64,000 nucleotides of DNA from Salpingoeca rosetta. Taxonomy: Eukaryota > Protista > Choanoflagellata. Positions within the stretch are counted from its first letter, which is position 1, and each line of letters starts with the position of its first letter. The DNA lies in NCBI GenBank assembly GCA_033442325.1, contig JAWQFM010000004.1, forward strand, positions 1,854,926-1,918,925, in the 5' to 3' direction. The notes below the pieces were generated by a model. The model ran no database searches, had not been told where the DNA came from, and worked only from the letters and a program-made list of their open reading frames with translations. The position numbers and the translations under genes were made by a program. This document shows, piece by piece, positions 1 to 64,000 of this stretch.

Positions 1-434
1 CCATATCCCATCGCCCAGATGAGCACGTGCAGTTTGAGCTGTCATCCAACGAGCCCGACACCACATTTCAATGCCGCCTCCTCCCCTTTGACCACGCGCG
101 AGGATTCTTTCCCGGCGCACCGGACATATGGTCCGCCAACAACACGCGCACGTGGCTGCTCGACCTGCAACACACGCTGAAACAACAGGAACAACAAGGA
201 CAAGAGGGAGGTGCCGTGGATAACACACGCGCACTTCTGCTCTCCGCCATCACCATTGCGTTGGCAAATGGCATGACAGCTGCCGATATCACGACGGCTG
301 CAACCGTTTCTACCGCTGATGATGATGATGGTGCATTGCGCCTCCTCGCTCGCCGCATCGCCCTGCAGACAACCCCGTTTGTCGCCTGCGGTGCCAACAG
401 CGACAGCGATGGCACAGGCACCACACCACCCGGC

Positions 435-478
<44 letters not shown>

Positions 479-1104
479 GTCGTCGTCGTCGTCGACGACG
501 CTTGTTCGGTACCACCACCTGCAGTTGCAGCATGGCGTGATGCGGTTTGAGGCGCGAGCACTCGACACGGCCGGTAACACGGGCGACGCCGCGGCGTATG
601 TGTGGTTCGTTGATGGCGATGCGCCCCGGGTTGGTGTGTCCACAGCGCACCATCGCACGAACACAAGTCTGCTCGACACGACATTCGCCGTCACGGAGAC
701 GGTCGTCGACGCAATGTTCACCGACCACACAGGTGGGCATGTGTACGTGCATGTGTGGATGCGCATAAGCGGGTGCTTCTGTGGACACACAAAGCCTGGT
801 CTCTGCTGCAATTATATGCTCTTCTCCTCACACAATGTGGATGCTGCCTGCACCACTGTCACATCACCATCATCATCATCATCATCATCACCACCACCAC
901 CACCATCAATCATCACCTCATCATTATCACCAGCATCGACGTGGGACTGCAACCGCTATTCGTTCCAGATCAAACTCGAGGGCGAAATCATCGCGCCCGT
1001 GAGTAGTCGCAACTGTTGTGCATGTGTGCCTGTGTGTGCCTGTCCTCTGTCTGCCGCTCTGCTGTATCTATCCATTCCCAACTCGCTGTTGCACCACTAA
1101 CGTC

Positions 1105-1142
<38 letters not shown>

Positions 1143-1144
1143 CT

Positions 1145-1184
<40 letters not shown>

Positions 1185-1209
1185 CTTAAACAACAACTTA
1201 AACAACTCA

Positions 1210-1242
<33 letters not shown>

Positions 1243-1608
1243 TTAAACCACAACAACAACGACAACAACAACTTAAACCACAACAACAACGACAACAACA
1301 ACAACTTAAACAACAACTTAAACAACAACTTAAACAACAACTTAAACAACAACCCACCACTCTCCTTCCGCACATTTGCAGTTCTTGGCGGACACGGCGC
1401 GATTTGTGCCGCGTGGTTCGTTCAGTGATGACGTCAATGCTTACAACATCACCAAGTACGACTACCGCGCCCTGTCAACTGTCCTTACACCGGTCCTCCC
1501 CGGCGAAACGCGCGCGTTTACGCTCTCGGTCGCCGCACGCGATGTTGCTGGAAACACTGGCAGCGAACAGGCCCTCACCATTATCGTCGGTGCGTCATGC
1601 AGCTTTGT

Positions 1609-1642
<34 letters not shown>

Positions 1643-1654
1643 GTGTTGTGTGTG

Positions 1655-1706
<52 letters not shown>

Positions 1707-3532
1707 TGTCTGTCTGTCTGTCTGCCTGTCTGTCTGGTTGTCTACCCCTCTGTGTGCGTCTGTGCTGGAAATACACAATGAGCTACTTACCATTCTCAAC
1801 CCACCTACCCCTTTTCCCCCGCCCCCAACAAACAATCACAGATCGCGACCCTGCCGATGCGTTCGTGACATCATCGTTATCGTCCTCCTCCTCCTCCTCC
1901 TCCATCATCTCTCCGCTCGCATCGCCGCCACTCGAGTTCTTCTCGGACGAGGAGGGCAGTACGCGCGGTATTGCATACGCGTGCGCCATCAACCCAACAA
2001 CAACGGGAACAACAGGAACAACGGGAACACCAGGAACAGCTGCCAGTGGACGCCTCGTGTGGCCGTGCACCCTCACGTCGCTCCTGTCAACCCTCCTCAC
2101 CGCCCACAACGACAATGATAGCACCAACGACAACACGGCCGGCGCTGCTTCTCCCATGCGCATCACAGTCGCTGCTGTCGATGAAGCGCACGCAATCCCA
2201 TCAGCATCCCTTTCCCAAACATCGTCGTCGTCGTCATCACGGCAGCAGCAGGTGGCCAGCGCGGTTGTCACTGTAGACACGACGGCGCCAACAGCGGTGC
2301 TCATATCCACACCGCCGGCACGCGTGTCCCGCAGCACAACTGCCGCATTTCAATTGCAGGCGAGCGAACTGGCCCGGTTTTCCATCACCCTCCAGCAACA
2401 ACAACAGCAGCAGCAACAACAGGATGGTGGTGGTGGTGGTGTCATCACGCGGCAGGTCATGCACACGGTGGAAGCCGTGTCCAGTCCGAACCAAGGAGCA
2501 GGACTCGTCTCGCGTGCGAGCGTGGTCCTCCCTGCGGGTATAGGGTCCACACAGCCGCTGGCCGACGCGCAGTACACGCTGCTGGTAACGCCCATCGACC
2601 TTGCAGGCAACACGGGCGCAACCCTCCGCATCACATGGACGGTGGACACGCAACCGCCTCTCGTCAGCGTTGCCGCGGTTGGCAGCTGGCTGCCCAGCAC
2701 AGGGGCGGGCCGAACCGCCATCACGACAGCATCATTTGCGCTCACAGCGGTGGAGGACCCGTTTGTGTCGTTCCAGTGCGCACTCGAGTGCGTGCAGGCA
2801 TTTTCGTGCCCGCAATCGCCGTGCACGCATCCGGGCGGCTCCATCACCGACGCCAGCGCAACGGTGAGTGGTGACGGCAGCGGCTGCGCTGTTGGCGATG
2901 AGGAGCTGCAGCCGTGCTCCGCGTCACTCGTCATCACGGGCGTGCCTGAGGGGACGCACGTGCTGTGGGTGCGGGCTGTGGATGGCGCCGGGAACGTGGG
3001 CGACACGACAATGGTGGAGTGGGTGGTGGACACGACGCCGCCGACTGCGACAATCGACACGACACCTGGCGTTGCGCCAGCGAGGAGAAGTGCGGCCTCC
3101 TCTGTTTCGTTCTCCATCGACGTGGACGAGACGCTCTCCACGCTCCAGTGTCTTCTCGTCAACGCAACACGGGCAGCCCAACTCAAGACAACAGCAGCAG
3201 CAGCAGCAGCAGGTGGAGGTGGAGGACAGGGCAGTGCTGCTGGTGATGGCGATGGCAACGGTGGTGGTGGTGGTGATGCACTGGCGACATGGGGATGGGA
3301 GGTGTGCACGTCACCAGTCGCTTACGACGGATTGGCTGAGGGAGATTATGTGTTGTTCACACGAGCGATTGACGCAGCAGGAAATGTCCAGGGACAGCCA
3401 ACCAGTGCTGCTGGTGCTGGTGCTGGTGTGGATGGTGAGACGAGCAGTGTCCTGGTGGGTGCATGGGATGAGTTTTCATTCACCATCGACACGACCGCAC
3501 CTCATGCCACCATCTCCTCCGTGGCTTCCTCA

Positions 3533-3564
<32 letters not shown>

Positions 3565-4101
3565 GTCAGTGCCTGTTGTGACGCGTGATGTTGTGCGGTC
3601 GTTGACGGTCGCCTTCTCCGAGCAGCTGTCATCGCTTGCCTGCAAGCATTGTTACGCAGTTGGGGGCGTGACGAGCGATGATGCAACCTGTCGCCCTGCG
3701 ACAACGTGCGACTTTGCAACGGGCACCATCGCAGCTGTCGCTGCAGGTGTTGCTGGGGAGCCCACGCTCGCCATCACCAACAACGGCACCGCCCTCGTGT
3801 CGTGCATGCAGGCATTTGAACGCGGCTGCAACGTGCAGGATCCAAGTGTACCGGGCACACCGACATGCCCGCTTGGATTTCTGCACGTGTGCGGGGTGAC
3901 GCAGCTATCGTACAGCGCCACGTGCAACGCGTTTTCGGATGAGCAGCAGCAGCGTGCGTGCGTTGAGGAGAACACATACACACACTGGATCGAACTCACG
4001 CTCACAGACGTCGCCGGAAACACCGCAACACAGCGCATCGACACCTGGATCTTCGGTGAGCGAATTAGGGTGTGTTGTGGGTGTGTCTATGTGCGCGTGT
4101 G

Positions 4102-4145
<44 letters not shown>

Positions 4146-7100
4146 CTGTGCGTGTGTGTGCGTGCGTGTGGGTCAGTATCTGTTTAAGCATATGTGTGCG
4201 TATCCCACCAACCGCTCCATGCTGCCCAGTTTTTTTTTTTTTTTCGCGTTTCCTCATCAACCACTCCCCCCCCCCTCCGTCTCACATCAAACCACCGCCA
4301 CTGCCACCCTCAACAGACATGTACAAACCGGCTGTCCGTGTCAGCGCACAGCTTCCATCATCATCGTCCTCCTCCTCGTCTCTGCAGTTGACGCAGCCAT
4401 TCTTCGATGCCGTACAACAGGACTTTGCCACCGGTATTCCACAGCTCGCGTTTGCATCCGCACCGACCGTTATCAACGTCACCATCACCAGCGCCCCGTC
4501 AGAAGGGTACGCCCGTCCAAACACATCCACAACCTCAGCCATCATCGACAACAACACCAACGGTGATGGGGGTGATGGTACGGCATTGTCGACTCGATTG
4601 GCATTTGAGTGTCGACTGCAGACACCCGTCGCAACCATTGCCATTGCGCCCTGCGCGGCCACGACTGCCGTCCCCGCTGACCTCGTCACGGGTGGCGGGT
4701 ACTATTCGCTGATTGTCACGCCCGTGGATGAAGCCGGCAACGCTGGAACAGCCGTTCACACAGATTGGCTCATTGGTACGTTTGGCTTGTCGTGTCATGT
4801 TTGGCTCTGTGTCTGTGAATATTATGTGTGTTTGTGTGTTTGTCTGTCTGTATGTCTGTCTGTCTGTATGTATGTGTGTATGTATGTGTGTATGTCTGTC
4901 TGTCTGTGTCTGTGTGTGTCCTTGTGTGTATCTCCGCTTCCTGAAGTCCCTCTGACGGTATCACTCCCCCGCAACGTGTGTCACCTCCCTCTGTTACCTG
5001 CAACAGTGGAAGACGAGACGCGCGTGTACGTGGACGAGAGTGCGTCTGATGTTTGGGTGAAAGGCACGTCGGCCTCCATCGAGCTTGCATGCAACCACCC
5101 ACTCTGCTCGTTCCAATGCAGAATTTCAAGTGCACAGGTGCGTTTCTCTCCATGAATGTGTGGGCTCGTGTGTTTCCACACACGCACACACACACACACA
5201 ACACACACAACACATAACACAACACGAACATGCTCGACACACGCATCCTCTCACTCGCCCACCCATACTCCCCCCCCCCATCTACTCACCACCACCACTA
5301 CTGCAGGCGGTTCTCCGGACGGGCGTGCGCGTGCCAGCGGACGTTTCAACTGCGCCGGCATTTGCGCCGTGTCAGGTGACACCACTCCGCTTCCTGCTAC
5401 GGCTCCACCCCGTGTCCACAGATGAACGACCGCACACGAGCACCGCCGCCGCCACGCTCGTGTTCCTCGCCGCACACCAAGACGAGCTGCTCGCCAGACT
5501 CGCCGTGCTGCTGTCGTCTGCAGTCAACGCCGTGGACTCCATCGTGAGTGTGCTGCTGCAGTCGTGTGTGCACATGTGTGTGCGTGTGCTTGTTTGTGCG
5601 TGTGTATGTGTGTGGGTGTGGGTGTTTGAACTCGTTCCGTCGCCTTCCCCTATTGTAACGCCTTCCATTTCTTTCCCCTGTTTTTGCTGCGCGTGTGTGC
5701 AGATGGTGCAGGAGCCGGTGGATGACAGCACGTTTGTTGTGCTGTTTACCGTGTCATCGTGGAAGGACATCACCTCGGACGCGCAGTGGCAGTCGGTCCT
5801 CTTGTCCTCGCTCGTGGGCGAAACCGTGTCGCTCGCACGCGGATATGTTGGTCGCAGCAGCACAGAGACGACACCAAGCGGCGCTCCCTGCACCTGCAGC
5901 ACGTGTGCTACTGCTGCAACTTGCACTGACGACGCAAGCGGCACTGCTGTCACATGCCCGTGCGAGGGGACATACGATGGTGTTGGCACGTTTGAGATTG
6001 GCGGCGTGCACATGCCAGACCTCCCTGTTGTGTCGGTCACCTTGCCTGCGCCAACAACTGCGACTGATGGCAACAGTGATGCAACGGCTGTGCGGCACAC
6101 GGAATTCAACATTGACATTGCAGCTGCGCCCGCTGTTGTTGGTGTTGGCGGTGATGGAGAAGATTTTGGACCACCATCTCGATGGATTGTTCACCAAGGT
6201 GATGTCAATGACGAAGACGTTGAGTCGTGTGTGTGTGTCTGTGTGTGTTTGTGTATATACAATATGTATGTATACATGTATATATATGTGTGTGTGTCCG
6301 ATTTGTATTCAGCTTGCTTTCTGTCACACCTTCTTGGGACCACACGTTACCCACCATTGCGCTCATCTCATCCACATTCATCCACTCTCCCTGGCTGCAC
6401 CTTCCATCAGACGTGTATCCCCCTGAAATGGCTTTCACCGCCGCACCCTCCATCACCACTCTGCCGCAGCAGCAGCAGCAGCAGCATGTTGTTAGCATCA
6501 ACGCATCCCTCTTCTCCCTCGATGCTCCAAGCGGTGACGGCTTTTCGCACGCCACGTGCAACCTCACGCGCGTATGCCGCGCCACTGATGCAATCTGTAC
6601 GGCTGAACGCATCGTGCACGCAGACCCGTGCGGGCGATTGCATGATGACTTGGCGGCTGCCGTGTCTGTGGATGTGCAGCTGCAAGCGGAGGAGGATGCG
6701 ATGGTTGCTGGCCGGTACCGCCTCGCAGTTTCGGGCGTGGATGTGTCTGGAAATGTGGGGGAGCCGGCCACGTGGGTCTTTGTGTGGCCGTTGCGTGATG
6801 AGAACGCAAATGCAACAGACGCCGACACCCCATCATCACTGGCTGCTGATGATGTCACTGTGAGGGAGGCCGTGTGGTACGGCAGCCACCTCCACCTCGC
6901 TTTCACTTCCTCTCGCCTGGTGGATCAACCGTTTGCATGCGCCAACACCACCTCAACAACAACACTTGCGCGAACAGACACCCCCATCGCTTTCTCGCCC
7001 TGCTCAAGGTGAGGAGGTTATGGGACAACATTTGAAGATGTATTGCCTGTCTCCCTTTTGTGTGTGTGTCTGTGTGTGTGTGTGTGTGTGTGTATCTGTG

Positions 7101-8170
7101 TGTGTGTGTGTCTGTGTGTCTGTGTGTGTGTGTGTGTGCATGTGTCTTTGTGTGTGTGTGTGTGTGTGTGTATGTCTGTGTGTGTGTGTGTGTGTGTCTG
7201 TGTGTGTGTGTGTGTGTCTTTGTGTGTGTCTGTGTGTGTGTGTGTGTCTGTGTCCGTGTGTCTTTGTGTGTGTGCATGTTTCCTTGCTATGCCGACGTCT
7301 GCATCTATGTCTCCCTGTCTTACATCTCTTGGCCGCTGCTCAAGCGGCGTCCCAGCGCAAGTCTCACACGTGCTTTCATTCGTCCCACCAACCAAACACC
7401 AACACAGCCCACTGCGCATTGCTGCTGACGTTGCTGCGAGTGCTGGGTTTCGGCTGTTTATTTCCGCCTCCGATGCGTCGACAGCAACGCCGGCCGACAG
7501 CCGCTGCTTTCGCTTCGCCCAGCCAGCACAAGCCAGCACAGCCAACAACGCAACCACAACAACAGCACCCACGACTGCAACCACAGCCACAGCAACAACT
7601 TCACCGAGCGTACCAGCGTCATCGTCGTCAGGGACATGCACGCTTGTGTCAGACATCGCCAACTTGACTGCCATTGTGCTGGAGGCATCAGCAACACCAC
7701 CACCGCCACCACCAGCACCCGTGGAGCAAGCGGCATCATGCAACAGCCAGGCCGCAGCAGCCCGCGGTCTGCTTGGGTTTGGCGTGTTCCTGCTCATTGC
7801 CACGCTGGCGCTGTTTGGGTGGCTTGTTGTGCGCCGTCGCCGCCTGCCTGCAGAGTTCATTCCCCCGCCGAAGCTGCGTTCGCGCAAGGCGTTCCACAAC
7901 CCCGCTTTCCAGACGGATCTCAAGCACAGCCGCCCTGCGTCGTCGGCGTCCACGCGTATGGGGTCGAGGGCTGCATCAACGACGAGTCTGGGCAGCGTTG
8001 GCAGGCGCATGCAGTCACCGAGTTATGTCAGCACGACAAGCAACAGGGGAACGCCCGTGGTTGTCGAGAAGATTTTGCCCAAGCGCAAGCAGACGCTCAC
8101 GCCAGGCCTGCGCACCCCAACACAGCAACACCAGCAACACCAGCAGCAACACCAGTGGTCCCCGCCGTGA
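1..8170 (+). CDS. Large multi-exon type-I membrane protein with repeated bacterial-type Ig-like domains (5' end outside window)
   Basis: Coding blocks in ORFs 27-1100, 1376-5155, 5085-6863, 6227-7012 and 7043-8170 are separated by (GT)n/(AAC)n introns. There are eight copies of a 'D-x-[AS]-G-N...W-x-V-D-T-x-x-P' type motif (ALDTAGN, ARDVAGN, PIDLAGN, AVDGAGN, AIDAAGN, LTDVAGN, PVDEAGN, GVDVSGN). A Thr-rich stalk precedes a TM helix GLLGFGVFLLIATLALFGWLVV (~7766-7831), then RRRR and a ~110-aa tail; stop at 8168-8170. Confidence 0.75.
1103..1352. repeat. (AAC)n microsatellite with TTA interruptions, intronic
   Basis: Directly visible tandem aac/aacttaaac units ending just before the acceptor ttgcag at ~1381. 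Confidence 0.9.
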
Positions 8171-8264
8171 TATGTGTGTGTGTGTGTCTATGTGTGTGTC
8201 TATGTGTGTGTATGTCTATGTGCGTGTGTGTTTGTCTATCTATGTGTGTGTATGTCTATGTGTG

Positions 8265-8303
<39 letters not shown>

Positions 8304-8991
8304 ATCATGTATCAACGCTTCCCTTTGAACTCTGTCCATGCCTTATCTGACCTTCCTTGCATCCTGCCATCTCGTCAAGCTCGGGATTATGTATCCACCA
8401 CCGAACGTGCCGCAACATCTTCCCACTCACCACAATCATCACCACCATCACCACCAGCTGCGTGGTTTTTGTTTGGAATGCGTTCATTGGACGGATATGC
8501 TGGTGGGGAGGAAAGGAGCAACAAACAAACAAACACGAGCACAAAAGGAAAAACACATGCACAAGAGGGACCCGTGTAACCAACATCCAACGAACGAGAG
8601 AGAACAACACGCGTGTGCACACACTACATCAAGCAATGACTGAGGAAACAACAGCACGAGAGACGGACGGAGAGAGGGTCCATCACATGTCACACCCAAG
8701 CACAGAATGTCTTGGGGAAGAGGGAACAAACACGACCGAGCGACAATGGCGAGGCCAAACGAAACAAACAACGGACGAACAGACTTGACATGAAGGAAGG
8801 AAGGAACATCAACACAACAGCAGCCAAAGCATCGTCATCATCGACAGCACCAACAGAGACAACAACAACAACAAGCGGCGTGGCAAGACAATCGAAACGA
8901 AGAGTGTGTGTTGGGGTGTGTGCTATTGGTGTTGGTGGTTTTTGTTTGGTATTGCTGGTCTGTCAGCGTGTCTGTGTTGCCAGGAGCCTAT

Positions 8992-11900
8992 CTACTGCAT
9001 GCCCTGCTGTGGGTAGCCGCCCTGCTGCTGCTGCGGATAACCCATGCCCATGCCCATGCCCATACCGCCGGGGCCGCCCGTCAGCATGAGCTGCTGCATG
9101 CCCATGTTTGGCGTCGGCGGCTGCGACTCTTCCTCCGCCTTCCTCTCCGCGTGGTGCGTCGACAGCATGTCCACCTGAATCAAGTAAGGGAAGCGGGGAG
9201 ATGGGAGAGGGGAGAGAGAATGGTGTTGGGGCGGATACAGCGTGAGTGTAGGCTCGTTCGACGTTGGCAGAATTGGACACATGGGGACGCAATACTACCC
9301 AGGGAGCAAATGTCATGCAGGTGCTCAAGACATCAACGCAGAAACCACGACACACACACACACACGCACGCACACACGCACACACAACACACACGCACGC
9401 ACACCACGCACAACGTGCACCACACAACACAGCACGTGACACGCACCTTCTGTGTGTACTCCTTGACGACGTTGATGAAGTAAGGCATGGCAAAGTCCAT
9501 CATGCGGTTGCGCCATGCGAGCTCCATTGCCACATCGGGCTTGACCAGGTCGTAGCACGTGAACAGGCACGCAGCAAAGCACTCCCTGGGCGGGTTGAAG
9601 TGGTGGTGGGGGTGGGTGCAGATAGGAGGTGAGAAACGACTTGGGTGGGTTAAGGGCGTCACACGCACAACCACACAACTCATTCACACACTCATTCACA
9701 CACTTATTCACACTCACTCACACTCACACACAAAACCACACTCATTCATGCAACACACTCATTCACGCACACACACACACGCACATATTCAGACTACAAC
9801 ACGCACTTGTTCTCAATCTCGACAAAGTAGTTGAGGAGGGAGAGGGCGCTCTCGGCGTCGCGGGAATCGGCAGCGTACTGCATTGCGTCCTTGAAGAGCT
9901 TGTCGCGCTTGCAAATGTCAATGGACTGCTGCCACCTGCTCGTGGCAAAAACAACAACGGCAGCAATAACAATAGAGGCGGACGGGGGTGGGCAATGAAG
10001 CGAGGAGGGTGAGCAACAGGCAACAGCACATGCACGATACGCGACACGACAATGGCACGCGAAAGAACGGGGGAAACTAAACCAAACACAATCAAACACA
10101 AACCGACACAAAACAAAACAAACCACAAAATCAAACAACAAACCAATCAAACCAAACCAACCAAATCACAGCAGCCAAACAACTACACGGACCTGTTGTT
10201 GGCCTTGTAGAGGTACGCAGCAATGCGGCGGAACTCAAGCAGCTCGTGCTTCTCCAGCTGCTGCGCCAACGCAATGGTGTCAAAGTTTTGGTACTTGTCG
10301 ATGGACTGGCGAAGCGCCTCATAGTCGCCCTCCTCAATGAGCACAGAGTTGAGCGCCTCGTTCACGTGCTGCGGTTAATGTTGTGGTGGAGTGGTGGAAG
10401 CAAAGAAGCAAAACATGTGAGTAGACAGGTGGAAAGACGAGTGGCGAGTGAAAGCAACATCTACTTCCATCATGAAAACACAAACATGCCACACAACACA
10501 CAAAACACACACACACACACACGCAACAACCACACAAAATCTCACACAACGACAACACACACACACACAACCACACAGCAACAAAACCAACTCAAAACAA
10601 CAAACACGACCACCACCGCCAACCACACCTTGTTGTCGTTCTGCTGGACGAGCTGCAGGTACGGCTTGACGAGGGAGAGCTCGTTGCGGTCCGAGAGCAG
10701 CTTGACGGCGCGCGTGTGGTCGATGCGGGCAACGGCGGCAGACAGCACGTCGTTGAGCTGCGACGGCTTAAACTCGAGGTAAAAGTCAACGGCCTTGTAG
10801 AAAATCTCCGTGTTGGCAACCTTGGGCACCATCTCCAGCAGCGTCTTGTGCTTCCACGCCTCCGACGGGTGGTTCATCATGGTGAGGATGGCGTTGTCGT
10901 ACTCCTCATACTTGCCGTACAGGAACACGAGCTCGTCCCACAGGTGCGCGTTCTCCGCCGCCCGCAGCACCTTGGGGATGTTGACGCGCGACCAGTACAT
11001 GTTGAGGTACTCGGACATCTTCTCCGGCGCGTACTTGGAGTACAGGATGGCAAGCTCCGTGAACATGCCCATGTGGGCGCGCTCAAGGTTGAGGCCGGCC
11101 TCCAGCAGGGCAATGAGCTCGTGGAAGTGGCCGCGCGACAGGTAGTAGTTGATCACCTCGTCAAGCTCGTCCGCGTGCACCACAATGTGCAGGCCGCAAA
11201 TCTGCGCCATCTTGAACTCGCCGTGCTCCACGCAGGCAAAGCACACCTCCTTCCAGCTGCGCGTGTTGTTGGCCTTGCGTGCGGCGTCCACGGCAGCCTG
11301 GTACTCGCCAAGGAAGACAAGCGTCGACGACAGGCGGCCAAAGTCCGACACGTTGGTGTAGAGAATCTTGGCAGCCTCGTACATGCCGTTCTGGTAGCAG
11401 CGGTCGCCAACCTCCTGCACGTTGGCCAGGTTGGCCTCTGTGATAAACTCCTCCATGTCCGCCAGCCGGTTGGTCTTGGCAAAGGCAAACACGAGCTCCG
11501 TCTCGACAGACGCGTCGCGTGCCTTCTTGCGCGCCATCTGCAGGTACTTGACCAGCTCCTCAAAGTTGCCGCTCTCGTTGGCGGCGGCAACCACCTGCTT
11601 GTACGTGGTCGGGTCGTCGGCCTTGATGTACGAGTCAATCGCCTCCTTCACCATGCCGTCGCGCAGCTGGGCGCCGGCGAGCAGCGACCACACGTCGCCG
11701 TCGTTGACGCGCTCGGCAAACTCGTACGCGCGGTCCAGGTTCTTGATGTGGTCAATGAGCACCTTGATGGCCTCCGTGGGCACGTCAAACTTCTGGAAGA
11801 TGGCAAACGCCTCCTCAAAGAGGGACGACTCAATGGCGATGGCGGCGACGTCCGGGGCGTCGTAGTTGTCCAGGCGGTTGATGTACTCCATCACGCGCGA

Positions 11901-14107
11901 CGCGTCGGCCTCAATCGCCGTGTGGATGAGCAGGTTCTGCAGGTTCTTGTTGGAGCTGAAGGCCGAGTCACCCATGACCAGCTTCTCCAGGAGCTCAATG
12001 AGCTCGTTGGGCAGCTTGGCCGCCATAAACGCCTTGACCGTGGAGGACACGTCGTCCGGATCGTGGCTCTCGTGCAGCGCCGTCTGCACCACCTGGTCAA
12101 CCAGCGGGCGGCGGTGCTCATTCTCGGGGTCAAGCACCTGCGCCCACAGCTCGTCGTCGCGGCGGGCAACGAGGTAGCGCGCCTCGTTCTTGTACAGGTT
12201 GTTGGCGTGGCACACCTCAATCAGCTCCTGGTCGCACTTGCCGCGCTCGTAGGCCACAAACGCCAGCTGCGGGTCGCGCTTCTCGCAGTACTTGCCCACA
12301 ACGAGGCTGTCGTAGTGCTCGTTCTCGCGCAGGAAGCGCTCGGCGTTGTTGTTGGCGTCAATGTAGATCTTGGCCAGGGCGTTGTGGGTGGCGGGCTCCG
12401 TGACGCCCTCGTGGATGCGCGACTCGAGCCAGGGCAGCAGCAGCTTGAGGCGGTTGCGCTTCTCCGCCTCCTCCACAAGCTGGTCCGTGGAGAACTCGCC
12501 GCGCACAACGGAGATGAGGTTCTTGATGACGTCCTCGCTGCAGTCAACATCGAGCAGGCCGCCAACCACCTGCGGCAGGCGCTTCGAGTTGACCTTGGTC
12601 ACGTACACCTCGATGTACTTCTTCAGGTCGTTCTTGTACAGGTACATGACAAGGTCGTGCACAAAGTCGAACCTGACAACAGATGGGAGTGGGAAGGAGG
12701 GGGGAAGGAGATGAGGTGGGCAAAAAGAAGAGGGTGGGTTGGTGGGTGTAGACAATGGTAATGTGCATGATGATACACACCCAAAAAACAACACACACTC
12801 ACACGCTCACGCAAGAGCACGCAAAACAACGCCCTCACGTAAACACAAACACACACTCACACAAGCACACATTCACACAAACACACTCACACAAGCACAC
12901 ATTCAGCTCACGAACAACACACACACACGCAAAAAAAAAAACACACATCACAACAACACACCTGTCGCAGACGATGATGAGCGGGAGCTGGTCCGAGAGC
13001 TTGGCCTCCTTCAAAAAGTTCTTGACGCGCTCCGGGTCGTAGAAGTTGCTCTCACGGCAGATACGCTCAACCTCCTTGATCTGGCCCGTCTTGCAGGCAG
13101 CCTCAATGTACTTGAAGTGCACCTCCGCATCCTCGGACGCGTTGACAATCGCGCCGAGAAAGTAAAACAGGCCCTCAAACGACTTGAACGACTCAAAGAG
13201 GTCAATGAGCGCGGTGGTGGTGAGGTGTTCGTGGTACTTGGCGGCAATCTGCACGCAAATCTGCAGGTTCTGGCGAATGTTCTTGGAGAGCATCTCCTTG
13301 AGGCATTCGAGCGCGTTCTCCACGCTCAGCGTGCCAAAGTACGAGATGAGAAACTCGGGCTTGAGCAGGTGCGTGTGGATGATGGCGCGCTTGATGTCAA
13401 AGAGGTCAGTGTAGTTCTCCAGGGCGCGGGTGAGGAGGCCGGCCTGCTCGCACAGCTGCGCAATGTGCTGCTTGTCGTACTTGGTGAACATCTTGTTGCC
13501 GAGAATGGCATCGGCAACCTGCGGCGCGGCGCGGAGGTTCATCTCCAGCAGGCGCGTCTGCAGCTGCGCGTGCTCGTCCTTGTCGCCCTTGAGCGCCTCC
13601 AGCAGAAACGCCGTGCACGGCTGCACCAGGTTCATCTCCGCAAACGCGTCGACAATCTGGTTGATGTCGGCGAGGGGCGGGTCCTGGTTCACCAGGCTCT
13701 TGGCATAGTCGGCCGCCTTGTCCGGGTTGCTGCGGAGAATCATGCGCAGGATGTACACGTAATCTGGCGTGTAGCCAACCTTCTGCGAGTACAGCACAAT
13801 CTTCTCAAACTCGCCTGTCTCCGCAAAGCACTGCACGACCTTGGCAGACGCCTCGGCGCGCAGGTACACGGACAGCGCAAACTTGGGCGAGATGGGCTTG
13901 ATCATGTCGCCAAGCTCCTCAGAGCACTCCAGCTGTAGTGGTTGGTGTATGGGGATGTGAAAGGGGGGGGATGAGGGGTGAGTTGAGAAAGGGAGATGGA
14001 AATGCGTGAAAGCGGTGTGTGCGGAGAGGGAGGGGGCATCACATGGAGCTTTCACAGAGCAACACGCAACAACAAACGCATAAAGGCGCATTAAAAATCC
14101 AATCATC

Positions 14108-14168
<61 letters not shown>

Positions 14169-14170
14169 GC

Positions 14171-14250
<80 letters not shown>

Positions 14251-15340
14251 CGCAGCAGAGCACGACAAGACCAAACCAAACGCAAGACAACGCCGCACCT
14301 TGTCCTCCTTGAGCCACTTCTCGATGAGCTCGGTCCTGTTCTGCTGGATGACGGGGCGGCACAGCTCAATCGCCTCCTGCTTGTTCAGCTTCGACGTCTC
14401 CAGCAGCGTGCTAAAGTACTTGAGCAGCGGGCTCTGCTGGCCGGGGGACACGGGCGCCTGCTGCAGCTTGCGCATCGTCTCGGCGTTGCGGAGAACGCCC
14501 TTTGGTGCCTGGGCAGCGGTGATGGCCGCCTGGTCAAAGTTGCCCGCGGCGTACTGCTGGTTGAACTGCGTGGTGAACACCTCCTCCGCGCCAGGGAGGT
14601 TGCCGCGCACAGCGAGGCTGAGGGCCAGCTGCGGGTTCTTGAGCTGGGAGGTGATGTATGGCACGATGTTGTCCTCGTCAATGGTGACGGTGAGGACCTG
14701 GCCGGCGCGGTTGACGCCAATGATGCCGCCGTTGTTGGAGTTGTACGCCGTGACGAAGATGGTGCTCTGCGTGATGCGGTTCTTGAAGATGACAGAGCCC
14801 GTCTCAAGGTCGTACACGTGCAGGTAGCCAAACTTGGTGATGAGGAAAATCACGCTGTACTTGGGGCTTGCCTGCAGTATTGCATTCACACACGAAATGG
14901 GTGATTGGTGGTTTGGACGCGGGCGTGAGACAACGGAAAAAGGAACGTGTGGCAAAACGAACACGCATGTAAATGTGCGGTTGTACAAGTATGCGAAAGC
15001 GCATTCACCCACACGCACACACACACAGGCACGCACAGTGTCACACCTACACACGCACGCACACACACACGCACACGCACACGCACACGCACACACACAC
15101 ACATATCACGCACCTGGATGGCGACGGGAAAGTCGGTGGCGGCGTCTGGGGCAAACTCAATCTCCTTTGCCTTCTTCTCAAAGGCGCGGTTGCCGGCTGG
15201 GGTTGCGCCCACCTCCAGAATGTGCAGCTTGCCACCAGCGGCCGTGCGAGAGGCAAGGCACAGCAGGCCAGAGTCCTCCGGGTTGCCTTGCATGCGGTAG
15301 TTGATGAACGTGCCCACGTGCCCGTCAATGGACTGGCTCG

Positions 15341-15401
<61 letters not shown>

Positions 15402-16229
15402 TTGTTTCGTGAGGGTGTGCACAAAAAGTGGGATGCAGGGAGGGGAATGTGCAGTGCTAAGTCGAGCACATGCACGCAACACACGCAAAGCACACATGAA
15501 CACACAAATGACACAACACGCACATGCACACAAAACACACAAGATACACGTACACACACCAACACCAACGAGGCACACAAAAGGCAAGCGCGCGTGTTTT
15601 TCGCCGCACCTTGCGCTCGGTGGAGTAGAGCTGCATGAATCCTGCGACGCGGCCGTCACGCGGGGCAATGCCCATGAGCAGCACCCACGTCTTGCTGGCG
15701 TTGGCGCGGTAGTTGATAATCTGACAGCCGTTGAGCGAGGCATCGCGCGTGAACACCTTGGTGGGCTCCTTGTCGTCGTCCAGGGACCAGTGGAAGACGT
15801 CTGTTGGGGTGACGAGGCCGAGCGTGGTGTCGTCAAGCCACTTCCAGAACTCCACGTCCTGCACCATGTTGCACGACTTGACCTTCTGCTTGAGGTCGAG
15901 GTTGAAGATCTGCAGCGTTTTGCCGGCCTTGAGGGCGATGATCTTGGACGACGGGTTCATGATGGCAGAGTCGGCCTTGATGGGCTTGCGGTCGACGGAG
16001 CCGGCGGCGACGTCGATGATGGCCACCTCGTTCTTGCCGCCACTCTCCTCACGCACGCAAATGTACTTTTCAGACTCCATCGTCAGCGTGGCAAAAGCAA
16101 TGCTGCCCTCAGCAATGCCCAGGCTCTTGACCTGTTGTGTGAGGTTGACGTTGTTGTTGGTGTTGGATGGGTTGTGTGAGGGGAGCAGAGGGGCAGAGGG
16201 ACAGTGCATAAGGAAGGAAGGCGTAGTGC

Positions 16230-16276
<47 letters not shown>

Positions 16277-16402
16277 AAAGAGCTGATGAAAGCACTGCAA
16301 ACAAGAGTCGATCGTGGCTGTGTTGCGTCTTGTGGCAAGGTGTCCACTGTTCAGTGAACCAACCTGGAGAACCTCCAGGAACTTGACGGGGATGCCAGCC
16401 AT
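8992..16402 (-). CDS. CLTC: Clathrin heavy chain (~10 exons)
   Basis: Start [13 protein letters not shown]. Terminal-domain motifs [26 protein letters not shown] and DFPVAIQ; leg motifs [49 protein letters not shown] and [14 protein letters not shown]; trimerisation region DFAMPYFI; tail QLMLT. GT-AG introns are visible between the blocks. Confidence 0.98.
14108..14251. repeat. (AAC)n / (GTT)n microsatellite in a clathrin intron
   Basis: Near-perfect run of aac units; it explains the false poly-Leu in ORF 12835-15102. Confidence 0.95.
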
Positions 16403-16869
16403 GGTTGGGCTCTTGGGTGTGTGGACAGCTCAAACACAGCAGTGGAAATGGACCTTCTGCGCGGGTGTGTTGATGGTGTGGTGCGTGTTGTTGTTGCAGT
16501 GTTGTTGGTTGTTTGTGTAAGCGCTGCGATGCGATGCGATGAAAAAGAGGGGACAACCACGAGGACAACAGAGAGAAGGATCGTTACAAGAAGGAGGAGC
16601 ACAGCGGCTGTGCGCAAGACAAGGAGAGGAGGTTGATGCACTCAAGTGCGCCGCTTATGGTTGTCGATGACAGAGAAGACAAAAGACAAAAAGTGACAAC
16701 ACCGCACAACCAAAACAAGCACGGGACTTTGGGCAGTGAAACAAACACAGACGGGAAGGAAGCAAAGCAGCAACAAGGAGGCGTGGAACCGCTCCCAGCC
16801 CAACCTTCACACATACCCACACAACGCACACTTTCACAACACACCCACATCAACGCACCCACACCTCAT

Positions 16870-16904
<35 letters not shown>

Positions 16905-16988
16905 CTCACCTCTTCTTCTTCTTCTCCTTCCTTCTTGCGTCTTGGTGGGTGGTGGTGGTTGGAGGGAAGCGGATGGCACTGACTGCTC

Positions 16989-17038
<50 letters not shown>

Positions 17039-17462
17039 TTGTGTTGACGCTTTTCTGCGCTTTGTTTCGCTTGTCAGACTTCTTTGCTGTTTTCTCTAAA
17101 GATTTCCGCATGAAGAATAAAAAAAGTGAAAATAATCAGAGGATTTGAGCTTGAGGACAGTGGAAAAGAGGAGTGATGATGTGAGGAAAGGAAGGAAGCG
17201 CGACCAGACTCTCACACCCTCGCCGGCACACACCCTCGCCCGCACACACCCTCACTCACGCACGCACGCACGCACACACGCACGCACACGCTGCAATTTG
17301 TGTTGGCTTGTGATTGTTTTTATTGCAGCACACATCAACGCAACGCAGGTGGGAAGGAAGAGAACAGTGAACACGCAGTGCGTGCATGTGTGCATGTGTG
17401 GGTGTGTGGGTGCATGGGTAGTGCCGTTGCGTCTGTGGGGGCTGCTTTTGTCTGTGCTTGAG

Positions 17463-17646
17463 TTAGACCATCTGCTTGACTTCGAAGAACCGGTTGATGT
17501 AGTAGACCTGCCCGATGGTCATGAGGATCAGCACAACGGCCTCAAAGAACGACCACCACACCACCCGCGAGTTGGTGCTGTCGTTGACTGTGGAGTGTTG
17601 TGGTTGGAGATGGGCGAGAGGGGAGGGCGCATGTGTGAGAGAGTGT

Positions 17647-17712
<66 letters not shown>

Positions 17713-17719
17713 ACGTTTG

Positions 17720-17803
<84 letters not shown>

Positions 17804-19218
17804 TTTGCTTTTGTGTGTGCGAGTCAGGGTGTTTCTGTAAGGACCGCAGGCTGCGTGCTTGTGTTAACATGTCCACCACCCAGCCATCCCGTCGCCCCAA
17901 ACCACCACCACCACCACCATCACTTCTACTGCCTTACTCATGCGGTGGGTGCGTTCCCGAACAATCATGTAGTCTTGCTCCCGCTTGACAGCCATGACGG
18001 CCTCTGCAAGCTCCTCCACCATGTCGTGCAACTTGTCGTGCTTGCCTGCGCCATGGGGTGAAAGGGGTTGTGGGATGAGAGGTGGGTGAGAGATAGAGAG
18101 AGAGGTGTGATGATTGGTGTGATGAGTGGTGTGATGAGTGGTGTGATGAGTGGTGGGATGAGAGGTTGACAAGAAGCAACGTGGAAGAGGAAGGATTGTG
18201 TACACATGCATGTGCTTGCTGCAATGCGTGCAGAGTGGAAACACACAAACACATGCAACTCCACATCCACATCCACACACGAATTCACACACGCACGCAC
18301 GCATGTTGAACGAGCAACCTACCAGCGAGGTCATCGGGAACAAAGCCTTCTTGGCCAGCAATGTTCACGCTAAACACAACGAGCTTTGGCGTCACCGTGG
18401 ACATGGCGTTGCTGAAGCAGTACCTGTGTGCACGTGTGTGTGTGTGGGTGTGAATGTGCAGATGGATGGAAGAACAGAGATGACCGAGAATGAGGCGTTG
18501 GTCAGCCACATGAGCACAAGCGATACTTGCTGGCAATGACAACCTCAATCCACACATCATCAACACAAACACACACACACACACTCACACATATCATCAA
18601 CACAAACACACACACACACTCAAGTAAGTCGCAAACATATCAACACGCGCGCATCTTCGTGTTCCCTTCAATTGGGCGTGAAGAACGTACGTGTATCGGC
18701 CATCCATGTGCGCGGAGAACGTGTACTTGCCATCCGTCTCACGTTCCCCAGAGTAGATGATTTTGCCATCGGGCCCAGTAATCTAGTGCCACCCATTGTC
18801 ACCAGCAGCATGTGAATGAGTGAGCAGCAATGTCTGACACCCGCAGCTACTTGAGAAATGAGCATCACAGCACACACGCACGCACGCATAGCACAGCACA
18901 GCACACAACACATCACACAAGAACAAACAAGCACACTCACGCACACACATTTACACACACAAGAGCAAACACGCACAGACGCACACAAGAACACAACAAA
19001 CAGCATAAACACACACACACCTTGACGTCAATGTCGAGGAAACCGCCCTCGGCGACCTGGAAGTTGACGCCGACCTTGGTCCCCGTTTTGATTTGGTCAA
19101 AGAAGCACTCCTCAGCATGTGCGTCCACCTCAACTGCGTACCCACGCACCTCCTGCACGCCTGCAGCCAACGCAAGCACGGCCACAACGGCCACCAGCAC
19201 ACCAGCTCCCCTCAACAT
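17463..19218 (-). CDS. TMED2: p24/emp24 family cargo receptor, beta subfamily (5 exons)
   Basis: Signal peptide; GOLD domain ([51 protein letters not shown]); coiled coil [16 protein letters not shown]; [13 protein letters not shown] plus TM; tail RFFEVKQMV*. Confidence 0.95.
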
Positions 19219-19454
19219 CTCTCAGCTATCTTCTTGCTTGTTGTGGATGTGGAGAATTGGTGAAAAAACATACACAAACATTCCACGGATAACCGACTGC
19301 TGACAAAGCGGTGGACGATGATGCGTGCAGTGGCTCGGATCCAAGCACACAACACAACACAACACAACGCCAGATGGGTGCAGTGTTATTGTGATTGTTG
19401 TTGTTGTTGTCACAGCAGCACAGCATCGGACCCACTGCCGCTCCCCTCCTTGAA

Positions 19455-19972
19455 NNNNNNNNNNNNNNNNNNNNNNNNNNNNNNNNNNNNNNNNNNNNNN
19501 NNNNNNNNNNNNNNNNNNNNNNNNNNNNNNNNNNNNNNNNNNNNNNNNNNNNNNNNNNNNNNNNNNNNNNNNNNNNNNNNNNNNNNNNNNNNNNNNNNNN
19601 NNNNNNNNNNNNNNNNNNNNNNNNNNNNNNNNNNNNNNNNNNNNNNNNNNNNNNNNNNNNNNNNNNNNNNNNNNNNNNNNNNNNNNNNNNNNNNNNNNNN
19701 NNNNNNNNNNNNNNNNNNNNNNNNNNNNNNNNNNNNNNNNNNNNNNNNNNNNNNNNNNNNNNNNNNNNNNNNNNNNNNNNNNNNNNNNNNNNNNNNNNNN
19801 NNNNNNNNNNNNNNNNNNNNNNNNNNNNNNNNNNNNNNNNNNNNNNNNNNNNNNNNNNNNNNNNNNNNNNNNNNNNNNNNNNNNNNNNNNNNNNNNNNNN
19901 NNNNNNNNNNNNNNNNNNNNNNNNNNNNNNNNNNNNNNNNNNNNNNNNNNNNNNNNNNNNNNNNNNNNNNNN
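19455..19972. other. Assembly gap (N run)
   Basis: Run of N between the divergently transcribed TMED2 and PDE genes. Confidence 1.
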
Positions 19973-20324
19973 CATACACACACATACACGTACGTACAAT
20001 TGCCACATAGTTCACGTTCACAACCGACAATCGCCACCACCAGCTCCATTCACCCATATTGCGTGCCATCCAATCCGGGATCCACACACGCACACATACA
20101 CACACATATACTTCCACCTCCACACACACACGCGCCACGTACCAAAGCAGCACACTTCCTTGTTGCTTCGTGTTACCTTGATCCAAGGCAGAACACCTCC
20201 CTCAACTGCTTCAGCTGCGACAGCACAGCAACGCAACAGCAGCTCATCGAGCACAGCAGAAACCAACACACGCACGTGAACGCACACGTGGTGACGAGCC
20301 TTCCCGACACGATCTCAACCTGTG

Positions 20325-21089
20325 ATGGCGCTGCAGCTGGATCAAGTCCAGACATGGGCTGATACGCACCAGCAAGAGTTTGACACGCTCGTGGCGGACA
20401 AGGCGAGCGCGCACGCAATCACATTGTGGTGCAGGGCACACCCGCAGCACGCCGGCCAGATCATGGCAGTCGTCAACACGATCCAAGGCAACCAGACGAC
20501 GCCCTCGACCCCGGGCGCCATCTCCAGCAACTCGTCGTCACCGCTGCGTGAGAGTGCGATTGGCGGGCGCACCCCGGATAACGTGCGACGGCGTATCTCC
20601 AAGCTCGTGTATGGCAACGCCCGCGGTCTGCCCATCCTGCCGAACACCGCACAGTCGGTCACTGCCGCTGGTGCAACCACACTGGGCGACCACGCGCAGG
20701 ACGGGAAGACGGGTGCAACCACGCCAGCTGACACCACTGCTGCTGCTGCTGCTTCATCGTCATCGACTGACATCGTTGCTGCGACTGCAAAGTTGGCGGG
20801 AACGCTGGAGCCTGGGGAGGTGATTCGGTGCATCGTGCACGATGTGCAGCACTTGCTCAACTGCCAGGAGGTGATACTCTTCCGCACGCTGCCCGATGGC
20901 GCTGGTCTTGGTGTTGTGGAGAGCTTTCTTGGTAAGGCACCGCAGCCACGCGTCGCAACATCCATCGCCATTGCAGCCGTCACCGCAGGCGCTCACATCG
21001 TCCTCAACGACTCCCCGGAAAAGGTGTGTGTGTGTGTGTGTGTGTTGGGGTGCGTGCCTGTGTGTCTGTGTCTGTGTGTCTGTGCCTGT

Positions 21090-21121
<32 letters not shown>

Positions 21122-22715
21122 CTGACTTGTTTGTTTGTGGGCATGATGCCATTTGCTTTGTTACCACCTCACTCCCCCGCCGTCCTCACCCCCTTCCTCA
21201 TCACCACCGCCGCCAGCACGAACTGTTCAACCCCGACATCGACTGCGCCACCACCGCCACCGCGTGTGTTCTTGCTGTTCCGCTCGTCGGTCCCCACGGA
21301 CCAGAGGGTACGCACACAACACGGGGACGGGGGTGTTCGTGTGTCATGTGTGTGAGTGTATGTGTGTATGTGTGTGTCAGTGTGGTCAGTGTGTGTGTGT
21401 GTGTGTCATGTGCGTGTGTATGTGTGTGTGTGTCATGTGTGTGTGTATGTGTGATTGTTTGTTTGTTTGAGTTTCATGTGTGCGTGTGTGTGAAATTCAT
21501 GCACCAATGCAAGATGTGCGTGCGTGCGACCTACCCAACACGCAAAAGCTCTCACAACCACACATGACACCGCCACGCGACATCAGGTGTGATTGAGGTG
21601 GTGAACAAGACGGGCGATGCCGGCGCGCTGCAGACATTCACACAGGAGGATTTGGTGCTCCTCACGCAATACTGCGCAGTCGCCCTCCACGCCTGGAAGT
21701 ACGATCCCCAATATGGTGGTGGCAATCGCTGCTGGTGTTGAAGACAGTTGGTGGTGTTGTTGTTGTTGTTCTTGTTCTTGTTCTTGTTCTTGTTCTTGTT
21801 CTTGTTCTTGTTCTTGTTCTTGTTGTTCGTGTTCTTGTTGTTCTTGTTCTTGTTTCTTGTTGTTGCTCTGGTTGTTCAAAATTGTGGCTGTCCTGCTCCC
21901 CCACCCTTCTCGTGCGATTACCCTACACTTGGATTTGTATGGACTTGCCCTTTCACCATGGATATCACCACCACCTCTAAATCCCACGACACCACCACTA
22001 CCACCACCACCATCCATACCACAACGCCACCACTTCCCACACCCCACCATCACACCCCACCATCACCGCCACCACCACCACCATCCATACCGCCACCAAC
22101 AGCAACAGCCACCTGCTTGACGGGGCGCTGCGGGAGTGCCGGTCTATCAACACGCTCCTCGGTCTCGCACGTGGCATCTTCGCCGAGCTCGACTCGCTCG
22201 ACCGGGTCAGCACAGGGGAGGGGGTGGTGGTGGTGGTGATGGTGAGGGTGATGGGGTGTGGAGAGTGGGATGGTGGTGGTGGTGGTGATAGGGTGGTGTG
22301 GCGTATGCGATGACGCGCTTTGCACCTACGTGTATATCCGTGTGAGGAGCCATGTGCATGACACCAACGCATTCTGCCACTGACTGTATTGCATCATCAC
22401 GTCAGGTTGTGAAACGGATCATCGCAGACGCCGCAAATCTCACGGCCTGCGAACGGTACACACAGACAACCATAACAGTGCAATTGCCATTCCCATGCGC
22501 AAGTTGTTTTAATTACTTCAACCCACACACACACACACACACTCACACACACTCACACACACACATGCACTCTCACACGTATTTCTGCGGCAATGCAGGT
22601 GCTCGCTGTTCATGCTCGATGCGGATGAGCTGGTGGCGAGCGCTTTCGACGTCACGCCAGACTCAGACCCCTCCAGCCCAGACACCGACGAAGGTGGGTT
22701 GCAGCGGACGCGTGC

Positions 22716-22781
<66 letters not shown>

Positions 22782-24611
22782 GTTTGTTGCTTGCTTGCTG
22801 GTGTTGTTGTTTGTCATGTTACTCTTCGTTACATGTTTCATTTTATCTCCTTCTTCACTGCCACCCGCTCACACCACACGTCGACCCCCCCCCCCCCCAC
22901 ACACACCACACCACACCACGACCTGTTTTCTTCTGTGCAGACAAGAGCCCGCCGAGCATTCGATTCCCGAAAGGAAAAGGCATTGCTGGTCACGTTGCAA
23001 CAACGGGAGAGGTGATGGATGCACATCATGTGAATTGAGATTGCTGTGTGGTTGGTTGTACTTTTCCTGTTGCTGTGCTTTGCATGATTGGTTGCTGAAC
23101 ACACGCGCGCGCGTACCGCTCCTCAACTTGCATGTGCGCACGTGTACTGACACGTGCACTGACACGTGTGCACATCTCACTTTGTCTGCAGGTCCTGAAC
23201 ATTGCGGACGCGTACAGTGATCCGCGATTCAACCAAGACGTCGATAAGCAGACGGGTACGCACGGCGCACAGCCAGAGCACACGAGAAGAACACGCACAC
23301 GCACACACGCACACACGCACACACGCACACACGAACACGCACACACGAACACGCACACACGAACACGCACACACGAACACGCGCACACGAACACGCGCAC
23401 ACGAACACACGAACACGCACACGCACATATACTTCCTTCGATTCTCTGTTTCTCCTCTCTTCCTGCCTCTTTCTCGACGATGTGCTTTCACTGTGCATAT
23501 GTGTGCACATTGCACGTGCTCACGTGGCAATTGCTACTTGCATCCCCGTGTGCTTTCGTGTTTGCAGGATTTGTGACGCGAAACATCCTGTGCATGCCCA
23601 TCTTCGACAAGGACAAGGTCTCAAGCCCGCTGCACTGAGATGTGTTTTGGCACATGCACTGACTCACACACGCTCATAACCTCACACGCACACACGCACA
23701 CACACACACTCTCTCTCTCCCCCCCTCTCACACACATCCGCATCCACATCCATGCCGCCCGCAGAAAGTGATTGGCGTTGCGCAGCTTGTGAACAAGACG
23801 TCGGGCCCCTGCTTCACTGCCGACGACGAGCGGCTGTTTGAAGCGTTTGCCGTCTTCTGCGGTCTTGGTATTCAGGCCGTCAAGATGCACGAGGAGACGC
23901 TGCGCAACGCAAACCGCACAAAGGTGATGGTGGTGGTGGTGGTGGTGGTGATGATAGATGTTGCTGTGGTGTGGTGGTTCTTGTTGTGGTGTGGTGGTGA
24001 TTGGACTCGGGTTGCAGTGCAAACACATTTTCTATCTTCCCTTGTTTCCATTTCTTTGCCTTCCTCCATCACTACACCCTCTCACGTGCATGTGTGCATG
24101 TACGGGTGGTGTGTGGCTGCAGGTGACGCTTGAGGTGCTATCCTACCACAGCCAGGCCAGCGAGGAAGACGCAGAGGTGAGATGGTAGAGCAAATGAACG
24201 TGTCTGTCATGACGGCGACGGTCTTTTGCTACCAGCGATCAGCGCACAGACTCACGCGATCATGGGGTCATGACACGTGCACGCGCACACACACACACAC
24301 GCATGTACGCACACACACACGCGCACACACACACACGCGCGCGCCTGCACATCCACTCCTCACCCATTGCTTTGTCGTCACGCAATTACATCACGTCGCA
24401 TTGCGTCATTGCATCATGACGGCAGCGTTTGGCCGCTGTTCCGCTGCCGGAAGCGGCGACCGTCCGCCTTACGCGTTTTGATTGCGACCCGGGCCTCGTG
24501 CCCCTGGACGAGACGGCCCTCTACGCAATCCGCATGCTCGTCGACATCGGTATGTGTGTATGTGTATTGTATTGTTGTGTTTCTGTGAATGGTGTGGTGT
24601 GTGTGGGGGGG

Positions 24612-24675
<64 letters not shown>

Positions 24676-25853
24676 TCTGTCCATGCCTTTGTGTCCACCT
24701 GCCCCCACATGAACCGCGTGCATCCTCTCACGACCCCCATGCATTCATCACCGCCACCACCATCACCACCAGGTGCGGTGCAAGAGTTCCGCATTCCGCA
24801 CAAGGTCCTCTGCCGCTGGATTCTCAGCGTCCAGAAGAACTACAGAGCAGGTGGGCGCATGTGTGGCCCGCGGATGGTGTTTTGACTGTGTGTGTGTGTT
24901 TATGTGTGTGTGTGTGTGTGTGCCTGTGTGTGTCTGTATCTGTGTGTCTGTGTCTGCGTTTGTGTGTGTGTGTATTCTTTGGTGAATCGCCTGCCTCTCA
25001 CACGGGGGCACTCATGCTCGCGCCATGATGGTGCACGTGTTGAACCATCCTCCAGTCAAGTACCACAACTGGCAGCACGCGTTCAGTGTCACCCAGTGCA
25101 TGTTCACCATGCTCCAGCAGCCAGCCGTCAAGCAGTGAGTTTGAGCCCGCAATTGCTCCACACCGTGTTTGCCAACGTACACGTTGTCTACCGCTTGTGC
25201 CACGCATACGCCGCTCACTCACTCACACATTCACGTCACTCACTCACTCACTCACTCACTCACTCACTCACTCACTCACTCACTCACTCACTCACTCGCT
25301 CACTCACTCACTCGCATACATTCACTTCACTTACACCAATGCCCCCTGCCTTACCCCTCAGCCGCTTGAGTGTTCTCCGTCGCATGGCACTCCTCGTCGC
25401 CTGTCTCTGTCACGATCTCGACCACCGGTGCGGTACACAGTTGCTGTTGGATTGCACTCTTGCTTGTTGTGTTGTGATGTGTTTTGTCTGTTTGCTGTTG
25501 TCTTGTGATTGTTCGGGGTTGCCGTTCTGCTGTTCTCTCCCATCCTCTCACCACCAACACCGCCACCACCACCATTTCACCATCCATTGCCACAGCGGCA
25601 CGAACAACGCCTTCCAGAAGACGGCAAACCACGCGCTGTCGCAGCTGTACAGCACGAGCACCATGGAGCACCACCACTTTGACCAGTGCCTCATGATCCT
25701 CAACACGGACGGCAACAACATCGCCAGCACCCTCTCCGTCACCCAATATGAGCGCCTGATTCAGTACGTGGAGGAGGCCATCTTGGCCACGGATCTCGCA
25801 GCGTACCTCAAGGCCCGGCAGACTTACTTCGTGAGTTGATGCGCGTGAGGGGA

Positions 25854-25899
<46 letters not shown>

Positions 25900-27062
25900 C
25901 ACGTAAGTGTGTGTGTGTGTGTGTGTGTGCACGTATGTGTGTGTGTGTGTGCGCGCGCGCGTATGTGTGTGTGCTTGCGTTTGTCGTCGACTTCAATTGA
26001 TGCTGTCCTCATCACCACCATGCAAACACCCCATCAGGAACTTGTGAACAGCGGCACATTTGAATGGACGAACCGCGATCACCTCAAACTGTTCATCGCG
26101 TGAGTCATTCGTGCAATGGCAGCACCGTGTTTGTTACATTAAAATATATTTGTGTGTGTGTGTGTGTGTTCGTGAGTGCGGTACCATGGCACATCCTCAC
26201 TTCACTCACTCGCTCACTCGCCTCATTTCCCCCCAACCCAACCCACCACCTCAACAACCAACCACCTCAACAACCCCGTGTAGCATGCTGATGACGGCTG
26301 CGGACATTTCTGCCATCACCCGTCCGTGGCACGTGCAGCACCGCGTGGCGGAGATTGTGTATGCCGAGTTCTACGAGCAGGGCGATATGGAGCGCCAGAT
26401 TGGTGTTGAGCCCGCACCGCTGCTCGACCGAAACCGCGTCAACGAACTGCCAAAGCTGCAGGTGGGCGAGGGGGAATAAAGGGACGAAGGGTGGTGTTGG
26501 TGTTGGCGGTGGCAACGGTGGTGTGGTGATTTTGGTGGACTTGGTGTGGGGGTTTGGTGTTGATTAAACACTGCTTACGCTTTTCTGCAATTGCCCCATG
26601 GTTTATTGACTTGCGACTTGAGCATTGTAGTTTATTTCACGCCTCACTCACGCTCACGCATTCAAGCATGAACGCATTGACGTGTTTGCAATCCACACAT
26701 ACAAACACTCACACGCACACACCCTCGCACACACGCACACTCACACACACACACACTCTCTCTCTCTCTCTCACTCACGCACACGCATTCGCACCCTTCA
26801 CACCCACGCCAGCTTGGGTTCATTGACTTCATCTGCTGGCCCGTGTACGAGCACCTTGGCAAGCACGTGGCGGACCTCCAGCCGCTGGCGTCGCAGGTGC
26901 AGAGCAACAGGAAGCGCTGGGAGGAGCTCCAGGGCCGCTATCAGGGATTCTGCTCAAACTCAACAAGCAACATCTCCGTCCCGTACGTCGTGATGGTTGT
27001 GTGATGGGTGGGGGATGGCGTTGTGCGTGTGTGTGTGTGTCTGTGTGTGTCTGTGTCTGTGC

Positions 27063-27100
<38 letters not shown>

Positions 27101-27456
27101 GGCTCTTCGCTGTTTCCTTGCGACGCCCACCAGCCAACACCTCATCATCACTCCGTATCACGTCGACGCGCTTCAGGGCGGCCCAGCGGGACAGTCAGCG
27201 GAAAGACAAGAAAACGGCAATGACACCGCTCGCATCTGGCGAGGCCGTGACGAAGGATGGAGATGAAGGCAAAGGCGAAGGCAAGCTGGATGAGGGAATG
27301 AAGCAGAAGGGTGGAAGCAAGGATGAGGAGAAAGGGGACGATGATGCGACGAAGAACGGTGATTGTGGCGGCAGCGGCAGTCAAGAAGAGGTGGATGAGA
27401 AGGAGAAACAAGGCGCAGAGGAGACGAAGAAGGGCGCCAGCGCCATCGAATCGTTC

Positions 27457-27517
<61 letters not shown>

Positions 27518-27669
27518 TGGATGGCGGTTCATCCTCCTCAACCAGTGCAAAACAGCAGAAACAGCAGAAACAGCAGAAGGTCGGTGCCAAAACCACGACA
27601 GTGACAGCAACCAAGCCGAGGAAGGCAAACAACGTTGTCAACAACTCCAAGGCGTGCACGCTGCTGTGA
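20325..27669 (+). CDS. GAF-GAF class I cyclic-nucleotide phosphodiesterase (PDE5/6/11-like), many exons
   Basis: GAF motifs [46 protein letters not shown] and [16 protein letters not shown]. Catalytic motifs [68 protein letters not shown] and [10 protein letters not shown]. The last exon (acceptor cttcag ending 27176) is in phase and ends SKACTLL*. Confidence 0.92.
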
Positions 27670-28044
27670 CCGTTCTCGCAACCTACGACTCTGTGCACCT
27701 TGCATGATTGCACTTGCTCCTCGTTCGCGTGCGTGCATTCGCTCTTTGTGTGCTCGAACATCCAAAGCACGTTGCTGCCGGCACTTGTTGTGCAACACAA
27801 CACTGTACATTTGATTTGACTACTGGCTGAGAGTCAAGACACATGTGGTGCTTTCCGCCCTCGCGTTTCATTTTTCCTTCCTCAATTTTCCACAACCAAT
27901 ATGATTCATGTGTTGTGACATGACTTCCAACAACTTCAATCTATGACAACTGCATACAATCCACGCATACACACACACTCACACACAAACACACACACAC
28001 TCGCACGCACACTCCACTCACACACACACATGTAACAACGCGCA

Positions 28045-30153
28045 TTATGCGAGCGTTGCCTCTCGCGCAAGTCGCATGACAATCGCTGACGCCGCAAGAC
28101 GGGCCTGGTCGAAGAGTAACACAGACACATGTACATGCACACAGCGGCAGGCAAATGCAGTGGCGATGTGAGCGCAACAGGTGATCGTGGGTCAACCCAG
28201 CCACCAACCACCGCAACGCATCAGATCACACCAACCAATCATCCACAACCACCAGCCACCACGTACAAGCAACAACCAGCGACAATGATTGTCACCTGCG
28301 TGTCGTGTTTCTCGATGGTGTGCGCCCATTCCACTTCACCAAACCGGCTCGTCTGGAAATCCGTTTCCAAGCGCGCCTGAAGGACAAGAACAGCAGCAAG
28401 GGATGGGATGAGATCGACATCAAATTACCAAACATGTAAACACGCCACTCTATCTACCCTCAGCACACACACACACACGCACGCACACACGTACCGCGGC
28501 CGTTGCCTCCTGTGCGTTGATGGCTCCCTCGCGCAGTGCGAGCGCAATGACGGCGGATTTGGCCGTGTCGGCCGCCAGCTCATACGCTGGTGCAGTCGCG
28601 CGCGCACGTGTGCAGATGTGAGTGAGTATGCACGTGGTCCACAAAGGGTATGGAGCCATGGTATGCACCGAAGCACATGAGCGACACAGGCACGCAGATG
28701 TACAGCAAACAGCGCAGGCACATCACCGCAAGCAACACGGACACAGACTCACACACACACTCACTGACTCGCACGCTCACACTCGCACTCACACTCACTT
28801 ACTCGCACACTCACTTACTCGCACACTCACTTTCTCGCACACTCACACTCACTCACACTCACTTTCTCGCACACTCACACTCACACTCACTCGCACACTC
28901 ACACTCACACTCACTCGCACACTCACACTCAAACATGCATATACAGCAGACGTGCGCACACCTGTGAGTTCGAACGGGGTCATTCCGAGCAGTTCGCGAC
29001 GCATGATGGCAACGGCTTCCGGCGACTGCACCTCGTCCAGCCGATACGTCACCATGAGCGGCTGGTTGTAGCGCTAAACACACACACACACACATGTATA
29101 CACGTTGACATGGATACGCACACACACGCGCACAAAATGTGTGATCAAGCAATGTGAGGAGATGTGAGCATGTAAACTGCAACCTCATGACCTCCATGGG
29201 CATTTGTGTGTGCCACTGCTACCAGGTTATCCACCTCCGCCACTCACCCACCATCACCGTGCATGACGCACCATGGCAAACCACTCCACAATGGGGTCCC
29301 AGATTTCGCTCTGCATGTCAATGAGCGCCCGTGATGTGTCTTCACGGAAGCAGACGGTGTCTGTGCGCATGAACGGCTCCACGTTGTCGATACGGTCCTC
29401 GTGGCTCATGCCGCTTGGGTTGTCGATGGCCGTGTTGCACAGCAGCGTGACGTTCATGCTCGAGGGCTCAATCACGTCGCCTTGCACATCCCACTCAAAG
29501 GCAACCGTATGCGCCAACTCCTCCGACGGGACCTGTAAATCAACACAAAGATAGTACGCATGTTGTGGGCATTTGAGAGCTGTGTCAGCCTCGAGTTATC
29601 GTTCCAACCCTCTGTCAAGTCACACCACGAAGCAACGCAATGCATGAGCCGCACAAACACACACACACACACACACAAACACACACAAACACACACGCAC
29701 ACACAAACACACCACAAACGTGTTGCGCTTTGGCGTCTTCAAGCTGCGCTTGTCCAGGTGCACTTGGAATCCGCCGTCGCAGGGCACAACAGAGGCCTGA
29801 AAGGAGGAAAGCATGAAATTTAGGGAGTGTGCTTTGAACAACGAAAGTGGCTGTGTGGCACAGTCCGAACAACAGCACACATTGCTTCACCACACACAAG
29901 CTGACGCACACATTGCTTCACCACACACAAGCTGACGCACACACAAGAGCGAATCTACCTTCTCGTAGAATCGCTTGATGGATTCAGAAGTTGTTGTTTT
30001 GGAGAGGTTGTGGCACTGGGTTGATGTTTGGAGGGCACGAGTCGCTGTAGCGAACCTCGTGTATGCCAGCTGCTGGTGGTGCTGGTGGCACTGCGCCACA
30101 CCACGAACACCCGCGGCAACTGCCCGCCCCAACATGCGCGTCATCGTCGTCAT
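28045..30153 (-). CDS. ATPAF2: ATP12 / ATP synthase mitochondrial F1 assembly factor 2 (7 exons)
   Basis: Arg/Ala/Thr-rich presequence, then IKRFYEK|ASV..FQVHLDKRSLKTPK, LAHTVAFEWDVQ, TLLCNTAID, TDTVCFR, WDPIVEWF, AKSAVIALAL, ARLETDFQTSRFGEVEWAH; last exon ARLAASAIVMRLAREATLA*. Confidence 0.93.
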
Positions 30154-30235
30154 CGTGTGGCGCTGTAAGTTCGGAGTATTTGCAACTTGGTACATAATTT
30201 TCAGCACAATCCTGGAACGTGCTCACGCACAGCTG

Positions 30236-30237
30236 CT

Positions 30238-30269
<32 letters not shown>

Positions 30270-30293
30270 CACTCACACACACACACACTCACT

Positions 30294-30377
<84 letters not shown>

Positions 30378-30475
30378 AGCCCACACACACACTCACACAC
30401 ACACACTCACACACACACACACTCACTCACACACTCACTCATACACGCACACTCACACACTCACACTCACACACC
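30236..30475. repeat. (CA)n-rich microsatellite in the divergent ATP12/DUS intergenic region
   Basis: Direct observation; it fills most of the ~336 bp between the two start codons. Confidence 0.9.
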
Positions 30476-30489
30476 ACAGCCGCACTCCA

Positions 30490-31794
30490 ATGACACGGCG
30501 TCCGCATGCTTCAAGCTCTGCCAGTGGCGCCAGCGCTGCTTGGGCATGGTGGCGGTCACTCGGCAGCCCACGGTACGTGTGCGCCCCAATGGTGTGGCAG
30601 AGTGAGACCGCATTCCGGCGACTGGTGACGGCCGAAGGAGGGTGCGACCTAGCGTACACCCCAATGATGCACGCAGACCAGCTGCTCGAAAACAACCTCG
30701 CCGCACAGAGCCACCTCACAGACCTACGGCAGGACATGGAGAGGGGCCGCCCATACCCGCTGCTGGGCCAGTTGTGCGCAACAAACGCGGACGACTTTGT
30801 ACAGGCTGCGCAGCTGGTGGAGCCGTATGTGGATGCGGTTGACTTGAACCTCGGCTGCCCACAGCGCACAGCACAAGCGGGCGGCTTTGGCGCGTTCCTC
30901 ATGGAGCACCCGGACACGGTGGCAGCGATTGTGCAGCGCGCCAGCACCACGTTGCAAGTACCCGTGTGCTGCAAGATTCGCGTGTTCACCGACGTCGACA
31001 AGACTGTGGCGTTTGCCAGGATGCTGCAGGAGAGCGGGTGCAGCATGCTTGCGGTGCACGGCCGCACAAGGGCGCAGCGCCACCACGAGGGCACCCCACA
31101 TTACGACACGGTGCGCGCAATCGTGGAGGCACTGGACATCCCTGTTGTGGTCAACGGAGGCATTGCCACGCGACAACAGGCTGATGCCATTCTTCGCCAC
31201 ACGGGGGCCTGCGCAACGATGAGCGCAACGGGACTCCTCGCCTGCCCGCTCATGTACACGGGCGTAGCTGCCTCCGAGACCACCCCCTTTGAGCACGCCC
31301 ACAAGTACTTGGAGTACGCATGTCGGTATCCGCCGCCGTGCGCGCGCTACATACGTGACCACGTGCTGGCGCTGTTTCGCAGCCACTTTGCCAACTACGC
31401 GCACATTGACGTGTACAACATGATGGCACGCAACATGGCCGTGCGCACCGCAGCCCAGTATTTATGCTGTGTGCGCGTGCTCGCCAGTCGGTGCGAGCTG
31501 TCCTCGCTTCCAGGTCGCCTGTCTGATGTGCCGGTGCTCACCCTACGCCGCATCAAGAACCTCACGGGAGACTGGCCGCTGCACACGGGTGACGGGTGGG
31601 AAGCCATGCTCGCTGCGCTGACACAGCTGACCGCCAGCGACCCCATGCACCGTGGCGCACGTGCAGCTGACTCCCACCCCATTGTTGCAAGTGGTGGTGA
31701 TATTGATGGTGGTGGTGGTGATATTGATGGCTATAATAACGACAGTGTTGACCTTGATGATGATGATGCTGTTGTGCTGTGGGATTTGCCATGA
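30490..31794 (+). CDS. tRNA-dihydrouridine synthase (DUS1-like), single exon
   Basis: APMVWQSETAFRRL, YTPMM, DLNLGCPQ (catalytic Cys), GFGAFL, CKIR, VHGRT, NGGI. First plausible ATG at 30490. Confidence 0.92.
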   Translation: MTRRPHASSSASGASAAWAWWRSLGSPRYVCAPMVWQSETAFRRLVTAEGGCDLAYTPMMHADQLLENNLAAQSHLTDLRQDMERGRPYPLLGQLCATNADDFVQAAQLVEPYVDAVDLNLGCPQRTAQAGGFGAFLMEHPDTVAAIVQRASTTLQVPVCCKIRVFTDVDKTVAFARMLQESGCSMLAVHGRTRAQRHHEGTPHYDTVRAIVEALDIPVVVNGGIATRQQADAILRHTGACATMSATGLLACPLMYTGVAASETTPFEHAHKYLEYACRYPPPCARYIRDHVLALFRSHFANYAHIDVYNMMARNMAVRTAAQYLCCVRVLASRCELSSLPGRLSDVPVLTLRRIKNLTGDWPLHTGDGWEAMLAALTQLTASDPMHRGARAADSHPIVASGGDIDGGGGDIDGYNNDSVDLDDDDAVVLWDLP

Positions 31795-32177
31795 TTGTGT
31801 GTGTGTGTGTATGTGTGCGTGCGTGTGGTTGTTGTGTCTGACTTCTCGACGCTTGAGGAAGAGATTTGAACGTGGTTGTGCATGCATATGTATTTGTGTA
31901 CATCATTGGGGCAGGTTAAAGTAACAAAGGGAGGCCAGTACAACAGACGTAACATGATGCACCATGTCAGAGCAACAGACCAAACACAGCGTGTAACATA
32001 ATGTAACGACAAAACCGTGTGCAGAGACCACCGACATTGATGTGCGACAAAGCTTCAAGCAGCTACCAGCACGTTACATTCAGGGTCACACAACACACAT
32101 GCAGGGTACAACCCTCTCCTCGACTGTGTGCAGTGCATAAACCAAATCCACGCATCTCTCATGTGCACACATGCACC

Positions 32178-33054
32178 TCACGATGCCTGCTCTTTCCCTG
32201 TCTGCTTCCCTTGTGCGTGCGGTTTCTCTTTCTCCTGCTCCCGTGACAGCTGTGCTTGCATCGCTATTCTCCGTTGCTGTGAACATGTGTGTATGTGTGT
32301 GTGTGTGACATGTGTAGGGGAACCATATCATCGTCAACTGGTGCAAGAAAGTTGCACTGCACTGCCCACAACCACTCCCACAACCACAGTGTGCGCGGCA
32401 TTTCCTCAGTCTCACCGAGCATTCCCCCCCCCCCTGCTTCCCACCCGCTTCCCACCTCGCCTCTTTTGACGTCTCAGCTCACCTTGACTCGTTCCACTTG
32501 CTGTCGCAGTGTGTTGTTGCGGCTCCGCAATACCGCGTTCTGTATCGACAGCGCCTTGATCAATTCCTGTCATTGGTGACAACGCACGACCAGGCAAACA
32601 GGCAAAGACATGTTGGCGCAGAAAGGGTCAGTATCAGTGCGTGGAGTGTGAGAGGTTGCACGTGAACACGCGTGTGTAGAGCGCACACAACCGCATGCCC
32701 GCATACCTTCAGCGTATCAATGTCCAAGTCGTGTCGCTCTTCACTCTGTCCGGCAGAGGTGGGGCACATGCGAGAATGTTGAGTGTGTGGAAGCTGAACG
32801 ACACGCACCACGCACCTCCAATGCACAGATGTGCTGCAAAAGCCACTGCCTGTCTTCACACGCACACACACACACGCGCGCGCGAGCAGAGATCTCAAGT
32901 GCAGAAAGGGGCTCACATGCACTCGTAGCGTGTCGAGGCTCTTGGTTCTCACGGGTCCCGGTCTGCGCGGTGGCAACTGCAGTGTTTGCACTGCCAACTG
33001 CAAGCACAATGCACGCAGAACACATGTTGGCATTGCGCGTTTAGTGCGATACAC

Positions 33055-33118
<64 letters not shown>

Positions 33119-33809
33119 GCGCATGCACACACACACACGCACACACAGACACACACCGCGCATGCACACACACACACACACATACACAACGCGCATACAC
33201 ACGCGCACACATACACATACCTCCAGGTTGTTGAGGGATGAGGCGCGTCGAGGAAGCTGCGGCTCACCGTTGGGGCCAAAGGGAACCCATTTCGTGCGCG
33301 CCTGAACGCGTGTTGGTGTATATGGGTGAGCGTGCATGAATACGTGTTGGCGTTGCGAGTACAGCAGGTCAAAACAAAAGCAAAGGGACGCGGCATTGCG
33401 GCATTCGCACTGGCCACTGCAGTTCTGCTGTGACACCGCTCGCACCCCCTCCCATCAAACATAAGGCTACCATGCCAGCACTTACTGCTGAAGTTGAAGC
33501 GCTGTTGTCGTTGGAGCGAGCAAACGCGTCCATCTCCATGACTCTGTAGTCCTCGTCTTGTCCCTCCGCGCCTTCGATGATCTCGATTGCACCAGCGTGC
33601 TCTGTTCTGCCGTTGTCCTCTTGCGGCACTGCAGTTTCTGCAGCGACTACTGCGGCTGGCCCTGTTGTTGTTGTTGTTGTTGTTGTTGTTGCGGTACCTG
33701 CGGCCTGCTGCTCCACTTGCTTGTCTTCGTCCGCACTGGACACCTCATCAGCATCACTGCGCACAGCAACACCATCCACAAGCAGCGCAGGCGTTTCCAA
33801 GCTCGACAT
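32178..33809 (-). CDS. Hypothetical ~233-aa protein, acidic N-terminus and C-terminal coiled coil (6 exons)
   Basis: Manually spliced exons 33809-33486, 33301-33221, 32997-32923, 32745-32707, 32566-32483 and 32276-32178. All introns are GT-AG and phase 0, giving an open frame ending ...IDTLKELIKALSIQNAVLRSRNNTLRQQVERVKQRRIAMQAQLSREQEK...QAS*. Confidence 0.7.
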
Positions 33810-33879
33810 TGGCCTTTTTTGTTTTGCCTTGTTGTAGTTTGTGTTTGGTGGTTTGTGGATATGAGCGCTGTTTCCTTTT

Positions 33880-33944
<65 letters not shown>

Positions 33945-34108
33945 TCTGCTTTGTGGTGAGCTGGTGTTTCCACTGAGCTTCTCACTGCCTCAGTGCCAAG
34001 AGGTGGCTGGCTCATCACTTCAAGTGAGCTAAATCCCTAGATCCTCCAACCTCAATTTCTCTTCTGTGTTCGTTGGTGAACTTCTGAACTTTGCTTTGTT
34101 GCGCATTA

Positions 34109-36274
34109 CAGGCAGTTCTCTATATTGGCAACTAGGTGTGGCAAGCCCAAAAGTTTCCAATGTAGAGAAAGTTGCCGGTGTGGAATGAGCGTGTTTATTG
34201 TGTGTGTGGACCAAAGAATGAGTGCAGTGTGGGTTGCTTTTGCGTCTTGGACATAAAGAAGGCATCAACGTCGCTGCGAACACGAGACACAAGTGTACAT
34301 GTGGGACGGAGAGATGCAGAGGATTCACACAGTCTGTTGAGAACTGTCAGGGCATTGTAAACTTCCGCACGTGTCGGTGCGGTCGGTGTCGCTTCGTCTT
34401 GGTCAGAGTCACTCCCGTCGTCGTCGCTGCTTGTGGTGGTTGTGCTGCTGTTGCTTTCTATGCGCTCAAGCTCCAAATCAATCATTGCATTCACGATATC
34501 AGGGTCATCATCTGACGTCGCCCACTCCTCCGTTCCCTCCGCAACAACCTCAACACGCGCATCAGTTGCAATTGAAACTCTGGCTTGCAGTGATTGAGCG
34601 AGGTGACTTATTTCATCAATCGCCTCCTGCTCTTCCGTCCTTCTCTGTTCCGCCTCATCGTACTGTTCATTCTCCGCTCCGAGCCCATCTTGTACCAGCT
34701 GTCCGCCCTCCCCTTCCTGCCCTTCCTCTTCACTGCTCCGTTCTGTCAGCATCTCATCCGAAGTCACTCGCTGCTGTTGCTGTGTATGCTGCTGTGGGAA
34801 AAAGCTTTCGGGTAGGCAAGCTGCCTTCATCCAGCACCGCACCACTGACTCAGGCTTGACCTCATCCCACACTCGTTTCAAGATCGTCAACGCGTCTCGA
34901 ATGTTTGGTGGCGCTCCATGGGCAAGACCACGCAAGCCACGGCTCTTCGGTAGTGGTGTCTGCTGCCCGTCGTCGTAGTATGCGAGGAGCTGCTGCAGCA
35001 CGTATGCCTTGTATCGCATTTTCACGGCCGATATCAAGCCCATATCCATGGGCTGGTGTTTTGACGTTAGGTTTGGGGGCAAGAACAACAGGTGCAGCTC
35101 CTTCGGCGCAGGGTTGGTGACGTTTTTGTGTGCCGGGCAATTGTCCCAGATGAGAACAACAGGCTCGTCTCCATAGCGTGAACGCTTCCACTTGAGAAAG
35201 AAACGCACGTAGTAATTGGCCATGTCAGTGTCGAACCAGGCTGATGCTTGAGACGTGTACCGCACTGGTGGGAAGTCGTCACGAAGGCACATAGGTCTCC
35301 GGCTCTTTCCGACAGAGAAGAGTGGCACTTTCTCCCCCGCTGCTGATGTTGCCGTCATGATCGTCAGCCGTGCTTTTGCCGCCATCTGCTTCACTCCGCG
35401 AACACTGCGCTCCGATCGAGACACGTAGAGTCTTGAAGGTAACGTCTGGTAGAAGAGACCAGTTTCATCTGCGTTGAGACGAATTGGGGGTTGGTGATGC
35501 TCGTAGCAGAAACTGCTTGCTTGAACTCTGCCATTGCCGTTGCTGCTGTCTCTTCGTCAACACTGCCAGCCTCTCCATGTAGTCGCACGCTCTTGATGTT
35601 GTGTCGCTTGCGCACGCCCTGAAACCAGCCAAGGGCTTGCGCGAAAGTTGTCAAGTGTTGCTGCCTTGTCTGGATGCGTTGCTTTCATGTCTGCAGCAAA
35701 CTTGAGGGCTTTCTCTTGCACAAGCTTCCATGAGAGCCCGAGGCCATCCACCAGGTACTTGCGCTCGCGCAGCTTGATGTACTGCACCAAGCGATCTTCA
35801 ATCTCGCCAAACTGGAGCGGTCGTGCCTTCTTGCATGATGCGTCGCGCTCATCCCCTCGTAGCTCTCCTACCTTGACCTTCTTCACCCACTTGCTCAGTG
35901 TTGCTGCCGTCACACCATGCTTCTCCGCAACGTGCTTCTGCTTGGTGCGGCCCGCAATCGCTTCCATGGCGATGTTGTACTTCTCCATCCGTGTCTTCAT
36001 CTTAGTCATAATCGTGTGTTGCTGTTCACGCCCGTTGCTGCGGCCTTAAGCGACGCCTTCAAGCTGCTGATGTCGTTCGTTCGTGTGCGTGCGTGTGTGT
36101 GTGTGTGCGTGTGTGCGTGTGTGTGCGTGTGTGTGTGTGTGTGCGTGTGTGTGTGTGCGTGTCAATGGTTGTGGTTTTTGGCGCGACAGTTTTGAGCGAG
36201 AGTGTGGCGCGGAGATTTGTTGCCAATGTGGAGAAATTTCCAATGTATTTCTTGCCAATATAGAGAACTGCCTG
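34109..36274 (-). mobile_element. Tigger/pogo-family (Tc1/mariner superfamily) DNA transposon, 2166 bp
   Basis: Perfect 23-bp TIRs CAGGCAGTTCTCTATATTGGCAA (34109-34131; inverse at 36252-36274), TA at 34107-34108 and 36275-36276, and an internal transposase. Confidence 0.96.
34195..36009 (-). pseudogene. Tigger-like transposase (psq-type HTH + CENP-B HTH + DDE_1, DD32D) with two frameshifts
   Basis: KHVAEKHGVTAATLSKWVK; IEDRLVQYI..GLSWKLVQEKA..F.AS.GWFQGVRKRH; NADETGLFY; LIWDNCPAH; FLPPNLTSKHQPMDMG. There is an apparent +1 base near 35633 and a -1 base near 35478, with an in-frame stop at 35557-35559 between them. Confidence 0.9.
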
Positions 36275-36683
36275 TACATCGAAGATAAAAAAGCAAGGGA
36301 GCTCAATGAAACAAACGACAATAAATGTGGATGCGCTGAATGATGGGCTTTCTTGCCACAACATCGCACAAACACATCTTGCTTGCTTGTCGTCTTGTTT
36401 AACGTTCCTGTTGTTCTTGTTGTTGGATCAAATCACACATCAAGTGTCATCCATCCTCCATCTTTCGTGTTCCTTCGTCAAACAAGCCAACCACCACTCG
36501 TCGAGTCAGCCCTCCCACCCATCCTTCACCCATCCACCAACACCCCATTCGGTGTTGCGTGTCAATACATACAACCCACTGTTCTTTTTGATTTGTTTTT
36601 ATTGTCAAGTTGTTAACAACCGGGCAACCAAGATGCAAACAAGTGAAGAGAAAAAGACGTCGAAGATGAACACAGAAACACAC

Positions 36684-36715
<32 letters not shown>

Positions 36716-37154
36716 TCAGACAGCCGTACTGCGAATAAAGCAACCAGACCAGGCCAGACTGGATGACTAAGGTGACGTTAACAAAGGGACGCCCAAACAA
36801 ACGCGCTTGGGACAGGTCAAACAAAATACATTCAAAGTTGCACACTGTCATCATTGCTGGCTGAACAAAAACGCACGTCATACCATCACTACGACACGCC
36901 ACAACGAGATAAAATGGTAATGATGATGATGAAGAAGAAGCATATGTAAGACATACACACACACACACACACACACACACTTTCACACGGTCACTCTCAT
37001 CCACTCACTCTCACACTCTTGCACTCACTCGTACACACACCTTCACACACACACACACACACAGTCTCACTGCCACACTTTCACCCAATCCTGCACAGTC
37101 TCACTCCCTCACAATCACAACCACACCACCCCCTCCTCCTCAGCACGCCCGTGC

Positions 37155-40100
37155 TCACTGCATCAAGTAGTTGCGGAACTCCTTGAGCAGGGCATCGTCC
37201 ATCGCCTCCGCAGAGTACTCGTCCGGGGCGCAGTCGCACCGCGGCGGGTTCTGCTTCGCATGGTACTCGTCCGTGTGCTGCGTGCGGCGGCGGCGGTACA
37301 CGGGGGACGGCTGCGTCGCCGCCACCGTCTTGAAGCCAGCCTCCCGCACGGGCTTGACAGACTCAGCCGCTGGCTCCTCTCCAAACGACGTCTCCGCCTC
37401 CGCACTCGAGTCGTACAGCGGGTTGGAGAACACGCCGCCCGTCGGCTCGTGCAGCGGGTTGTCCGACGTCACCTGCCCAGAGCCCCACGTGTCGTTGTCG
37501 GTCGCACCGGCTGCCTCATCGCCCAGCAGATCGCCGGAGAAGCCCAGGTCCTGCTGCGGCTGCATCATCAGCGCAGCGCCGCCGTCGTCCTCCTCATCCG
37601 GGTCGGGCTTGTACAGCCAGTGCCGCTCCGCAGTGATGACCTTGGTCGTCGTCTGCGAGAAGCCCAGCTCGCTCATGCGGCCGTCCGAGCGGGCGCCCAT
37701 CAGCGGCGCGTTGACCGTCTTCAGCTCCTCCGTCGTCTTGTAGAAGAAGCGGTTCCCAGTCTCGTTGTCCACCTCGCCGCCAGAGAACGAAAACGTCACC
37801 GGCGCATCTGCACCGCCGTGCACGCGAATCTCGTCGTCCAGGTCCAGGCCCTTGCGGTGCATGATGTCCCGCAGCTCCAGCTCCCGCTCCTTGCTCTGCC
37901 GGCGGTGGCGCACAAGCAGCGCAATGATCAGCAGCACCGCAATCACGGGCACCACCACAGACACCACCAGCGTGCTGTCTGTCGATGACGACCGCGACGG
38001 CGTCGCCCCGTTCGTGTTGTCCTCAAACGTGCCAGACCGCAGCACGGAGAAGCCCAGCACCTGCGTCAGCGCGTCGGACTTGCCAAACCGAGACGCAAGC
38101 GCCTTTGCATCGTATGGGCCATAGAGGTCCGACAGCGGCACCGCAGGCGGCACCACCATCGCCGCCAAGTCGCTGTTGTTCACACCCATGTACTCTGGCA
38201 CAGTCGAAATCACGTGCACGCGCACAACCGTCTCTGTTGCGCGCCGTGCCCGCACCGGAACGCTGCTCACGCCGTCAAAGTTGAGGGTTACGTCGGCGTT
38301 TGTCAGCGTGTCGGTCTCCACAACAAGCACGCCCTCTGGGTCGAGGAAGATGCCCGCGTCCTTCAGGCCGAGGTGGCTCGCCAGCCGCGCCGCCACCAGG
38401 TCCAGGTTGGCCTGAATCTCAGCCAGCGACGCCTGGTCAAAGTCAATCGTCGCAAGCTGCAGCCGGTCGTACACCTCGACGTGCAGGTGGGCGTTGCTGG
38501 AAAGGCCGCCGCCATCCGTGGCCGTCAGCCGCACAACAGACTCCGGGGGGTGTGACCACGGGTTGGTTGCCGTCGTCACCCGGCCCGTCGTATCGTCCAC
38601 GGCGAACAGCGCCGTCGCATTCTGGCTGAACGTCACCTCGGAGAACGTGCCCAGGTCCGGATCCGTCGCGTTGACAAACGGCAGCACCTCCACTGTCACG
38701 TTGAAGGGGAGAAGGCGCGAGTACAGCGACGTGTCCACAAACGCCGGCGCGTTGTCGTTGGTGTCCAGCAGCGCCAGCTCAACCGTGGCAAACCCGACGT
38801 TGTTCCACGCACTCGAGTTGCTCAGCTCCGCCACAGACATGGGCGTCGCCGCCACCGCCGCCGTCAGAGCCTCAAGGTCGGATGCGTAGTTGCTTGTGGC
38901 CACCACAAGCTCAACGCCGTACATGGCCTCCCGGTCAAGGCGAACCGCGCCACTGCTGCCCAGGAACATCAGCTCACCAGATGTCGCGTTCATCGAAAAC
39001 CCGTCCAGCGGCAGCACGCCGCCCACGGCGCCAGACGAGGCAAGCAGGCCACGAGCAGACACAACCGCGTAGTACACGGGGTCCTCGCGCTCCGTGTCCG
39101 GGTCAGTCGCTGACAGCTGGCCCAGCAGCACATCCGTCTCTTGCTCCTCCATGACCTTGATCAGGTACTCGCTGCTGTCAAAGGCGGGCACGCCCAGGTT
39201 GAACTGCAGGTCCACGTACGCCACGCCGCTGGCAATCACGTCACCCGTGCAAGGGTTGGCCCACTGCGCCCGCACCAGCTCGCCCGAGCCGGCCGCAACC
39301 GCCGTCAGCGAGAACGGAGACGCGGGAACAAGCACGCTCTCGTTCGCAGATGACAGCGTCAGGCCCATCTCGCCGGTGATGGCCACGCGGTTGCCGTCGC
39401 CCAGAATGGCCTCCGTCACCACTAGCAGCGCGTCGCCCTCACGCGACACGGCCTCCTCCACCGTCAGCGCCGCCGTCAGGACGTTGCTGATGCCGGCCGA
39501 CGCAGGCGTCACCGTCAGCGACATGCGCGAGAAGGGCAGCACCACAAGCGAGAACACGTCAATCTCCGCGCTGTTCACCGTCAGCGTGAGCGTGTTGGAC
39601 ACAGCGCTGCCTCCAACCGTCGGCAGCGCAAGCGTGGTCGTGCCCGGCTGAAGCGCCCGCAGCTTGGAGCCCTCCAGCGCAATCACGCTCGAATCGCCCA
39701 GCACCAGCGCGTCCGCAAGCAACTCCGTTACGTCCGCACCGAAGGTGTCCTGTGCCGTGCCGCGAGAGAAGCTCGCTTCAACCAGCAGCGTGCTCGGCTC
39801 AAACACGGCCGGGTCGCCCGGGCAGGCGGCGCCGGCAATGGCAAACAGGGTAGTCGTCGTCGCAGAGATGCTGGCGGGCCCCGTCGGGTGCCACACGTCC
39901 AGCAGCGCCTCCGCAGACAGGCTGTCGTATGAGACGTCGACCACCGCACCCTGCTCCCCAGCCGCCGCGTTGGGATCAGCGGAGGCAGAGCAACCCGTCA
40001 GCACCAGCGCAGGGCTGGTTGATGTGCACGACACACTCGTGCTCACATCCACCACCGATGTCACGCTGGGGTTGGACCGCACGGCATATGTCTCAATCGT

Positions 40101-43100
40101 CGCCGCCTGGCTGCTGCCTCCGAGGGCAGCCAGGTTCAGCAGCGACGCGCGGGACGAGCCTGCAAACAGGCCGACGGCGTGGTCGCTCGGCAGCAGGTGG
40201 ATCACACCGGCCTCTTGCACGTGCGGACCGGAGCGGTCGACGCTCGAGCCAACACCGGCGGCGCGCACGCGCGAGCTGTCAATGCCAAGCAGCAGCGACA
40301 CGGAGGCAGACACCTCCGTCGTCGACGCCTGCATGTTGGTGCGGACCAGTGCCGTGATGGTGAACAGCAGCTGCGTCGTCGTGCTTGCCGTGCCATCCGT
40401 TCCAATCACCTGCACCGCTTCCTCACAGGGAGCGCCTCCAGAGATGGTGCGCGAAGCACACACCGGGTTGATGCTCGGCGTGTCGGCGTTGAAGGCCTCG
40501 TTCATATCCACGCTCAAAATGCGCAGCTCGTTCCCGAGCGTCACAGACGCAGTGAACGCGCCAATGCCAGACTCAGACCGCGCATACACGCCAATCTCAA
40601 ACTGCTCGTTCTCGTACAGCCCACGGGCTGGCAGCACAATCCACAAGTCCTCCGCCAGCACGTCCGTGTTGATGTTCACGTTGGACGGCACCAGCAACGC
40701 CGTCGTCTGCGCAGCCACAGCGCCGCCCGTGCCCTTGACACTGCCCGACGCTGTCACCTGCCGTGTCGACGTCGTCAGGAACCACGCTTCCGGCACGGTG
40801 ATGGACAGCATACAGATGCCGTTGAATGGCGCAGCGCTGTTGGCCGTGCACGACGCCGTCTTGCTCAGCGTCAGTGATCCGGACGGCGTGAACCGCACCT
40901 CCACCGTCGCCGGCTGCGTGTGCACCCTGTTCTCGCTATCCAGCACCCGCGCGGCAATGCGCAGCGTACGGTGCCCGCCGTGCTCAAGCACGTCCTGGTA
41001 CACGCGCTCGTCCACAACAAGCAGCTCGAGCTGCGCCGGCGCAGACGCCTCCACAGACACAGACTCCGTGCGCGTGAAGTTGCCCAGGCCAGCAACAACC
41101 TCAAAGCTGTCCCCAATGCTGGTGGAGTACAGCGGGCCCACGCCAAGCGCAAACTGCTGCAGACCGTCATCGGAAGACAGCAGCGTCTGGCCAGCCGCGT
41201 CAAACGGCGCGGCGCCCAGCGTCGAGAACGATGCCCGCTGTGTGTCTGCCAGAAGCACTTGCACCACCGTACGGGACGTCAGGCGCGTCGTGCCTGCGTC
41301 CTGCACAACAATCTCCACCTCAGACTGGCCCGCAGGCAGCGATGTCGCCGGTTGCGCCAGCACAAGCGCGCGCAAGTTCGTGTCGGTCGTCAAGCGCTGC
41401 AGCGTGAACAGGCTGGACACGGGGCCAAACGCAATCGAAAACGTCAGCTGCGCATTCACGCCAATGTCCGCATCCTCTGCGCCAATGTACACCACCGTTG
41501 CGCCAGCATCCGTGCCAGGATCAACGGCGCCTCGGTACGACGAGCGCGTAAACAGCGGGCGGTTGTCGTTGATGTCCTCAACCTCGATGGTCACCGTCAC
41601 GGTGGAGCTGAGCGAGGGAGTGCCAGCGTCTGCAGCCACCACAACAATCTGGTACTCATCCTGTGTCTCGCGGTCCAGCACCCGCTGCGTGCGCAGCTCG
41701 CCCGTTGTCGGGTTCAGCGTAAAGTCGCTCTGCGTTGTCACAATCGCAAGCGTCTGCAGCTGCGCATTCACACCAGCATCCGCATCCGTCACGGTCAGCA
41801 CGCCAACCAGGTCGCTGCCGGTGCCGTTCTCGGCAACAGAGAACGTGATGGAGGCGGCGCCAAACGATGGCGCGTTGTCGTTGATGTCTGTCAGCTGCAC
41901 AGTCACCGCAACAGAGGCGCTCAGGGCCGCACCAGCATCAACAGGCTGATCCGTGACAGTCACGGTGAACGAGTACGAGGCAGATTGCTCGCGATCAAGC
42001 CCGCTTGGCAGCGACAGCTCGCCAGTCACGGCATCAACAGCGAGGCGCGTGTCGTTGCTCGAGTAGCGAAGCACCGCGTTCGGGCCGATGTCTCTGTCCG
42101 TTGCAGCCACAAAACCGAGGGATGCAACAACCGACTCCTCATCCGCGGTGAACACGTAGGATGCACTGTTGAAGACAGGGGCGTTGTCGTTCGCATCGAG
42201 CACGAAGATTGTCACGTTCACAATGCGGTCAAACGTGGAGGAGCTAACGCGCATGGCGAGGTCGTACCGGTCGCGCGTCTCACGATCCAATGGAGCAGCC
42301 AGCTGGAACTGGGCCGTGGTTGGGTCAACGGTGAACAAGGTGTTGCCAGACCCAAACAGGTCGTAGTTGAGCACTGGCACAGACGTTGCACCATCAAACA
42401 CAGCACCGAAACCAACATTCAATGCAAAGTCCTCGGCAACAGAAAGCTCGATGCCCACGTCAAACAGATCACAGAGATCGCTGCGCATGGAGATGTCGAA
42501 GGTGGTGAAGGGGTTGTAGCCGGAGCCGCGGTAGAGGCCGGCACCAAGCGCGCCAACGCTCACATCAAGCAGGCCGCTAAACTTGTACGGCGGCACAGAG
42601 CTGCCGTCAAGGAAAAACTGCCGCGCAACATTCGTCACCCCGTTCACGTCCGTCGTCACAAGCACAAGCGACAGACCAAGGTCCGCAAGCACAAGCTCCG
42701 TGCGCACCCGCACCTCAAACACCCCGTCGCTGCCGTCCACAAGCTCCGCGCGCCAGTACCCGCCCAGGTACGACGCGCGCACACCAGACTCAACCGTAAA
42801 CGGCGCAGCCTCGCCGCGCTCAAACTCAGACGACAAAAACAGCCCCTGCGACGCTACATTCTCGTGCGCAATGTCAAAGTACAGCAGCGTCTGCGCAGCA
42901 TCAGCGGCAACGTCACCCTTCGCCCGCAGCCGCGCCCGGATCGTCAGCGAGCAGTTCGCCTCCGCATCCGTCACATCAAGCACCTCAACGTCGCTCACAA
43001 ACCGCAGCTGCCGGAAGTTCACCTTGGCCAGGTACGACGAGTCGCGCCCGTCAATCACCCCGTTCAGGTCAGCGTCCATCTGCGCCTCCTGCGTCCCGTC

Positions 43101-46100
43101 AGCAAGCAGCGCAGCCTCAAACGCCATACCCTCGGCGTTGCTGAAGCCGGTCGCAGCATACACAATGTACTGGATCGTGAACCGCACATCGCGCACATCG
43201 AAGATGCAGTTGCCATCGGCGTCACCCGTCTCGCGCGCACGTCCAGTCAGCGACAAGCACTGGCTGTCGTCGCACGGCGGGCTGTCGCACGTTGCGCGGC
43301 GCACACGGCGCTCGCCCGCCATCCACGACGTCGCCGACAATCCACTCTCAGCTCCACCCAGCTTCCTGCTGCTGCTACTGCTGCGACGGCGGCGTGCACC
43401 ACCAGACACAAGGAAGTCAAACGTGCCCGCAACAAACGAGCGGCCCTCGCTGCCAATCAGCACGCCATCCAAGTCGGCCATCGTCGTCACGCGCCCGCTC
43501 AGCATCAGCGCCTCTCCGCCACTCACAGTGTTCAGCACGCGGAACCGGATCACAGCAATCGTGTTCAGCCCAGAGATCCCGTTGCCCTCAAGCGCACCGC
43601 CAAACAGCACCTCGCCAGGCGGATCGTCCAGCGTCGGCACAAGCTGCGAGCTCGATGGCCAGTCAGACCCAGCCACCACAGACACAGCCTGCAGCTTGGT
43701 CGCATCATACAGCACCGTCAGGTCAATCGACCCAAGCTGCGTCGTCCCCGTGTTCACGCGCACGTCAACGTCAAACTCAGCCCCAGCGCTCACCGCGCTC
43801 ACCGCGGGCCCGCTCGTCGCGCCAAGGTCGACATCCTCAGCGGCCGGCGCGAGGTTGCAGAAGAACGTCGCCGACCCGCTCACGCCAACATCCGGCTGCG
43901 CAGTGGCAACAATCGTCACCGCCTCCGGGTCGTTCTGCAGCACCGTCACGCGGCCCGTGCTGCTGTCAACGCTCGCCGCGTCCGTGTTGTCCACGCTGAA
44001 GCTCAGCAGGTTCGGCACAGCAACAACACCGCCGCTCACAACGTTCGGGTACTCCGTGCCGTCGTCAAACCGCACGCCCACGCTCACGTCAGATGTCCCA
44101 ACGCCGGCAACCCCGCTCAGCGTGCTCACAAAGTTCACACGCCCGCTCACGCGCGCGCTGTTCAGCACAGCGCTCACAAACACGGGCGTTGTCCCAAGCG
44201 AAAGCCCCAGGTTGCTCGTGCTCGACGCACCCGCAAACGTGGCGCCCACAACCGCGCTGCCCGTCGTCGCAGATCCTGCACGCGACGCAATGCGCCCGCT
44301 CACAGAGATCACGCTGCCGCCAGACAGCACGCTGAACATGGTCAGCCCAGAGGACGACACGTCGCGCGTCGACCCGTCGGTCAGCGTCAGCACAAGGTTG
44401 AGCCGCGCCTGCTGGTACTCGCCCGTGAGCCCAATCGGCCGCAGCTCCGTCACCGCCCGCGACGTCGAGCCCGCGTAGGTCGGGAACGGCGACGCACTCA
44501 CAGTCACATCCTGCACCTGCACAACCGTCACATCCACAGACGCGGTGATGTTGGCGTGTGTAAACGAGACTGAGATAGTGGCCGTTCCGCTCTGTCCAGC
44601 GACAGGCACGACTTGCCGCGACCCGTCCGTGTTCACTTCAAGCGTCACCAAACCTGCAGGCGTGATGTCATACACCGTTCGGGAGTCGTTGGTGCGGTCT
44701 TGTGCGTCCTGGCCATAGATGAGGTCGACCTCAAGCCGAGTGGACGTTGCGACACCAGCGCTTGCGGCGACGCTGCCAGCGTCGGTCAGCGTGGTTGTGC
44801 CCACAGTGATATCTGCGGCGTCTGGAGCAGGAATGGTCACGGTGACAGCGGCAGTGGCCGAGGCAATGACCGTTTCGTTGTTGCACGTTGTTAGCCACCG
44901 CACAGAAACGAGGTCGCCGCTGCCACTGCCAAACGCGACAACGTTGGCGCCTTGCACGCGCACAGAGCCGGTGTTGAGGGACTCCGTCCTGAGCAGAACA
45001 TCTGCATCGTCAAAGCGCAGCGGCATGACTGCAAAGTCAGTGAACTCCGCTGCTGCGTAGATGACACCACTGTCGCCTTCCAGCGCAAACTCCTGCTGCA
45101 GGGAAGCCGTCGCAAGCAAGTTTGCGCCGACACTAATTGTGCCTGGTGCCGACAATTCGAGGGACGTCACCACGTTTGGCATCAGCCGCGAGACGGTGAC
45201 TGGGTCCGACGAAACCGTTACAGGCGTTGAGCCCACAACCTGCGCATCGGGTCGAACAATTTCAAGCAGGGCCTGCCCTGGAGCAGCACCTTCAACCATA
45301 CCATCAGCAACAGTCATCACAGTGGCGTTGCTGGACGAAAACAGGGCCGACACCAGCGAATCCACACGCACTTCCACGTCGCTCTGCGCATCATATGCAA
45401 ATGCAGCTGTGGCAGTGATGAAAGAGCGCTGGTATCGTTGGGCGCAGGCGTTGTTGGGGTCGAGCCAGTCCTGCACAGCGTTCAGCTCCGCATCCTCAAC
45501 CGTCACAGTCACAGGCAACCGCGGTGCCCACACGCGCACAGAAAACACAAAGCTCAGCGCGCCGCCGCCGTACTCAACTGTCACATCAACCTGTGGCGAT
45601 CGCCCGCCCACAGCACTCGTCAAGTCAACAGAGCTGCACCCTGCACCAAGCACAACAGCTTCCGTATCAGACACGCTGCACCCGCTCAGAGAGCCAGTCG
45701 ACAGCGTCCCAACACTGCCAGACCGGTACAGCCCGCGCACAGAGATGCTGCGGCTCACAGTGTCGCCCGTCAGCACAGCCGTGTTCACAAGCTCAGACTC
45801 TGCAACGTGCGCAAACAGCCCCACAACCGCATCCTCAGCAACATAAATGCCGCCAAAGCTTGCCGGCGCCGAGCTCACGCGCGTCAGCCGGTCCTCAAAC
45901 TCCATCGCCCCGTTGCCCGTCGGGAACAGGTCCTCCCCGCGCACGTTCGTCAGCTCCTCCACAACGCCGTCAATGCGCTGCACGGCATCCAGCGTCGCCG
46001 TGCTCAGCACATCAAACTCAATGCGCACGAGGTCCTCTGCGCTCACAGGCTGCGACGACGCCGTCGACGCATCCTGCAGCTGCCCAAACACCGTCCAGTC

Positions 46101-49100
46101 CTGGTCCGTCGTCGCCGTCGTCTGCAGCGAGAACTTGTCCGTGTTCACCGCCGTCACGCTGCGGATCCGCAAGCCAGACCCCGTCGTCACCTGCATCAGG
46201 AACGTGTCTGTCTGGAACCCGGCGTGGCCAGACACTGTGGCCGTCACCCGGTCCCCACGGAACGCCGTCCCAGACGGGATGCTCATGCGCAGCCCCTGCG
46301 ACACGTCGCTAAACTCACGCTGCCGACGCACGCGCACAGTGCCCAGCGACGTGTGCTCGGCTGTCGATTCCCCATTCAAGTACACAAACACCTCCACGCT
46401 CGGGTCCTCGGTCAGCGCAAGCAGCGACGAGTCCGTGAACCACGCCAGCGGCAGGTTGTCTGCCGTCACCGTGCACATACCCGTGCTTGTGCTCGAGCTC
46501 ACCGTGCAGCTTCCCGTCACCTCCGTGTTGCTGATGCCTGCCAGCGTTGCGTCGGGCACAACCCGCACGCGCACCGTGGCCCCGCTCACCCGCACGTTGA
46601 AGGTGCTGTCGCGGACCTGTGCTGCCACTCGGATGCGCCGGCTGCTCGCCCACACCTCCGTGTCCTGCACAGCACCCACGCGCGTCACAGCCGCTTGTCG
46701 AGGGCGCGAGTATGTCACGGAACTGGTCAGCTGCTCACCAAACGCCACTGAGAGATCTCCTTCACGGGTTGTGTCCATCGGTACAAATGCAGTGAGCGAG
46801 TGCTCAAAGACACCACGGATCGGTGATGTGTCCACGATCTCGGTTTCAATTTCTGCGAAGCCCATTCCCGTCACCGCAACGTCTGGCTTAAGACCCATCG
46901 TCGAGACGGTGGAGAGCGTGATGACCGTAAACCCGGTCCTGGGCGGGGTGCCATGGTCGGTGCCCTGCACCAGGATGGAAAAGAGCGATCCCCGGCCCTC
47001 AAGCACCACGGACGTGCGGATGACGCCTGTGTCTGGGTCGATATCAAAGATCTGCGCAACAACCTCATCCACAATCGAAAACGTGACGCGCGCGTTCTCA
47101 CCAGAGTCTGCATCATTGGCCGTGACGTTCGCCACAATGGAGCCAACTGGGAGCAGCGAGGAGATGTGCGGCTCAAAGTCTGCCACAAGAGCAGGCGCGT
47201 TGTCGTTGACATCGAGCACCTGCAACTGCATGGCAAACCTTGCAGACCGAGGCGGCGTTCCGTGGTCCGACGCCACCACGTCAAACGTAATCAACGCTGG
47301 GCCAGCATCATGGTCCAGTGGCTCCGCAACACGAACAACGCCTGTGGTCGCGTTCACGGAGAACTTGTTGGCCACGGACGGATCGCTGAAGTTAGCCAGG
47401 GAGAAGGTGATGCGAGCGTTGTCGCCAATGTCGCCGTCGGTAGCGCTGACGGTTGTCAGCACCGCAACCTGCCGCTCGACAAGAGAGAACTCGTGGTCTG
47501 TGTTCTGAAACACGGGCGTGTGGTCGTTGGCATCCACCACTGCGATGTTCACTGTAAGGTCAGTGGAGAGCGGCGACGCAGAGCGACCAAGCGTCGTGTT
47601 GTATCGTGGCGTGTAGAGGGGGCTACTGTCGCTGGCTCGAAGCGTGATCGTGTACGAATCCACGTCTTCGCGATCCAGAGGCCGCGTTGTGTTGAGAGCA
47701 CCAGTCACGGGGTCAATCGTAAAGATGCTTTCGCTGTTACCCGCGACAATCTCAAAGAGAATGGCCGCGTTGAAATCAACATCGGCGTCTGTGACCGGAA
47801 TGAACGACACCAACGCGCCAGCTGGCAGATTCTCCGTAATGTTCAGCGGCTGGGGCAAATGCTCAAACACAGGGGCGTGCGTGTTCACATCATACACCGT
47901 GACTATCACAGAGGCGAACGAGTGCAGCGGAGACGCAGCCAGGTCCTGCCCGCGCACGGAGATGTTGAGCACAGCCCACTCGCCCTGCAGAGGCACGAAC
48001 GGCTGAGCCAGAACAATTGTGCCGTTCTGCGAAATGTTGAAACGGTTGTCCGGGTTGTTGGCAAGCGTCAGCTCCACAGTCCCGCGAACGCCCGAGTCCG
48101 CATCTGACACGTTCACCACCGCCACAACCGAGCCCACAGCAAGCGTATCAGGAAGCAGTGCCTCATACCCATCGGGGGTAAACTGAGGCGCATTGTCGTT
48201 GTCGTCCATGACGGAAATCATCACAGATGCAGTCGAGGACAGCGGCACAGGTATTCCCAAGTCGGTCGCAGTCACAGTCAGTGCGTACGACATCGTGGTC
48301 TCATAGTCGAGTGGCTGCTGAATGCTGATGGTTCCCAGCATTGCGTCAATGGAAAACCGCCCTTCCTCGTTACCGCCAGTGATGGAGTATCTCACTTCAC
48401 CACCAACGCCGGTGTCCGCATCAGAGGCAATCAGCTGCGTGAGCACCTGTCCAACAGGCGTCAGCTCAGGCACGGAAATCACGACAGTGTCGCGCACGAA
48501 CACAGGTGCATTGTCGTTGGCGTCCGAGATGCTCAGCGTCAGCGTGAAGGTGATTTCCTGCTCGCTCACGCCGTCCACAGGAACAACGTTGCGCGCCGAA
48601 ACGGTGATGAGGTAGTTGTTGACCACTGTGCGATCAAAAGTCATGGCGTTCAGCAGCTCGCCAGAAGTGGTGTTCAACGCAAGGGCATCGGGAGCGGCAA
48701 CAGGCACAGAACCACCCACGGGCGTAGCAAACACAGACAAGAGGCGGAAGGTGACCTCCGAGTACACATCCGTGTCAGCGTCGTCAGTCTCAAACGTGTA
48801 CACAACAGAGCCCATCGGCGCATTCTCAGGAACTTCCGCGCTTGCTGCGCTCACGAAGAACGGCAGGTTGTCGTTCTCGTCTGTGATCGTAATCACCACA
48901 AACGCCGTCGCGTTGAACGTGCCATCCGTGACAGTTGCTGTCAAATTGTATGAAGGCACCGACTCCCGGTCTGTGGGAAGGGAGGACGTTGTCACAACCC
49001 CCGTTGATGGATCAACAGAAAAGTGTTCGGACCCATTGCCAGACAAGGCGTAGGTGAACGAGGTGCTGTCAATGTCATCGACGGACAGCTGAACAATAAA

Positions 49101-52100
49101 AGCACCAGCTGCCGAGTTCTCCGCGACTGATCCGGTGAAGACTGGCATGGCAAAGAAGACTGGGATGTCGTTCACGTTGACGACGACAATGTCGACAACG
49201 GACGTCGCGCTGCGCTGCGTGCTCACGCCCTGATCGCTCGCCTCAACCACGAGCCGGTACGACGTGTTCCGCTCATAGTCAAGCGCGCCCTCAAGCACAA
49301 TCTCGCCGCTCGTGGCGTTGATTGAAAACAGGCCGCTCGAGTTGTCAGACACAAGCCGGTACTCGAGCGTCCCGCTCGCAGCAGCAACCGCAATCCCGCC
49401 GTACTCAGACCCAGGCACATACCCGAGATCCTGGTCCGTCGCGTTCACGTCAACAACAACCATCCCAACCTCCGCCGTCTCAGACACAGGCACCGTCAGT
49501 GACGCAGGCGCAAACACGGGCGAGAAGAAGTTGAAGCACGTGCCCGTTCCGCGCGTGTTGTCAAACTTCATGTTCGGGCTGTACCCGCCCGACAGCGAGA
49601 TGGTCACGTCGTCAAACGCCAGCGACAGCGCGCTCCCGTAGTCGTACGGCGGTAGCGGGCTGCCAAACACAGCCAGCGTGCGCGCAGGCAGCGTGTTCAG
49701 CTCCCCATCAAGCGTCTTCTGGATCGGGCTCAGCCCAATGCCGCTCAGCTCAATCGGCGTGTACAGCGACACCTGGTACAGCCCGCCCCCGATGCTCGCA
49801 GCCTTCACAATGCCGCCAAAGTGCCCGCTGCCCTTGTTCGTCACAACAACCTCGCCCACAGCGGCCGTGCTCGCGTCAAACGCGGCCTGGAACGCGCTTC
49901 CGCCCTGCGCAGACGTCGCAGCAAAGTCAAAGTAAACCTCCGTCTGCCCGTTCGTGTCAGCCGTGTCACCGGCCTTGAGCACCTCCGCAATCACTGTCAG
50001 CTGGCACCCGTCCGTGTCCTCAGCAACAGTCGTCACGCTCACGTTGCGCACAAACCGCAGCTGCCGGAAGTTGATGCGCGCAAGCACAGACGTGTCCGTC
50101 GGGTCGATCACCCCGTTCAGGTCAACGTCCATCGCATCCAGCTGGAAGTCCTGCAGCGCCGCCTTGATGTTCCCACCGCGCACAGTCGAGAACCCGAAGA
50201 TCTCCTCAGTCAGATACACCTGCAGGAACGCAATGTCGTCCAGGTCAAAGATGCAGTCGCCGTTGGTGTCACCGCTCTGTCGCCGCCCGCCGCACTGTGC
50301 CTCCGTGCACGGCGCCGTCGCGCTGCACTTGGTCGTCACTACGTCCGACGCCCGCCGCACGCGCGCGCTCTCGCTCGCATCGTACCCGGCCAGCCCACCG
50401 CTGCTGCTGCGGCGGCGACGCGCCGTGTCCGTTCGCAGATCGCCAGAAATGAACGCGCGCGGCGACGTCCCAGACGCAGCCGGGCTGCCAATGTCGGTCA
50501 CCGATCCGTCGTTGGCCAGCGTCGTGCCCATCTTCTTCGTCACACCGTACAGCTCAATCACGCCCGTCCCGACAACCTGGAACTGGATCGTCGCCAGGTG
50601 GTACGACGTCGACGCAATCCCGTCCTCGGTCACGCCGCCCAGCAGAATCGTCCCGACAGGGTCGTTCAGCGTCTTCACAAACGTGCCACCGGGCCACGTC
50701 GCCCCAGGCACAACGTCCACCGGCTCAACAATCGATGCGTCGTAGTACACCTCAAGGTCAACGCCACCCAGCACCAGCGATCCCGTGTTCACATACACGT
50801 TCACATTGCGTGTGCCGCTGCCCGTCGCAGGCGCAACAGGAACACCAGTCTTGGAGCCAAGGTCAACGTCGCCAATGGCAGGCGCAAGGTTGCACGCAAA
50901 CGCCGTGCTCCCGCTCACCCCGCCCGCATCCACCGCCGTCGCCGTCACGGTCACCGTCTCGTGGTGGTTCGCAAGCAGCGTCACCTCGCCAGTCGTGCTG
51001 TCCACAGACGCCACCGCGGTGTTGTCCAGGCTGAACGTCACCAGGTTGTCAAACTGCCGGTTGCCCGAGCTGTCAAACACAGACTCGTACCGCGTCCCGT
51101 CGTCAAACTCAACCCCGAGGCGCACAAACGCGCTGCTCGTGCCGCTCTGGCCGCTCAGCGTGCCAACAAACGACACCCGTCCAGTCTGCCGGTTCTCGTT
51201 CAGGATGGCGCTCACAAGCACAGGCGTCGACGTCAGCGTCACCGTCACCGTGTTGTCTGCCTCAAGCCCGGCGTGCACAGCAGAGATGACAACGCTGCCG
51301 CTCGTGCTCGCGCCGTCCCGCGCAACACGCCGCCCGCTCAGCGCCAGCCCCACGCCGCCCACAATGCTGTAGCTCGTCGATCCAGATGGGCTCACGTCGC
51401 GCGTCACGCCGTCTGTGCCCACGAGCTTCAGCTCCAGCTCAGCCTCCTGGTACTCGCCCGTTCCGGAGAGCGCGTTCAGCTCGTCAGCAATGTCGCTCGC
51501 CGACCCAGCATACGAGGGATACGGCCGCGGCACAAGCGTCGCCGTCGACACACCCACAACCTGCACGCTCACCGTCGCCGTCACGCCAACGTGCGTGAAC
51601 GACACGCCGAGCACGCCCGTGCCCGTCAGCCCAGCCGTGTTCGCAACCACAAGCGGCACAGGGCCACTGCGGTCAATCGTGAACAAGCCGTTGCTCTGGC
51701 TCAGGTCATACACCGTGCGGTTGTCGTTGCTGCGGTCAAGCCGCGTGCTGCCGTATACGAGCTCCACAGTCACCGCCGTCGACGTCGGGAACACGTTCGT
51801 GTCCGCAAACGGGCTCGGCAGCCCAGGCGCGCTCGGGTACGTCACCTTCGCGTTCGCCACAGTCATGCTCACAGAGTCGGGGTCCACCAGCGACACGTTC
51901 ACAAAAGCCGTGCCCTGCGCAAGCACCCCAAATCCGCAGCCCGTCGACGGCTCCCACTGCAGCCGCACCAGGTCGCCCGCGCCGTTGCCAAACGCAGCAA
52001 CCTTGTTGGTGTCCGTCACAACAACCGTCGACCGCGCCTTGCTCGTCAGCGAGAGCCCCATCGCCGGCGTCACCTCAAGGCTCGCGCCATCAGAGAACGT

Positions 52101-55100
52101 CACAGCCGCAAACACGTCCGCTTCCTCCTCTTCAACATCAAGCTCCTGCAGCAGCGTCAGCCGCGCCGTCTGCTCGCTGTCCGTCGAAAACGATGTGCTG
52201 GACAGCGTCAGCTCCGCGCTCGTCAGCGCAAGCCCGCGCACGTAGCTCGCGTTCACAAACCCGCCGCCAACAGCCACTTCCACAAAGCCAGCAAGCCGCC
52301 CGCCCGCGTTCAGCGTCACGTTGGCAACGCCGGCTCCCACGCCGCGCACCATCAGCCCGTCCACGCTCGCAACGCCGCCGTCGCTCACGCTCAGGTGCCC
52401 GTCCACAACGTCGTTCACCACAACCTGCTTCGCAGGCCCGCTCGGCGAGTACCGATATGTCGCAACAGCCTTCACCCGCCCGCGCTGGTACTCCTGCGCA
52501 CACGTGCCGCTCGTCATCCAGCCGTACACAGGCGACAGCTGTGCGTCGTTCAGGCCCAGCGAAATCGGAAGCTCCGGCGCCCACACGCGCGCCCGCACAA
52601 CCGCCTGCTCCCCGCTGCTGACGTGCTGCACAGTCACAGCCACAAGCCCGCTGCCCTGCGTCGTCGTCGCTGCGCGAAGCTCCAGCCGGTTGCAGCTGCT
52701 CCCCACAGCAACCACAGACGTGTCGTCGCTGCTGCAGCTCAGCCCGCTCGAAAGCGTCGACAGCGCGCCCTGCCGGTTCAGCTGCTTCGTCGTCAGCGTC
52801 ACCGTCTGCGTCGACCCGTCCAGCACAGCCGTGTTCACAAGCTCTGCCTGCGCCAGGTAGCTGAACACAGCCGTCACAGGGTTCGAGGCAACATACACCG
52901 TGCCCGTGCCCTCGTGCTCACCAAGCCGGTCAACCACGCGCCCAGGCACAGGGCTCAGCACAATCGGCTCGTTCAGGTTGCGCAGGAACTTGATCTGCAC
53001 CGTCAGGCTGTGCGTCGTGTCCAGCGCCGCGCTCGATCGCGCGCGCATCGCAACACGAACCAGCTCCTGCGCGGCAACCTCAACTGTCGGCAGCCCGGCC
53101 TCGTTGTCGTGGTTCGCAGACAACCCAGCGGACAGCCCGCCGTCCGTCACAAGCGGCGCCGCCCGCCACGTCCCAGAGTCAAAGTTGATGCTCAGAATCT
53201 CAAGGTCGCTGCTCACGTCAAACTGCAGCGTAAACGCCGTCACAGGCAGCGTCGCGTCACCATACACAACGGCCTCAAACGTCTCCCCAACAAACACAGG
53301 CCGCAGCGGCATCTGCACCTGCACATCGTTGTTCGTCGGGCTGCTGCTCGCAGTGATGCCAAACGTCGGCTGGTACCGCAGCGTCACATCCCCGGCAGAC
53401 GTCAGCCCCGTCCGCTCATCGCTGAACCCGTACTGCACCTGCACAACCTGGTCCCCAGACACAACTGTGTCAGAGAACCACGACGCCGGCACCGTCACAG
53501 ACGCCGTGCACATCCCCGTCGCCGTGCCCACCTTGCACGACCCGACCAGGTTCGACGCGCCAGCCGCAGACGCAAGCTCGCTCGTCGGAACAACGACAAT
53601 CTTCACATACGTGTTCAACTCAACACGGCTGCTCCACAGCTCGTCCCACACCTGCAGCACCGCCTTCACAGTCCGGTCGCCGTCCGCGTACAGCTCGGTG
53701 AACGCCAGCGTCGCCGACACCTGCGTTGCACTGCGCCGCTGCGTCGAGTACGACACGCTGTTCGACGTCAGCGCGCTCCCCAGGTACGCACGTACACTGC
53801 CGCTGCTCCCAACAGCAGCGTTGTTGAACAGGGTGAGCTTCTCATCAAACTCGAGCGTTCCGACGAGAGCTGTGGAGCCCATGGGATAGCCGACCGCAGT
53901 TGTTGAGAACGAAATTGGCATGGGATCTGTGACGAAGATTGTGAGCATGACGGAGCTTGACTTGGCATTGAGCAAGCTTCCTTCGTCCTGCACCCACACG
54001 GCAAGCTCATACAGGGTTTGGGTTTCCCGCGAGAGCTGGCCGTTCACCCGCAGCTCGCCCGTGGTTTCGTCCAGGCTGAAGGCGCCATCTGGCGTTGTCG
54101 ATGCGCCGCCCTGGAAGTAGAAGCGGAAGCCCTGGTTGCAGCTGTCTTGATCTGTTGCATTGAACCGCACCACCACTGTGCCAACGACAGAGTCCTCGGG
54201 AACAAACTGAAAGTAGCTGTCCTGCGAGAACTGTGGGGTGTAGACGTTATCGTCCAGGATGGTCACGAGCACCGACGCATCTGCGCTTCGGCGGTAGCCG
54301 TTGAAGTACCTGCACCCCTGACGACAGATGCTGCTTGTGCACAAGGTCTCGCACTGGGCGAGCGTCGATGAGGTGTTGCCGTGCACGCAGCCTTGCTTGC
54401 ACCCGTCAAACGACTCGCCCGTGCTGAGAAACAGCAGGTGGCAGCGGTCGCTGCACTCGCTGACGGTGCCGTTCGGGTTATCCGTGACACGCACCCCAAA
54501 CGTGACTGTGTCAACGTTGTCGGTACAGAACTGCCCGTTTGTTGTGACAACGCCAGTGTCTGGGTCGATGTTGAAGCGGTCCGAGTCTGGGCCGTCGAGG
54601 ACGGAGAAGGTGAGGCGTGCGTTCTCGCCGGCATCCAGGTCAAACGCGCTGCCCACAAGCACGTTGTCTGTGACTGGGTCGCGGGTTTCCGTGAACCCAA
54701 ACCCGTATGCGGTCGACTTTGTAAACTGGGGGGTTTCGTCGTTCATGTCGCCAACCTGCACGAGGACGCGGGTGGTGGAGGAGAGCTGGGGGTGGCCGCT
54801 GTCCGAAGCACGCACGTACACGTTGTACTGGGGAACGGTGAGGGTCTCGCGGTCCAGCACATCTGCAGTGAGGAGAAGGCCCTGTGTTGGTTCGATCAGG
54901 AAAGGGCTGCTTCCAACAATGGAGTAGGTGACGGTGTGCTGGGCCGGGTTGCCACGATCCTGGTCCGTTGCGTTGACTTGAACAAAGGCAATGTTGAGCA
55001 GGTCGTTCTCGTACACCTGTGCGGTGTAGAGGTCCTTCTCAAACACCGGCGGGAACTCGTTCACGCCAAACACAGTCACAATGACGTGGGCCACAGAGGA

Positions 55101-58100
55101 CAGTGGCGGAGAGCCGTTGTCCTCCGCGACAAGCGTGACGTTGAAGGACGAGTACTGTTCACGGTCAATTGTGCGCTGGAGCTCAAAGCGCAGGTCCGTG
55201 GTGAGCTTGAACTTGCGGGGGCTCACGTCGCCACCTGCAATGACAACGCTCACGTCGGAGTTGTTGCCGCTGTCGGCATCGGTCACCTCAATCTGGGCAA
55301 GCAGCGAGTTTGCTGTCTTGTTCTCAAAGATGTCCACGTAGTACGTGTCCTGGGAGAAAATGGGGCGGTTGTCGTTGATGTCGTTGATGTTGATGGTGGT
55401 CGTGGCCATCTGCATCCTGGACGGCGTGCCGTGGTCCCGTGCAACAATGACCAGCGTGAGCTCATGGAGCTGCTCGTAGTCAAACCCGGTGGCGTTGGCG
55501 ATGTACAGCTCGCCCGTCGCGTTGTTGATGTCCAACAGAACGTGTCCGCCTGGCCCGCTGTTGCCACTCTGAATGCTGTAGGTGACGAGCGAGTTTGGCG
55601 TGTTTGGCTCATCAGCGTCTGTGGTATTGTACGTGGCAACGACGGTGCCCTCCGGCGTGTGCTCATCGACGCTGAGCTCAGCGAAGGGGGCCACAAAGGT
55701 GGGTGTGTTGTCGTTGACGTCGACCAAGTTCACGGTGACTTGCGTGAAGTTGGAGAGGCCGCCGCCGTCGGTCACGTTGACGTCCAGCGTGAACGAGCGG
55801 ACAACCTCAAAGTCAAGGGCTGTTTGGTCCATGGTGGTGAGGATGCCCGTGGTTGCGTCGAGATGGAACGGGGTGCCCAGGTCAGACGTGAGCGGATCGA
55901 TCAGGGTGAAGGTGAGGCGGCCAAAGCTGCCAGAGTCTGCGTCCGTGGCGTTGATCTGGGCGATGATGGTGCCACCCAGCGTGTTTTCGCGAATGGTGCG
56001 CGTGACGGGCGGGTGCAGCAGCTGTGGGTAGTTGTCGTTTTCATCCAGCACAATGACGTCGACGCGGGCTGTGGAGTTCATGGGTGGCACACCGTGATCG
56101 ATTGCCATGACGGTGATGTTGTAGCTGGTGGTGCGCTCATAATCCAGCGGCAGACTGCTAACAAGGGACATGCCTTCAATGACAAAGCCGCCAGCCTCGT
56201 TGCCACCAACAATGCTCAGTGTGTAGTTTCCGTTGTCACCGGAGTCTGCGTCGGAGACGTTGAAGGTGACAATCGACGTGTGCGGCGCCATGTACTCAGA
56301 CACGCGACGAATGTGCAGTGGCTGCGCAAACAACGGCGCGTTGTCATTTTCGTCTGTGATCCACACGTACACGGGATGGGTGATGTTGAAGCCGCCGTCA
56401 GACACCTGCACGGTGTACGTGTACTCCTGAACGAGCTCGTAGTCGATACTGGTGGCGAGAGTGATGACACCTGTGCTCGGGTTGATGGAGAAGGGCATGC
56501 TCGATTCCAGGATGGAGTATGTCAGCGTTGCGAACATTGGGTGAATGTCGGGGTCCGTGGCTGAAATGTTGAGGATGGTGGAGGAAACCGGAGTGGCCTC
56601 CGAAATGGTGGCATTGAACAGGACGAAGGGATCAAAGGCCGGCGTCTCGTTGATGTCCGTGATGTTGACGAGCACGGTGGTGGTGACGTTGAAGGCGCCA
56701 GGGTTGACACCGTTGTCAGACACAACAACCTCAAGCGTGTACGATGTCACGCTCTCATAGTCAAGCTCAGCCTTCATCACAACAACGTGGCCAGTCCCGT
56801 TGATGGAAAACAAGCCGTTCACATTCGTCGCAGGTGTGATCGTGTACGTCAGCACGTTGCTCGGCGCTGTCACATCTGCATCGCTCGCAAACACGCGGGC
56901 CGCAACATGACCGGCACCAGCAGACTCAAGCACCTCATACACATCAACGTTGTTGATCACAGGCGTCTCGTCGTTCAGATCCTGGATGTGCACCGTAACA
57001 ACAAGGTCTGCGCCCTCAGACGACAGGCTGGGGCTTCCGCCGTCGGTCGCCCGAATCACAATCGTCTCCGTCGCGCTGTACTGCTCAGCATCCAGTGCCA
57101 CCAGCGACACCAGGTTGCCGTTGCCGTCGAGCCCAAACGCGCTCGGGGCGGTGGTGTTGTGGATGCTCAGTGACACCACGGCGTTGTCGCCGCTGTCTGC
57201 GTCAGACACGTTCACCGGCACGCTGAAGCTGCCGCCATCAAGCACCGTCGTCTCGTACGCCGTCTCCGCAAACACAGGCGGGTTGTCATTGATATCTGTG
57301 ATTGTGACTGTGACGACGGCACTGTCCTGCTCGAAAAAGTCGCGAAGCGGGAAGACGATGACGCTGACCTCGTAGTAGTGTGTGCCTGGATAGGGGAAGT
57401 TTGTGGCCTCGTAGTCCAGCGGGGCGTTGATGGAGAACACGCCCGTGATGGCGTTAACGGCAAAGGCCTTTTCGCTTGCCGGGCCCGGGTTACCACCGGT
57501 GATGGAGAAGATGTTGTCGACAGAACCCTGCTCAATGTCAGCGTCGGTGATGGTGAAGGTGACGATGGCAGTGCCGACGGTGGCGTTCTCCGGGACGGTC
57601 ATGGCCCAGCGCGGCTGCGTGAAGAAGGGCGGCAAGTCGTCGACGTTTGTGATGTTCACGTAGACGGCCACCTCGCTGCTGCGCGGGATGTCTGGGTGGT
57701 TGTCGGTGGCGTTGACGACAAACACGTGCACGGTGGTGGTTTCGGCGTCAAAGGACTGCCGGGTGGTGATGGCGCCCGTGGCAGCGTTGATGGCAAAGGG
57801 GACGCTGAGGGGATCACGGATGCGGTAGGTGACCAGGGCCCCCTCGTCCATGTCGATGGCCAGGACAGTGCCGACGGCCGTCCCGGAAGCGGCGTTCTCC
57901 TCCACCTGGAAGATGTACGGCGAAGCGGTGAAGGTGGGCGCGTCCTTGTTGGGGACGCCCTTCAGGACGGAGATGGTGAGGTTGGCCGTGCCCATGAGCG
58001 GCGGCGTGCCTTCGTCGTACGCAAGCAGCTCCACGTGATGCTGCGGCACAAGGGTGCTGTTGAGGGTGCCGTTGAGGACAACAAGGCCCGTGTCGTCGAT

Positions 58101-59656
58101 GGTGAAGAGGGACTCGCTGGTGGCGCCGTCGAGCGGCCGCAGCGCATAGTGGACCACGGCGTTGCTGCCCAGATCGGCGTCGGTGGCCGACACCTGGATG
58201 ATCTCGTAGCCGGGCTGCTTGAGCTCGCTCAGCTCCGCCTCGTACGCCTTGCTTGCAAACTTGGGGCGGTTGTCGTTGACGTCGCGCAGCGTCAGCACAA
58301 GGGTGATCTGCGTGCTGAGTGGCGGGGTGCCCGTGTCCGAGGCGACAAACGTGACGGAGACGGTGGACTGGCTCTCGCGGTCCAGCACACCCACAACGTG
58401 CACGCGGCCCGTCTGGTCGACGTCGAGCGGCGCGCCCGCCGTCTGCGTGGAGAAGACGATGTTGGAGTTCTGGGCGGACACGTCCGCGTCCGTGACGTTC
58501 CACTTGAAGATGGTGGTGTCGTACGCCAGGTCCTCCGGCACCTCGATGCTGCGTGTTGTGGGCCCGTCGTAGGTTGGCCGCTCGTCGTTGGCGTCTGTGA
58601 CGTGCACGGTCACCGTGGTGTTGGTGGTGAAGGGCCCGTCAAACGCCTGCAGCACAAACGTGTACGAGGTTGGCGGCGTCTCTGCGTCGAGCGCGGCCTT
58701 GAGCGACACGGTGCCGTCGTTGGCCACCTGGAACACGTCCTCCGAGTGGTTGACAATGGCAAAGCTGGTGACGGGCACGGTGTCGATGTCCGTGGGCGCA
58801 AGCTGGAACAGCGTCTGGCCAACCGTGGCTGCCTCGGAGACGTTGAAGGAGTACGAGTCCTGGTCGAACACGGGCGGGTTGTCGTTGACGTCCAGCAGGG
58901 TGATGACGACGGTGGCATTGGACCTGAGCGAGTTGTCCTGCCGATCGACCGCCTCCAGCATGATGGTGTAGGTGGTGGGCGGCGTGTCGTAGTCGAGCGT
59001 GGCCGTCTGGCTCAGGATGAGCTCCGTGTCGCTCTTCAGCTCAAAGAGGCCCTCCTCGTTTCCGCCAATGATGAACGTGTCGTAGTCGCGGTACACGGGC
59101 CCGTCGGCGTCGCTGATGGAGACGTTAACGATGGACGTGCCCGGGGGTGCGTCTTCCCGCACCTGCGCCGGGTAGGATGCCTGCGAAAACAGGGGCCCGT
59201 TGTCGTTGATGTCGGTGATGGCCACGACAGTCTGACAGGCGATAAACGAGGTTGTTGAGCCAATGTACATGTAGAACACGGGCTCGCGGTCTGGCGAGGG
59301 CCGGAGCTGCTCGGCGTCCAGCTTGAGTCGCGTGTAGACCTTACCCGAGTTTGGATCGGGTATCTCCAGGATGCCACCCGCATTGTCGTGCGAGACAATT
59401 TCATAGTCGTTGTTGGTGAATCCAGATACAAAGAAGTACAGGCTGGAGCCAAAGGCTTCATACACCAGCGCCCCTGGCTCTTGCTCCTCCTCCACATTGA
59501 CCAGATAGGGGCAGGAAATTTGCCCTGCGTGTGTGTGTTTGGTGAAGGGAGAAGGGGGATTGTGTGTGTGGCGAAGGGGGAGGGGGCATTGTGTGAGCGT
59601 GTGCGTGTGTGTGTGGTGAAGGGGAGGGGGGTTGTGAGTGTGAGTGTGAGTGTGTG

Positions 59657-59689
<33 letters not shown>

Positions 59690-59695
59690 TGTGTG

Positions 59696-59756
<61 letters not shown>

Positions 59757-60218
59757 GTGTTGTGCTGAATTGGCAGCTGGAGGTGAACGGCGCACTGGAC
59801 CACTTTCGAGATGCACATGCAGCCGGAACAACAGCCGAACCAAACAGGCTGAAGAACCAGCTCACCAGTGATCCACACGTCCTCCCCCCCCCCCACCAAC
59901 ACGTCCCCCACACTTGCAAAACGTACCTTGTGCCGTTGTTGAGAGAAAGGCAAGTGTGAAGAAGATGGTCAGGGTGAGGAGTGTCCTCGCCGCGTTGCGC
60001 TGGAACCAGGAAGGCGGCTGCGCCCGGGGACGACGACGACAACGCCGATGATGACTGTCATGGTGTTGTCGTTGTCGGTGTGTGCACGGTTTTTCCACTG
60101 CCGGCACTGCTGGTGCTGGTGCCGGTGCCGGTGCCAGAGTTGCTGTTCTGTGCTGCGCGTGCACGCAGGAACCAGCGCCGAAGAAGCTGTGGTCATCTGT
60201 GTGTTGGTGCCAAGGCAT
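37155..60218 (-). CDS. Giant cadherin (~7,550 aa), coherin/TMEM132-like: ~31 EC repeats, 3 TMEM132-like modules, 2 cohesin-dockerin cassettes, TM, cytoplasmic tail
   Basis: Exon 1 60218-59927 ends in a signal-like stretch TLLTLTIFFTLAFLSTTAQG. A phase-1 GT-AG intron (59926-59525) joins it to a 22.37-kb exon 59524-37155. Repeated DxNDNxPxF, LDRE/LDYE and AxDxD cadherin motifs; TM at ~37911-37970. The start codon choice is less certain than the rest. Confidence 0.93.
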
Positions 60219-61124
60219 GGTTCCGCCTCGGCGTGTGGTTGTGTGCGTGTTGTGTGTGCGGTTGTGTTGGGGGGAAGGGCTCAAGGCCTCCCGTTTGCGT
60301 CGAACGCGCGACGTGCACACAGCCCACTCACGCACTGGGAGCGTGGAGTCAGGGGGCAGCAGCACAACAACAAAATACGACGCTGTGTTGGAGTTGGGCC
60401 ACAGCAGAGGTCGCTTGCTTGCTTGCTGCGGTAATCGAACAGCGAGCAGCTGGTCAAAAGGGAAGGAGAAACAAAGAACGCACACCGCAGTGATGATTTA
60501 ACGTGCGGTGATGCTGATGTTGTTGATGTTGTTGCTGTTGTTGATGTTGTTGAACCTGTTGTGGTTGAAATAGAAAGGCGTTTGGCGGGAAAGCAGCACG
60601 CTGAACGTCGAACGAGACAACGTGCGTGTGCGCCTGTTGTGGTGCAATGCGAGTGTGGGGGAACGTGAGTTTGTCAGCAACAAGCAACCCCCAACGTGCA
60701 CAAGACAGAAAGAGACAGAGCGTGTGTATGCGGTAACAAGGAGGCCGGTCACATCAACGAAAAGCAGCATGCACACACACCTCACGATACAATGACGACA
60801 ACACAAACGAGACAGCAAGAAGGGGGGAGGCAACAACACACCACACCCTTCTTCGTCCTTGTTGTGCTGCGTGGTTTTGCTTTGCTTTGTGTGTGCGGCT
60901 TTGGCTGTGTGCAGTTTTCCCAACAATTTTTTTTTATTCTGCTCCTGCTGCTGTTGGGTGCTTCTTGTGGGAAGCGCTCTACTGACGTCGTCATTGCGGA
61001 TTGTTGGTGTAAGATATTCGACGTTTATCTTGGGGAGCGCCGACCGCGTCACTTCTTCTTCTGCTGGCTGGTTGTTGTTTGTTTGGTTTTGAGTGAGCGT
61101 TTGGAGCAGCCAGCAGCGATCATC

Positions 61125-64000
<2,876 letters not shown>

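What the first reader, a model, noticed from the sequence alone, without database searches (positions are those of the whole stretch)
43014..43790. Second copy of the cassette keeps both cleavage sites despite a diverged spacer
Seen: cohesin 2 (AGAEFDVDVRVNTGTTQLGSIDLTVLYDATKLQAVSV...IAVIRFRV), RRRR (43383-43394), a largely unrelated 24-aa spacer, RRVRR (43296-43310), a three-Cys segment, and dockerin 2 (GDADGNCIFDVRD...DADLNGVIDGRD, 43014-43226). The spacer differs in length and sequence while ARRRRSSS and RVRRA are retained. Inference: selection acts on the cleavage sites themselves, which independently supports the processing model.
Basis: partly seen in the sequence, partly recalled or inferred. 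Interest (0 to 1): 0.8.

Follow-up and report, generated by a model that had tools for sequence, protein, structure and literature searches.

The report
Convertase-cut cohesin-dockerin joint, second copy
A giant adhesion protein of the choanoflagellate Salpingoeca rosetta has a bacterial-type cohesin and dockerin pair separated by a floppy linker with two furin-type cutting motifs; these motifs are strongly conserved in about 200 related copies, including one from a sponge, which suggests the protein is cut and then held together by a calcium-dependent clasp.

Summary
Window 43014-43790 (minus strand) encodes cohesin 2, RRRR, a 24-aa spacer, RRVRR, a Cys-rich segment and dockerin 2. All lie inside a 7,562-aa ORF, the S. 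rosetta 'FAT3 protein', a coherin-type cadherin with three TMEM132-like modules.

The basic motifs carry 1.6-3.4 bits per position. The spacer carries 0.2-0.5 bits and varies from 4 to 77 aa. Site 2 reads R-x-[R/K]-R with P3 free. Outside the cassettes the motif occurs about 240 times less often per residue. 141 cassettes keep both sites, 36 keep one and 32 keep none.

Both folds hold up: the cohesin by Pfam and TM about 0.8, the dockerin by a profile match to solved dockerins (E 2.4e-9) and TM 0.75-0.84. AlphaFold models the cassette as one rigid body (pTM 0.86) with a disordered linker. RNA-seq covers the cassette without splicing.

Cleavage, the protease and the clasp are inferred, not shown. 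The most likely mechanism is proprotein-convertase cleavage followed by non-covalent, Ca2+-dependent cohesin-dockerin holding.

This scan noted the same joint on other pieces of this genome; those notes are not independent evidence.

The parts
37155..59843 (-). Giant ORF (7,562 aa). It corresponds to NCBI 'FAT3 protein' of Salpingoeca rosetta (P0001, 7,553 aa, with a different 5' exon). It is a coherin-type cadherin with about 30 cadherin repeats, three TMEM132-like modules, two cohesin-dockerin cassettes, one TM helix and a cytoplasmic tail.
43404..43835 (-). Cohesin 2. The Pfam match covers 43473-43805; the last beta strand of the model ends at 43404.
   Evidence: Pfam PF00963, E 5.6e-13, 49.7 bits against a cut-off of 24.1. 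AF2 pLDDT 95-98. Foldseek matches type I cohesins with TMt 0.77-0.81.
43383..43394 (-). Basic site 1 (RRRR, ORF aa 5484-5487), followed by Ser at P1'.
43311..43382 (-). Spacer of 24 aa (SSSSSRKLGGAESGLSATSWMAGE). It is not conserved and is predicted to be disordered.
   Evidence: Spacer columns carry 0.16-0.5 bits. Length ranges from 4 to 77 aa across the family. pLDDT is 51-59.
43296..43310 (-). Basic site 2 (RRVRR, ORF aa 5512-5516), an R-x-R-R motif followed by Ala at P1'.
43257..43295 (-). Cys-rich N-terminal extension of the dockerin (ATCDSPPCDDSQC). Together with the Cys in the first Ca2+ loop it probably forms a closed set of two disulfides.
   Evidence: The Cys count of this region is even (0, 2 or 4) in 195 of 209 cassettes. 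pLDDT is above 90.
42999..43226 (-). Dockerin 2. It has two 12-residue Ca2+-binding loops (DADGNCIFDVRD and DADLNGVIDGRD), each followed by a helix.
   Evidence: The family profile matches solved type I dockerins at E 2.4e-9. AF2 pLDDT is 94.8. The 25 best Foldseek matches are all dockerin chains, with TMt up to 0.84 among them.
50052..50804 (-). Cassette 1, the paralogous copy: cohesin 1 (50469-50804), RRRR (50409-50420), a 15-aa spacer, RVRR (50352-50363), a Cys-rich segment and dockerin 1 (50052-50273).
38241..38252 (-). A third RARR|A motif about 90 aa outside the TM helix (TM at 37911-37979). It may be a juxtamembrane convertase site; I did not test its conservation.

Best explanation
Cassette 2 is the second 'cut-and-clasp' joint of a giant coherin-type cadherin. 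In the secretory pathway a kexin/furin-type proprotein convertase cuts after RRRR (aa 5487) and after RRVRR (aa 5516). This removes the disordered 24-aa spacer plus the site 2 residues (29 aa in all). The membrane-anchored C-terminal piece then starts at ATCDSPP, three residues before the disulfide-stapled dockerin. The upstream piece ends just after cohesin 2. The two pieces stay together because the flanking cohesin and dockerin bind each other without a covalent link, in a Ca2+-dependent way. With cassette 1 cut in the same manner, the single chain becomes a three-subunit chain whose joints could open under force or at low Ca2+, or swap partners.

Shown: the domains, the motifs, their strong and position-specific conservation, the disordered linker, and expression of the unspliced sequence.

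Inferred: the cleavage itself, the protease, and cis-holding by the cohesin-dockerin pair.
For: 1. Motif conservation across 209 cassettes from 139 proteins. Site 2 reads R(2.64 bits)-x(0.21)-R/K(2.52)-R(3.35). Site 1 carries 1.6-2.5 bits and the spacer 0.16-0.5 bits.
2. The sequence context fits convertase sites. At site 2, P4 is Arg in 118 of 150, P3 is free, and P6 is enriched in His/Arg. P1' is Ser/Ala/Gln/Asn/Asp/Glu, and P2' at site 1 is mostly aliphatic. Weaker variants keep a bare KR.
3. The positions are fixed at the domain edges. P1 of site 1 lies 13 aa (11-15) after the last cohesin strand motif. P1 of site 2 lies 3 aa (2-5) before the first Cys. The spacer varies from 4 to 77 aa.
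4. The motif is about 240 times more frequent per residue in the linker than elsewhere in the same proteins (82 in 437,500 aa outside). In the roughly 6,100-aa relatives almost every R-x-[K/R]-R lies in a cassette linker.
5. The AF2 model has pLDDT 91 and pTM 0.86, although about 35 linker residues score only 51-59. That pTM is close to the ceiling for a single rigid body and far above the roughly 0.5 expected for two independent domains.
6. Cohesin and dockerin membership hold up, and both Ca2+ loops are intact (read directly from the sequence).
7. There is no cysteine within 275 aa N-terminal of the cut in 45 of 177 site-bearing cassettes, and the cohesin has no Cys in 172 of 209. A local disulfide therefore cannot be the general way of holding the pieces.
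8. Both sites are kept in the sponge Sycon ciliatum, in other Salpingoeca species and in S. rosetta paralogues.
9. Kexin-like convertases exist in choanoflagellates (two genes in Monosiga, bioRxiv 10.1101/802215; PCSK family, PMC2770060). Carboxypeptidase D is reported in S. rosetta (PMC6850559).
10. Strand-specific RNA-seq covers 41500-45500 without any joint, so the spacer and both sites are translated.
Against: - No protein-level data exist here: no neo-N-termini, no fragment sizes.
- I could not read the model coordinates, so contact at the canonical cohesin-dockerin face is not verified. A high pTM could also come from another packing mode.
- 32 cassettes, mostly from a subfamily of roughly 7,900-aa proteins, have no basic site and a shorter linker. 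Cleavage is therefore not needed for the cassette to exist.
- 36 cassettes keep only one site, so excision of the spacer is not essential.
- I did not check for a convertase in S. rosetta itself by sequence.
- An ESM Atlas shape search matched only the cohesin part, so the two-domain arrangement has no independent confirmation.
Confidence: 0.6

Rival explanations
1. The sites are cut, but the freed cohesin and dockerin mainly bind in trans. They would bind other copies of the protein or other cassette-bearing receptors, building head-to-tail polymers or cell-to-cell and cell-to-matrix links, much like a cellulosome.
For: S. rosetta has several genes with the cassette (P0001 twice, P0098, P0106, P0142), so there are many potential partners. 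The middle fragment would carry a dockerin at one end and a cohesin at the other. Bacterial cohesin-dockerin pairs work in trans (established knowledge).
Against: AF2 places the adjacent cohesin and dockerin as one rigid body (pTM 0.86). Adjacent partners at very high local concentration should bind first. Cassettes without any cut site still keep both domains, which argues for an intramolecular contact.
Confidence: 0.15
2. The basic motifs are conserved for a reason other than proteolysis, for example binding sulfated glycans or acidic surfaces, or contacting the acidic dockerin. On this reading the chain stays intact.
For: No cleavage data exist. Arg clusters can bind polyanions. Cassettes without the motifs exist.
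Against: The pattern is not a plain charge cluster. P3 is unconstrained (0.21 bits) between strongly constrained P4, P2 and P1. Lys is tolerated mainly at P2. The minimal variants are KR dibasic pairs. P1' is never basic and rarely bulky. There are two sites at fixed domain borders around a spacer of free length and sequence. The segment is modelled as disordered rather than packed on the dockerin.
Confidence: 0.15
3. The sites are cut, but the pieces are held covalently by a disulfide across the cut, as in integrin alpha chains or the insulin receptor. The cohesin-dockerin contact would then be secondary.
For: A lone Cys about 12 aa before the cohesin (FxCNLxP) is present in 103 of 209 cassettes, including both S. 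rosetta copies. It has no local partner, and it co-occurs with basic sites in 99 of those 103.
Against: The Cys counts on the C-terminal side are closed sets: 0, 2 or 4 in the dockerin extension in 195 of 209, and usually 2 in the next domain. That leaves no free partner. 78 site-bearing cassettes lack the upstream Cys, and 45 have no Cys within 275 aa.
Confidence: 0.1

Closest known systems
Coherin cadherins of choanoflagellates and sponges, and the TMEM132 architecture (Nichols et al. 2012, as cited in PMC6030884; Sanchez-Pulido & Ponting 2017, PMC6030884)
   Same: This is a cadherin-repeat receptor with Pfam cohesin domains and the full ordered set of TMEM132 domains, repeated three times. 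It occurs in choanoflagellates and in a sponge.
   Different: The held literature describes the cohesin but not an adjacent dockerin or cleavage motifs. PMC6030884 states only that dockerin homologues are not detectable in vertebrates. The point here is the cohesin - two basic sites - dockerin unit and its conservation.
Bacterial cellulosomal type I cohesin-dockerin pairs (e.g. PDB 1OHZ, 4FL4, 4UYP)
   Same: The same two folds. The dockerin has two Ca2+ loops and matches solved dockerins by profile at E 2.4e-9. The cohesin aligns with TM about 0.8.
   Different: Here both partners sit next to each other in one eukaryotic chain. The dockerin has a disulfide-stapled N-terminal extension. The linker carries eukaryotic convertase motifs, and the host protein is an adhesion receptor rather than an enzyme scaffold.
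Furin-processed non-covalent heterodimeric receptors (Notch S1 cleavage, PMC2770060; FAT1 cadherin and others from general knowledge)
   Same: An R-x-K/R-R site in the ectodomain of a large adhesion or signalling receptor. The pieces are proposed to stay associated without a covalent link.
   Different: The holding module is a cohesin-dockerin pair, not a Notch HD domain. There are usually two cuts that remove a spacer, and several joints per chain.
Self-cleaving SEA and GAIN domains of mucins and adhesion GPCRs (general knowledge)
   Same: A cleaved but still associated ectodomain joint that can act as a mechanical break point.
   Different: SEA and GAIN domains cleave themselves within a single fold. 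Here an external protease would cut a disordered linker between two separate binding domains.

Membership tests
Cohesin (Pfam PF00963) | Profile match above the curated cut-off | tested here: met
   Cassette 2 scores 49.7 bits (E 5.6e-13) and cassette 1 scores 26.6 bits, against a cut-off of 24.1.
Cohesin (Pfam PF00963) | Nine-stranded beta-sandwich fold like solved cohesins | tested here: met
   AF2 pLDDT is 95-98. Foldseek E is 7e-9 to 1e-5 against about 50 cohesin chains, with TMt up to 0.81.
Dockerin type I (Pfam PF00404) | Pfam profile match above the curated cut-off | tested here: not met
   Cassette 1 scores 16 bits against a cut-off of 22.9 (E 0.014). Cassette 2 has no hit. Some relatives carry precomputed PF00404 hits.
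Dockerin type I (Pfam PF00404) | Homology to solved dockerins by family profile, over both repeats | tested here: met
   A profile of 90 segments (A3) matches 4FL4_A at E 2.4e-9 over positions 15-85, plus more than 20 further dockerin chains.
Dockerin type I (Pfam PF00404) | Duplicated Ca2+-binding loop and helix (EF-hand-like, Asp/Asn at loop positions 1, 3, 5, 9, 12) | tested here: met
   The loops DADGNCIFDVRD and DADLNGVIDGRD are intact. The loop 1 positions are Asp/Asn in about 85-100% of the 209 cassettes. The fold has TMt 0.75-0.84 to dockerins.
Dockerin type I (Pfam PF00404) | Binds a cohesin | not testable with these tools
   Support is indirect only: pTM 0.86 for the two-domain model.
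Proprotein-convertase (kexin/furin) substrate | R-x-K/R-R or dibasic motif | tested here: met
   RRRR|S and RVRR|A are present. The family logo has P4 Arg, free P3, P2 Arg/Lys and P1 Arg.
Proprotein-convertase (kexin/furin) substrate | Site exposed, in the lumenal/extracellular part of a secretory protein | tested here: met
   The linker pLDDT is 51-59 between two well-folded domains. The site lies N-terminal of the single TM helix, among cadherin repeats.
Proprotein-convertase (kexin/furin) substrate | A convertase is present in the organism | not tested
   Literature only: two kexin-like genes in Monosiga brevicollis (10.1101/802215); PCSK family in the choanoflagellate (PMC2770060). S. rosetta was not checked by sequence here.
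Proprotein-convertase (kexin/furin) substrate | Actually cleaved | not testable with these tools
   This needs proteomics or blots.
Coherin cadherins | Cadherin repeats and a cohesin domain in one transmembrane protein of choanoflagellates or sponges | tested here: met
   Cadherin E 1e-265 with 21+9 stretches, Cohesin, and one TM helix. The organism is S. rosetta. The definition is taken from PMC6030884 citing Nichols 2012; the original paper is not held.
FAT cadherins (the NCBI name 'FAT3 protein') | Orthology to metazoan FAT, with its membrane-proximal EGF and laminin G domains | tested here: not met
   No EGF or laminin G family appears among the Pfam hits at E <= 0.01. Only cadherin-type and TMEM132-type families and Cohesin were found. 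The name reflects similarity of the cadherin repeats.

The most novel reading that the evidence does not exclude
Choanoflagellates and at least one sponge use a bacterial-type cohesin-dockerin pair as a convertase-matured, Ca2+-dependent snap joint. Giant cadherins would then be made as one chain, cut at two or three joints, and exist as non-covalent multi-subunit chains. The joints could act as mechanical fuses or exchange partners between molecules and cells. This would be a cellulosome-like assembly principle at the root of animal adhesion.
Probability: 0.4. Interest if true: 0.85.

Novelty: new variant of a known kind. Interest (0 to 1): 0.72.

Why it matters
Cadherins of choanoflagellates are studied as precursors of animal cell adhesion, yet their mode of action is unknown.

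A conserved joint that is cut and then held by one of the strongest known non-covalent protein pairs would give these receptors defined break or exchange points. It would also be a eukaryotic, non-cellulosomal role for cohesin-dockerin binding.

It could also explain why cohesin-like domains persist in the animal TMEM132 family, which is linked to deafness and panic disorder, although no dockerin partner is known there.

The idea is directly testable. The predicted fragments and neo-N-termini are specific, and S. rosetta is genetically tractable.

Tried and rejected
- **Recent gene conversion as the cause of motif identity:** rejected. The DNA differs at 4/24 and 4/15 positions while the peptides are identical.
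- **Spacer as an intron or assembly artefact:** rejected. Strand-specific RNA-seq is continuous with no joints, and the NCBI model includes it.
- **Spacer as a conserved released peptide:** rejected. It has no conservation and varies from 4 to 77 aa; the only compositional feature is a His excess.
- **Disulfide bridge across the cut as the general holder:** unlikely, from Cys parity and Cys-free N-terminal sides.
- **Foldseek of the whole cassette:** showed only cohesin hits, so the dockerin was folded and searched alone.
- **ESM Atlas shape search:** gave only cohesin-part matches and did not confirm the two-domain arrangement.
- **The look-up of encoding contigs on the giant relatives:** Shorter relatives came from unnamed metagenome assemblies, so the taxonomy of most relatives is unknown.
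- **Papers not held:** Nichols 2012 and Peer 2009 could not be read. I therefore cannot exclude that the dockerin next to the cohesin was noted there.
- **The 4504 RVRR motif:** it is not shared with module 1 and looks lineage-specific.


Full report
**What is there**

The finding lies on the minus strand inside a single 22.7-kb ORF (37155..59843, 7,562 aa). A word-indexed protein search identified it at 100% identity as the 7,553-aa 'FAT3 protein' of Salpingoeca rosetta.

Pfam shows about 30 cadherin repeats and the ordered TMEM132 domain set (second Ig, cohesin-like, fourth, fifth and sixth Ig), plus a bona fide Cohesin domain. Self-comparison shows a large internal duplication: aa 4346-6100 match aa 1999-3784 at 34% identity over 1,850 aa. 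A third partial TMEM132-like module lies at 6263-6895. One TM helix (aa about 7289-7311) is followed by a cytoplasmic tail.

This is the coherin/TMEM132-type architecture described by Sanchez-Pulido and Ponting (PMC6030884).

**Check of the observation**

- cohesin 2: 43404-43835
- RRRR: 43383-43394
- 24-aa spacer: 43311-43382
- RRVRR: 43296-43310
- ATCDSPPCDDSQC: 43257-43295
- dockerin 2: 42999-43226

The paralogous cassette 1 lies at about 50052-50804. The two modules are 41% identical over about 600 aa. ARRRRSSS and RVRRA are identical, while the spacer is 15 vs 24 aa long and mostly different. The DNA under the motifs differs at 4/24 and 4/15 positions while encoding identical peptides, so the identity is kept at protein level. 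The ORF has eight R-x-[K/R]-R motifs against 0.66 expected from composition.

**Are the domains real?**

Cohesin 2 passes Pfam (49.7 bits against a cut-off of 24.1). In an AlphaFold2 model built on a 120-cassette alignment it superposes on solved type I cohesins with TMt up to 0.81.

The dockerin fails Pfam's threshold: 16 bits for copy 1 and nothing for copy 2. However, a profile of 90 homologous segments matches solved bacterial type I dockerins over both repeats (4FL4_A, E 2.4e-9, plus more than 20 further dockerin chains). The isolated segment folds with pLDDT 94.8. Its 25 best Foldseek matches are all dockerin chains (TMt up to 0.84, rmsd about 2.5 Å for the best).

Both 12-residue Ca2+ loops are intact (DADGNCIFDVRD and DADLNGVIDGRD). 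The loop 1 positions are Asp/Asn in about 85-100% of relatives.

A profile of 14 cassettes, searched against 1.84 billion representative proteins, found 233 proteins at E < 1e-30. In the 150 best, together with S. rosetta and the first hits, a local hmmsearch found 209 full cassettes in 139 proteins.

Relative entropy per column:

| Region | Bits per position |
|---|---|
| Site 1 | 1.57, 2.49, 2.19 |
| Spacer | 0.16-0.5 |
| Site 2, P4 / P3 / P2 / P1 | 2.64 / 0.21 / 2.52 / 3.35 |
| The three Cys | 4.7-4.9 |

Site logos:
- At site 2, P4 is Arg in 118 of 150 and P3 is free.
- P6 is enriched in His/Arg.
- P1' is Ala/Gln/Asn/Ser at site 2 and Ser/Ala/Asp/Glu at site 1.
- P2' at site 1 is mostly aliphatic.
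- Weak variants keep a bare KR.

The sites are pinned to the domain edges. P1 of site 1 lies 13 aa (11-15) after the FVAG strand motif. P1 of site 2 lies 3 aa (2-5) before the first Cys. The spacer runs from 4 to 77 aa, median 18.

Outside the cassettes the strict motif occurs 82 times in 437,500 aa. In the linker windows it is about 240-fold more frequent. In the roughly 6,100-aa relatives nearly every such motif lies in a cassette linker.

141 cassettes have a basic site at both positions, 36 at one (mostly site 1) and 32 at neither. The last group comes mostly from a subfamily of roughly 7,900-aa proteins with shorter linkers.

Named relatives:
- Salpingoeca urceolata and S. macrocollata
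- the calcareous sponge Sycon ciliatum, whose cassette keeps both sites (GSRRRRS...HRHRRSMAC)
- three further S. rosetta genes (EGD75074, PTSG_11806, PTSG_03507)

. Most other relatives come from unnamed metagenome assemblies.

**Structure and accessibility**

The cassette model has mean pLDDT 91 and pTM 0.86. Residues 151-180, which hold the spacer and part of both sites, score only 51-59.

About 35 of the 311 residues are disordered, so 0.86 is near the ceiling for one rigid body. Two freely jointed domains would give about 0.5. AlphaFold therefore predicts a confident cohesin-dockerin packing in cis. This is my inference from the score. The coordinates and PAE were not available, so the interface was not inspected. 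An ESM Atlas shape search matched only the cohesin part.

**Covalent or non-covalent?**

- The Cys count of the dockerin's N-terminal extension plus first loop is even (0, 2 or 4) in 195 of 209 cassettes.
- The domain after the dockerin usually has two Cys.
- The cohesin has none in 172 of 209.
- A lone Cys about 12 aa before the cohesin (FxCNLxP) is present in 103 cassettes, including both S. rosetta copies. It has no local partner.
- 45 of 177 site-bearing cassettes have no Cys at all within 275 aa N-terminal of the cut.

A disulfide across the cut is therefore not the general solution.

**Expression**

Three strand-specific RNA-seq runs cover 41500-45500 continuously on the strand expected for a minus-strand gene. 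There are no joints and no indels. Ten of the twelve differences from the reference are synonymous, including the one next to RRRR.

**Enzyme**

I did not check S. rosetta for a convertase by sequence. The literature reports two kexin-like genes in Monosiga brevicollis (bioRxiv 10.1101/802215), PCSK-family proteins in the choanoflagellate (PMC2770060) and carboxypeptidase D in S. rosetta (PMC6850559).

**Interpretation**

Selection on the two basic motifs is shown. Their shape, position and exposure are those of kexin/furin sites, so cleavage is the best reading (about 0.7). That the pieces are then held by the flanking cohesin-dockerin pair is the best-supported continuation (about 0.6 overall for the full mechanism).

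Rival readings:
- trans pairing after cleavage (0.15)
- a non-proteolytic role of the Arg motifs (0.15)
- a covalent bridge across the cut (0.1)

**Novelty**

Cohesins in choanoflagellate and sponge cadherins, and the TMEM132 relationship, are published (PMC6030884). In the searchable library no paper links dockerin with choanoflagellates beyond that one, and none links dockerin with furin in a relevant way. Nichols 2012 and Peer 2009 were not readable.

I rate this a new variant of a known kind: convertase-processed, non-covalently held adhesion receptors, here with a cohesin-dockerin clasp.

This scan has already noted the same joint on other pieces of this genome, with follow-up reports reaching a similar reading. 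Those are not independent evidence.

Noticed in passing
window 42502-44544 and its borders: In a DNA-like run (X1) contig depth doubles (about 26 to 47.5) exactly over this 2,043-bp piece, which holds cassette 2. Alternative flanks branch off at both borders. The same loose ends appear in RNA run X21 (13 and 11 reads). One bubble replaces 44545-45426 with 879 other letters. The alternative flank 30-mers are not in the window. This points to a second, expressed allele or paralogue that shares this piece.
   Followed up: partly
window 38241-38252 (ORF aa 7198-7201): A third RARR|A motif lies about 90 aa outside the TM helix, downstream of the third TMEM132-like module, which lacks a cohesin-dockerin cassette. 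It may be a juxtamembrane convertase site. In relatives the last cassette instead sits about 350 aa before the TM.
   Followed up: partly
window about 43850-43870 and about 50860-50880 (FFCNLAP / FACNLAP): A lone conserved Cys about 12 aa before each cohesin has no local partner. It is present in about half of all cassettes. In the relatives inspected it is absent from the membrane-proximal cassette of the roughly 6,100-aa proteins. It could be a free thiol or form a long-range or intermolecular disulfide.
   Followed up: partly
window 59532-59843: The first roughly 100 codons of the mechanical ORF run through a (TG)n microsatellite (59633-59764, read as THTHTH...). The NCBI protein starts differently (MPWHQH...). 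The true 5' exon(s) therefore lie elsewhere, and coding in this exon starts downstream of about 59530. The 22-kb exon itself is free of the TG/CA microsatellites that fill the rest of the window.
   Followed up: no
P0002 3855-4150 and 5590-5885: In a 7,819-aa relative with four cassettes, two cassettes are identical in sequence. This indicates a very recent internal duplication and that such modules keep being copied.
   Followed up: no
window 18001-20000: GC drops to 0.38 against 0.53-0.66 elsewhere in the window. I did not examine it.
   Followed up: no
spacers of 150 cassettes (family-wide): His is 4.2-fold enriched in the spacers, mostly at P6/P5 of site 2 (e.g. HRHRR, HTRLRR). This may hint at pH-dependent cleavage.
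   Followed up: partly

What the first reader, a model, noticed from the sequence alone, without database searches (positions are those of the whole stretch)
43395..50351. Middle fragment is a dockerin...cohesin bifunctional unit that could polymerise head-to-tail
Inference from the architecture. Cleavage would give fragment A (17 EC-TMEM132-cohesin 1), fragment B (dockerin 1-8 EC-TMEM132-cohesin 2) and fragment C (dockerin 2-4 EC-TMEM132-2 EC-TM). B has a plug at one end and a socket at the other. If dockerin 1 also binds cohesin 2, B can chain into filaments of variable length, anchored by C and capped by A, or swap between neighbouring cells or microvilli. The cohesin-like domain inside each TMEM132 module could add branch points. 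This would be a candidate building block for collar links or colony matrix.
Basis: inference. Interest (0 to 1): 0.8.

Follow-up and report, generated by a model that had tools for sequence, protein, structure and literature searches.

The report
Giant cadherin with cohesin-dockerin snap joints
A 7,500-residue surface cadherin of the choanoflagellate Salpingoeca rosetta holds two bacterial-type cohesin-dockerin pairs, each split by conserved protease-cutting sites, so it is probably cut into three pieces that stay clipped together in order; self-chaining of the middle piece is possible but not favoured by the evidence.

Summary
Window 43395-50351 (minus strand) is exactly the stretch between the RVRR site after cohesin 1 and the RRRR site after cohesin 2 of one 7,562-codon exon, the S. 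rosetta 'FAT3 protein' XP_004996428.1. This piece reads dockerin 1, 8 cadherin repeats, a TMEM132 module and cohesin 2.

The cohesin, double dibasic site, Cys motif and dockerin cassette is a conserved unit. I found 212 full copies in 143 related proteins, and 47 proteins carry 2-4 copies. AlphaFold2 with a 72-cassette alignment folds cassette 1 as one docked unit (pTM 0.85), with both cut sites in a floppy loop. The strongest covariation in the whole alignment links cohesin strand 6 to dockerin helix 3.

The most likely reading is that the protein is cut by a convertase and stays as an ordered 1:1:1 A-B-C chain, held by pre-formed cognate clasps.

Head-to-tail polymerisation of B is not supported. 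The two cassettes are old paralogues with clade-specific residues at the classical recognition position. In a covariation-based proxy, the ends of B score like non-cognate pairs.

It is not excluded either. Some relatives carry near-identical tandem units whose middle pieces must be self-compatible.

Cleavage and binding remain untested. The scan already described this cassette on another piece of this genome (s1-433367).

The parts
37158..59516 (-). Main coding exon of the giant cadherin (ORF residues 110-7562; equals XP_004996428.1 residues 101-7553). The signal peptide and N-terminus lie in upstream exons.
50421..50879 (-). Cohesin 1 (ORF 2989-3141), a nine-strand type I cohesin fold and the C-terminal end of fragment A.
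   Evidence: Pfam Cohesin 28.2 bits; AF2 pLDDT 90-97; VIA Z 14-15 to 6kgc_A and 1ohz_A
50352..50420 (-). Linker 1: RRRR (ORF 3142-3145), a 15-residue spacer, then RVRR (ORF 3161-3164). Two convertase-type sites in a low-confidence loop.
50052..50351 (-). Dockerin 1 (ORF 3165-3264): a Cys motif (C-x6-C-x4-C, plus a Cys inside loop 1), two calcium loops and three helices. It is the N-terminal end of fragment B.
   Evidence: Pfam Dockerin_1 18.7 bits, below cut-off; profile hits to solved dockerins; AF2 pLDDT 94-98
49494..50051 (-). Conserved beta-rich domain after dockerin 1 (ORF 3265-3450), with an invariant Cys. Its first strands are modelled as part of the docked unit.
46908..49493 (-). Eight cadherin repeats of fragment B (ORF 3451-4312).
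44898..46283 (-). TMEM132 module 2 (ORF 4521-4982): cohesin-like domain plus Ig domains 4-6.
43395..43844 (-). Cohesin 2 (ORF 5334-5483), the C-terminal end of fragment B.
   Evidence: Pfam Cohesin 51.5 bits
43296..43394 (-). Linker 2: RRRR (ORF 5484-5487), a 25-residue spacer, then RVRR (ORF 5513-5516).
42999..43295 (-). Dockerin 2 (ORF 5517-5615), the N-terminal end of fragment C. Both calcium loops are canonical; 51% identical to dockerin 1 in the aligned columns.
51936..53558 (-). TMEM132 module 1 (ORF 2096-2636), in fragment A.
39201..41120 (-). TMEM132 module 3 (about ORF 6242-6881), in fragment C. No cohesin-dockerin cassette follows it.
37911..37970 (-). Transmembrane helix (ORF 7292-7311), followed by a cytoplasmic tail of about 250 residues.

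Best explanation
The gene encodes a coherin-type giant cadherin built as a segmented rope.

In the secretory pathway each dockerin folds onto the cohesin that lies about 70 residues upstream on the same chain. It uses the canonical calcium-dependent type I interface: the cohesin sheet formed by strands 8-3-6-5 against dockerin helices 1 and 3.

A furin/kexin-type convertase then cuts both ends of the exposed linker (RRRR and RVRR) and removes a spacer of 15-25 residues. The protein reaches the surface as an ordered, non-covalent A-B-C chain in 1:1:1 ratio. A is 17 cadherin repeats, a TMEM132 module and cohesin 1. B is dockerin 1, 8 repeats, a TMEM132 module and cohesin 2. C is dockerin 2, 4 repeats, a TMEM132 module, 2 repeats, the transmembrane helix and the tail.

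Chain length is set by the number of cassettes in the gene, not by self-assembly of B. The joints would act as strong, calcium-dependent, breakable and possibly re-closable links.

Shown here: the domains, the conserved sites, the transcript, the predicted docked fold and the covariation. Inferred: cleavage, binding, order of events and function.
For: 1. Domain identity.
- Both cohesins pass Pfam's cut-off.
- The AF2 model aligns to type I cohesins at Z 14-15, rmsd 2.1-2.4 A over about 130 residues.
- The cassette profile hits solved dockerins first.
- Of 72 cassettes, 58 match Pfam Cohesin and 26 match Dockerin_1.

2. Cis docking.
- With a 72-cassette alignment, AF2 gives mean pLDDT 86.9 and pTM 0.85 for the 316-residue cassette. 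The linker is the only weak part.
- My inference: a pTM this high needs cohesin and dockerin placed confidently in one frame. With 7 sequences the pTM was 0.45.

3. Covariation.
- The strongest pair in the whole alignment is inter-domain: cohesin G85 (strand 6) with dockerin F275 (helix 3). G goes with F in 117 cassettes, and V/L goes with A/V in 23.
- The next pair links cohesin G122 (strand 8) with dockerin repeat-1 position 11.
- Of the 21 cohesin columns in the top 25 pairs, 13 lie on strands 3/5/6/8 (p 0.005), and the dockerin partners lie on helices 1 and 3.
- Cohesin against the post-dockerin domain shows no pair above 0.13.

4. Cleavage sites.
- They are present in both cassettes and lie in low-pLDDT loops.
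- Across 212 cassettes they are enriched at both anchored positions: R-x-K/R-R in 43-62% against 0.7-1.7% background.

5. Cassette number varies between relatives, and 47 proteins carry 2-4 copies.

6. Precedents.
- Bacterial cohesin-dockerin pairs withstand more than 120 pN (PMC6030884).
Against: - No protein-level evidence of cleavage or binding exists here or in the papers I could search.
- Model coordinates and PAE were not available, so the docked geometry is inferred from pTM only.
- The phylogenetically independent test of the best covarying pair is underpowered: about 3 pairs go the same way, none the opposite way, p about 0.25. It gives no support for cohesin column 45 with dockerin position 11.
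- Dockerin 1 is below Pfam's cut-off and dockerin 2 is not hit at all.
- 74 of 212 cassettes lack a strict R-x-K/R-R motif in the linker. Among the cassettes that could be anchored, about a quarter lack even a dibasic site at a given position. One diverged cassette (P0003, third copy) has lost both the sites and the Cys motif.
Confidence: 0.6

Rival explanations
1. One reading: after cleavage, dockerin 1 of one B binds cohesin 2 of another B. B units then chain head-to-tail into filaments of variable length, capped by A and anchored by C, or swap between cells.
For: - B carries both a plug and a socket.
- The two cassettes share the same type at the strongest covarying pair, G with F.
- The dockerin second repeat and helix 3 are very similar in the two cassettes, and dockerin identity is 51%.
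- The Coh2 x Doc1 score of -12.5 still lies above 19% of true cis pairs.
- Relatives exist whose middle units must be self-compatible. P0058 has three tandem 5,043-bp units at 99.1-99.4% nucleotide identity in a chromosome-level assembly. P0004, P0033 and P0072 have 100% identical cassettes.
Against: - The cassettes are old paralogues with their own orthologues.
- The classical recognition position differs by charge: D in dockerin 1 (N/D clade) against R in dockerin 2, whose clade has R/K in 10 of 12 members.
- Family-wide, 'dockerin n x cohesin n+1' pairs score like random pairs.
- Every site has a cis partner at very high local concentration before cleavage, and the precursor supplies A:B:C at 1:1:1. 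Each B-B link would therefore leave an A and a C unpaired, or paired with each other.
- From general knowledge: bacterial scaffoldins that carry both module types (for example CipA, with type I cohesins and a type II dockerin) use orthogonal specificities and do not self-polymerise.
Confidence: 0.08
2. The cassette is not cut. Cohesin and dockerin form an intramolecular latch on an intact chain. The latch would be a folded hinge that opens under force and releases the linker as slack, and the basic motifs would serve another role.
For: - The docked cis unit is predicted with the linker intact.
- 74 of 212 cassettes lack a strict furin motif.
- One diverged cassette keeps the two domains without the sites.
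Against: - Two dibasic motifs sit at fixed places, directly after the last cohesin strand and just before the Cys motif. They persist across cassettes whose spacers are otherwise unalignable. They are 12- to 90-fold enriched over background.
Confidence: 0.12
3. Cleavage releases the pieces.
For: - A second S. rosetta protein carries a cassette of the same broad clade: P0105, named 'notch-1', F2UEM4.
- The earlier scan note s1-433367 reports many copies in this genome; I did not check this.
- Coh1 x Doc2 scores within the cis range, at -5.5.
Against: - Cis pairs are clearly distinguished from non-cognate pairs family-wide (p 1e-44).
- AF2 docks the cis pair confidently.
- Pre-formed high-affinity pairs would exchange slowly; this is general knowledge of type I pairs, not tested here.
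Confidence: 0.12

Closest known systems
Bacterial cellulosome type I cohesin-dockerin pairs (for example C. thermocellum 1OHZ); adaptor scaffoldins that carry both module types
   Same: - The same two folds.
- Duplicated calcium loops in the dockerin.
- Covariation puts the interface on cohesin strands 3/5/6/8 and dockerin helices 1 and 3.
- Position 11 of the repeat behaves as a specificity position.
- Fragment B resembles an adaptor scaffoldin, with a plug and a socket on one polypeptide.
   Different: - Eukaryotic, and part of a cadherin.
- Both partners are encoded next to each other on one chain and are separated only by proteolysis.
- Extra disulfide-type Cys motif.
- A longer insert between the two repeats.
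- The two repeats are not symmetric, so a dual binding mode is unlikely.
- No enzymes are attached.
Fat/FAT1 'classical processing' (furin-type cut, non-covalent heterodimer); also Notch S1, GAIN and SEA modules
   Same: A giant adhesion receptor is cut in the secretory pathway and held together non-covalently (PMC3953070).
   Different: - Here the clasp is a recognisable cohesin-dockerin pair.
- There are two cuts per joint and two joints per protein, up to four in relatives.
- No laminin G or EGF domains were found by Pfam, so the database name 'FAT3' reflects cadherin repeats only.
Coherin family of choanoflagellate and sponge cadherins (Nichols et al. 2012, as cited in PMC6030884)
   Same: Cadherin repeats plus a Pfam cohesin domain plus TMEM132-type modules, in a choanoflagellate.
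   Different: - The papers I could read mention the cohesin only.
- PMC6030884 states that dockerin homologues are not detectable in vertebrates and does not describe dockerins or cut sites in coherins.
- The original paper was not held, so I cannot say whether the dockerin was noted there.
TMEM132 family
   Same: Three complete TMEM132-type modules lie inside the protein (PMC6030884).
   Different: Their cohesin-like domain is only remotely similar to the cassette cohesins (hhalign probability 8%). No dockerin follows them.

Membership tests
Cohesin (PF00963, type I fold) | Score above Pfam's gathering cut-off | tested here: met
   28.2 and 51.5 bits against 24.1; 58 of 72 relatives match
Cohesin (PF00963, type I fold) | Nine-strand jelly-roll fold | tested here: met
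   AF2 model with nine strands; Z 14-15, rmsd 2.1-2.4 A to 6kgc_A, 1ohz_A and 2vn5_A
Dockerin type I (PF00404) | Score above Pfam's gathering cut-off | tested here: not met
   Dockerin 1 scores 18.7 bits against 22.9; dockerin 2 has no hit. 26 of 72 relatives match at E<=0.01.
Dockerin type I (PF00404) | Two 12-residue calcium loops (D/N at positions 1, 3, 5, 9, 12), each followed by a helix | tested here: met
   Both loops are intact in both dockerins. Three helices at pLDDT 94-98. Profile hits to 4fl4_A, 8ajy_B and 1ohz_B span both repeats.
Cohesin-dockerin complex | Direct calcium-dependent binding of the two modules | not testable with these tools
   Indirect support only: pTM 0.85 for the cis unit, and inter-domain covariation on the canonical faces. 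Phylogenetic control is underpowered.
Proprotein-convertase substrate | R-x-K/R-R motif in an exposed, conserved position | tested here: met
   Four motifs in two linkers, in low-pLDDT loops. Enriched at both anchored positions over 212 cassettes.
Proprotein-convertase substrate | Actual cleavage in the cell | not testable with these tools
   No proteomic data were found.
Self-polymerising head-to-tail unit | The dockerin at one end of the unit binds the cohesin at its other end | tested here: inconclusive
   Proxy score Coh2 x Doc1 is -12.5, against about 0 for the cis pairs. This is the 19th percentile of cis pairs and the 76th of random pairs. Clade-specific charge difference at position 11.
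FAT-type cadherin (database name 'FAT3') | Laminin G and EGF domains between the cadherin repeats and the membrane | tested here: not met
   No such Pfam hits at E<=0.01 over the whole protein.
Coherin cadherins | Cadherin repeats with a cohesin domain and TMEM132-type architecture, in choanoflagellates or sponges | tested here: met
   definition taken from PMC6030884, as the original paper was not readable

The most novel reading that the evidence does not exclude
The cohesin-dockerin joints are exchangeable. After rupture or slow dissociation, dockerin...cohesin middle units re-pair in trans. In lineages with near-identical tandem units (P0058, P0004, P0033, P0072), and in S. rosetta if dockerin 1 tolerates cohesin 2, they would form chains of variable length or links between microvilli or cells. 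That would be a eukaryotic, cellulosome-like, self-assembling and self-healing adhesive polymer.
Probability: 0.1. Interest if true: 0.85.

Novelty: new variant of a known kind. Interest (0 to 1): 0.6.

Why it matters
If the cut-and-clasp reading is right, choanoflagellates, the closest living relatives of animals, build their largest adhesion proteins as chains of segments joined by a bacterial-type, calcium-dependent, very force-resistant clasp.

- It would be a new way of making a 'cleaved but tethered' receptor, alongside Fat, Notch, GAIN and SEA modules.
- It would be a eukaryotic use of cohesin-dockerin pairing, with the dockerin partner that the one TMEM132/coherin paper I could read (PMC6030884) does not describe.
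- It offers a natural set of more than 200 co-evolving cohesin-dockerin pairs from which a specificity code could be read.
- It makes testable whether such joints act as mechanical fuses or as regulated release points in the collar or in colonies.

For the specific claim given to me, the value is mainly negative. The evidence points to ordered cognate joints rather than free polymerisation of the middle piece.

Tried and rejected
- AF2 with only 7 cassettes gave a poor model (pLDDT 57, pTM 0.45). It was replaced by the 72-cassette run.
- No model coordinates or PAE are delivered, so I could not list interface contacts or check the G85-F275 contact in 3D.
- A direct test of dockerin 1 with cohesin 2 was impossible. 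The fold tool takes one natural chain of at most 1,200 residues, B has 2,323 residues, and chimeras are not accepted.
- treekit independent-pairs tests were too weak to reach significance, and gave no support for cohesin column 45 with dockerin position 11.
- A strict search for specificity-determining positions in the three-cassette subfamily gave few sites: 7 in 57 dockerin columns and 2 in 135 cohesin columns. This is suggestive only.
- Nichols 2012 and Peer 2009 are not held. Accession searches found no paper on this protein.
The shorter relatives come from unnamed ENA metagenome assemblies, so I could not tell whether any cassette-bearing relative is from an animal.
- The low-GC stretch at 18-20 kb is only an assembly gap.

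Full report
**What is there**

The window holds one uninterrupted reading frame of 7,562 codons on the minus strand, 37155-59843. Over the stretch tested, from ORF residue 110 (P0001 residue 101) to the C-terminus, it is identical to the Salpingoeca rosetta protein XP_004996428.1 / EGD82245.1 / F2U3Q1. That protein is automatically named 'FAT3 protein', has 7,553 residues, and its N-terminus comes from upstream exons. ORF residue i starts at window base 59843-3(i-1). P0001 numbering is ORF numbering minus 9.

An HMM built from the protein's own repeats finds the following:
- 16 cadherin repeats at ORF 226-1969, plus a probable N-terminal one;
- 8 at ORF 3451-4312;
- 4 at ORF 5813-6198;
- 2 at ORF 6895-7124.

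Pfam adds three TMEM132 modules and a cohesin. A transmembrane helix lies at ORF 7292-7311. The coordinates 43395-50351 are exactly A3165 to A5483: from the residue after RVRR of linker 1 to the residue before RRRR of linker 2.

**The cassette**

ORF 2057-3439 and 4402-5794 align end to end at 35% identity. In both copies the order is as follows:
1. a cohesin;
2. RRRR directly after its last strand;
3. a spacer of 15 or 25 residues that does not align between the copies;
4. RVRR;
5. a Cys motif;
6. two 12-residue calcium loops with D/N at positions 1, 3, 5, 9 and 12, each followed by a helix.

Taken alone, cohesin 1 scores 28.2 bits and cohesin 2 scores 51.5 bits, against a cut-off of 24.1. 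Dockerin 1 scores 18.7 bits against 22.9, and dockerin 2 is not hit. So by Pfam's own threshold the dockerins are not members.

However, a profile of seven cassettes hits solved dockerins first: 4fl4_A at 2e-4, 8ajy_B, 4dh2_B and 1ohz_B at 3e-3, across both repeats. It then hits solved cohesins. Of 72 related cassettes, 58 match Cohesin and 26 match Dockerin_1.

**Expression**

Three stranded RNA runs of the same species cover 47000-52900 continuously at low depth. The first mates lie on the + strand, as expected for a minus-strand gene. There is no joint, so linker 1 is part of the mRNA. The reads and contigs show a few base differences and an in-frame 3-base deletion at 48988 relative to the window.

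**How widespread**

A profile search of 1.84 billion representative proteins gave 3,657 hits at E<=1e-3 and 256 at E<=1e-30. In the best 150 plus the three proteins found earlier, I found 212 full cassettes in 143 proteins. 96 proteins have one, 26 have two, 20 have three and one has four.

Named sources are choanoflagellates: S. urceolata, Hartaetosiga gracilis, and a second S. rosetta protein, 'notch-1' F2UEM4. Most others are unnamed ENA assemblies.

A strict R-x-K/R-R motif lies in the linker of 138 of 212 cassettes. I anchored site 1 to the end of the cohesin and site 2 to the Cys motif, and compared with random windows of the same proteins:

| Position | [KR]R | Background | R-x-K/R-R | Background |
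|---|---|---|---|---|
| Site 1 | 78% | 6% | 43% | 1.7% |
| Site 2 | 74% | 3% | 62% | 0.7% |

The median spacer between the two sites is 21 residues. The double cut site is thus a conserved feature of the family, not a chance feature of this gene.

**Do the two halves of a cassette bind each other?**

With 72 cassettes as alignment (A2), AlphaFold2 models cassette 1 (ORF 2985-3300) at mean pLDDT 86.9 and pTM 0.85. All five models score 85-87. The cohesin is at 90-97 and the dockerin at 94-98. Only residues 138-190, which hold both cut sites, are weak.

The cohesin makes up half of the chain. A pTM of 0.85 therefore requires the dockerin and the start of the next domain to be placed confidently against it. 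This is my inference, because coordinates are not delivered.

The cohesin part aligns to type I cohesins at Z 14-15, rmsd 2.1-2.4 A.

Independent of the model, mutual information with average-product correction over the 212 cassettes shows the following:
- The strongest pair of the whole alignment is inter-domain: cohesin G85 (strand 6) with dockerin F275 (helix 3). G goes with F 117 times, and V or L goes with A or V 23 times, a size-compensating pattern.
- The next pair joins cohesin G122 (strand 8) to position 11 of dockerin repeat 1.
- Of the 21 cohesin columns in the top 25 pairs, 13 lie on strands 3, 5, 6 and 8 (p 0.005). Their partners lie on helices 1 and 3.
- By established knowledge of 1OHZ-type complexes, this is the canonical interface.
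- Cohesin against the post-dockerin domain gives no pair above 0.13.

Caveat: a test on phylogenetically independent pairs is underpowered. About 3 go the same way and none the opposite way, p about 0.25. It does not support cohesin column 45 with position 11.

**The claim under test: can B polymerise?**

It needs three things: cleavage, free ends, and binding of dockerin 1 to cohesin 2. Only the last could be approached here, and only by proxy.

First, in a tree of the 212 cassettes the two S. rosetta cassettes fall in different clades. Cassette 2 groups with Hartaetosiga P0037 (support 0.98) in a clade of 12. Cassette 1 groups with P0045 (support 1.0) in a clade of 8. The duplication therefore predates these species.

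Second, position 11 of repeat 1 is N or D throughout the cassette-1 clade and R or K in 10 of the 12 members of the cassette-2 clade. By established knowledge, positions 10 and 11 set the species specificity of bacterial type I dockerins. In the three-cassette subfamily each position also keeps its own conserved helix-3 signature across 9-10 representatives.

Third, I built a log-odds compatibility score from the top 25 inter-domain pairs, leaving out relatives above 45% identity:

| Pair class | Median score |
|---|---|
| Cis pairs | -4.9 |
| Random non-cognate pairs | -20.3 (p 1e-44 against cis) |
| 'Dockerin n with cohesin n+1' of the same protein, i.e. the two ends of a middle fragment | -16.0 (p 7e-13 against cis) |

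For S. rosetta:

| Pair | Score |
|---|---|
| Cis pair, cassette 1 | 0.43 |
| Cis pair, cassette 2 | -0.07 |
| Cohesin 2 with dockerin 1 (the ends of B) | -12.5 |
| Cohesin 1 with dockerin 2 | -5.5 |

This proxy carries shared ancestry as well as binding. In addition, 19% of true cis pairs score below -12.5. It therefore disfavours cross-binding without excluding it.

Fourth, by simple reasoning, each precursor delivers A, B and C at 1:1:1, with every site already facing its partner on the same chain. B-B links could arise only by exchange, and each would leave an A and a C over.

By established knowledge, bacterial scaffoldins that carry both module types use orthogonal types and assemble hierarchically rather than polymerise.

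Some relatives carry very recent tandem duplications of the whole dockerin...cohesin unit:
- P0058 comes from a chromosome-level NCBI assembly (GCA_041296205.1). It has three 5,043-bp units at 99.1-99.4% nucleotide identity, each with its own cassette and dibasic sites.
- P0004, P0033 and P0072 have cassettes 100% identical in protein. For these an assembly artefact is not excluded.

In such proteins the ends of a middle fragment are necessarily cognate. Self-compatible links therefore do occur in the family, at least transiently in evolution.

Trans re-pairing of cognate ends after rupture would need no cross-reactivity at all. That would mean A of one molecule pairing with B of another.

**Branch points and localisation**

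The TMEM132 cohesin-like domains align with the cassette cohesins in register but only weakly (hhalign probability 8%, pairwise E 0.004). Nothing suggests that they bind these dockerins.

I found no data on where this protein sits in the cell.

**Comparison and novelty**

The nearest known systems are:
- type I cohesin-dockerin pairs of cellulosomes;
- the furin-type 'classical processing' of Fat cadherins into a non-covalent heterodimer (PMC3953070);
- the coherin family of choanoflagellate and sponge cadherins, known for its cohesin and TMEM132 modules (PMC6030884).

In the searchable literature I found no description of dockerins or convertase sites in these cadherins. The key 2012 paper could not be read.

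The scan itself has already described the same cassette on another piece of this genome (s1-433367), so the cassette is not new to the scan.
- the family-wide statistics;
- the confident docked model;
- the inter-domain covariation;
- the multi-cassette 'segmented rope' picture;
- the tandem-unit relatives;
- the test of the polymerisation idea.

**Verdict**

The best explanation is an ordered, convertase-cut A-B-C chain held by cognate calcium-dependent clasps, at confidence about 0.6. Cleavage and binding still need to be shown at the bench.

Noticed in passing
window 38241-38252 (-), ORF 7198-7201: A fifth furin-type motif (RARR) lies about 90 residues outside the transmembrane helix, with no cohesin or dockerin around it. 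It could be a shedding site for the whole ectodomain. Its conservation was not checked.
   Followed up: no
window 46323-46334 (-), ORF 4504-4507: RVRR lies just before TMEM132 module 2, inside fragment B. There is no such motif at the matching place of module 1. It may be chance or an extra cut.
   Followed up: no
window 59517-59843 (-): The first 109 codons of the long ORF are intron-like: CA-dinucleotide repeats that read as runs of T-H. The annotated protein joins upstream exons at ORF residue 110.
   Followed up: partly
window 19455-19972: A run of N (assembly gap). It explains the apparent low-GC block at 18-20 kb and the stack of overlapping ORFs at 19.2-20.3 kb, which are artefacts.
   Followed up: yes
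window 34198-35424 (-): An ORF of 409 residues has a DDE_1 endonuclease domain (E 7e-25). It is a pogo/Tigger-type transposase remnant or copy, 1.7 kb downstream of the cadherin gene.
   Followed up: no
window 10545-15102 (-), 24892-25836 (+), 30187-31791 (+), 1376-5152 (+): Neighbouring genes are clathrin heavy chain, a cyclic-nucleotide phosphodiesterase fragment and a dihydrouridine synthase. There is also a 1,259-residue ORF with a Big_13 Ig-like hit.
   Followed up: partly
window 48988 and about 13 single bases in 47000-52900: RNA reads and contigs of other runs of the species differ from the window by an in-frame 3-base deletion and a dozen substitutions. These are strain or allele differences, not editing as far as can be told.
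   Followed up: no
L003:4651-18993 (NCBI GCA_041296205.1, CM083862.1): A relative without Pfam cadherin hits (TMEM132 Ig domains only) carries three tandem 5,043-bp units at 99.1-99.4% identity, each ending in a cohesin, dibasic sites and dockerin cassette. The organism was not identified.
   Followed up: partly
P0105 residues 6062-6335 (S. rosetta F2UEM4, 'notch-1'): A second S. rosetta giant protein carries one cassette of the same broad clade, so cross-talk between proteins of one cell is a real question.
   Followed up: no
P0003 residues 6874-7140: A degenerate third cassette in a 7,960-residue relative has lost the dibasic sites and the Cys motif but keeps cohesin-like and dockerin-like halves. 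It may be an uncut joint.
   Followed up: no

What the first reader, a model, noticed from the sequence alone, without database searches (positions are those of the whole stretch)
50067..50830. Cohesin - double furin site - dockerin cassette: a candidate cleave-and-reassemble, cellulosome-like adhesion system
Seen: a cohesin-like domain (NVNVYVNTGSLVLGGVDLEVYYDASIVEPVDVVPG...GTILLGG...LATIQFQV, ~50440-50830) is followed by RRRR (50409-50420), a 15-aa Ser/Gly spacer and RVRR (50352-50363). A short Cys-rich segment then leads into a dockerin-like duplicated Ca loop (GDTNGDCIFDLDD...LQVYL...DVDLNGVIDPTD...LARI, 50067-50273), with D/N at loop positions 1, 3, 5, 9 and 12 in both loops. Established: cohesin-dockerin is the Ca-dependent, high-affinity, mechanically strong pair of bacterial cellulosomes; R-x-[KR]-R is the furin/kexin consensus; cohesin-bearing cadherins (coherins) are known in choanoflagellates. 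Inference: the precursor is cut precisely between the two binding partners, the spacer is removed, and the pieces are rejoined non-covalently by a releasable, exchangeable clasp. The cohesin has no Cys, so a disulfide tether across the cut is not obvious. I am not aware of this processing logic having been described, but cannot check the literature.
Basis: partly seen in the sequence, partly recalled or inferred. Interest (0 to 1): 0.92.

Follow-up and report, generated by a model that had tools for sequence, protein, structure and literature searches.

The report
Cut-and-clasp cohesin-dockerin joint in giant cadherin
A giant adhesion protein of a choanoflagellate-like protist carries a cohesin and a dockerin of the kind that holds bacterial cellulosomes together. 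They are separated by two conserved protease-cutting sites, and sequence evolution indicates that the two modules grip each other, so the protein is probably cut and then held together by a calcium-dependent clasp.

Summary
The finding lies in one uninterrupted 7562-aa reading frame (minus strand, 37155-59843), a cadherin with TMEM132-like modules.

- **Modules.** The cohesin passes Pfam's cut-off. This copy of the dockerin falls just under it, but the family profile hits about 25 solved dockerins, and an AF2 model (pLDDT 94) superposes on them (Z up to 9.3, rmsd 1.7-1.9 A).
- **Cutting sites.** RRRR, a 15-aa spacer and RVRR sit exactly where stated. The whole cassette recurs at 42999-43883 and about 20 times in the genome. 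In 164 cassettes from 124 diverged proteins, including one from Monosiga brevicollis, both basic sites are kept in about 95%. R-x-[KR]-R is 119 times denser there than elsewhere, while the spacer varies freely.
- **Enzyme.** The genome encodes kexin/furin-type convertases.
- **Binding.** A complex model passes its controls (0.73 against 0.13). Independently, the strongest covarying residue pair in the whole alignment bridges the predicted interface (cohesin G94 with dockerin F95).

Best reading: the connecting peptide is excised and a same-cassette cohesin-dockerin clasp holds the pieces. Cleavage, calcium dependence and partner exchange remain untested.

The scan noted the same design on other pieces of this genome. 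I found no paper describing it.

The parts
37155..59843 (-). Uninterrupted 7562-aa reading frame: giant cadherin with about 28 cadherin repeats, three TMEM132-like modules, two cohesin-dockerin cassettes, one transmembrane helix (37911-37967) and a cytoplasmic tail. It has no Met or signal peptide at its 5' end, so the true first exon is probably upstream.
   Evidence: stranded RNA reads cover 48001-53000 without splice joints
50433..50918 (-). Cohesin module of cassette 1 (aa 2976-3137)
   Evidence: Pfam PF00963 at 26.4-29.2 bits, cut-off 24.1; the family profile hits only solved cohesins, best 4ums_A at 1.5e-5
50409..50420 (-). Polybasic site 1, RRRR followed by S (aa 3142-3145), four residues after the last cohesin strand
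   Evidence: [KR]R is kept at this position in 157/164 homologous cassettes, and the full R-x-[KR]-R in 86
50364..50408 (-). 15-aa Ser/Gly/Ala spacer (aa 3146-3160), the presumed excised connecting peptide
   Evidence: Variable in length (2-77 aa, median 23) and in sequence across cassettes
50352..50363 (-). Polybasic site 2, RVRR followed by A (aa 3161-3164)
   Evidence: [KR]R kept in 156/164 cassettes, and the full R-x-[KR]-R in 121
50274..50351 (-). Cys-rich N-terminal cap of the dockerin fragment (aa 3165-3190; C9, C15, C20)
   Evidence: The number of Cys here (3, 1 or 0) tracks the presence of the loop-1 Cys (GDxNGDC), which implies disulfides that staple the cap to the dockerin. It is structured in the AF2 model: pLDDT is 89 from residue 11.
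50058..50273 (-). Dockerin module (aa 3191-3262): two calcium-binding loops and two main helices, with an insert of about 10-15 aa between them
   Evidence: fold match to 4fl4_A (Z 9.3, rmsd 1.9 A, 66 of 68 residues), 3ul4_B (Z 8.9) and 2ccl_B (Z 8.6, 32% identity)
49518..50057 (-). Beta-sandwich domain that follows the dockerin and is modelled with it as one rigid unit (aa 3263-3442)
   Evidence: AF2 pLDDT 94.2, pTM 0.90; only generic Ig/FN3-like fold matches, Z 5-6; no Pfam family
43416..43883 (-). Cohesin module of cassette 2 (aa 5321-5476)
   Evidence: Pfam PF00963 at 43.7 bits; internal duplication aa 1922-3697 ~ 4266-6029, 33% identity
43296..43394 (-). Cassette 2 linker: RRRR (43383-43394), 25-aa spacer, RVRR (43296-43307)
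42999..43295 (-). Cassette 2 Cys-rich cap and dockerin (aa 5517-5615)

Best explanation
The region is one of two 'cut-and-clasp' joints in a giant cadherin of the coherin type.

Proposed sequence of events:
1. In the endoplasmic reticulum the cohesin and the dockerin of one cassette, tethered by a short flexible linker, bind each other through the dockerin's two helices. The dockerin's two EF-hand-like loops hold calcium.
2. In the late secretory pathway a kexin/furin-type convertase cuts after RRRR and after RVRR, and the variable connecting peptide is lost.
3. The mature protein is then a chain of three large pieces (aa 1-3145, 3165-5487 and 5517 to the end, the last with the membrane anchor). 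Only the cohesin-dockerin contacts hold the pieces together.

Such a joint could act as a calcium- and force-sensitive break point or release point in the ectodomain.

Shown here: both folds, conservation of the sites, presence of the enzyme genes, transcription, a predicted interface, and covariation across that interface. Inferred: that cutting happens, when it happens, that binding depends on calcium, and what the joint is for.
For: 1. **Modules.** The cohesin is above Pfam's cut-off, and its profile hits only solved cohesins. The dockerin profile hits about 25 solved dockerins at E<=5e-3. 26 of 50 members hit Pfam Dockerin_1. The AF2 model (pLDDT 94.2) superposes on nine dockerin chains at Z 9.3-6.5. 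D28, D39, D75 and D86, which are positions 1 and 12 of each calcium loop, are invariant in 50 sequences.
2. **Sites.** The cassette is found about 20 times in this genome and in 737 proteins of a 1.84-billion-protein library, one of them from Monosiga brevicollis. In 164 cassettes, [KR]R is kept at site 1 in 157 and at site 2 in 156. Matched random windows of the same proteins hold it in 4.7-6.6%. R-x-[KR]-R is kept in 86 and 121 cassettes, against 0.4-0.6% in random windows, and is 119 times denser in the linkers. The spacer between the sites varies from 2 to 77 aa.
3. **Enzyme.** Peptidase_S8 followed by a P_proprotein domain lies on contig C1 (180.7 and 74 bits), and a second such gene lies on C9.
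4. **Binding.** The complex model scores ipSAE 0.73 against a best control of 0.13. That mark was reached by 51 of 78 solved complexes and 2 of 108 mismatched pairs. The three runs agree in at least 93% of contacts, and the partner's pLDDT is at least 76.
5. **Independent of any structure model.** Among 22,020 column pairs in 174 cassettes, the strongest covariation is cohesin 94 with dockerin 95. G pairs with F in 108 of 120 cassettes; cohesins with A/S/T/V/L at 94 pair with small residues and almost never with F. Ranks 3 and 7 are also pairs across the interface (131 with 38, 81 with 91). 15 of the top 50 inter-domain pairs lie in the predicted interface, against 1.8 expected (p=1.6e-10).
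6. **Transcription.** Stranded RNA reads cover the linker without a splice joint.
Against: - There is no direct evidence of cleavage. Trypsin-based proteomics could not show it anyway, because trypsin cuts at the same arginines.
- Site 1 is only a dibasic KR in about 40% of cassettes, and 7-8 of 164 lack a basic pair at one site. Paralogue L008 has no site 1.
- The complex score may reflect the model's memory of solved cohesin-dockerin complexes.
- The test on phylogenetically independent contrasts for G94/F95 is underpowered: 4-5 of 6 go the same way and none the other way, median p 0.125.
- Interface residues are no more conserved than the rest. That fits co-diversification but also fits weak constraint.
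- The dockerin is modelled as rigidly packed on the following beta-sandwich. That domain was absent from the complex job, so a steric clash was not excluded.
- This copy's own Dockerin_1 score is below Pfam's cut-off.
Confidence: 0.65

Rival explanations
1. Cut and release. The convertase cuts free the N-terminal pieces, which are shed into the matrix. Their cohesins and dockerins then dock onto other molecules, including head-to-tail joining of the middle fragment (dockerin at its N-terminus, cohesin at its C-terminus), to build a cellulosome-like extracellular network.
For: The sites are conserved. The genome has about 20 cassettes in many giant proteins. The two cassettes of this protein are identical at three of the four strongest covarying positions (G94/F95, V81/A91, D54/N94) and differ only at 131/38, so cross-pairing is not excluded.
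Against: Covariation is between the cohesin and the dockerin of the same cassette, which is what obligate same-cassette partners would show. Interface residues diverge between paralogues in a matched way.
Confidence: 0.15
2. Clasp without cutting. The cohesin and dockerin bind within the intact chain as a folding or stiffening device. The basic clusters serve another purpose, such as binding sulfated glycans or acting as targets of a different extracellular protease.
For: The binding evidence does not depend on cleavage. Some cassettes have only a minimal KR.
Against: Two basic clusters at fixed positions flank a spacer free to vary in length and sequence. Arg is kept at the P1 and P4 positions and small or polar residues follow the cut. 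This is the signature of an excised connecting peptide, not of a charge patch. Convertase genes are present.
Confidence: 0.1
3. The two modules are inherited structural domains, perhaps acquired together from a bacterial cohesin+dockerin protein, that no longer bind each other. The high complex score is memory of solved complexes.
For: Small bacterial proteins carrying both modules are the nearest feature-space neighbours. The tool itself warns about memory.
Against: The strongest covariation signal lies across the predicted interface, with matching residue sizes. The calcium-ligand positions are invariant.
Confidence: 0.07

Closest known systems
Bacterial cellulosome type I cohesin-dockerin pairs (e.g. 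Clostridium thermocellum CipA cohesin with Xyn10B dockerin, PDB 1OHZ / 2CCL)
   Same: Same two folds. The duplicated calcium-binding loops have D/N at positions 1, 3, 5, 9 and 12. The dockerin helices contact the cohesin.
   Different: This one is eukaryotic. Both partners sit in one polypeptide as same-cassette partners, separated by convertase sites. The dockerin carries a disulfide-stapled N-terminal cap and an insert of about 10-15 aa between its helices. After cutting, load would pass out of the dockerin's C-terminus and the cohesin's N-terminus, the reverse of the usual bacterial arrangement (inference from domain order).
[quoted passage not shown] 2012, as cited in PMC6030884)
   Same: Cadherin repeats plus a Pfam cohesin domain and the five-domain TMEM132 architecture; this protein fits that description.
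   Different: The papers I could search describe the cohesin only. PMC6030884 notes that dockerin homologues are not detectable in vertebrates. None that I found mentions a partner dockerin in the same chain or convertase sites between them. The two defining papers are not held in the library.
Furin-cleaved receptors held together non-covalently: Notch S1 heterodimer, FAT1 cadherin, LRP1 (from my own knowledge, not checked here)
   Same: Cleavage at R-x-[KR]-R in the secretory pathway, after which the two parts of the ectodomain stay associated without a covalent bond. In Notch the association depends on calcium.
   Different: Those are cut once, inside or next to a dedicated fold. Here two cuts excise a spacer between two separate binding modules of bacterial type.
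GAIN and SEA autoproteolytic domains of adhesion GPCRs and mucins (own knowledge)
   Same: The ectodomain is broken in the secretory pathway yet stays assembled; these are proposed mechanical break points.
   Different: They cut themselves within one fold; no convertase and no separate receptor-ligand module pair.
Proinsulin C-peptide excision (own knowledge)
   Same: Two basic sites flank a poorly conserved connecting peptide. The peptide tethers two parts during folding and is then removed.
   Different: Insulin chains are held by disulfides; here they are held by a cohesin-dockerin contact.

Membership tests
Cohesin domain (Pfam PF00963) | Sequence match above the curated cut-off | tested here: met
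   26.4-29.2 bits against 24.1 for cassette 1, and 43.7 bits for cassette 2; the profile hits solved cohesins only
Cohesin domain (Pfam PF00963) | Nine-stranded jelly-roll fold | not tested
   The single-sequence AF2 run failed (pLDDT 32). In the complex job the chain had pLDDT 73-78, but no fold comparison was run.
Dockerin type I (Pfam PF00404) | Sequence match above the curated cut-off | tested here: inconclusive
   This copy scores 16-19.8 bits against 22.9. 26 of 50 family members hit at E<0.01, best 5e-8. The family profile hits 1ohz_B at 6e-7 and 4fl4_A at 5.8e-8.
Dockerin type I (Pfam PF00404) | Duplicated EF-hand-like calcium loops with acidic or amide residues at positions 1, 3, 5, 9 and 12 | tested here: met
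   DTNGDCIFDLDD and DVDLNGVIDPTD; positions 1 and 12 of both loops are invariant in 50 sequences
Dockerin type I (Pfam PF00404) | Dockerin fold | tested here: met
   Z 9.3, 8.9 and 8.6 at rmsd 1.7-1.9 A over 62-66 residues, full-length, to 4fl4_A, 3ul4_B and 2ccl_B; the top nine rows are all dockerins
Dockerin type I (Pfam PF00404) | Calcium-dependent binding to a cohesin | not testable with these tools
   Only a prediction and covariation are available
Proprotein-convertase (kexin/furin) substrate | R-x-[KR]-R, or at least [KR]R, in an exposed segment of a secretory protein | tested here: met
   RRRR followed by S and RVRR followed by A lie between folded modules. The residues after site 2 have pLDDT below 50. 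The sites are conserved in about 95% of 164 cassettes.
Proprotein-convertase (kexin/furin) substrate | A convertase is present in the organism | tested here: met
   Peptidase_S8 plus P_proprotein on contigs C1 and C9
Proprotein-convertase (kexin/furin) substrate | Cleavage observed | not testable with these tools
   Needs protein work
Coherin cadherins | Cadherin repeats together with a cohesin domain in one transmembrane protein | tested here: met
   About 28 cadherin stretches, two Pfam cohesins and a transmembrane helix at aa 7293-7311
TMEM132 architecture | Conserved region, cohesin-like domain and three Ig domains in the same order | tested here: met
   Pfam TMEM132 2nd to 6th domains in order, three times in the protein. 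These hits are parts of a larger protein, so it is not a TMEM132 orthologue.

The most novel reading that the evidence does not exclude
The roughly 20 cassettes of this genome form a set of partly cross-reactive cohesin-dockerin clasps. Once the spacers are excised, fragments can swap partners or join head to tail, because the middle fragment has a dockerin at one end and a cohesin at the other. This would give a eukaryote a calcium-dependent, cellulosome-like, re-wirable extracellular scaffold. The same joint also serves as the cleave-and-hold device in non-cadherin receptors of this lineage.
Probability: 0.15. Interest if true: 0.92.

Novelty: new variant of a known kind. Interest (0 to 1): 0.78.

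Why it matters
Cohesin-dockerin is one of the strongest known protein-protein contacts and has been treated as a bacterial device for building cellulosomes.

[quoted passage not shown] It is repeated in hundreds of proteins and sits next to the TMEM132 architecture that animals kept.

- If it is cut and held as proposed, it is a third route, besides autoproteolytic GAIN/SEA domains and the Notch-type furin heterodimer, to an ectodomain that is broken yet assembled.
- It would bear on how premetazoan adhesion receptors sense force or release their ectodomains.
- The cassette is small, and the prediction is directly testable with recombinant modules.

Tried and rejected
- **Single-sequence AF2 of the cassette:** useless (pLDDT 32).
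- **Foldseek of the dockerin plus beta-sandwich model against the PDB:** nothing at E<=0.001. The exhaustive VIA-align search was needed to see the dockerin.
- **Disulfide across the cut:** considered, because the dockerin-side fragment has an odd number of Cys up to C116 and the cohesin edge has one Cys. Rejected, because the FACNL Cys and C116 do not co-occur, while the cap Cys count tracks the loop-1 Cys. C116 more likely pairs with C272, which is present in only 23 of 48 sequences, so this is a weak inference.
- **Spacer as an in-frame intron:** rejected. It is 45 nt long, and RNA reads cross it with no joint.
- **Nichols 2012 and Peer 2009:** not held in the library, so I cannot say whether they already list dockerins in choanoflagellate proteins.
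- **Literature searches pairing dockerin with cadherin, Monosiga, brevicollis, Salpingoeca or furin:** nothing relevant.
- **Independent-contrast test of G94/F95:** right direction but not significant.
- **Other basic motifs in the protein** (aa 4504, 7198, 7312, 7517): not part of a cassette.
Full report
**What is there**

The finding lies inside a single uninterrupted reading frame of 7562 codons on the minus strand (37155-59843). Pfam finds about 28 cadherin repeats and three runs of the TMEM132 second-to-sixth domains, and a Cohesin domain in the second half; the first-half cohesin reached the cut-off only when scanned on its own. A transmembrane helix lies at aa 7293-7311 and is followed by a cytoplasmic tail. 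A block of about 1775 aa (aa 1922-3697) is duplicated at aa 4266-6029 with 33% identity. A third, partial copy (aa 6175-6881) holds only the TMEM132-like part. The window belongs to a 55.4-Mb genome in 68 contigs. One homologue is a Monosiga brevicollis protein. The protein fits the published description of choanoflagellate 'coherin' cadherins, as summarised in PMC6030884.

**The observation**

- cohesin, aa 2976-3137;
- RRRR, aa 3142-3145 (window 50409-50420);
- the 15-aa spacer SSSGGLAGYDASESA;
- RVRR, aa 3161-3164 (50352-50363);
- a Cys-rich segment, aa 3165-3190;
- a dockerin-like module, aa 3191-3262, with acidic or amide residues at loop positions 1, 3, 5, 9 and 12 of both loops.

The cohesin passes Pfam's cut-off (26.4-29.2 bits against 24.1). 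This copy's dockerin does not (16-19.8 bits against 22.9). R-x-[KR]-R occurs only eight times in the whole protein, and four of these are the two cassette linkers.

**Are the modules real?**

I collected relatives with a profile of the two copies in this window. The search found 737 proteins at E<=0.001 and 128 at E<=1e-30 in a library of 1.84 billion representatives.
- A 50-member profile of the dockerin region hits about 25 solved dockerins at E<=5e-3 (8x39 at 1.9e-8, 4fl4_A at 5.8e-8, 2ccl_B at 4.1e-7, 1ohz_B at 6.2e-7). Calmodulin-type EF-hands score far worse.
- 26 of the 50 members hit Pfam Dockerin_1 on their own.
- Positions 1 and 12 of both calcium loops are invariant.
- An AF2 model of aa 3165-3442, built on that alignment, is very confident (pLDDT 94.2, pTM 0.90).
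- Its residues 24-103 superpose on solved dockerins over their full length: 4fl4_A (Z 9.3, rmsd 1.9 A, 66 residues), 3ul4_B (Z 8.9, 1.7 A) and 2ccl_B (Z 8.6, 1.8 A, 32% identity). The nine best rows are all dockerins taken from cohesin-dockerin complexes.
- The rest of the model is a generic beta-sandwich (Z 5-6).
- The cohesin profile hits only solved cohesins.

**Are the basic sites more than chance?**

The genome holds about 20 further cassettes in giant reading frames on nine contigs. In their alignment, RRRR follows the cohesin in all usable paralogues but one (L008). R-x-R-R precedes the Cys-rich cap in all. The stretch between them ranges from nothing to about 50 aa, with no conserved sequence.

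In 164 near-complete cassettes from 124 representative proteins (clusters at 50% identity):

| | Site 1 | Site 2 | Random windows of the same proteins |
|---|---|---|---|
| [KR]R kept | 157 | 156 | 4.7-6.6% |
| Full R-x-[KR]-R kept | 86 | 121 | 0.4-0.6% |

The motif is 119 times denser in the linkers than elsewhere (210 per 9483 residues against 66 per 353,714). The residue after the cut is mostly S, D or A at site 1 and A, S or Q at site 2. The spacer has a median of 23 aa and a range of 2-77. Two fixed basic sites around a free-running spacer are the signature of an excised connecting peptide.

The enzyme is available. A Peptidase_S8 domain (180.7 bits) is followed 680 nt downstream, on the same strand, by a convertase P domain (74 bits) on contig C1. 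A second such gene lies on C9.

The gene is transcribed. Stranded RNA reads of three runs cover 48001-53000 on the expected strand, including the linker, with no splice joint.

**Do the two modules bind each other?**

A complex prediction of the cohesin (aa 2976-3137) and the dockerin fragment (aa 3165-3268), with two calcium ions, scored 0.73. The best of three controls scored 0.13. That mark was reached by 51 of 78 solved complexes and 2 of 108 mismatched pairs. The runs agree in at least 93% of their contacts, and the partner's pLDDT is at least 76. The contacts use both dockerin helices (residues 36-48 and 87-97).

Like complexes have been solved, so this pass could come from the model's memory. 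I therefore looked for evidence that owes nothing to a structure model. I computed corrected mutual information over 174 non-redundant cassettes, each cohesin paired with the dockerin of its own cassette.
- After removing nearly invariant columns, the strongest of all 22,020 column pairs, within or between domains, is cohesin 94 with dockerin 95.
- With G at cohesin 94, the dockerin has F in 108 of 120 cassettes. With A, S, T, V or L there, the dockerin has L, V, A, S, T or I and almost never F. This is a size-matched pair.
- Ranks 3 and 7 overall are also inter-domain pairs inside the predicted interface (131 with 38, and 81 with 91). The pair 81 with 91 and the pair 54 with 94 are among the contacts the predictor listed with least error.
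- Of the top 10, 20 and 50 inter-domain pairs, 5, 7 and 15 lie in the predicted interface, against 0.4, 0.7 and 1.8 expected (p = 1.4e-5, 4.5e-6 and 1.6e-10).
- A test on phylogenetically independent contrasts goes the right way but is underpowered: 4-5 of 6 contrasts the same way, none opposite, median p 0.125.

Taken together, the cohesin and the dockerin of the same cassette most likely touch each other through the modelled interface.

- The Cys-rich segment is a cap on the dockerin. Its Cys count (3, 1 or 0) tracks the presence of the Cys in loop 1 (GDxNGDC), so it is stapled to the dockerin by one or two disulfides.
It does not co-occur with the nearly invariant C116 of the following beta-sandwich, so a disulfide across the cut is not indicated.
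- The cassette always follows a TMEM132-like module. It also occurs in reading frames where no cadherin repeat was detected, one of them with TNFR/ephrin-receptor-like repeats. It is therefore a portable joint rather than a cadherin feature.

**Mechanism proposed**

The linker tethers the two modules so that they pair within the chain while folding. A kexin/furin-type convertase then removes the connecting peptide. The mature protein is a chain of three pieces held by two calcium-dependent clasps.

The purpose is inferred. One option is a break point or release point that responds to force or calcium, by analogy with Notch S1, FAT1, GAIN and SEA (from my own knowledge). After cutting, load would leave the cohesin through its N-terminus and the dockerin through its C-terminus, where it is fused to a rigid beta-sandwich. 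This is the reverse of the usual bacterial arrangement.

**Rivals**

- Release of the fragments and docking between molecules, including head-to-tail joining of the middle fragment, is not excluded. The two cassettes of this protein share three of the four strongest specificity pairs. The same-cassette covariation speaks for the clasp as the primary state.
- A clasp without cleavage would not explain the pattern of the sites.
- Relic modules that no longer bind would not explain the covariation.

**Weak points**

- Cleavage has not been observed.
- About 5% of cassettes lack one site.
- The complex model omitted the beta-sandwich, so a clash was not excluded.
- Interface residues are no more conserved than the rest.

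**Novelty**

In the searchable literature I found nothing on a dockerin partner or on convertase sites in coherins. PMC6030884 states only that dockerin homologues are not detectable in vertebrates. The two key older papers are not held, so prior mention of the dockerin module itself cannot be ruled out.

The scan has noted the same design on other pieces of this genome. Those notes are not independent evidence.

I rate it a new variant of a known kind: a cleaved-and-held ectodomain with a new, bacterial-type clasp.

Noticed in passing
window 42999-43883 (-): A second complete cassette in the same protein: cohesin, RRRR, 25-aa spacer, RVRR, Cys cap, dockerin. It is 41% identical to the first over the aligned cassette, and both basic sites are kept exactly.
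   Followed up: yes
window 39201-41321 (-): A third, partial copy of the repeat unit (aa 6175-6881) that holds only the TMEM132-like module and has no cohesin-dockerin cassette after it.
   Followed up: partly
window 38241-38252 (-): A further R-x-R-R motif (RARR followed by A, aa 7198-7201) about 95 aa outside the transmembrane helix. It could be a membrane-proximal convertase site. Its conservation was not examined.
   Followed up: no
window 59595-59753 (-): The 5' end of the open frame reads through a (CA)n microsatellite (translated as THTHTH...). It has no Met or signal peptide before the first cadherin repeat, so the true start is probably in an upstream exon.
   Followed up: no
L025 (G000:C7:526000-535999) and L026 (G000:C12:44000-53999): Paralogous cassettes sit after TMEM132-like domains in reading frames where no cadherin repeat was detected. 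L026 also has TNFR and ephrin-receptor-like Cys-rich repeats. The joint is therefore not tied to cadherins.
   Followed up: partly
window 49950-50918 (-), protein atlas: The nearest clusters by language-model features are small (about 220 aa) bacterial proteins that carry both a cohesin and a dockerin (Chloroflexota, Planctomycetota, Minisyncoccota, Bacillota). This hints that the pair may have entered this lineage as one unit.
   Followed up: no
window 51756, 51906, 52632 and others: The RNA reads differ from the window at a few single bases in all covering reads (e.g. 51756 T>C in 12 of 12). This most likely reflects a strain difference between the RNA source and the assembly.
   Followed up: no
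G000:C1:1687184-1688833 (+) and G000:C9:1062812-1066019 (+): Two kexin/furin-type convertase genes (subtilase domain followed by the convertase P domain), candidates for the processing enzyme.
   Followed up: partly
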